Origin: an uncultured Kofleriaceae bacterium
GTDB lineage: Bacteria; Myxococcota_A; Polyangia; Haliangiales; Haliangiaceae
Reading direction: 5' to 3'
Assembly: GCA_964617845.1 (NCBI GenBank)
Contig: CAZUAR010000026.1
Location: 20,669 to 42,820, forward strand
Length of the DNA: 22,152 nucleotides
The notes beneath the pieces were generated by a model, which saw nothing but the letters and a program-made list of their open reading frames with translations, searched no databases and was not told the origin of the DNA. This document shows, one piece after another, positions 1 through 22,152 of this stretch; the stretch's first letter is position 1; every line of letters starts with the position of its first letter. The translations under genes were made by a program, and so were the position numbers.

Positions 1-945
1 GCCCCGGCCCCAGGGGCGGACGGCAAGGCCGCGCCGAAGGGCGACGCGAAGAAGCCCGAGACGAGCTCCGAGGCGAAGAAGCCCGAGCCGAAGAGGCCCG
101 AGCCGCCCGACGACGAAGACGACCCGAACAAGCTGCCGACGGCGCCGCCGTGGTGGAAGACGCTGCGCGCGGATCCGCCGCCGCTCGTCCGCGCGGCGCT
201 CGGCGCCACCCTGATCTCGCTCGTCCTCCTGCTCTGGTTCGTGCTCACGTACGGCGACGATCCGACGTCGCGCATCGTGTCGCCGTCCAAGCTGCCGAGC
301 CCGGGCGAGGTGTTCGGCTCGCTCGGCAAGCTGCTCGATCGCGACTTCACCGACAGCCTGATCGACACGCTGATCCGCGTGTTCAAGGGCATCGGCCTCG
401 CCGCGTTGATCGGCATCACCGCCGGCGTCTGGGCGGGTGCGAACCGCGGCGTCGGCAGCGCGCTCGAGCCGCTCGTCATCTTCCTGCGCTCGGTGCCGAT
501 GGGCGCGCTGATCCCGCTGACGCTGCTCCTCTTCGGTGACGGCGAGAAGCAGAAGTGGATGTTCATCTTCCTCGCGGTCGTGCCGTTCGTGTTCAGCGAC
601 ACGGTCAAGGCGGTGTCGATCGTGCCCGAGCGGTACGTCGAGACCGCGCAGACGCTCGGCGCGTCGCGCTTGCAGATCATCCGCAAGGTGCTCATCCCGC
701 TCGCGCTGCCGGACATCATCACGAGCTTGCGATTCCTCCTCGGTCTCGCACTCGGCTACATCATGCTCGTCGAGGTCGTGAACACGCCGCACGGCCTGGG
801 CACGATGCTCAACACGAGCCAGCGCCAGGGGCTCTACGAGCAGATCTATCTGCTCCTGTTCGTGATCACGTTCGTCGCGTTCGCGCTCGACTTCCTCCTT
901 CGCGGCCTGCAGCGCGAAGCGTTCCGCTGGAGGAAGGACCTGTGA
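1..945 (+). CDS. ABC transporter permease, NitT/TauT (SsuC/TauC/NrtB-like) family. The 5' end runs off the window because frame 1 is open from nt 1. K/P/E-rich N-terminal extension (AKKPE repeats) precedes the first TM helix.
   Basis: Frame 1 is open from position 1 through TGA at 943-945. Permease signature ETAQTLGASRLQIIRKVLIPLALP (EAA-loop, ...LGAS..Q......LP). Multiple hydrophobic helices. High GC3. Confidence 0.85.
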   Translation, partial: APAPGADGKAAPKGDAKKPETSSEAKKPEPKRPEPPDDEDDPNKLPTAPPWWKTLRADPPPLVRAALGATLISLVLLLWFVLTYGDDPTSRIVSPSKLPSPGEVFGSLGKLLDRDFTDSLIDTLIRVFKGIGLAALIGITAGVWAGANRGVGSALEPLVIFLRSVPMGALIPLTLLLFGDGEKQKWMFIFLAVVPFVFSDTVKAVSIVPERYVETAQTLGASRLQIIRKVLIPLALPDIITSLRFLLGLALGYIMLVEVVNTPHGLGTMLNTSQRQGLYEQIYLLLFVITFVAFALDFLLRGLQREAFRWRKDL

Positions 946-2207
946 CCCACGACGCGAAGCAGCCGCCCGGCGGCACCGGCACCGGCCCCGCGGGCGGCGT
1001 CGCGAAGACGCCGACGCCACCCGCGCGCGATCCCGCCGCCGAGGCCGCCGCGCTCGAGGCCGAGGACTCGCCGGCGAAGGTGTCCGCGATTCCGGAGCCC
1101 AAGACGCCCGCGCCGTCGCCGTCGATCGAGGTGAAGCCGGTCGCGCCGCTCGGCAAGCCGCTCGCGAAGCCGCCGGTCGTGCTGTTCGACAAGGTGACCA
1201 AGACGTACGGCAAGGGCAGCGCCGCGTTCACCGCGATCAAGGATGTCTCGTTCGAGATCCCGGACTATCCGGGGCGCGGCGAGTTCGTCTCGATCCTCGG
1301 CCCGTCGGGCTGCGGCAAGTCGACGGTGATCCGGCTGATCGCGGGCCTCTTGCCGCAGTTCCCGCAGACGTCGGGGCGCGTGCTCATCGACGGCAAGCCG
1401 GTGAAGGGCCCGGGCCCCGATCGCGGCATGGTGTTCCAGGACTACACCTCGTTCGACAACCGCACCGTCCTCGAGAACGTCGCGTTCGGTCTCGAGTGCC
1501 GCGGGCTCACGCGCGCGATCGCGAGCGTCTCGCGCAAGCAGACCGTCACGCAGTACACGACGCACCAGGCGCACGACTTCTCGCGCGGCATGAAGGTCGC
1601 GATCCAGGGCATCGGCGATGCGTCGTTCAACGGCTCGTTCGAGATCGCGGCGACTCCCGCGCCGAACGTGTTCACGGTGCAACAGCAGGGCGAGGACGGT
1701 CATCGCGGCGAAGGCGGCACCGTCACCGTGCCGAAGCTGTCGAAGAGCGAGCGCAACGACCGCGCGAAGTACTGGATCGAGAAGGTCGGCCTCTCCGTCA
1801 AGCGCGACTCCGACAAGTATCCGCACCAGCTCTCCGGAGGCATGCGCCAGCGCGTCGCGATCGCGCGCACGCTGATCCTCGAGCCGCGCATCATCCTGAT
1901 GGACGAGCCGTTCGGTGCGCTCGATCCGCCTACCCGCTCGCGCATGCAGGACAACCTGGTCGCGCTGTGGCGCGAGCAATCGCCAACGATCTTCTTCATC
2001 ACGCACTCGATCGAAGAAGCCGTGTTCCTCGGCGACCATATCCTCATGTTCTCGACATCGCCGGGCACGGTCCTCGAGCAGATCCGCGTGCCGCCGCCCG
2101 ATCGCCCGTCGATCGTGATGCAGCGCGATCCGAAGTTCATCGAGATCGTCCTCGGTCTGCGCGAGAAGATCGACCACCTCGAATCGTCGCAGCGAGCGGG
2201 GGACTGA
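942..2207 (+). CDS. ABC transporter ATP-binding protein, NitT/TauT (SsuB/TauB-like) family. Carries an ~85-aa Pro/Ala-rich N-terminal extension and an ~85-aa insertion between the Q-loop and the signature motif.
   Basis: GTG at 942 overlaps the permease stop (GTGA), with AGGAAGGA at 931-938 as an SD. Walker A GPSGCGKST, Q-loop MVFQ, signature LSGGMRQR, Walker B ILMDEPFGALD, H-loop ITHS. ORF-track portion 555-941 is an Arg-rich out-of-frame overlap of the permease and is not coding. Confidence 0.85.
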   Translation: MTHDAKQPPGGTGTGPAGGVAKTPTPPARDPAAEAAALEAEDSPAKVSAIPEPKTPAPSPSIEVKPVAPLGKPLAKPPVVLFDKVTKTYGKGSAAFTAIKDVSFEIPDYPGRGEFVSILGPSGCGKSTVIRLIAGLLPQFPQTSGRVLIDGKPVKGPGPDRGMVFQDYTSFDNRTVLENVAFGLECRGLTRAIASVSRKQTVTQYTTHQAHDFSRGMKVAIQGIGDASFNGSFEIAATPAPNVFTVQQQGEDGHRGEGGTVTVPKLSKSERNDRAKYWIEKVGLSVKRDSDKYPHQLSGGMRQRVAIARTLILEPRIILMDEPFGALDPPTRSRMQDNLVALWREQSPTIFFITHSIEEAVFLGDHILMFSTSPGTVLEQIRVPPPDRPSIVMQRDPKFIEIVLGLREKIDHLESSQRAGD

Positions 2208-2209
2208 CC

Positions 2210-3145
2210 GTGGCAGAGAAGAAAAGAGCCGGCCTGCTTCGCTACCTGAAGGAAGCGTTCATGTTCCGCTGGAACCTGCTCGTCTTCGGCGGTGCCGCGG
2301 CCGCGGCGGTGGTGTCGGGACACGCGGACATCGCCTTGCCGCTCGTGGCCGCCGCGGAGGTCACGTACCTCGCGGGGCTCACCACGCTGCCGCGGTTCCA
2401 GGCCGCGATCGACGCGAAGGCGCGCGCCGAGGAGAAGGGCGATCCGAGCGGCAACGCGCTGCGGAGCCAGGACCAAGGCAACGCGCGCGACCGCATCCTC
2501 GACGTGCTGAAGTCGCTGACCGAGGATCGCCGCTCGCGCTTCCTGCGGCTGCGCGCGCGCTGCGTGGAGATGTCGCGCATCGCGAACGCGGTCCGGGGCG
2601 ACACGCGCGATGCGAGCGGCGCGTCGCACGAGCTGCGAACGCCGGCGCTCGACCGCCTGCTGTGGGTGTTCCTGCGGCTGTTGCTGAGCGAGCAAGCGAT
2701 CTCGCGGTTCCTCCAGGCCGCCGACGAGAGCGCGATCAACAAGACCGTCGCCGACCTGAAGGTGCGCCGCAAGAAGCGCGCGGACTCCGTCGGCGAGGCG
2801 AACCAGGCGGAGGACCGCATCATCCGCTCGCTCGACGACAGCATCGCGACCGCCGAGGCGCGCAAGGAGAACGTCGATCGCGCGCGCCAGAACGCCGAGT
2901 TCATCGCGACCGAGCTCGATCGCCTGGAGAACAAGATCCAGGCGGTCACCGAGATGGCGGTCGGACACTCGGATCCCGACGAGATGTCGAGCCGCATCGA
3001 CGCGATCAGCGAGGGCATCTCGCAGACGGAAGCGACGATCCGCGAGCTGCAGCAGATCACCGGCGTCAGCGATGCAGACACGACGCCGTCGATCCTCGAC
3101 GCGGATCTCGCCGCACCACGGGCGGTTGAAGGGCAGCGCAAATGA
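2210..3145 (+). CDS. Hypothetical membrane-anchored coiled-coil protein: one N-terminal TM helix, then a long helical heptad-like C-terminal region.
   Basis: GTG at 2210, 2 nt after the upstream stop, with GGGGGA at 2197-2202. Alternative ATG at 2261 with GGAAG at 2251-2255. Hydrophobic segment WNLLVFGGAAAAAVVSG...LPLVAAA. C-terminal region rich in E/R/K/A/I with periodicity (IATAEARKENVDRARQNAEFIATELDRLENKIQAVTEM). The stop is embedded in ATGA with the next start. Confidence 0.6.
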   Translation: MAEKKRAGLLRYLKEAFMFRWNLLVFGGAAAAAVVSGHADIALPLVAAAEVTYLAGLTTLPRFQAAIDAKARAEEKGDPSGNALRSQDQGNARDRILDVLKSLTEDRRSRFLRLRARCVEMSRIANAVRGDTRDASGASHELRTPALDRLLWVFLRLLLSEQAISRFLQAADESAINKTVADLKVRRKKRADSVGEANQAEDRIIRSLDDSIATAEARKENVDRARQNAEFIATELDRLENKIQAVTEMAVGHSDPDEMSSRIDAISEGISQTEATIRELQQITGVSDADTTPSILDADLAAPRAVEGQRK

Positions 3146-4947
3146 CCGAAGGCGATGCGAAGGGCAACGACAAGAAGACGCTCGCCGGCAATGACGGCGT
3201 CACCAAGGCGACCGCGCTGCCGCCGCACTTCCCGGCGTGGGCCGGCAAGCTCGCCGAGCTGTACTTCAGCGGCACGACGTCGATGTTCATCGTGCACGGC
3301 AACACCTTCGACGTCGTGCGCGCCGCGCCGGACCGGTGGACCGGGCTGACGGAGTTCCTCTCCGAGCAGCTGTTCGGCCGGTGGGACCTCGTGATCAAGT
3401 ACGACCTCGCGAGCGGCCTGCGCTGCAGCGCGGGCTCGAACAGCAAGCGCCTGCAGGACATGGTCGAGACCGCAAACCGGTGGCTCGGCGATCTGCGCGC
3501 CCTGCCCCGCGATCCGACGAAGGGCCTGCTCGCGCTCGATCTGTTCGTGCAGAAGAACGTGATGGCGGACCCCGAGAAGCGGCTCCGCTGCGCGATCATC
3601 ATCGACCACGCGGGCTACGTGGCGCCGAACGGCGACAACCTCGACCTCAACGAGCAGACGCACCTCGTGACGCTGCTCAACTGGTCGTCGAGCCCGTACG
3701 TCAAGCGCTTGAACATGGCGTTCGTGCTGATCGATCCACGGCTGTCGTCGATCAACGATCGCCTCGCCGGCAACCCGCACGTCGCTTCGATCGAGGTGCC
3801 GCTGCCCGACGCGCCGGAGCGCACCGCGTTCCTCGAGAACCAGATCAGGATGAGCGGCAAGGACCTGGCGTCGTTCTCCGACTACACGGTCGCGGAGCTC
3901 GGCAAGCTCACCGCGGGCATCGGGCTCACCGATCTCGAGGTGCTGCTCGCGTCGACGATCGAAGGCAATCGCCGTCTCGATCGCGTGTACTTCAAGGAGC
4001 TGAAGAAGCGCCTGATCGAGCGCCAGGCCCAGGGCCTGCTCGAGTTCGTCGAGCCGAAGTGGGGCCTCGACACCGTCGTCGGTCACGACGCGGCGAAGAA
4101 GCGCCTCCTCGACGACGCGGAGCTGATCAAGCGCGGCGAGCTCGACACCGTGCCGATGGGCTACCTGTTCTGCGGACCGGTCGGCACCGGCAAGAGCTTC
4201 CTCGCGACGTGCGTCGCCGGATCGATCGGCATCCCGGCCGTCGTGCTGAAGAACTTCCGCTCCAAGTACGTCGGCGAGACCGAGGGCAACCTCGAGCGCG
4301 TGCTCGGCGTGCTGCGCTCGATGGGCCCGGTCGTCGTCATCGTCGACGAAGCCGACGCGATGCTCGGCGATCGCGATCAGGGCGGCGACTCCGGGGTCGG
4401 CGGTCGCGTGTTCGCGCTGATCGCGTCGCAGATGGGCGACACCGCGTACCGCGGCAAGATCATCTGGATGCTGCTGACGGCGCGCCCCGACAGCCTGCCG
4501 GTCGACCTCAAGCGCCAGGGCCGCGCCGAGGTGCATATCCCGCTGTTCTATCCGGTCGATCAGCAGGAGCTGAAGTCGATGCTCGTCATCCTCGCGCGCA
4601 AGGCGGGCACGCAGATCAACGAGGCCGACCTCCCCGAGACGGTGCCGCACCAGGGCAACCTCAGCGGCGCGGACGTCGAGGGCATCATCGGCCGCGCGTT
4701 CCGTACGTCGCTGCTGTCCGGCTCTCGGACGATCACGAAGGTCGCGCTCGAGCAGGCGCTCGCCGGCTTCATGCCATCGACGCAGACGCTCGAGCGCGAG
4801 GCGCAGGAGCTCGCGGCGATCATCGAGTGCACCGACATCGAGTTCCTGCCGCAGAGCAAGCGAGACAAGCTCGACAAGTTCGGCGGGCGCGAGAAGCTGC
4901 AGGAACGGCTCACCGCCATCAAACAGATCCTCGAAGAACGCAAATAG
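3142..4947 (+). CDS. AAA family ATPase of the classical AAA clade (Ycf46/CDC48-like module) with an ~330-aa uncharacterised N-terminal domain.
   Basis: ATG at 3142 overlaps the upstream stop (ATGA). Walker A GPVGTGKSF, Walker B VVVIVDEADAM, second region of homology LTARPDSLPVDLKRQGRAEVHIPL (compare TNRPD..D.AL.RPGRFD). Coherent codon bias. Confidence 0.85.
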   Translation: MTEGDAKGNDKKTLAGNDGVTKATALPPHFPAWAGKLAELYFSGTTSMFIVHGNTFDVVRAAPDRWTGLTEFLSEQLFGRWDLVIKYDLASGLRCSAGSNSKRLQDMVETANRWLGDLRALPRDPTKGLLALDLFVQKNVMADPEKRLRCAIIIDHAGYVAPNGDNLDLNEQTHLVTLLNWSSSPYVKRLNMAFVLIDPRLSSINDRLAGNPHVASIEVPLPDAPERTAFLENQIRMSGKDLASFSDYTVAELGKLTAGIGLTDLEVLLASTIEGNRRLDRVYFKELKKRLIERQAQGLLEFVEPKWGLDTVVGHDAAKKRLLDDAELIKRGELDTVPMGYLFCGPVGTGKSFLATCVAGSIGIPAVVLKNFRSKYVGETEGNLERVLGVLRSMGPVVVIVDEADAMLGDRDQGGDSGVGGRVFALIASQMGDTAYRGKIIWMLLTARPDSLPVDLKRQGRAEVHIPLFYPVDQQELKSMLVILARKAGTQINEADLPETVPHQGNLSGADVEGIIGRAFRTSLLSGSRTITKVALEQALAGFMPSTQTLEREAQELAAIIECTDIEFLPQSKRDKLDKFGGREKLQERLTAIKQILEERK

Positions 4948-4963
4948 GACAGGAGATAACGCC

Positions 4964-5257
4964 ATGGCACGCAGCAGCTGGATCAACGACGACTCGACGC
5001 CGGATCTCGACGAGCACGTCGGCAAGCTCGAACACTTCGCCACCGCGCTGGCCGACGGCGTGGTCGACGCGAAGGAGCTGTCGACGCAGGAGGCGAACCT
5101 CGTCGCGGCGATGAAGGCCGTCGAGGGCTCGCTGTCCGACGATCAGCACCAGAAGGTCACCAAGCTCCTCGCCGAGCTGACGGCGTACAGCGTCATGCGC
5201 ACGCTGCACGAGATGGCGCAGGCGCGCGTGGCCCAGGCGGTCGCAGCGAAGAAGTAG
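4964..5257 (+). CDS. Hypothetical small acidic protein (97 aa), predicted all-helical.
   Basis: ATG at 4964 preceded by AGGAGA (4951-4956, 7-nt spacer) in a locally AT-richer linker. Non-shadow amino-acid composition (D/E/K/Q/T-rich). 16 nt downstream of the AAA gene stop. Confidence 0.6.
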   Translation: MARSSWINDDSTPDLDEHVGKLEHFATALADGVVDAKELSTQEANLVAAMKAVEGSLSDDQHQKVTKLLAELTAYSVMRTLHEMAQARVAQAVAAKK

Positions 5258-5259
5258 CC

Positions 5260-5799
5260 GTGGGCGGCCTCGATCCAGCGCGCCTCAAGGCCATCTTCGA
5301 TCGCGTCGAGCGCATGATCGAAGACCGGTGGGGCATCCCCGTGAAGATCAAGGACGTCCCGAATCCGTTCACGGGTGACCTGGACGGCGAGCAGATCCAC
5401 ATCGACTACGACATCGAGGTCGAGGACGCGCTGTTCGTCCTCGTCCACCTGTTCGGGCACACCGTGCAGTGGAACATGTCGGAGGACCTGCGCGAGATCG
5501 CGTTCCTCAAGCCGGACCAGTGGACGGACGAGCTTTTGGCGCGGCTGTCGGCCTACGAGGCGGAAGCCTGCCAGTACAGCCTCCAGCTCCTCCACGACGC
5601 CGGCGTGTACGACCTCGACCAGTGGGTGGCGGACTTCGCGGCGTGCGACTCCGCCTACCTGATGCACTTCTATAAGACGGGCGAGAAGCGAGCGTTCCGG
5701 TCGTTCTGGACCGATGGCAACCCGGTGCTTACCCCAAAGCCCATCCCCGAGTTCAAGCCAACCATGTGGCTCGCTCGGAACGATGGCGTGGTGATCTAG
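5260..5799 (+). CDS. Hypothetical protein (179 aa) with an HLFGH...E...E motif. Unknown function.
   Basis: GTG at 5260, 2 nt after the upstream TAG, with AAGAAG upstream. Alternative internal ATG about 18 codons downstream. Composition is W/Y/F/D/E-rich and not shadow-like. Ends TAG 5797-5799. Confidence 0.55.
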   Translation: MGGLDPARLKAIFDRVERMIEDRWGIPVKIKDVPNPFTGDLDGEQIHIDYDIEVEDALFVLVHLFGHTVQWNMSEDLREIAFLKPDQWTDELLARLSAYEAEACQYSLQLLHDAGVYDLDQWVADFAACDSAYLMHFYKTGEKRAFRSFWTDGNPVLTPKPIPEFKPTMWLARNDGVVI

Positions 5800-5822
5800 T
5801 CGTTGCTGTATGCTGAGACGGG

Positions 5823-7997
5823 GTGCTCGCGCGACGGATCATTGTCGTGGCTCCGGACAAGGCGTTCGGGAAGCAGCTCGCGGTTGCCCTGAAGGCCGCG
5901 GGCGGCACCGTCGACTCGCATACAGGCCTCGACCAGCTCGGTAACCAGATCCAGGCCGCGCTGATCGTGGTGCACCTCGACGGTGACATCGCGGGCATCG
6001 GACCGGACCTGCTCCAGCGGTTGATCGGCGACACGCGGATGATCGCGATCCTTCCGCGCTCGAACCTCGCCGCGGTCGTCGACATCATGCAGGCGTCCGA
6101 TCGCGTCGCGGGCATGGTCGTGGCCGAGGACTTCGACTCGCGACAGCTGTCCGCGATGGCGACGCGCGTGCTGTCCGGCGACATCTTCGGTGTCGACAAG
6201 CTGATCCTGTGGGGCACGCAGATCCACTCGTGCCTCGTCGGCGACTACCAGGAGAAGTCGCTGTGCATCTCGCAGATCAGCGAGTTCGCCGAGATGATGG
6301 GCGTGCGGCGCAAGTATCGCGAGTCGATCGAGCAGTGCATCGACGAGATGCTGATGAACGCGTTGTACGACGCGCCCGTCGACGATCAGGGAAAGCAGAT
6401 CTTCTCCGAGATCCCGACGAAGACACGCATCTCGCTCCGGCTCGATCAGAAGGCGGTCGTGCAGTACGCGTGCGACGGGCATCAGTTCGTCGTCGCGGTG
6501 CGCGATGCGTTCGGCACCCTCGAGCGCTCGACGGTGCTGCGCTACCTGCACAAGTGCCTCCACAGCGAGCAGCAGATCGATCGCAAGGCCGGCGGTGCGG
6601 GCCTCGGGCTCTACCTGATGACGAACGCGTCGTCGACGGTCTACTTCAACGTGCTGCCCGGCGTCGCGACCGAAGCGGTGTGCTGCTTCGATCTCGAGCA
6701 GCCGAAGATGCAGCTCGAGGCGTTCGGCTTCTTCCACGAGAAGATCGACGCCGCGGGTCGCCTCGCGACCGGACCGTCGCGGCGGTTGCCCATGGGGCAT
6801 CCCGTCGAGCGGCGCGCGCCTCGCCACCCGCCGGCGCCGCAGCAGTCGCGCGCGGTCATCTACGTGCTGGTCGCCGCGATCGTCGCGACGCTCGCGCTCG
6901 TCGGCGTCGCGGCCTACCCGCGCCTGTTCGGCGTGCAAAAGACCGCGGTCACGATCAAGACCGTGCCCAAGGGCGCGCTGATCGAGGTCGAAGGCAAGAA
7001 CGCGGGCACCGCCACGGACGGCACGCTCGTCGTGCGCGAGCTCGAGGTCGGGCGCGCGTATCCGATCGTCGCGCGCCTCGACGGATACGAGCCGCGCCAG
7101 GCCGTGGTGCAGCCGCGGTCGGGCACGAACGAGGTCACCCTCGAGCTGCACGCGCTCGCACCGACGGTGCGCATCGACTCGCTGCCGACGGGCGCGAGCG
7201 TCGACATCGACAGCAAGCCCGCGGGCACGACGCCGCTCGTGCTGTCGACGGCCCAGGCCGGAAGCACGATCACCCTGACGTTCAAGAAGAACGGGTACCA
7301 GCCCGCGACCGCGGAGCTCGAGGTTCCCGGCCCCGGCAAGGAGACGCGCCTGATCCAGCCGCTGGCGGTGAGCGATGACCTCGCGCGCATCAAGCTGACC
7401 TCGGAGCCGCCGGGCGCGCAGGTCGTGCAGAATGGCCAGCTGCTCGCCGGCGTGACCACGCCCGCCGAGGTGCTCGTCGAAGCCGGCAAGACCGTGCGCT
7501 TCACGCTGACGATGCCGAACAAGGTGCCGGCGGTGATCGAGCCCTTCACGCCGGGCCGCGGCGCGTCGGGCCTCGTGCGCAACGCGAAGCTCGTCGACGG
7601 CCGCACGCTCACCGTGACCTCGAACCTCGATGGCAAGGTCTCCGTCGGCGGGGCTTCGCACTGCCAGAACCTCGCGGTGCCCGCGACGTGCGTGGTGGCG
7701 CCGGGGCGGTACACGGTCGAGCTCGTCGCTGCCGTCGACCGGGCCGTCGGCGGGAAGGTCACGCGCAAGGTCGCGGTCGGCGAGAAGGGCGCGGCGGCGA
7801 TCGAGGAGAAGATCGAGCTCGGCTACGTCGAGGCCGGCCCGAACAAGCTGATCGATCTCGGCGGCAAGAAGGTCCGGCGCGTCGCGTTCGAGGTCGGCCC
7901 GCGCAAGGTGACGGTCGTCGGCACGCCCGGCCATGACGAGCCCGCGCACCCCGCGAATGTCGTGGTGAAAGCGGGCGCGACGGTGATCGTCAACTGA
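5823..7997 (+). CDS. Multidomain membrane signalling protein: N-terminal degenerate receiver-like domain, GHKL/HATPase-like (anti-sigma-factor-like) region, one TM helix, and a C-terminal tandem of PEGA domains.
   Basis: GTG at 5823 is the first start after an in-frame TGA at 5814. Receiver-like IIVVAPD...LIVVHLDGD...IAILPRS lacks the conserved Lys. N-box-like IEQCIDEMLMNALYDAP and G2-like GGAGLGLYLM. TM helix AVIYVLVAAIVATLALVGVAAYP at about 6850-6918. Repeated P.GA.V modules (TVPKGALIEV, SLPTGASVDI, SEPPGAQVVQ) typical of PEGA domains. Confidence 0.75.
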   Translation: MLARRIIVVAPDKAFGKQLAVALKAAGGTVDSHTGLDQLGNQIQAALIVVHLDGDIAGIGPDLLQRLIGDTRMIAILPRSNLAAVVDIMQASDRVAGMVVAEDFDSRQLSAMATRVLSGDIFGVDKLILWGTQIHSCLVGDYQEKSLCISQISEFAEMMGVRRKYRESIEQCIDEMLMNALYDAPVDDQGKQIFSEIPTKTRISLRLDQKAVVQYACDGHQFVVAVRDAFGTLERSTVLRYLHKCLHSEQQIDRKAGGAGLGLYLMTNASSTVYFNVLPGVATEAVCCFDLEQPKMQLEAFGFFHEKIDAAGRLATGPSRRLPMGHPVERRAPRHPPAPQQSRAVIYVLVAAIVATLALVGVAAYPRLFGVQKTAVTIKTVPKGALIEVEGKNAGTATDGTLVVRELEVGRAYPIVARLDGYEPRQAVVQPRSGTNEVTLELHALAPTVRIDSLPTGASVDIDSKPAGTTPLVLSTAQAGSTITLTFKKNGYQPATAELEVPGPGKETRLIQPLAVSDDLARIKLTSEPPGAQVVQNGQLLAGVTTPAEVLVEAGKTVRFTLTMPNKVPAVIEPFTPGRGASGLVRNAKLVDGRTLTVTSNLDGKVSVGGASHCQNLAVPATCVVAPGRYTVELVAAVDRAVGGKVTRKVAVGEKGAAAIEEKIELGYVEAGPNKLIDLGGKKVRRVAFEVGPRKVTVVGTPGHDEPAHPANVVVKAGATVIVN

Positions 7998-8116
7998 CGA
8001 AGCGACCGTCGACGGAGCCCGCGGAGGCCGGGGACGACAGGACCTGGCTCCTGCCTCCGACGCCGTCGCCGGAGGTCGCGCAGCGCCTGCAGCACCTCGC
8101 GCTCGCGCGCGCGTCG

Positions 8117-9781
8117 GTGTTCCTCCCGATCGTCCTCGTCGGCATCGTCATCGCGCTCGCGATCAGCGAGCCGAGCGGCGTGCCGGTGACATGGCCGATC
8201 ATCGCGACGAACGGCGTCGCGCTCGCGGCCGGGGCCGCGCTGTACATCGCGCTGCGCAAGGGCAAGCTGCCGGTGTCGCAAGCGCACGCGGTCAGCGCGC
8301 TGATCTGGCTCCTGCCGCCGGTCAACACGCTCACGTCGCTGCTCTTGACCGACGTCCCGACGCTGACCCTGATGCTGATGATCGAGCTCGCGAGCATTCC
8401 GATCCTCATCGATACGCGATGGGCGCTCGCGGCGAGCATCCCGGTCCTCGCGAGCTCGATCCCGCTCCTGCTCCGTGCCCACACGAGCGGCGTGTTCATG
8501 ACCGCCGTCGTCGGTGTGTGGGTCGTCGGCGTGCTGATGCAGCTCGTGTTGCGCCGCGCGACGATCCGCGGCGAGACCCACCGCCATCACTTGATGACGG
8601 CGCTGGAGACGCTCGAGGTCGAGCTCGCCGAACGCAAGCGGGCCGAGGCAGACCGCGAGGCGCTCCGCGATCAGTTCGTGCACGCGCAGCGAATGGAGGC
8701 GGTCGGCACGCTGTCGGCCGGCCTCGCGCACGACATGAACAACATCCTCGGCGGCATCCTCGCGTTCGCACAGATCTTGCGCGCGGAGGCCACGGACAAG
8801 CAGGTCCAGCAGGATCTCGATCGCATCCGGCAGGAGGCCGAGCGCGGCGCGGCGCTGACGCGTGGGCTCCTCGCGTTCTCGCGGCGCGGCGCGTATCGCC
8901 GGCGACCACTGCCGCTCGCGAGCGTGCTCGACGACATGACGCCGCTCCTCAAGACGCTCGGCAAGGGCATCTCGATCGAGCGCATCGATGGGCCGATGAT
9001 GATCGTCGACGGCGATCCGGCGCAGCTCGGCCAGGTGCTGTTCAACCTGTGTCGCAACGCCGCGGACGCGATGGGCGGCGAAGGCACGATCGTGATCAAG
9101 ACCGCCCAGGTCGAGCGCTCTGCCATCACCCACGCGAAGCTCTCGGTCACGGACACCGGCAGCGGCATGGACGAGGCGACGAAGAAGCGCATGTTCGAGC
9201 CATTCTTCACCACCAAGCCGATCGGCAAGGGCACCGGCCTCGGGCTCGCGATGGTGTACGGCGCGATCGAGGCGCACGACGGTGCGATCGAGGTGCGCTC
9301 CGCGCCGGGCGAAGGCACGACGGTGAACATCTACCTGCCGATCACCGAGGAGCTGCCGCAGCTCGCCCAGCGCGCCGCGGGCCAGGCGAGCGTGCGCCGT
9401 GGCCACGTGCTGATCGTCGACGACGACGCGACGATGCGCGAGGCGACGGCGCGCATCGCCGAGGGTATCGGCCTCACGCCTCTCGTCGCCTCCAACGGCA
9501 AGGAAGCGCTCGCGGTGTGGGCGCAGCACAAGGGGGCGATCACGCTCGTGCTGCTCGACATGGTGATGCCCGAGCTCGACGGCGCGGCGACGTTTCGCGC
9601 GCTGCGCGAGCAATCGAACGTTCCGGTGCTGCTCGTGTCGGGCTACACCGATCACACCGCAGCGCAGGAGCTGCTCGCGGAAGGCGCGGAAGGCTTCCTC
9701 GAGAAGCCGTTCACGGCGGAGGAGCTCGCCGGGGAGATCGATCGCATCCTCGGCCGGCGCAGCTCCGAGATCGTCGCATAG
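8117..9781 (+). CDS. Hybrid sensor histidine kinase: polytopic membrane sensor region, HisKA, HATPase_c, and a C-terminal receiver.
   Basis: H-box LSAGLAHDMNNIL, N-box LFNLCRNAADAM, G1 VTDTGSGM, F-box FEPFF, G2 GKGTGLGLAMV. Receiver HVLIVDDDATMRE...LLDMVMPELDG...LLVSGY...EKPF. Start is uncertain: GTG 8117 is the first canonical start after a stop at 7934, with no good SD. Confidence 0.85.
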   Translation: MFLPIVLVGIVIALAISEPSGVPVTWPIIATNGVALAAGAALYIALRKGKLPVSQAHAVSALIWLLPPVNTLTSLLLTDVPTLTLMLMIELASIPILIDTRWALAASIPVLASSIPLLLRAHTSGVFMTAVVGVWVVGVLMQLVLRRATIRGETHRHHLMTALETLEVELAERKRAEADREALRDQFVHAQRMEAVGTLSAGLAHDMNNILGGILAFAQILRAEATDKQVQQDLDRIRQEAERGAALTRGLLAFSRRGAYRRRPLPLASVLDDMTPLLKTLGKGISIERIDGPMMIVDGDPAQLGQVLFNLCRNAADAMGGEGTIVIKTAQVERSAITHAKLSVTDTGSGMDEATKKRMFEPFFTTKPIGKGTGLGLAMVYGAIEAHDGAIEVRSAPGEGTTVNIYLPITEELPQLAQRAAGQASVRRGHVLIVDDDATMREATARIAEGIGLTPLVASNGKEALAVWAQHKGAITLVLLDMVMPELDGAATFRALREQSNVPVLLVSGYTDHTAAQELLAEGAEGFLEKPFTAEELAGEIDRILGRRSSEIVA

Positions 9782-9812
9782 AGCCGGCGCACGTCGTGCA
9801 CCGCTTCCGTGC

Positions 9813-10886
9813 GTGAAACCCACGATCAGAGCGATCCTGATCGCAGCGCTCGTCTCGGCGTGCGGCCGACAAGATGCTGCGCCTCCCGCCGCACCTCCCG
9901 CGACGCAGGTCGCGACGGACGAGGTCGCGATCGTCCAGTACGGCCGGCTCTCGCACGGACCCTTGATCTCGGGCACGCTCGAGGCGAGCCGAGGTGCCAC
10001 GCTCGTCGCGCGTTCCGGCGGGACGGTCCTCGAGATCGGCGCCGAGCTCGGCGATCGCGTGCGCGAGGGCACGGTGCTCGCACGGATCGAGACGGCGGCG
10101 CTCGGCTCCTCGGCGGCGGGAGCGAAGGCAGCGGTCGACGCCGCAGAAGCACAACTCGAGGTCGCGCGCCGAGAAGCGGCGGTCGACAAGCGGCTGCTCG
10201 ACAGCGGCGCGATCACGCGGCAGGTCGCCGATGCGAGCGCGAGTCGCGTCGCCGCGCAGACCGCAGCCCTCGCGCAGGCGAAGGCACAGTACGCGGCCGC
10301 GGGCGAGCAACTCGGCGACACCGTGATCCGAGCGCCCATCGACGGCGTCGTCGCGAGGCGGACCGTGAAGGTCGGCGATGTCGTCGCTCCCGGCGCTCCA
10401 CTGTACGAGCTGATCGATCCATCGTCGCTGCGCCTCGCCGCGCAGGTCCCGTCGGATCGCATCGCGGCGATCCAGGAGGGCATGGAGGTCCGCTTCGTCG
10501 TCCGCGGCTACGGCGACAAGACGTTCGTCGGGACGATCTCGCGCATCTCGCCCGCGGCCGACCCGGTGACGCGCCAGCTGCCGATCCTCGTCGACATCCC
10601 GAACGCGGCGGGCGAGCTGCGCGCCGGGCTGTACGCCCAGGGCCGGCTCGATACGGAGACCGCCGACGGCGTGATCGTGCCCGGGTCGGCGATCGACGAG
10701 AGCGGCCAGGAGCCGACGGTCGCGAAGATCGTCGGCGACAAGGTGAAGGTGGTGCCGGTCGAGCTCGGCCTGCGCGATCCGCTGACGGATCGCGTGATCG
10801 TGAAGACGGGCCTCGCGCCCGGTGACCGCGTGATCCTCCGCGCGGTCGCGGCGCCGTCCTCGGGGACCACGATCAAGGTGAGCTGA
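9813..10886 (+). CDS. Efflux RND transporter periplasmic adaptor subunit (membrane fusion protein, HlyD/AcrA-like). Lipoprotein.
   Basis: GTG start. Signal peptide plus lipobox LVSAC-G. Long Ala/Gln-rich coiled-coil hairpin (AAQTAALAQAKAQYAAAGEQL). Lipoyl/beta-barrel segments (VIRAPIDGVVARRTVKVGDVV). Stop TGA 10884-10886 immediately abuts the RND pump ATG. Confidence 0.85.
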   Translation: MKPTIRAILIAALVSACGRQDAAPPAAPPATQVATDEVAIVQYGRLSHGPLISGTLEASRGATLVARSGGTVLEIGAELGDRVREGTVLARIETAALGSSAAGAKAAVDAAEAQLEVARREAAVDKRLLDSGAITRQVADASASRVAAQTAALAQAKAQYAAAGEQLGDTVIRAPIDGVVARRTVKVGDVVAPGAPLYELIDPSSLRLAAQVPSDRIAAIQEGMEVRFVVRGYGDKTFVGTISRISPAADPVTRQLPILVDIPNAAGELRAGLYAQGRLDTETADGVIVPGSAIDESGQEPTVAKIVGDKVKVVPVELGLRDPLTDRVIVKTGLAPGDRVILRAVAAPSSGTTIKVS

Positions 10887-13800
10887 ATGCTGATCTCCGA
10901 CTTCGCGATCAAGAAGCCGATCGTCACGACCGTCGTGATGATCGCGATCGTCGTGTTCGGCATGGCGGCGCTGTCGCAGCTCGAGACCGACGAGTTCCCC
11001 GAGGTGCAGCCGCCGATCGTGTCGATCGCGATCCCCTACCCCGGCGCATCGCCCGCCGTCGTCGAGCGAGAGGTCGTCGATCGCGTCGAGGAAGCGGTGC
11101 AGTCGATCAGCGGCCTCGACAAGCTGCGCTCGACCTCGCTCGACGGCTTCGCGGTCCTGATCGCGGAGTTCGACTTCGAGAAGTCACCCGAGGAGGCGAC
11201 GCAGAACGTCCGCGACGAGATCTCCGCGATCCGCGGCGATCTCCCGCAGGAGATGGAGGAGCCGATCCTCACGCGCTTCGATCCCGCGGAGCTGCCGATC
11301 GTGTCGCTCGCGCTGTCGGCGGACACGATGGACCCGGCCGCGCTCACGCGGCTCGCCGATCCGGAGATCAAGCGCGCGCTCACCGCGATCCCCGGCGTCG
11401 CCGACGTACAGATCATCGGCGGTGTCGAGCGCGAGCTCGTGATCGAGGCGCGCCCCGAAGCGCTCGAAGCGGCCGGCCTCTCGATCGCCGACGTCTCGCG
11501 CGCGGTGCAGACGAGCAACCTCGAGGCGCCCGTCGGCCGCCTCGTCGCCGGTAAGACCGAGCGCACGATCCGTCTCTCGGGTCGCCTCGAGAGACCCGCC
11601 GACTTCGAGCAGATCGTGGTGTCGCGCGCGAACGGCCGCACCGTCTATCTCGGCGAGGTCGCCCAGATCAAGGACTCCACCGAGGAGGCGCGCAGCGCCG
11701 CGTTCTTCGGCGATCGCGCGGGCGTCGGCATCGACATCAAGAAGGCGCTCGGCTACTCGACGACCGATGTGGCGAGCCTGATCCGCATGAAGGTCGGCGA
11801 GCTGCAGGCCGGCCTCCCCGAGGGCGTGAAGCTCGACGTCGTGCGCGACGCCGGCACGCGCGTGTCCAACTCCGTCACCGATGTCGGCAAGACGCTCGCG
11901 GAGGGCGCGCTGCTCACGATCCTCGTCGTGTTCCTGTTCCTGCGCTCGTGGCGCTCGACGGTGATCACGGGCCTCGCCCTGCCCGTCTCCGTGATCGCCG
12001 CGTTCGTCACCGTGTGGGCCTGGGGCTTCACGCTCAACACGATGTCGCTGCTCGGCCTGTCGCTGGCGATCGGCATCCTCGTCGACGACGCGATCGTCGT
12101 GCGCGAGAACATCGTGCGCCACCTCGAGATGGGCCGCGATCACCTGCGCGCCGCGCGCGAAGGCACGTCCGAGATCGGCCTCGCGGTCACCGCGACCACG
12201 CTGTCGATCGTCGTCGTGTTCGTGCCGATCGCGTTCATGGGCGGCATCGCGGAGCAATGGTTCGCGCCGTTCGCGCTGACGATCGCCTCCGCCGTCCTCG
12301 TCTCGCTCTTCGTGTCGTTCTCTCTCGATCCGATGCTGTCCGCCGTGTGGGAGGACCCCGAGGCGCACGGCAAGCGCTCGTGGATCTCGCGCCGCCTCGA
12401 GTTCTTCCATCGCGCGCTCGACTGGATGACCGAGAAGTACCGCCACATCATCCGCTGGACGCTGCGCCACCGCCTGATCACGTTCGCGCTCGCGATCGTC
12501 GCGTTCGTCGCATCGATCGCGCTGCCCGCGACGGGCACCGTCGGCAGCGAGTTCTTCCCGACTACCGACGAGTCCGAGTTCCAGCTGCAGATCGAGACCC
12601 CGCCCGGCAGCTCGCTCGCCTACACGCGCGACAAGCTCGAGACGGTCTCGAGGCTCGCGCGCGAGCACTCCGAGGTCGCCTACACCTACGCGACGATCGG
12701 CGGCCAGACCGGCGAGTCCGTCGACGAAGGCAGCCTCTACGTGCGCCTCGTCCCCAAGGACGAACGCGAGCGCTCGCAACAAGCCGTGATGGCCGACCTC
12801 CGCGCCGAGATCGCCGCGACATCCGGCGTCTCCGCGTGGGTCCCGCAGGGCTTCGGCGGCGAGCGCCAGATCGCGCTGCAGTTCGTCGGCCCCGACGCGA
12901 AGGTGCTGAACCGCATCGCCCTCGACGCGGCGTCGCGCATCCGCACGATCCCCGGCGTCGTCGACGTCGGCCTGTCGTCGAAGGGCCAGCGCCCCGAGCT
13001 CTCGGTCACGCCCGACCGCGCCTCCGGCGGCGCGATCGGCATCTCCGTCGGCGACCTCGCGCAATCCCTCCGCCCCGCATTCGCCGGCCTCGACGTCGGC
13101 GACTGGATCGATCCGGCCGGCGAGACCCGCGACGTCGTCGTTCGCCTCGCCGCGGGCGCGCGCGAGCAACCGATCGATGTCGCCGCGCTCCCGATCCGCA
13201 GCGCGACCGGCTCCCCCGTCCCGCTCGCGCAGGTCGCGACGCTCGACCAGTCGCTCGCACCGACGCAGATCGAGCACCTCGACGGCCGCCGCGTCGTCAC
13301 CGTCGCGGCCAACACCGCCGGCATCCCGCTGTCCGCCGCGAACGCCGAGATCGAGAAGGCCCTCGCCGACCTGCCGCTGCCGGCCGGCTACGAGCGCCTC
13401 ACCGGCGGCCAGACCGAGGACCAGCAGGAGGTGTTCGGGCGCATCTTCATGGCGCTCGGGATCGCGATCGTCCTCATGTACTTCGTCCTCGTCGTCCAGT
13501 TCGGCTCGTTCATCGATCCGATTCCGATCATGCTCTCGCTCCCGCTGTCGCTCATCGGCGTGATGCTCGCGCTGCTGGCCTCGGGCTCGACGCTCAACCT
13601 CATGTCGATGATCGGCATGATCCTGCTGATGGGCCTCGTCGCGAAGAACGCGATCCTCCTGATCGACTTCGCGAAGCGCGCGCAGTCCGGCGGCCGCACG
13701 CGCGAGGAGGCTCTCGCCGAAGCGGGCGCGGTTCGCTTCCGCCCGATCATCATGACGAGCGTGGCGATCATCGCGGGCATGATCCCCGTCGCGCTCGGCG

Positions 13801-14015
13801 GTGGCGAAGGCGCGGACTTCCGCGCGCCGCTCGGTCGCGCGGTCATCGGCGGCGTGATGGCGTCGACGATCCTGACGCTGCTCGTGATCCCCACGTTCTA
13901 CGACGTGGTCGCGAATGCGCGCGACCGCGTGGTGAGACGCCTCCGCAAGGGGCGTCCACCGGTCCTCGGCTCGCAGAAGCTGGGCGAGACGGGCCGCCAT
14001 CCGCGGATGGAGTAG
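10887..14015 (+). CDS. Efflux RND transporter permease subunit (AcrB/HAE1-like, 1042 aa).
   Basis: ATG at 10887 directly after the adaptor stop. 12-TM architecture with two large periplasmic loops. Conserved RND TM4 region GLSLAIGILVDDAIVVRENI. Size and topology typical of the AcrB/MexB/CzcA superfamily. Confidence 0.9.
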   Translation: MLISDFAIKKPIVTTVVMIAIVVFGMAALSQLETDEFPEVQPPIVSIAIPYPGASPAVVEREVVDRVEEAVQSISGLDKLRSTSLDGFAVLIAEFDFEKSPEEATQNVRDEISAIRGDLPQEMEEPILTRFDPAELPIVSLALSADTMDPAALTRLADPEIKRALTAIPGVADVQIIGGVERELVIEARPEALEAAGLSIADVSRAVQTSNLEAPVGRLVAGKTERTIRLSGRLERPADFEQIVVSRANGRTVYLGEVAQIKDSTEEARSAAFFGDRAGVGIDIKKALGYSTTDVASLIRMKVGELQAGLPEGVKLDVVRDAGTRVSNSVTDVGKTLAEGALLTILVVFLFLRSWRSTVITGLALPVSVIAAFVTVWAWGFTLNTMSLLGLSLAIGILVDDAIVVRENIVRHLEMGRDHLRAAREGTSEIGLAVTATTLSIVVVFVPIAFMGGIAEQWFAPFALTIASAVLVSLFVSFSLDPMLSAVWEDPEAHGKRSWISRRLEFFHRALDWMTEKYRHIIRWTLRHRLITFALAIVAFVASIALPATGTVGSEFFPTTDESEFQLQIETPPGSSLAYTRDKLETVSRLAREHSEVAYTYATIGGQTGESVDEGSLYVRLVPKDERERSQQAVMADLRAEIAATSGVSAWVPQGFGGERQIALQFVGPDAKVLNRIALDAASRIRTIPGVVDVGLSSKGQRPELSVTPDRASGGAIGISVGDLAQSLRPAFAGLDVGDWIDPAGETRDVVVRLAAGAREQPIDVAALPIRSATGSPVPLAQVATLDQSLAPTQIEHLDGRRVVTVAANTAGIPLSAANAEIEKALADLPLPAGYERLTGGQTEDQQEVFGRIFMALGIAIVLMYFVLVVQFGSFIDPIPIMLSLPLSLIGVMLALLASGSTLNLMSMIGMILLMGLVAKNAILLIDFAKRAQSGGRTREEALAEAGAVRFRPIIMTSVAIIAGMIPVALGGGEGADFRAPLGRAVIGGVMASTILTLLVIPTFYDVVANARDRVVRRLRKGRPPVLGSQKLGETGRHPRME
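13998..14011. repeat. Perfect 14-bp palindrome CCATCCGCGGATGG inside the last codons of the RND pump gene. It sits 20 nt from the convergent 1575-aa gene stop; the intergenic gap is 15 bp.
   Basis: The sequence is self-complementary. It is the only obvious secondary-structure element at a tail-to-tail junction that lacks room for a conventional terminator. Confidence 0.25.
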
Positions 14016-14030
14016 CTCCGTTCGTCGAGC

Positions 14031-17000
14031 CTACGGCGGATCGCTCTGGGCGCGCTTGTAGGCGCGCTCGAACAGCTCGTGCGTCGGCTCGTGCGGCACG
14101 TTGCGATCGAGCCCCGCGTAGAACGGCAGCTTCCACTCCTCGGTCGGCAGGTTCTCGCGATCGCCCTTCGTGTAGCCGCCCTTGATGAAGATCGAGCGGC
14201 CCGCGCGCTCGCGCTTGCCCTCGACGACGAGCTTCTTCTTCACGAGCTCCGCGGACGCGGCGGCGTACTGCTTCGTCGTCCAGCCGTTCCACGTCGTCAC
14301 GTTCTTCTGCGTGGGCTCGGCGAGCGCGAGCACCTGGAGATAGAGCGCGGCCGCTTCCTGCGACAGCCCTTCGGCCTTCGCGACCTTCGCGACGAGCTTG
14401 GGCGCCGACGCGAGCGGGTTCGCTTCGAAGCCGCCCTCCGGCACCTCGGTGTCGTCGACGCGATCGGCGAGCGCCGTGAAGCCGTCGGAGAGGATCAGCT
14501 GCGCCGTCTTGAGGTCCTCGAGCGGATCGCCGCCCGGGGTGTTCTCCTCGTCGAACATCGCCTGCGCGAGCTTCTCCGCCGTCTTGCCGCCCGCGCCGTC
14601 GAGCTTTCCGGGGCGGAAGCCCGCGTGCACGTGGTGCGTGTAGCGCGCGACGAGCACCGCGCCGTCATCGCGGGCCTCGCTGGCGAGGTCCTCGCCGCTC
14701 TTGCCGGCGTCGAACGTCTTTCCGGCCACGAGGTTCATCAGTGCGTCGGCGCGCGCCTTGTCCTTCGCGCTGTCGTCGTCGACGTAGAAGTCGTCGATCT
14801 TCCAGATCGCTTCGGGGGCGGACAGCATCGCGCGCAGCTTCTTGATGGCGGCCGGCACGCCCGCGCGGATCGGGCAGCCGATCGGACGCGCGAAGAACAG
14901 CCACGCGGCGAGCGTCGCGACCTCCTTCGCGCGTCGCGGCGTCAGGTAGCCTTCGCCGCGCTTGCGCCATGCGCCGATCTCCGCGAACGGTCGATCGTCG
15001 TTGCGCAGCCACGGGAGATCGAGCTCGCCCGCGAACAGCGGCAGGATCTCGGCGAGGTCGTTGCCGAGCGAGAGCTCCTTCTTCGCCTGCGCGATCAGGT
15101 CCTGCGGGATCTTGGTCTTCTTGCCGTACTTCTTCTTCCACGCGTCGCCGACGCGATCGGCCCAGCCGCCGTCGGTGGCGGGCGCAAGGAGCAGCGCCGG
15201 GTCGTCGGGGACCGCCGCATCGAGCAGCGCGTACAGCACGTCGTCGGTCAGCGGCTTGAACGTCTCGTTCGCGGCGGAGGCCTCGTCGCGCTTGAGCCCG
15301 AGCAGCTCGCGCGTGGGCTTGCCGAGGAAGTCCTTGCCCCACGCGTTGCGCTTGGGCGCGCCGTGGAAGAGCAGCGTCGCCTCGGCGAGCGACAGGTCGG
15401 CGCGCTTCGCGGTGCGCTCGGCCATCGCCGGCTCCCACGCCATCGGCGCATCGGGGAGCGCGAGGAGCTTCTCCGCCCACGCGGTGCCGATGCCCTTGCT
15501 CAGCTTGGTCGCCTTGTCGACCTTCCACTTGTTCGGCGGTGCGCGGAACGTGCCGTCGGTCGTGTACTCGATCGCCCAGTTGTTGTCCTCGTGGATCGCG
15601 AACACGCTCGCCTCGTGCTTCACGACCTTGAGCGTGCCGTACTCCTCGTCGTCGTCGCCGGTCCAGTCGTCGGGCTCCTCGATCGCGAGGTAGCGAACCG
15701 ATGACAGATCGTCGGCGAGGATCGTGCCCGCGAGCGCTTGCGCGATCTCGCGCGCCTTGCGCCGCGCGGCCTCCTCGGAGACCGGTGACAGCGCGCGCAT
15801 CACCTCGGCGCGCGGGCGAACGAGCCAGTCTTCGATGTCGGTGTCGAAGTCGGCGATCTTCGTCGCCTTGCCCGTCGCGAGCGCGAGCGCCATCTTGCGC
15901 ACGTTGCCCGCTTCACCGACGAGCGCGGTGCCGCTCGCGTCCGCGTTGTCCTTGTGACGCGCGGACGCCATCTCTCGCGCCTGGAGCACCAGCTCGGCCG
16001 CGCGCTCCGCGTGACCCGCGATTCCCGCGACGATCGCGGGGTGCGTCACGCCCGGGAGCGCGCTCTTGATCGCCGCTTCGATCGCGACGGTGATCGTGCC
16101 GCCGTCCGGCCGCGCCGAGACTTCCTTGATGGCGGCGTCGAGGATCGTCCGCGCGACGTCGGTCGTGATGCCACGCAGCGCGCGGCTCGATGCTTCGTCG
16201 CGCGGCGTCAGGTAGTGCCAGAACGCGACCGGCGGTACCGGCACGGTGCCCCAGCCACGCGACGTCCACGGATGCTGGTTGATCTCGCCGAGGTCGTGCT
16301 TGCCGCTCGGATCGTGGAGCTGCGCGCCCGGCCCGCCGCCTTCGATGAACCGCTTGCTGCTCGCCTGCTCCGCGGTGACCACGCGCAGCGACTCGTCGCC
16401 GGGGAACGACACGAGGTATTGGGGCGTATCGAAGCCCGTGTACATCCGCCCGTCGACGCGCTCCGCCTCCTGAAACGGTCGCGGATCGTCGTCGGCGCGC
16501 TCGCCCTTGACGTTGCGCACGCGAACACCGAGGAGGCCGTTCGCGATGCCGAGCGGCGAGAATGTCAGCCCGGGAGGCGCCGGATGCAGCCGGCAGTCCC
16601 TCACGTCGGTCTCGTAGCCTTCCCTGGTCCACTGCGCGATCCACGCGGGACCGCCGTCCTCGGCCCCCTTCGCGTTCTTGATCGGATCGTACGCGCGCAG
16701 CTTTCGCCCGTACTCCTTCTGCCACATCGTGGTTCCGTCGCAGAGGTACTCCATCGTCCCGGTGATCTCGCTGCCGCCGGGGTGGAACGCCTTGTGGCCG
16801 AGCGTCACGCTGCCGTCGGGCAACGTCCACGCGTACGGCGTGTTGCCGCCCCACGTGCGCAGGTGCGCCTTCTGTTCGTGCAGCTCCTTGGGCGCGCTCG
16901 CCCAGTAGAACATGTTCTGCCAGCCCTTCTCGGGGTCGAGCTCGACGAACAGCGCATCACCGAACAGGAACGCGCGCTCGATCTTGTACTCGGTCGGCTT

Positions 17001-18758
17001 CGCGACGATGTCGTGCTCCGCGCGAACACCGGTGTGATCGATCGCGAACACCTTCGACATCGACCACACGGTGAGCACCGGGAACGCACCGCCCGTCATG
17101 ATCGGTCCGTCGCCGAGCTTTTTGACCGTCTCCTCGTAGAGCGGCCAGCCGAGCTCGTCGACGATGCCGGAGCGCAGGTGCAGCACCAGGCTCTCGGCGA
17201 GATCGGCCTTCGCGAGGCGCTCCTGCAGATCCGCGAACGGCAGGAACGTCTCCGGCGTCGTCTTGTGGTCGAGCTCCACGAGCGTCTCGGCGATCGTCGA
17301 GAGCGACGCGCCGCCGAGCTTGTCGAGCTGCTCCTCGATCCACATGCGCCGCGCGGCGACGAAGCCCTGCTTCCCGCGCATGCGCGGCTCGTGCTCCGCT
17401 TCGCCCATCATGTCGGCGACGGCGGCGGCGAGGCGCTTGCCGTAGACGGCGTGGCCTGCGACGAGCACCGGGTCGACGGTCATCGATTCCGGATAGAAGC
17501 GATCGTTGCTGACGTCCTCGTCGAGCGGCACGCCGAGCTGGAGCGCGAGCTCCGCGAGATCGAGGTTCAGGTCGCTGCCCCAGCGCGGGCGCGGCGTCTC
17601 CACCTTGATCGGCTGCCGCAGCGCGACGAGGCGCGGCGCGACCTCGCGCAGCAGCGCCTCGGTGCGCTCGGTCTTGCCCGCGTACGCGAACAGCCTGCTC
17701 ATCCACGCGCCGAGACCTTCGTCCGGCAAACCGGACAGCGCGCCGATCTCGTCGAGCACGGTCATCCAGGTCTCGCTCTGGAACGTCTTCTTCGCATCCT
17801 GGTTGCCGCCCTTGGGCGACGGCCACAGGTTGCGCAAGCGCGCGCGTGCCTCGGGCTTCTCCCTGCCGATCCGCACGAGCGCGTCGCGATACGTCGACCA
17901 GAACTCCGACGGCGCCTTGTTGATGCCCGGCGCCTCGAGCATCTCGAGGGCGAGCGCGTCGGCTTCCTTGTCGACGTCGAGGCCCGCGCCCTTCGCGAGC
18001 GCCTGCAGATCCTTACCCATGCCCGAGTACGGCGGCATGCCGCCGAGCGCGCGCTTGATGATGATCGCGCGGAACCGCCGGTACGCTTCCTTGCCGCCCG
18101 CGGTCTTCGCGAGGTCCTTCGCGTATTGCGACAGCGTCTTCGCGCTCAGCGCGCCGAGCAGGGCGAACTCGACGAACACCGCGTCGGTGTCCTCGGGGTT
18201 CGTCTTCAGCTTGTACGCGCGCTCCGCTTGCCGCGCGCGCTCGAAGCACTGCGCCGCCATCGTCGACGACGCTTGATCGGCGACGACGCGACCGACCTCC
18301 TCCCAGAACGACGGCAAGAACTGCGGCGTGCCGCGCGACAGCGTCTTCGCGATCTTCTCGAACGCGTCCTTTGCGTGCCCTGGCTTTGCCTGCACGAGGC
18401 GCTTCGCCTTGCGCATCTCGTCGGTGACCTCGAGCGCGGCCTTCGCCTTCTTCGGCTCGTTGACCAGCGCCCACGCCGGAAACCCGAGCGTGCGGAAGCG
18501 AACCTGGCCGAGCGGCTTGCTCACCTCGGGCTCGCCGAAACCGAACGCCGCCATCTCCGCGTCCGTGCCCGCGGCGACCGCATCGGGCTCGAGGCGAATG
18601 ATCACCTTGCCCGGCTCGAGCGCCGGGTGCGGATAGGCGCGCGCCGTCACCGCGCTCGCGCGTTGGTCCTCTGCGAGCTTCGCGCCGAGCGCGACGATGC
18701 CGCCCGCGCCGAGCGTCGCGATCGCGTCGTGGGGAACGAGGTGTCCGCGATCAGTCAT
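14031..18758 (-). CDS. Large hypothetical protein (1575 aa), no recognisable catalytic or binding motif. Predicted cytoplasmic and largely helical.
   Basis: ATG at 18758-18756 inside ATGACTGA, giving an 8-bp overlap with the stop of the upstream gene. Non-shadow composition (W/Y/K/E/D-rich, few Arg runs). The opposite-strand ORFs 14079-15704 and 15954-18824 are Arg-rich shadows. No P-loop, no Cys clusters, no TM segments seen. Confidence 0.7.
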   Translation of the reverse strand: MTDRGHLVPHDAIATLGAGGIVALGAKLAEDQRASAVTARAYPHPALEPGKVIIRLEPDAVAAGTDAEMAAFGFGEPEVSKPLGQVRFRTLGFPAWALVNEPKKAKAALEVTDEMRKAKRLVQAKPGHAKDAFEKIAKTLSRGTPQFLPSFWEEVGRVVADQASSTMAAQCFERARQAERAYKLKTNPEDTDAVFVEFALLGALSAKTLSQYAKDLAKTAGGKEAYRRFRAIIIKRALGGMPPYSGMGKDLQALAKGAGLDVDKEADALALEMLEAPGINKAPSEFWSTYRDALVRIGREKPEARARLRNLWPSPKGGNQDAKKTFQSETWMTVLDEIGALSGLPDEGLGAWMSRLFAYAGKTERTEALLREVAPRLVALRQPIKVETPRPRWGSDLNLDLAELALQLGVPLDEDVSNDRFYPESMTVDPVLVAGHAVYGKRLAAAVADMMGEAEHEPRMRGKQGFVAARRMWIEEQLDKLGGASLSTIAETLVELDHKTTPETFLPFADLQERLAKADLAESLVLHLRSGIVDELGWPLYEETVKKLGDGPIMTGGAFPVLTVWSMSKVFAIDHTGVRAEHDIVAKPTEYKIERAFLFGDALFVELDPEKGWQNMFYWASAPKELHEQKAHLRTWGGNTPYAWTLPDGSVTLGHKAFHPGGSEITGTMEYLCDGTTMWQKEYGRKLRAYDPIKNAKGAEDGGPAWIAQWTREGYETDVRDCRLHPAPPGLTFSPLGIANGLLGVRVRNVKGERADDDPRPFQEAERVDGRMYTGFDTPQYLVSFPGDESLRVVTAEQASSKRFIEGGGPGAQLHDPSGKHDLGEINQHPWTSRGWGTVPVPPVAFWHYLTPRDEASSRALRGITTDVARTILDAAIKEVSARPDGGTITVAIEAAIKSALPGVTHPAIVAGIAGHAERAAELVLQAREMASARHKDNADASGTALVGEAGNVRKMALALATGKATKIADFDTDIEDWLVRPRAEVMRALSPVSEEAARRKAREIAQALAGTILADDLSSVRYLAIEEPDDWTGDDDEEYGTLKVVKHEASVFAIHEDNNWAIEYTTDGTFRAPPNKWKVDKATKLSKGIGTAWAEKLLALPDAPMAWEPAMAERTAKRADLSLAEATLLFHGAPKRNAWGKDFLGKPTRELLGLKRDEASAANETFKPLTDDVLYALLDAAVPDDPALLLAPATDGGWADRVGDAWKKKYGKKTKIPQDLIAQAKKELSLGNDLAEILPLFAGELDLPWLRNDDRPFAEIGAWRKRGEGYLTPRRAKEVATLAAWLFFARPIGCPIRAGVPAAIKKLRAMLSAPEAIWKIDDFYVDDDSAKDKARADALMNLVAGKTFDAGKSGEDLASEARDDGAVLVARYTHHVHAGFRPGKLDGAGGKTAEKLAQAMFDEENTPGGDPLEDLKTAQLILSDGFTALADRVDDTEVPEGGFEANPLASAPKLVAKVAKAEGLSQEAAALYLQVLALAEPTQKNVTTWNGWTTKQYAAASAELVKKKLVVEGKRERAGRSIFIKGGYTKGDRENLPTEEWKLPFYAGLDRNVPHEPTHELFERAYKRAQSDPP

Positions 18759-19809
18759 TGTCGCCCTCCTTCTCGACCTTGCGCTTGGCGTAGATCAGCG
18801 ACGCCATGCGCATGCCTTCGCTGAACGCGATCGCCGGGACGTCGGTCACCGCGATCGGTCGCTGCTTGTCGTCGACCCAGCTCAGCTCGCCGGTCGTCGT
18901 CTCGTACATCGGATCGCCGCCGTCGCCGAGCGAGTAGCGCCCCTCGACGTAGCGGCCGTTCTCGAGCACGCGGCACACCGAAGCGCCGCCCGACACGCGA
19001 TAGCCGAGCCGCTTCGCGAGGCCGATCGCCTGCGACAGCATCGAGAACTCGCCTCCCGCGTACGTCTCGAGCGCGTGCGGATCCGCGGGCGGCGTCTTCG
19101 GCGGCGTGAACGTCTCGCGGAACAGCTGCGAGAGGCCCTGTTTCACGCCGACCTGGACCGCGAGCTCGCGCAGATCGTCGAGCTCGTCGAGCACGACCGG
19201 GTGCGGGATCATCACCGTCTCGGTCTGGAGCCACGTCGTCTCGCCATCGCGATCGACGACGCCGATGCCCTTCTGCTTGTCGACGCCGCGGAAGAACCCG
19301 CCGGCTTCACGGTCGACCTTGCCGTTCCGGTCGACACCGACGACCCACGCGTCGCGCAGCACGCGCGACCAGTGGTCATCGGCGAGCACGCTCTCGAGCA
19401 CGCCGCGCGGCACGGGGAGCGAGCGCAGCATCCATGTCTCGACGGTGTGCAGGCACGTCCGCGCGTGCTCCTCCAGGAAGTCGAGCGCCGCTTCGAGCGT
19501 CTCGCCGACCGGGGACTCCTTGACCGGCTTGGGGACCGAGCCGAGCTCCTTTCCGTCCTTCTTCGCGACGAGCTTCGGCTCGCCCTCGTCGTTCGTGCGG
19601 ATCGCGAGCGCGATGCCCTTGCCGGCGTCCATCCATCCCGGCTCCGCCGCCACCTTGCCCGCTGGCGCCTTCTGGCGCGCGGCCGACTTCGGTGCGGGTG
19701 TTGACTTTTTCGCGGCCGGCGGCTTCTTCGCCACCGCCTTCGTCTTCTTCGCTTGCGCAGACTTGTGCGCAGCTTTCGGCGCGGCCTTCTTGCCCTTGGT
19801 CTTCGCCAT
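18751..19809 (-). CDS. Hypothetical protein (352 aa) with an ~55-aa histone-H1-like K/A/P-rich N-terminal tail and a globular C-terminal domain of unknown function. Translationally coupled to the 1575-aa gene.
   Basis: ATG at 19809 with GGGGGAA upstream. N-terminus MAKTKGKKAAPKAAHKSAQAKKTKAVAKKPPAAKKSTPAPKSAARQKAPAGK. Stop TGA 18753-18751 overlaps the downstream ATG. The opposite-strand ORF 18697-19704 is Arg-rich shadow. Confidence 0.7.
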   Translation of the reverse strand: MAKTKGKKAAPKAAHKSAQAKKTKAVAKKPPAAKKSTPAPKSAARQKAPAGKVAAEPGWMDAGKGIALAIRTNDEGEPKLVAKKDGKELGSVPKPVKESPVGETLEAALDFLEEHARTCLHTVETWMLRSLPVPRGVLESVLADDHWSRVLRDAWVVGVDRNGKVDREAGGFFRGVDKQKGIGVVDRDGETTWLQTETVMIPHPVVLDELDDLRELAVQVGVKQGLSQLFRETFTPPKTPPADPHALETYAGGEFSMLSQAIGLAKRLGYRVSGGASVCRVLENGRYVEGRYSLGDGGDPMYETTTGELSWVDDKQRPIAVTDVPAIAFSEGMRMASLIYAKRKVEKEGDND

Positions 19810-19818
19810 GGTTCCCCC

Positions 19819-19874
19819 GCGCGCAGCCTAACGCGAAGTCGTAGGTGGCCGTTCCGGAGTGCGATAGGCTGCGC
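19819..19874. promoter_or_regulatory. Perfect 10-bp inverted repeat GCGCAGCCTA...TAGGCTGCGC with a 36-bp spacer, in the 67-bp divergent intergenic region between the H1-tail gene and the secreted-protein gene.
   Basis: Read directly from the sequence at 19819-19828 and 19865-19874. It occupies most of the only sizeable divergent promoter region in the window. Confidence 0.3.
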
Positions 19875-19876
19875 AC

Positions 19877-21151
19877 GTGAGGTTCGCTTTTCTCGCAGTC
19901 GTCGGTCTCGCCGGCTCCGCCGCGGCCGCGCCGACGATGACGAGCCAGAGCGATCCACATCCCGGCATCCACCTCGAGCGATGGACCGACTCCGCGATCC
20001 CCGCGAAGCTCGTGCTCGTTCGCATCGATCTGACGTCGGCCGAGATCGCGGTCTACACGACGAAGGAAGCCGACAAGGGCATCACCACGAGCACCGCGGC
20101 GCAGCGCATGACCGCGCAGGTCGCGATCAACGGCGATGCGTTCGCGGCGCTCGACTACACGCCGCGCGGCCTCGCACTCGGCGACTCGACGCCGTGGACC
20201 AACACCGCCGACTCGAACGTGCTGCCGCTGATGCACGTCCGCCGCGTCGGCGAGCGAACGACCGCGACGATCGTTCCGCCCGAGATCGTCGTCGGTCCCG
20301 ACGATCTACCCGCGGGGACACAAGGCGCGATCAGCGGGCGGCCGCTGCTCGTGCGCGCGGGCAACGTCGCACCGCAGTTCGACTGCGCGGATCCGGTCAC
20401 GCTCTCCTGCCAGCGCGCACCGCGCTCGGCGGTCGCCGTGTCCTCCGATGGCAACACGATGTGGCTCGTCACGGTCGACGGCTGGCAGAACGGCTCGGTC
20501 GGCATGACGGCCGCGGAGCTCGCGCAGTTCCTCGACGCGCGCGGCGCCCACATGGCGATGGCGCTCGACAGCGGCAGCTCCGCGACGATGGTCGTCGACG
20601 GCACGCTCGCGACGATGCCCTCCGATGGCGTCGAGCGCCGCGTCGCGAACCACATCGCGGTGAAGTACGGCGCGCTGCTTAAGGGCGAGCTCGTGGGCCT
20701 CGTGTGCGCCAACAGCATCACGAACTGCACGCGGCTGACCGGCGCCATCGTGACGCTCGACGACGGCCGCATGCAGACGACCGGCTCCGATGGGTTCTAC
20801 GACTTCACCGGCATCACGCCGCGCCTCGCCTGCATCACCGCGAAGAAGACCGGCTACAAGACCAAGCAGCAGTGCGCGATCGTCGAGTCGAGCATGCAGA
20901 ACTTCAACTCGATCGTGCTCGAGCCCGGCACCGACCCGATAATAGACGCGGGTGTCCCGGATGCGCCCGGTCCCGACGACGACGCCGGCGTTCCACCGGG
21001 CGATGGTGGGATGGATCCCGACGGTGGAATCCCCGACATGGGCGATGGAGGCGGCTGCTGCGATGCTGGGCGCGAGCGACCGCCGATCGCCATCGTTCTT
21101 GGGGTGGCGCTGGGATGGATGCTGAGACGCCGTCGCGGTACAAACGTCTAG
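19877..21151 (+). CDS. Secreted phosphodiester glycosidase-family (NAGPA/DUF2233-like) protein with a carboxypeptidase-regulatory-like beta domain and a C-terminal MYXO-CTERM-type sorting signal.
   Basis: GTG at 19877 is the first start after TAG 19865-19867. Signal peptide MRFAFLAVVGLAGSAAAAP. Motifs AINGDAF and ALDSGSSATMVVDG (compare INGGFF / LDGGGSST of pfam09992). D/G/P-rich linker with DAGVP repeats. Terminal GGGCCDAG-RERPPIAIVLGVALGWML-RRRRG, i.e. Cys motif, TM helix, Arg cluster. Confidence 0.8.
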   Translation: MRFAFLAVVGLAGSAAAAPTMTSQSDPHPGIHLERWTDSAIPAKLVLVRIDLTSAEIAVYTTKEADKGITTSTAAQRMTAQVAINGDAFAALDYTPRGLALGDSTPWTNTADSNVLPLMHVRRVGERTTATIVPPEIVVGPDDLPAGTQGAISGRPLLVRAGNVAPQFDCADPVTLSCQRAPRSAVAVSSDGNTMWLVTVDGWQNGSVGMTAAELAQFLDARGAHMAMALDSGSSATMVVDGTLATMPSDGVERRVANHIAVKYGALLKGELVGLVCANSITNCTRLTGAIVTLDDGRMQTTGSDGFYDFTGITPRLACITAKKTGYKTKQQCAIVESSMQNFNSIVLEPGTDPIIDAGVPDAPGPDDDAGVPPGDGGMDPDGGIPDMGDGGGCCDAGRERPPIAIVLGVALGWMLRRRRGTNV

Positions 21152-21152
21152 G

Positions 21153-22152
21153 GTGTCCACCGTCCACACGCAGCTCCTGACCGACGACGCCAGTGGCATG
21201 CTCGTCGAGCGCTCCTTCCGGTTGCGCGTGGTCTCCGGTCCCGACGCGGGCAAGGCCCACACCCTCGACGAGGGCACCACGATGGTCGGCACGCACGCCG
21301 ACAACGATCTCGTGCTCACGGACGCGACGGTGTCGCGCTACCACCTCGAGATCCGCGTGCGCCGCGATGGGATCGAGGTGCGCGATCTCGACACGACCAA
21401 CGGTACCAAGCACGGCGGCGTTCGCATCAACAGCATCGTCTTGACCAACGCCGCGCGCCTGCGCCTGGGCAAGCACACCGAGATGGACGTCGAGCCCGTC
21501 GACACCAACGTCGAGGTCGGCGAGTGGCACGGCGATCGCTTCGGCGACGTGCTCGGCACGACGACGCCGATGCGGCGGTTGTTCGCGTTGCTCGGAAAGG
21601 CCGCGCCGACCGAGGCCACGATCCTCCTGCAAGGCGAGACGGGCACCGGCAAGGAAGCGATCGCCGAGGCGGTCCACAAGATGAGCAAGCGGGCGAAGGG
21701 CCCGTTCGTCGTCGTCGACTGCGGATCGATCCCGCACGAGCTGATCGCGTCGGAGCTGTTCGGCCACGCGAAGGGCTCGTTCACCGGCGCCAACGCCGAC
21801 AAGCAAGGCCTGATCGAAGCGGCCAACCAGGGCACGCTGTTCCTCGACGAGATCGGCGAGCTCGCGATCGATCTGCAGCCGCAGCTGCTGCGCGTGCTCG
21901 ATCGCCGGCAGGTCCGCCGCGTCGGCGAGACGCAGTCGGTCGATGTCGACATCCGCGTGATCGCGGCGACGCACCGCGATCTGCGCGCGATGGTCAAGGC
22001 CGGCACGTTCCGCGAGGATCTCTACTATCGCCTCGCCGTCGTCGCGACGTTCGTGCCGCCGCTGCGTGATCGCAAGGCCGACATCCCCGCGCTCGCGGCG
22101 TGGTTCGCCGAGCGCATGGGCCGCGGTGGGTTCGCGCACTCGCCTGCCCTGC
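21153..22152 (+). CDS. FHA-domain sigma-54-dependent transcriptional activator (bacterial enhancer-binding protein). The 3' end runs off the window.
   Basis: Frame 0 is open to the window end. GTG at 21153 lies 1 nt after the upstream TAG; alternative ATG at 21198. FHA-like N-terminus (RLRVVSGPDAGKAHTLDEGTTMVGTHADNDLVLTDATVSRYHLEI...TNGT). Sigma-54 AAA+ motifs GETGTGKE, GAFTGA variant GSFTGA, ESELFGH, FLDEIGEL. Confidence 0.85.
   Translation, partial: MSTVHTQLLTDDASGMLVERSFRLRVVSGPDAGKAHTLDEGTTMVGTHADNDLVLTDATVSRYHLEIRVRRDGIEVRDLDTTNGTKHGGVRINSIVLTNAARLRLGKHTEMDVEPVDTNVEVGEWHGDRFGDVLGTTTPMRRLFALLGKAAPTEATILLQGETGTGKEAIAEAVHKMSKRAKGPFVVVDCGSIPHELIASELFGHAKGSFTGANADKQGLIEAANQGTLFLDEIGELAIDLQPQLLRVLDRRQVRRVGETQSVDVDIRVIAATHRDLRAMVKAGTFREDLYYRLAVVATFVPPLRDRKADIPALAAWFAERMGRGGFAHSPAL

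Follow-up and report, generated by a model that had tools for sequence, protein, structure and literature searches.

Distal part of a probable PspA-centred membrane-remodelling operon encoding a tandem AAA ATPase in an uncultured Kofleriaceae bacterium

Introduction

PspA and Vipp1 were identified in 2021 as bacterial ESCRT-III proteins. PspA counteracts proton leakage and, in E. coli, regulates PspF, a sigma-54 enhancer-binding AAA+ protein. According to a 2025 review, an ATPase like Vps4 "appears absent in bacteria", and ESCRT systems were limited to archaea and eukaryotes by Makarova et al. (2024).

The closest described arrangement is an operon listed by Ravi et al. (2024, mSystems 9:e00847-23, PMC11237479), in which the order is PspA, PBPB+OmpA, permease, ABC ATPase, a TM protein labelled "Snf7" and a protein with an inactive and a further AAA domain (inactive-AAA+AAA). 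The published example is OGG56892.1, from Candidatus Handelsmanbacteria. ATP-dependent membrane remodelling was proposed by these authors from comparative genomics, in a brief passage of text and a single table row, and PspA-AAA pairs lacking a transporter were described in Firmicutes. A preliminary description of the DNA analysed here had considered its combination of an ABC transporter, a membrane coiled-coil protein and an AAA ATPase undescribed; however, the PspA/ABC/TM protein/tandem-AAA operon of Ravi et al. (2024) already covers it.

Results

The window, a stretch of 22,152 nucleotides from an uncultured Kofleriaceae bacterium (GCA_964617845.1 CAZUAR010000026.1:20669-42820), begins within a permease gene, and the operon is therefore truncated at its 5' end here. 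Six tightly packed open reading frames were found on the plus strand, joined by the 4-nt overlaps GTGA (942-945) and ATGA (3142-3145) or separated by 2 nt at 2207/2210, 16 nt at 4947/4964 and 2 nt at 5257/5260, all as in the preliminary description. The six genes stood, but the 5' end of the operon is cut, and a seventh gene follows on the same strand. The features were as follows:

1..945, plus strand: g1, ABC importer permease, cut at the 5' end by the window edge (PF00528 BPD_transp_1, 87 bits)
942..2207, plus strand: g2, ABC ATPase of 421 aa (PF00005, 105 bits)
1518..1736, plus strand: lineage-specific insertion of 73 aa in the helical subdomain of g2 (homologue comparison)
2210..3145, plus strand: g3, helical coiled-coil membrane-anchored protein of 311 aa (hydropathy, AF2 model, family alignment)
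3142..4947, plus strand: g4, tandem (type II) classical AAA ATPase of 601 aa (Foldseek, phmmer, Pfam)
3229..4041, plus strand: D1 of g4, degenerate AAA domain (hhalign, motifs, AF2)
4054..4821, plus strand: D2 of g4, AAA domain active by its motifs (PF00004, motifs read from the sequence)
4964..5257, plus strand: g5, acidic helical protein of 97 aa without a family (alignment, synteny)
5260..5799, plus strand: g6, protein of 179 aa without a family (alignment, synteny)
5823..7997, plus strand: g7, protein of 724 aa (PF08308 PEGA, 2.3e-19; HATPase_c_2 below cut-off)

The GC content at the third codon position was 0.91-0.96 in all called frames, and Shine-Dalgarno-like purine-rich stretches preceded g2, g3, g4 and g5. 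In the family alignments, Y12 and E15-F17 of g3 were conserved upstream of Met18, and F13 of g6 upstream of Met19. Hence, the longer GTG starts of both genes, as first annotated, were preferred over the shorter public gene calls. A scan of positions 1-10000 detected no sigma-70 promoter-like site and, inside the operon, no plus-strand terminator, which fits a single transcript but is uninformative. The identities first given to the NitT/TauT-type permease, its ATPase and the AAA protein agreed with Pfam and NCBIfam (BPD_transp_1, ABC_tran, PF00004), and no family in these two collections matched g3, g5 or g6.

The permease g1 carries six hydrophobic segments, and its N-terminal extension is rich in P, K and E. 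The protein was closest to SaoP (111 bits, cut-off 295), TauC (106, cut-off 342) and NtrB (89, cut-off 209) in NCBIfam, far under the equivalog cut-offs. The ATPase g2 carries the Walker A GPSGCGKS at residue 120, the signature LSGGMRQR at 297 and the Walker B ILMDE at 318, behind an N-terminal extension of about 80 aa that is rich in P and A. It was TauB/SaoA/NrtCD-like, once again under the equivalog cut-offs (TauB, 198 versus 357 bits; SaoA, 186 versus 360 bits). Because all of these scores lie far under the equivalog cut-offs, and membership reaches only the family level (BPD_transp_1/ABC_tran), the importer substrate is not assignable. The 73-aa insertion of g2, which had no Pfam match, was present in a single Kofleriaceae subclade (16 loci of the genome scan, excluding the near-identical copy of the window, L004, and the duplicates L001/L002), and is replaced by 9 residues in all other homologues.

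The AAA protein g4 yielded one PF00004 domain (residues 342-467, 80.5 bits) and, at E ≤ 0.1 in Pfam, nothing further except a sub-threshold AAA_22. The preceding 330 aa, first described as an unknown N-domain, proved to be a degenerate AAA domain. When profiles built from 56 diverse homologues were compared, the N-terminal half matched the C-terminal half with an hhalign probability of 90% (local, E 1.7e-6) or 95% (global, E 6.9e-9), and the AF2 model displayed an alternating beta-alpha-beta pattern in this region. The full model (pLDDT 75) was aligned by Foldseek over 480-630 columns with the D1-D2 of Cdc48/p97/Rix7/AFG2 (E about 1e-17), and the best phmmer matches in the PDB were AFG2/VAT/p97 (1e-31 to 1e-26). 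D1 reads FIVHGNTFD at the Walker A position, without GK[ST], and IIIDHAG at the Walker B position. D2 has the Walker A GPVGTGKS (345-352), the pore loop KYVGE (375-379), the Walker B VVIVDEAD (398-405) and the SRH/arginine fingers RPD..KRQGR (448-461), all invariant in the 56 homologues, whose identity ranges from 27 to 61%. Judged by these motifs, g4 combines an inactive D1 with a fully equipped D2 bearing an aromatic pore loop, as in the threading-type classical AAA clade.

The assignment of g4 to the classical clade thus held, but not the likeness to Vps4: MIT and Vps4_C are missing, and the best scores were obtained with D domains of the Cdc48/AFG2/VAT type. In NCBIfam, CdvC gave 38 bits (cut-off 650) versus 64.6 bits for CDC48 TIGR01243 (cut-off 802.65), and Cdc48, PAN and FtsH were at least as close to the protein as Vps4/CdvC. 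Neither CDC48_N nor CDC48_2 matched g4. A fusion to PspA, considered for AAA homologues of about 820 aa, was rejected, as their N-terminal extensions hold no Pfam domain.

The membrane protein g3 begins with an amphipathic N-terminus, followed by a hydrophobic hairpin spanning roughly residues 18-60 (nt 2261-2389) and long helices, and ends in a conserved tail, ITGL..PPxILxxDL (nt 3056-3142). The AF2 model (pLDDT 73) was all-helical, with a pLDDT below 50 in the tail, which is presumably disordered; the bulk of the protein is predicted to be cytoplasmic. The gene next upstream of the AAA one was g3 in 71 of 74 loci of the close clade and in 33 of 46 loci of a distant AAA clade (about 30% identity, from soil metagenomes), the distant proteins being true homologues (hhalign 99.6%, E 2.9e-24). 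At E ≤ 1, neither PF03357 (Snf7) nor PF04012 (PspA_IM30) matched any of 49 close and 40 distant g3 homologues, hhalign gave 0.1% between the g3 family and the PspA family of the same operons, and a profile search of the PDB sequences returned nothing. The label "divergent Snf7" given to this family by Ravi et al. (2024) was therefore not reproduced here, a link to Snf7 or PspA not being recognisable by sequence or fold. Consequently, any composite ESCRT-III-like polymer is hypothetical.

The complete operon was read from relatives, where the order is pspA, a gene for a solute-binding protein-OmpA fusion, permease, ABC ATPase, g3, AAA gene and g5, with g6 added in Myxococcota. The pspA gene comes first and lies just outside the window, upstream of it; its presence at the window's own locus is inferred from these relatives. 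Among the 55 close-clade genome loci with enough upstream sequence, which span Myxococcota, Acidobacteriota, Planctomycetota and Gemmatimonadota, all five upstream genes were found in 53, so that the gene order recurs across four phyla and the linkage is not due to chance. The other two consist of pspA-AAA-g5 only, with pspA directly adjoining the AAA gene.

All 55 close-clade and all 46 distant-clade loci carried a PspA_IM30 gene upstream on the same strand. In all 101 loci the AAA gene follows pspA on the same strand, either directly or with only operon genes between them. Pfam PF04012 scored above cut-off in L007, whose AAA protein is 97% identical to that of the window, in L003 and in L046, the locus of the cultured Paraliomyxa miuraensis; the NMT1+OmpA binding protein was confirmed by Pfam in L007 and L046. 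Public gene calls and Pfam assignments agreed with this reading of the operon. The PspA proteins of these operons share a conserved C-terminal extension (LEVELGLKSPETTPV...KDLGPA). A VWA gene was also observed upstream of the operon. Upstream of pspA, no sigma-54 promoter matching at 9 or more of 11 positions was found in any of the 55 loci, relaxed thresholds showed no enrichment, and the parallel with regulation by PspF consequently fails.

The preliminary description had offered as an alternative an accessory module for a sulfonate/nitrate-type transporter; in such a module the coiled-coil protein, the AAA ATPase and the small proteins would regulate or assemble a TauT/NitT-type importer. 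The ABC genes do stand between pspA and g3 in 53/55 close-clade loci, with overlapping stop and start codons. Nevertheless, three close-clade loci (two among the 55) keep pspA and the AAA gene with no ABC genes between or beside them; transporter-free pspA-AAA-g5 loci are those of Kofleriaceae/Haliangiales (L003/L026, L014 and L018). All 46 distant loci are pspA(-g3)-AAA, with ABC genes in the operon in none (0/46); in one of them, L086, ABC genes were seen about 3 kb downstream on the opposite strand. The Firmicutes PspA-AAA pairs of Ravi et al. (2024, PMC11237479) likewise lack a transporter. A transporter-centred module is thus largely refuted by synteny and was judged very improbable. The constant presence of pspA in the distant clade, together with the absence of an adjoining transporter, points to PspA and not the transporter as the partner of the AAA protein. 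The invariant core is pspA plus the AAA gene, with the transporter, g3, g5 and g6 progressively more optional.

Ycf46 is a cyanobacterial AAA protein linked to inorganic-carbon uptake, and CmpABCD belongs to the same ABC family as the importer. An idea based on Ycf46 and bicarbonate transport was given up because PspA stands upstream in every relative.

The acidic protein g5, with the invariant residues W6, F25, D31-G32, E38, Q42, H62, T66 and E71, had no match in Pfam, NCBIfam, PADLOC or the PDB. In Myxococcota its gene followed the AAA gene in 35/36 loci, in Acidobacteriota in 22/25 and in Planctomycetota in 2/2, the minimal pspA-AAA-g5 loci included; it was found in neither the Gemmatimonadota nor the distant-clade loci. 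The protein g6 was confined to Myxococcota, downstream of g5 in 30 of 35 loci. Its invariant motifs (HLFGHTVQW, YE and QW..DF..CD..Y) may form a metal site; a sub-threshold DUF3805 match in one member was the only Pfam hit, and the PDB gave none. No relationship was detected by hhalign for g5 versus PspA, g6 versus PspA, g5 versus g3 or g5 versus g6. The gene g7 starts 23 nt after g6 on the same strand and encodes a protein with PEGA repeats, a single TM segment close to residue 355 and an N-region that weakly resembles HATPase_c_2. Its homologues follow g6 only in Kofleriaceae-type loci, and g7 is possibly a lineage-specific extension of the operon, its membership being uncertain.

These data also bear on membrane-protein quality control, in which g4 would be an FtsH/Cdc48-like extractase clearing damaged or mislocalised inner-membrane proteins, possibly transporter subunits, with g3 as membrane adaptor, PspA only sealing leaks and g6 (HxxxH) as a downstream hydrolase. 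Such a role would suit an ATPase that is at least as Cdc48/AFG2/VAT- and FtsH-like as Vps4-like, the membrane anchor of g3, the invariant HLFGH of g6 with a Glu downstream of it and the known role of PspA against proton leakage. However, g6 is restricted to one phylum and lacks the catalytic Glu of HExxH, the core operon encodes no protease, and the strict linkage in 101/101 loci is to pspA and not to any membrane-protein substrate, while the conserved tails mark PspA and g3 as the putative clients. Quality control was consequently considered unlikely.

Hardly any credence was given to anti-phage defence, whether by a relative of Iet, with its AAA ATPase IetA, or of the "mads" genes of ABC type. 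PADLOC matched g4 to IetA (7.7e-15) and g2 to mad3 (1.3e-29), and NCBIfam matched g4 to IteA (5e-13), but these matches are limited to the generic ATPase cores of the AAA and ABC types, and the IteA score of 49 bits compares with a cut-off of 510. The adjoining genes include neither an IetS-like protease nor any other defence gene; PADLOC found nothing for g5, g6 and g7 and only weak coiled-coil matches for g3. Moreover, the genes keep 80-97% identity and an unchanging chromosomal context over many MAGs of Kofleriaceae, unlike mobile defence islands.

Discussion

The region very probably represents the distal part of a PspA-centred envelope-stress/membrane-remodelling operon. Of the two readings first put forward, the PspA/ESCRT-III-Vps4-like one was the better, since a real PspA_IM30 gene heads the operon (55/55 and 46/46 loci), but g3 was not recognisable as Snf7- or PspA-like, and g4 is not specifically Vps4-like. 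The chances that the operon works by a Vps4-like mechanism appear about even. Taken together, this operon identity and mechanism form the best overall explanation, and one that we consider probable.

In the proposed mechanism, a g4 hexamer would act as a threading motor that takes hold of PspA and/or g3 by their conserved, disordered C-terminal tails. It would extract or unfold subunits and so drive the turnover of PspA/g3 assemblies on the inner membrane, as Vps4 does for ESCRT-III. The protein g3 could serve as a membrane tether or nucleator of the assembly, and g5 might be an adaptor or regulator of the ATPase. As a guess, the ABC importer, with its binding protein tethered to the wall, would link the response to a solute in the periplasm, for instance by taking up a protective one. 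We infer this candidate ATPase-driven remodelling of PspA/g3 from the strict synteny, the conserved tails and the threading-competent D2.

A bolder proposal is put forward tentatively, with the balance somewhat against it: bacteria of at least four phyla may own a true ATP-driven ESCRT-III-type machine, in which a PspA polymer plus g3 is remodelled by a Cdc48-like tandem AAA protein reading C-terminal tails, and g5 serves as a trans adaptor in place of the missing MIT. If true, this would be a bacterial counterpart of Vps4, which current reviews call absent, arisen independently of archaeal Vps4. For the question of whether bacteria own an ATPase in the role of Vps4, the g4-type AAA protein is a concrete candidate, and a testable one, since the full operon is present in the cultured myxobacterium Paraliomyxa miuraensis SMH-27-4 (L046).

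Among known systems, the NitT/TauT importers (TauABC, SsuABC, NrtABCD and SaoABC) are the families closest to g1 and g2, and the binding protein in the relatives is NMT1/SsuA-like; in contrast to those importers, it is fused to an OmpA peptidoglycan-binding domain, and g2 carries its lineage-specific insert. The PspF-PspA pair of E. coli resembles the operon in the genetic linkage of an AAA+ protein to PspA, but PspF is an NtrC-type sigma-54 transcription activator with an HTH, whereas g4 is an unfoldase-type classical AAA protein without a DNA-binding domain. Cdc48/p97/VAT/AFG2/Rix7 provide the best sequence and fold matches of g4 and share its tandem AAA domains and KYxGE-type D2 pore loop. 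They differ in the double-psi-barrel N-domain, which g4 lacks, in the absence of both Walker A and Walker B from its D1 and in the TIGR01243 score, far below cut-off.

The ESCRT-III/Vps4 system (CdvB/CdvC) has in common with this operon an ESCRT-III-superfamily protein, here PspA, encoded beside a classical AAA protein whose pore loop is aromatic. Conserved C-terminal tails are present on the candidate clients, and the putative logic is ATP-driven extraction of subunits. On the other hand, g4 has two AAA domains (D1 dead) instead of one, lacks MIT and Vps4_C and is not specifically related to Vps4; its partner is PspA rather than Snf7/CHMP, and this operon contains an embedded ABC importer and no ESCRT-I/II-like genes.

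The closest likeness is to the operon of Ravi et al. (2024), in whose description g5 is not named, and g6, the VWA gene upstream and the ABC insertion of Kofleriaceae do not appear. The two operons are identical in gene order and in domain architecture: pspA belongs to the operon (in the relatives), the ABC ATPase, permease and PBPB+OmpA genes lie between pspA and the TM protein, and the tandem AAA protein has its inactive copy at the N-terminus. On these sequence features, the operon reads as a further member of a known but uncharacterised type. The idea is thus not new (Ravi et al., 2024), and the present analysis adds to it this further member, sharper statistics, the extra components g5 and g6 and a caution on the "Snf7" label for the g3 family.

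Organization of the gene array

All six plus-strand open reading frames of the preliminary description were present in the window at the described coordinates, encoding an ABC permease (g1), an ABC ATPase (g2), a TM-anchored coiled-coil protein (g3), a tandem AAA ATPase with domains D1 and D2 (g4), a small acidic protein (g5) and a 179-aa protein (g6). Its junctions were likewise borne out, with 4-nt overlaps at GTGA (942-945) and ATGA (3142-3145) and gaps of 2, 16 and 2 nt. The third-position GC content, in frame, was 0.91-0.96 in all genes, and g2 to g5 were each preceded by Shine-Dalgarno-like purine runs. Scanning of positions 1-10000 of the window found neither a sigma-70-like promoter nor a terminator-like site on the plus strand. 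Domain searches assigned g1, truncated at the window edge, to BPD_transp_1 and g2 to ABC_tran; in g4 (601 aa), a PF00004 AAA domain was identified, spanning residues 342-467. No above-threshold family in Pfam, NCBIfam or PADLOC was obtained for g3, g5 or g6. The array is followed by a seventh gene:

5823-7997, plus strand: g7, a 724-aa protein with PEGA repeats, starting 23 nt past g6

The N-terminal region of g7 was HATPase_c_2-like at a sub-threshold score, and a single TM segment was located near residue 355. Homologues of g7 were found 3' of g6 only in Kofleriaceae-type loci, the version in the relative locus L001 being shorter (375 aa).

Gene order in relatives

At 79-97% identity, g4 has close homologues in more than 120 clusters, every one of them named as a MAG of Kofleriaceae or Myxococcota. 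These homologues lie on longer contigs, in which the permease gene was preceded by a called gene for a 580-aa NMT1+OmpA binding protein (SBP-OmpA), and this in turn by one for a 254-aa PspA_IM30 protein. In one relative (79% identity), PspA_IM30 stood immediately before the AAA gene, without the transporter and without g3. Eighty genome loci were then fetched by AAA alignment, their six-frame ORFs were labelled with profiles from the window genes and the L001 upstream genes, and the 55 loci with 5.4 kb or more of sequence ahead of the AAA gene were counted. The order pspA, SBP-OmpA, permease, ABC ATPase and g3, all on the same strand, was observed in 53/55 loci (Myxococcota 25/27, Acidobacteriota 18/18, Planctomycetota 2/2, Gemmatimonadota 6/6, unclassified 2/2); in the remaining two, pspA was followed directly by the AAA gene and then by g5. 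PspA_IM30 and NMT1+OmpA scored above the Pfam cut-off both in L007, whose AAA protein is 97% identical to that of the window, and in L046, from the cultured Paraliomyxa miuraensis SMH-27-4. On the 3' side of the AAA gene, g5 was present in Myxococcota (35/36), Acidobacteriota (22/25) and Planctomycetota (2/2) but missing in Gemmatimonadota (0/10), and g6 was restricted to Myxococcota (30/35).

Minimal pspA-AAA-g5 loci were found in Haliangiales/Kofleriaceae:

L003/L026, 9221-12108
L014, 8158-11038
L018, 3203-6087

These loci encode an AAA protein 79-83% identical to that of the window but lack genes for the SBP, permease, ABC ATPase and g3. Gene g6 is also missing in L014 and L018, and the L003/L026 contig ends soon after g5. 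They look like deletion variants or close paralogues.

A conserved gene for a VWA-domain protein, absent from the operon as it occurs in Kofleriaceae, lies directly 5' of pspA in Acidobacteriota, Gemmatimonadota and Planctomycetota:

L051, 3988-4791
L072, 3736-4641
L045, 2223-3074
18 more loci

The N-terminus of the VWA protein (Pfam VWA ~1e-14) is hydrophobic or resembles that of a lipoprotein, and the MIDAS motif reads DxSGSM...GGTAIG...TDGENT.

The family extends well beyond this close clade. When 1.84 billion representative proteins were searched exhaustively with HMMER, 837 matched at E<=1e-30, with full-length matches reaching down to ~27% identity, and one distant subgroup (29-32% identity to g4) was used to fetch 80 metagenome loci (L086-L165, soil metagenome contigs). 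Among the 46 with 1.9 kb or more of upstream sequence, 33 combined pspA with a g3-like gene and the AAA gene, and 13 had pspA with the AAA gene; pspA was missing in 0/46. ABC genes inside the operon were likewise found in 0/46, and in L086 the permease, ABC ATPase and binding-protein genes lie ~3 kb downstream on the opposite strand. No conserved gene was found 3' of the AAA gene in the distant-clade loci. The profile match of the g3-like proteins to g3 (hhalign 99.6%, E 2.9e-24, 246 columns) shows them to be true homologues; their tail is conserved but different (..FGDS..AI..LD.. versus ITGL..PPxIL in the clade of the window).

When both clades were pooled, pspA was ahead of the AAA gene in 101/101 loci. 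Therefore, PspA and this AAA protein are the invariant pair; g3 is a frequent third member of the operon, and the ABC importer, g5 and g6 are additions confined to particular clades. The preliminary description had offered as an alternative that all of these genes are accessory to a sulfonate/nitrate-type transporter. Since the pspA-AAA core persists without the ABC genes, this reading was ruled out.

The AAA protein

An alignment of 56 diverse g4 homologues was split into N- and C-halves, and the two resulting profiles matched each other with a probability of 95% in global mode (E 6.9e-9) and 90% in local mode (E 1.7e-6). The latter alignment spans the region from the Walker B strand to the lid. 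In D1, FIVHGNTFD occupies the Walker A position and IIIDHAG the Walker B position; with the Walker residues lost, normal nucleotide binding and hydrolysis are not possible in this domain. In D2, the motifs GPVGTGKS, KYVGE (pore loop), VVIVDEAD and RPD..KRQGR are invariant across the family. The AF2 model of g4 (pLDDT 75, built on a shallow alignment) aligned to D1-D2 of Cdc48, p97, Rix7 and AFG2 over 480-630 columns (Foldseek E ~1e-17, probability 1.0), and the best solved relatives by sequence were AFG2, VAT and p97.

An assignment of g4 as a Vps4 or Cdc48 orthologue was considered and rejected. No MIT, Vps4_C or Cdc48 N-domain was detected in it, and its scores against NCBIfam equivalog and subfamily models were far under the cut-offs (CDC48 65 bits vs 803, CdvC 38 vs 650, IteA 49 vs 510). 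Given the dead D1, the undetected domains and these scores, g4 represents a family of its own among type II classical AAA ATPases.

Some members of the AAA family in the representative library are ~820 aa long (P0255, P0261, P0273, P0283 and P0358), and no Pfam domain was found in their extra N-terminal region (~240-280 aa).

g3, the PspA tail and the small proteins

Hydropathy analysis was read alongside an AF2 model of g3 (pLDDT 73, 82-sequence alignment). Together they gave an amphipathic N-terminus, which is followed by a hydrophobic helical hairpin at ~residues 18-60. Because basic residues flank this hairpin on both sides, we infer a cytoplasmic location for the N-terminus and for most of the protein. 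There are several helices, among them a confident long hairpin at ~145-252, and the tail, of low model confidence, bears the conserved motif ITGL..(E)PPxILxxDL.

The g3 family has been labelled 'SIG+TM+Snf7', a divergent Snf7 (Ravi et al., 2024; PMC11237479). No Snf7 or PspA Pfam match at E<=1 was found among 49 close and 40 distant g3 members, the comparison with the operon's own PspA family gave an hhalign value of 0.1%, and the g3 family had no match among PDB sequences. The published label was not reproduced here and should be treated as unconfirmed. A remote relationship of g3 to Snf7/PspA is compatible with these failed matches, since matching is difficult for folds that are all-helical and conformationally plastic.

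The operon PspA carries a conserved C-terminal extension past the Pfam domain (...LEVELGLKSPETTPV...LGPA), with the family pattern ...LEVELG[LM][KR]xPETTPV...K[DN]LGPA. The C-terminal tails of PspA and g3 are conserved, proline-containing and probably disordered, and tails of this kind would be suited to recognition by a threading AAA motor or an adaptor.

The 97-aa g5 is acidic and predicted to be helical, has a mean column identity of 64% and is retained beside the AAA gene in the minimal loci. The invariant motifs of g6 are HLFGHTVQW, YE and QW..DF..CD..Y. Neither protein had a match in any profile library or among the PDB sequences searched.

Transporter genes

The permease was nearest to SaoP/TauC/NtrB and the ATPase to TauB/SaoA/NrtCD, all well under equivalog thresholds, so that no substrate was assignable. 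In relatives, the binding protein resembles NMT1/SsuA and carries an OmpA peptidoglycan-binding domain at its C-terminus. An insert was located in g2:

1518-1736, plus strand: 73-aa insert (g2 residues 193-265) between the Q-loop and the LSGG signature motif

Its occurrence was limited to one Kofleriaceae subclade (16 loci of the genome scan, plus L004, a near-identical copy of the window, and the duplicates L001/L002), all other g2 homologues having 9 residues at this position. The insert gave no Pfam match and looks like a small beta-rich domain. Low-complexity P/A/K/E-rich N-terminal extensions precede the conserved cores of the permease (~60 aa, window 1-180) and the ABC ATPase (~80 aa, 942-1180).

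Regulation and flanking genes

The sigma-54 consensus (TGGCAC-N5-TTGCA, at least 9/11 positions) was found upstream of pspA in 0/55 loci, which argues against PspF/sigma-54-type regulation of the operon. The Kofleriaceae loci L001, L007, L023 and L036 have in common a sigma-70-like motif, (C)TTGAG-N17-TA(C/T)CTT, within the 200 nt 5' of pspA. The following features lie beyond g7 in the window:

8117-9781: hybrid histidine kinase/receiver gene
9813-10886: HlyD-type adaptor of an RND efflux pair
10887-14015: AcrB-type pump of the same pair
14031-18758, minus strand: 1575-aa ORF, no Pfam match at E<=1e-4
18751-19809, minus strand: DUF4132 protein gene, immediately upstream of the 1575-aa ORF with an 8-nt overlap
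21126-22152: FHA+sigma-54 activator gene, continuing past the window end

The kinase/receiver gene and the RND pair are situated between g7 and the activator gene. In L001 and several relatives the FHA-sigma-54 activator is almost directly 3' of the g7 homologue, so the window appears to carry an insertion of ~13 kb between the two. Sigma-54 activator genes occur near these loci although the region upstream of pspA is without a sigma-54 consensus.

Proposed mechanism and relation to known systems

A working model can be proposed in which PspA, and possibly g3 too, would assemble at the inner membrane, on its cytoplasmic side, during envelope stress, with g3 as a fixed membrane anchor. The g4 hexamer would grip the C-terminal tails, and ATP hydrolysis by D2 would extract subunits, leading to turnover or remodelling of the assembly. 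In this model g5 may act as an adaptor or regulator, and the wall-tethered ABC importer would tie the module to a periplasmic solute.

The likeness to PspA/ESCRT-III/Vps4-type systems, put forward speculatively in the preliminary description, was right in kind; that description knew of no such pathway, but this operon type has been published (Ravi et al., 2024). The region is a further member of a known operon family, described computationally and experimentally untouched: full-text literature searches found no experimental work on it. The operon system is not mentioned by Popp et al. (2022), and elsewhere in the literature bacteria are still described as lacking a Vps4-like ATPase, or the existence of an equivalent is posed as a question. 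The idea itself is not new; the operon offers a concrete candidate, open to experimental testing, for the "missing" Vps4 counterpart of bacteria.

Follow-up and report, generated by a model that had tools for sequence, protein, structure and literature searches.

The MoxR-VWA chaperone pairs RavA-ViaA, CoxD-CoxE, NorQ-NorD and CbbQ-CbbO act on defined enzyme clients. A MoxR gene and a VWA gene are also found in E. coli within the neighbourhood yehF (WGR)-yehH/molR and yehI (DUF4132)-yehL (MoxR)-yehM (DUF5682)-yehP (VWA)-yehQ (SWIM), which is comparable to that of the relatives of the gene pair described here. To our knowledge, E. coli molR/yehI and yehLMPQ have remained without an assigned function for decades; MolR has appeared in lists of SOS genes from about 2000 onwards. 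Another point of comparison is provided by the bacterial proteins with histone H1-like Lys/Ala/Pro tails, such as AlgP, mycobacterial HupB and chlamydial Hc1. Among MoxR ATPases, YehL constitutes a separate subfamily of unknown role (PMC3893208). The association of a MoxR ATPase, a vWA protein and large repeat/propeller proteins, likewise found in the relatives of the present pair, has also been described for the MoxR-vWA-VMAP ternary systems of bacteria with complex lifestyles (Kaur, Burroughs, Iyer, Aravind 2020), a paper which probably does not cover the Yeh-type cluster since the term “SWIM” is absent from it.

The window analyzed here, a stretch of 22,152 nucleotides from the genome of a soil myxobacterium, of 69% G + C, carries on its minus strand a small gene (18751..19809, 352 aa) and a large gene (14031..18758, 1575 aa), both starting with ATG. 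The two genes of the pair are real; their translated open reading frames display the coding signature of the genome (GC3 of 0.915 and 0.93, respectively), which is lacking in the opposite-strand shadow ORFs when GC3 is compared. The 8-nt stop/start overlap reported in the preliminary description is read directly from the sequence (ATGACTGA, 18751..18758, minus strand), and a strong Shine-Dalgarno motif of the large gene, AAGGAGG (18765..18771, minus strand), lies inside the small gene, 6 nt before the ATG of the large one. Of 73 related loci, 64 offer a start codon that overlaps the preceding stop, by 4 nt in 52 cases and by 8 nt in 12, a somewhat favourable figure as the start codon nearest to the stop was taken in each case. 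Because an overlap of 4 or 8 nt is kept in so many relatives, the comparison indicates that it is not due to chance. Scans of the surroundings of the pair for Rfam families, tandem repeats and sigma-70 promoters returned nothing.

The small protein is a member of the DUF4132 (MolR/YehI-type) family. It matches the Pfam model of this MolR/YehI domain (PF13569) with 73.6 bits (cut-off 27, E 2.6e-20), over residues 86-270 (19000..19554, minus strand; Pfam HMM search) and over positions 1-179 of the 179 of the profile, and E. coli YehI reaches 161.8 bits with the same model. The link with YehI is drawn through this Pfam model only, since an hhalign comparison of the profile of the small protein with YehI, a single sequence, gave nothing and is too weak a test. 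Neither the protein nor its profile matched the PDB. A WGR/DUF4132 architecture had previously been sought in the large protein, which was the wrong one of the two, DUF4132 being located in its small partner. No WGR domain (PF05406) was found in either protein, including the N-terminus of the large one, nor anywhere in the window using tblastn. In E. coli, DUF4132 forms the C-terminus of 1200-aa proteins, whereas in the window it constitutes a separate protein of about 300 aa associated with a 1575-aa partner. The conserved globular region of the small protein covers residues ~58 to 345, and the protein bears a short acidic C-terminus. Several positions are invariant, namely H115, R129, D144, H203-P204, R214, Q224, Q228 and R231, as well as E289, T306, S330-E331-G332 and R343. 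Altogether 965 homologues were found; within the clade of the window, the small protein is 60-90% identical.

Residues 1-57 of the small protein (19639..19809, minus strand) form a tail defined by its composition, with 16 K, 1 R, 18 A, 7 P and one acidic residue, thus 30% K/R and 44% A/P, for a net charge of about +16; beyond this strongly basic tail, both proteins are acidic. The basic K/A/P tail fused to a globular domain, as initially proposed, is borne out, the globular part being DUF4132. The tail resembles those of AlgP, HupB and Hc1 in its Lys/Ala/Pro composition and its near absence of acidic residues, but differs from them by its N-terminal position, its attachment to DUF4132, its variable length and the lack of a regular repeat unit, none being found in a tandem-repeat scan. 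In close relatives the tail may be as short as 14 aa or exceed 60 aa, and its composition is conserved within the clade of the window (median 44 aa, 28% K/R), where the tail is followed by a conserved PGW[IVM]DAGKG motif. It is absent from all actinobacterial partners and from fusions, and missing in most of the family. The small partners at six other loci (L013, L014, L027, L030, L038 and L048) consist of WGR, a K/A/P linker and DUF4132, and L013 is the closest outgroup of the clade of the window. The lysine-rich tail occupies the position of the WGR domain(s) and K/A/P linker of relatives, some of them myxobacterial, which amounts to a swap of N-terminal modules. This position supports in part the nucleic-acid-binding role which had been attributed to the tail.

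No match to the large protein was obtained in sequence searches against Pfam, NCBIfam, PADLOC and the PDB. The preliminary description was accurate as to the absence of a P-loop, cysteine clusters (no CxxC motif), transmembrane helices and tandem repeats; the highest 19-residue hydropathy is 1.35 and therefore no transmembrane helix is expected. Described as W/Y/K/E-rich, the protein is in fact raised in W (2.3%) but not in Y (2.1%), the other main residues being A (14.2%), L (9.8%), G (8.4%), E (7.7%) and K (6.7%). The view that it lacks any recognizable feature does not hold at the level of structure models, which are confident (pLDDT 89.2 and 91.2) and predict a multidomain scaffold. Residues 30-550 (17109..18671, minus strand) are modelled as a small alpha/beta unit (34-90) and then a TPR-like alpha-solenoid, this region being the best conserved one in the family. 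They precede a beta-rich, propeller-like domain at residues 553-826 (16281..17102, minus strand), and residues 1467-1524 (14187..14360, minus strand) are predicted to fold as a C-terminal winged helix-turn-helix (wHTH). In the model, this last domain adopts a MarR/ArsR-like fold, with three helices and then a beta-hairpin wing, superposing on solved wHTH domains, and its wing bears the invariant residues K1515, R1516, R1518 and R1521. The large-protein family comprises 867 clusters at 50% identity and at least 592 loci among species representatives, and the protein of the window shares 28-85% identity with its members over the full length. The idea that it could correspond to a split MolR was rejected, as it shows no detectable similarity to E. 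coli YehI by BLASTP or by hhalign, with either the protein or its N-domain profile.

Of the 79 related loci, which span Myxococcota, Actinomycetota, Planctomycetota, Acidobacteriota and others, with a concentration in the first three, 74 have a DUF4132 gene immediately before the large gene. Three single-chain DUF4132::large fusions were also identified (P0066, L018 and P0254). In the window, likewise, the DUF4132 gene overlaps and lies directly upstream of the gene for the solenoid and wHTH protein. On these sequence comparisons, the pair represents a conserved unnamed family. The pairing, the overlap and the fusions are in agreement with the obligate co-expression and probable complex initially put forward: co-expression of the two proteins is supported, and a complex between them is very probable. 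Among the findings that could have gone against the preliminary description, the pairing proved to be conserved and the large protein belongs to no known family, but the small partner turned out to be of the MolR/YehI type.

The relatives of the pair are most often found in a larger, conserved five-gene system, whose gene order is DUF4132, large protein, YehL-type MoxR AAA+ ATPase, DUF5682/VWA and SWIM protein. The YehL-type MoxR AAA_5 gene is present in 62 of the 79 loci, DUF5682/VWA_CoxE in 56 and the SWIM-like protein in 49. These relatives thus share with RavA-ViaA, CoxD-CoxE, NorQ-NorD and CbbQ-CbbO an operonic MoxR-family AAA_5 ATPase and a CoxE-type VWA protein. Unlike those chaperone pairs, however, their loci encode no enzyme client, and the proteins carry modules of nucleic-acid type (wHTH, WGR, SWIM and basic tail). 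They share with the E. coli cluster the association of a WGR module with DUF4132, but DUF5682 and VWA are fused in the relatives of the pair and encoded separately by yehM and yehP in E. coli. In addition, and contrary to the E. coli cluster, adjacency to the ATPase genes has been lost in the clade of the window. No MoxR, DUF5682/VWA, SWIM or WGR gene was found within the 22-kb window, and the same genes of the MoxR/VWA/SWIM system are always lacking nearby in its clade (the window, L004, L005 and L008-L011), so a pair of this type may work alone. Conversely, a window-type pair adjoins the full system in L012-L014, and a lone pair (L010) coexists with a full system (L017) in one MAG. The pair of the window is not an orphan: judging from these gene arrangements, it duplicates the two leading genes of the YehL-type MoxR/VWA/SWIM system as a detached paralogous pair.

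Both the E. coli cluster and the pair family can be linked to DNA-damage regulons. PMC6590174 counts E. coli molR among the genes under LexA control for which an SOS box is known, and E. coli yehF is immediately preceded by a CTG-N10-CAG box. Depletion of DdrO in D. radiodurans leads to induction of DRA0166 (DUF4132) and DR2173 (WGR) (bioRxiv 10.1101/2021.07.07.451423). In Actinobacteria, a TGTC-N12-TANNNT motif is present around 60 nt upstream of the operon in all 37 loci, for an expectation of 0.0044 per 150 nt. It matches both the published PafBC consensus tGTCgg(N10)tA(N3)T (PMC8635444) and the P1 consensus tTGTCRgtg(8 nt)TannnT (PMC5656591 Table S1), with a spacing to the start codon resembling that of promoters, and the actinobacterial operons are predicted from this motif to be under PafBC control. 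Stratton et al. (PMC9380542) reported the mycobacterial motif as seemingly not conserved in S. venezuelae. The pair family was not encountered among the PafBC targets described in the literature found. In M. smegmatis, a P1 motif accompanies the vWA protein MSMEG_5511, which might be part of a related module. While all 37 actinobacterial operons share the motif of the PafBC (RecA-NDp/P1) regulon, the myxobacterium of the window does not, the motif being absent upstream of its pair as well as in all 34 non-actinobacterial loci. No M. xanthus-type LexA box was found upstream of 30 myxobacterial loci, and no shared motif upstream in the clade of the window. Gram-positive LexA (Cheo) boxes upstream of the actinobacterial operons amounted to no perfect occurrence and six scattered ones with one mismatch. 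The supplements of the S. venezuelae LexA and M. xanthus DdiA papers contain no DUF4132, DUF5682, WGR or SWIM entry, although their tables may use locus tags only. A DNA-damage link for the organism of the window is an inference.

Taken with a probability of roughly one in two, our main reading is that the pair forms a DNA-associated sensor or scaffold complex belonging to an uncharacterised, DNA-damage-linked MoxR system. The two genes would encode its two subunits. The small one, a DUF4132 protein, would use its lysine-rich tail in place of the WGR domain(s) of its relatives, and the large one would provide protein-interaction surfaces, through the TPR-like solenoid and the propeller-like domain, together with the C-terminal winged helix. 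By means of the tail and the wHTH, the complex may bind DNA or a damage-related nucleic-acid structure. A MoxR-VWA engine, presumably encoded elsewhere in the genome and used in trans, would assemble, remodel or release this complex, which would act within the response to DNA damage.

A conflict function was also envisaged in the preliminary description, and the pair could be considered as part of an anti-phage system comparable to the NTP-dependent ternary systems of Aravind's group, the giant protein sensing the invader through its repeat and propeller surfaces, with a MoxR-VWA switch, and the damage promoters reflecting prophage induction instead of repair. MoxR-vWA pairs are at the core of predicted conflict systems (PMC7159879, summarised in PMC13622651), and defence is also controlled by DNA-damage regulators in some bacteria (PMC12392091). 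The concentration of the family in Myxococcota, Actinomycetota and Planctomycetota and the paralogous pairs within one genome or locus are in line with such a function. However, nothing specific to conflict emerged from the analysis. The pair of the window has no match in PADLOC-DB v2, nor is there a meaningful PADLOC match for the Streptomyces pair, MoxR, DUF5682/VWA and SWIM-like protein or for YehI; unlike in the MoxR-vWA-VMAP systems, no VMAP, effector-associated or death-like domain was found. No nuclease, protease, TIR or other effector domain was recognized, in a system where no catalytic domain at all was recognized. No copy was retrieved in 50,697 phage records and only eight matches, all actinobacterial, are on megaplasmids; the neighbours are ordinary chromosomal genes in conserved synteny. 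Furthermore, the high identity of the small protein across the clade contrasts with the rapid diversification expected for a sensor. We hold a conflict role to be unlikely.

Still a little less probable is the other proposal of the preliminary description, a stand-alone nucleoid-associated or architectural pair coating or bridging DNA through the H1-like tail and the wHTH, independently of any ATPase. It would account for the charge contrast between the tail and the acidic remainder of both proteins, for the conserved wHTH and for the isolation of the pair in the clade of the window, but fits poorly with the lack of the tail in most of the family, with the location of the pair within a MoxR/VWA operon in 62 of the 79 loci and with the 1575-aa solenoid/propeller protein, which resembles no known nucleoid protein. 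The least probable of the alternatives, which we regard as improbable, makes the pair a client or adaptor for MoxR/VWA-driven metalloenzyme maturation, in line with the old name of MolR, “molybdate metabolism regulator”, and with the example of CoxD/CoxE, or else a simple transcription factor that operates via the wHTH. The CoxE-type VWA domain of the associated protein and the legacy molybdate annotation of MolR are in its favour, as is the general description of MoxR ATPases as maturation chaperones (PMC3893208). On the other side, no molybdenum, CODH or other metalloenzyme gene adjoins the pair in any inspected locus, the moe genes were unchanged in the Deinococcus study (bioRxiv 10.1101/2021.07.07.451423) and the promoter evidence points to DNA damage.

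This work links the DUF4132 domain, a large unannotated protein family and the YehL-type ATPase module, and brings attention to a pair family so far unstudied. The PafBC-type promoter present in every actinobacterial locus examined offers a testable regulatory handle on this family. Beyond the sensor/scaffold reading of the pair, we tentatively suggest, as a possibility of lower likelihood, that DUF4132, the giant solenoid/propeller/wHTH protein, the YehL-type MoxR, DUF5682/VWA and SWIM could compose an unrecognised and widespread DNA-damage-response machine, captured independently by three unrelated damage regulators, namely LexA (E. coli), DdrO (Deinococcus) and PafBC (Actinomycetes). The complex of DUF4132 and the large protein might be its lesion- or ssDNA-sensing head, and the detached extra heads of myxobacteria, among them the pair of the window, might connect to a single ATPase engine. 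Should the DNA-damage reading be correct, genetically tractable Streptomyces carry an unstudied and conserved damage-response complex, and the pair of the window would show how the sensing head of this system would have been duplicated, its WGR swapped for a basic tail, and detached from the engine.

The window has a G+C content of 65-72%, as a result of which spurious long ORFs are frequent on both strands, and real genes were told from shadow ORFs by their codon-position G+C. The small gene (352 aa, 18751-19809, minus strand) and the large gene (1575 aa, 14031-18758, minus strand) display a coding pattern (GC3 of 0.915 and 0.93, respectively, GC1 around 0.68 and GC2 around 0.47) that is missing from the ORFs on the opposite strand. 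They overlap by 8 nt (ATGACTGA, 18751-18758), and the ATG of the large gene is preceded by AAGGAGG with a spacing of 6 nt. The overlapping pair reported in a preliminary description of the sequence is thus real. It forms the only minus-strand unit of the window, convergent with an HlyD/AcrB efflux pair (9813-14015) and divergent from a NAGPA-type phosphodiester glycosidase gene (19877-21151, plus strand), itself followed on the plus strand by an FHA-sigma54 activator (within 19877-22152). The glycosidase and activator (window 19877-22152) also flank the pair in the related locus L004 (4416-8537), which indicates a stable chromosomal synteny in Kofleriaceae and not a mobile island. Further away, a plus-strand cluster (945-5799) encodes an ABC-type ATPase, a family-less protein of about 309 aa, a classical AAA ATPase (3142-4947) and a 179-aa protein, and reappears near the pair in locus L005 (16885-21883) with its gene order kept. 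It is followed by a 724-aa protein with two PEGA domains and a weak match to HATPase_c_2, an anti-sigma-type kinase domain (5823-7997, plus strand), and then by a hybrid histidine kinase (8117-9781).

The small protein is a member of DUF4132 (Pfam, 73.6 bits for a cut-off of 27), the domain found in E. coli MolR/YehH and YehI. This architecture had been considered for the large protein and then dismissed; it is the small partner that carries the domain. The large protein has no match in Pfam, NCBIfam, PADLOC or PDB sequences, and its described lack of P-loop, CxxC, transmembrane segment and tandem repeat was upheld; its description as W/Y/K/E-rich holds only loosely, by composition. Structure models of two overlapping fragments, built on alignments with 46 diverse homologues, were confident for both residues 1-960 (pLDDT 89.2, pTM 0.75) and residues 850-1575 (pLDDT 91.2, pTM 0.80). 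The models contain a small alpha/beta unit (residues 34-90), a propeller-like beta-rich domain (553-826) with weak Foldseek matches only, and an extended helical region, variable in part and including a small beta domain (about 830-1460), without convincing PDB match. Conservation is highest at residues 50-300 and 1450-1575, with K1515, R1516, R1518 and R1521 invariant in the wing of the wHTH, and no catalytic domain was recognised in the protein. The family of the large protein has neither name, Pfam model nor literature.

The large protein has homologues in Kofleriaceae, other Myxococcota and many Actinomycetes. A species-level scan, with one genome each, retrieved at least 592 loci, also taking in Planctomycetota, Acidobacteriota and single MAG contigs labelled Chitinophaga and Selenomonadaceae, and a profile of the N-terminal domain recovered 867 clusters at 50% identity from 1.84 billion proteins searched. 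A near-identical database protein, P0001, comes from a Kofleriaceae MAG. Reported as 100% identical, it departs from the window translation (14031-18758) at a handful of residues (e.g. IKNAKGAE versus IKNTKGAE), indicating that the source of the window is very close to, and not identical with, that of P0001. In 74 of the 79 fetched loci the large gene is immediately preceded by a DUF4132 gene; in three of the five exceptions the DNA ahead of the large gene is shorter than 1 kb. Of 73 loci, 64 offer a start codon that overlaps the stop of the preceding gene (by 4 nt in 52, by 8 nt in 12). In three proteins (P0066, P0254 and an ORF of locus L018) DUF4132 is fused to the N-terminus of the large protein, gene order being kept; fusions of this kind classically mark proteins that are subunits of the same complex, and suggest that the two partners form one. 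The Actinoalloteichus locus L002 carries two full-length large genes in tandem and, between these and the MoxR gene, a gene for a 731-aa protein (12944-15139), a truncated paralogue of the first 630 residues or so of the large protein.

Alongside the pair, 62 of the 79 loci encode a MoxR-type AAA_5 ATPase, 56 a fused DUF5682/VWA_CoxE protein and 49 a roughly 600-aa protein whose SWIM-like CxC...CxH signature is positioned as in E. coli YehQ. The E. coli cluster matches this arrangement, with yehF (WGR), yehH/molR and yehI (DUF4132), yehL (MoxR), yehM (DUF5682), yehP (VWA) and yehQ (SWIM), YehL being a named, uncharacterised MoxR subfamily (PMC3893208). RefSeq labels the products of one Streptomyces operon as a DUF4132 protein, "DNA-binding protein", AAA family ATPase, DUF5682 family protein and hypothetical protein. 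In the window's clade (the window, L004, L005 and L008-L011; large-protein identity of at least 48%) the pair stands alone, among neighbours unrelated to the system and partly syntenic between genomes. In L012 and L014 a complete system with its own, more distant pair has a window-type pair back to back with it, and in L013 a window-type pair comes in tandem after a complete system. A single MAG (MSU bin108) harbours a pair by itself on one contig (L010) and the full system on another (L017). These arrangements indicate that the window's pair is a detached, paralogous second head of the system, which would use an ATPase module encoded elsewhere in the genome.

The basic tail of the small protein is as first described (16 K, 1 R, 18 A and 7 P in 57 residues). 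Within the window's clade it is kept by composition (median 44 aa, 28% K/R, range 14 to more than 60 aa) and is followed by a conserved PGW[IVM]DAGKG opening the globular part. It is absent from actinobacterial partners and from the fusions. Several myxobacterial partners, including that of L013, the closest outgroup to the clade, present one to three WGR domains and then a K/A/P-rich or acidic linker at the tail position; in other myxobacterial and planctomycete partners there are long Lys-rich tails and no WGR. Three tandem WGR domains precede DUF4132 in the small partner of locus L048 (8158-10002). The occurrence of WGR, a basic tail or nothing at one position points to an interchangeable N-terminal module. 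WGR contacts DNA breaks in PARP enzymes. A nucleic-acid-centred function is the most economical reading of this swap, taken together with the wHTH of the large subunit and the SWIM protein.

Very little has been published on DUF4132. E. coli molR has been listed as a LexA-regulated gene whose SOS box is known (PMC6590174), and D. radiodurans DRA0166 (DUF4132) and DR2173 (WGR) are strongly induced on depletion of DdrO, the radiation-response repressor (bioRxiv 10.1101/2021.07.07.451423). Because of these reports, promoters of the family were inspected. In E. coli K-12 (L007), a CTG-N10-CAG (AACTGGATAAAATTACAGGG, 2450-2465) lies about 10 nt upstream of yehF, the WGR gene ahead of the DUF4132 genes, and probably represents the SOS box described for molR. 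No Gram-positive LexA box was found upstream of the actinobacterial operons. TGTC-N12-TANNNT precedes the DUF4132 start codon in all 37 actinobacterial loci (within L039-L086), beginning 57-93 nt before it, most commonly 60 nt (e.g. L043, 9077-9098), and takes the form TGTCRG-N10-TANNNT in 29 of them; the whole 1.6 Mb of these loci holds 47 matches on both strands, of which 37 are the promoter sites. The actinobacterial element is the published motif of PafBC, which in Actinobacteria activates the response to DNA damage that does not depend on LexA. This motif reads tGTCgg(N10)tA(N3)T (PMC8635444) and is given for P1 as tTGTCRgtg(8 nt)TannnT (PMC5656591 Table S1), and control by PafBC is predicted from it. 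The same table lists M. smegmatis MSMEG_5511, annotated "von Willebrand factor, type A", with a P1/PafBC motif and a protein level changed in a pafBC mutant. A PafBC/RecA-NDp-type motif (TTGTCRGTG-N8-TAnnnT) precedes all the actinobacterial DUF4132/large/MoxR operons examined, those of Streptomyces among them, although one study remarked that the mycobacterial motif is seemingly not conserved in S. venezuelae (PMC9380542). The Myxococcota pairs, that of the window included, showed no motif of this kind in their upstream DNA. Members of this gene set thus appear to be controlled by a damage regulator in each of three phyla, the three regulators being unrelated.

The preliminary description had proposed a nucleoid-associated protein or a conflict system. 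A free-standing nucleoid protein matches the tail but is at odds with the family-wide operon context, and we regard it as improbable. A conflict or anti-phage role is possible considering that MoxR-vWA pairs are common in conflict systems; however, no PADLOC match, effector domain, phage copy or island-like context was found. The name of MolR and the CoxE-type VWA could evoke the maturation of a metal cofactor, a role that nothing among the gene neighbours backs.

The finding is real and more connected than initially supposed: the uncharacterised YehL-type MoxR/VWA/SWIM system has a head made of DUF4132 and the giant scaffold, of which the window's pair is a variant, detached and bearing a tail. 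This system is probably both DNA-associated and linked to DNA damage, a function that we infer for the large protein family in the window's organism.
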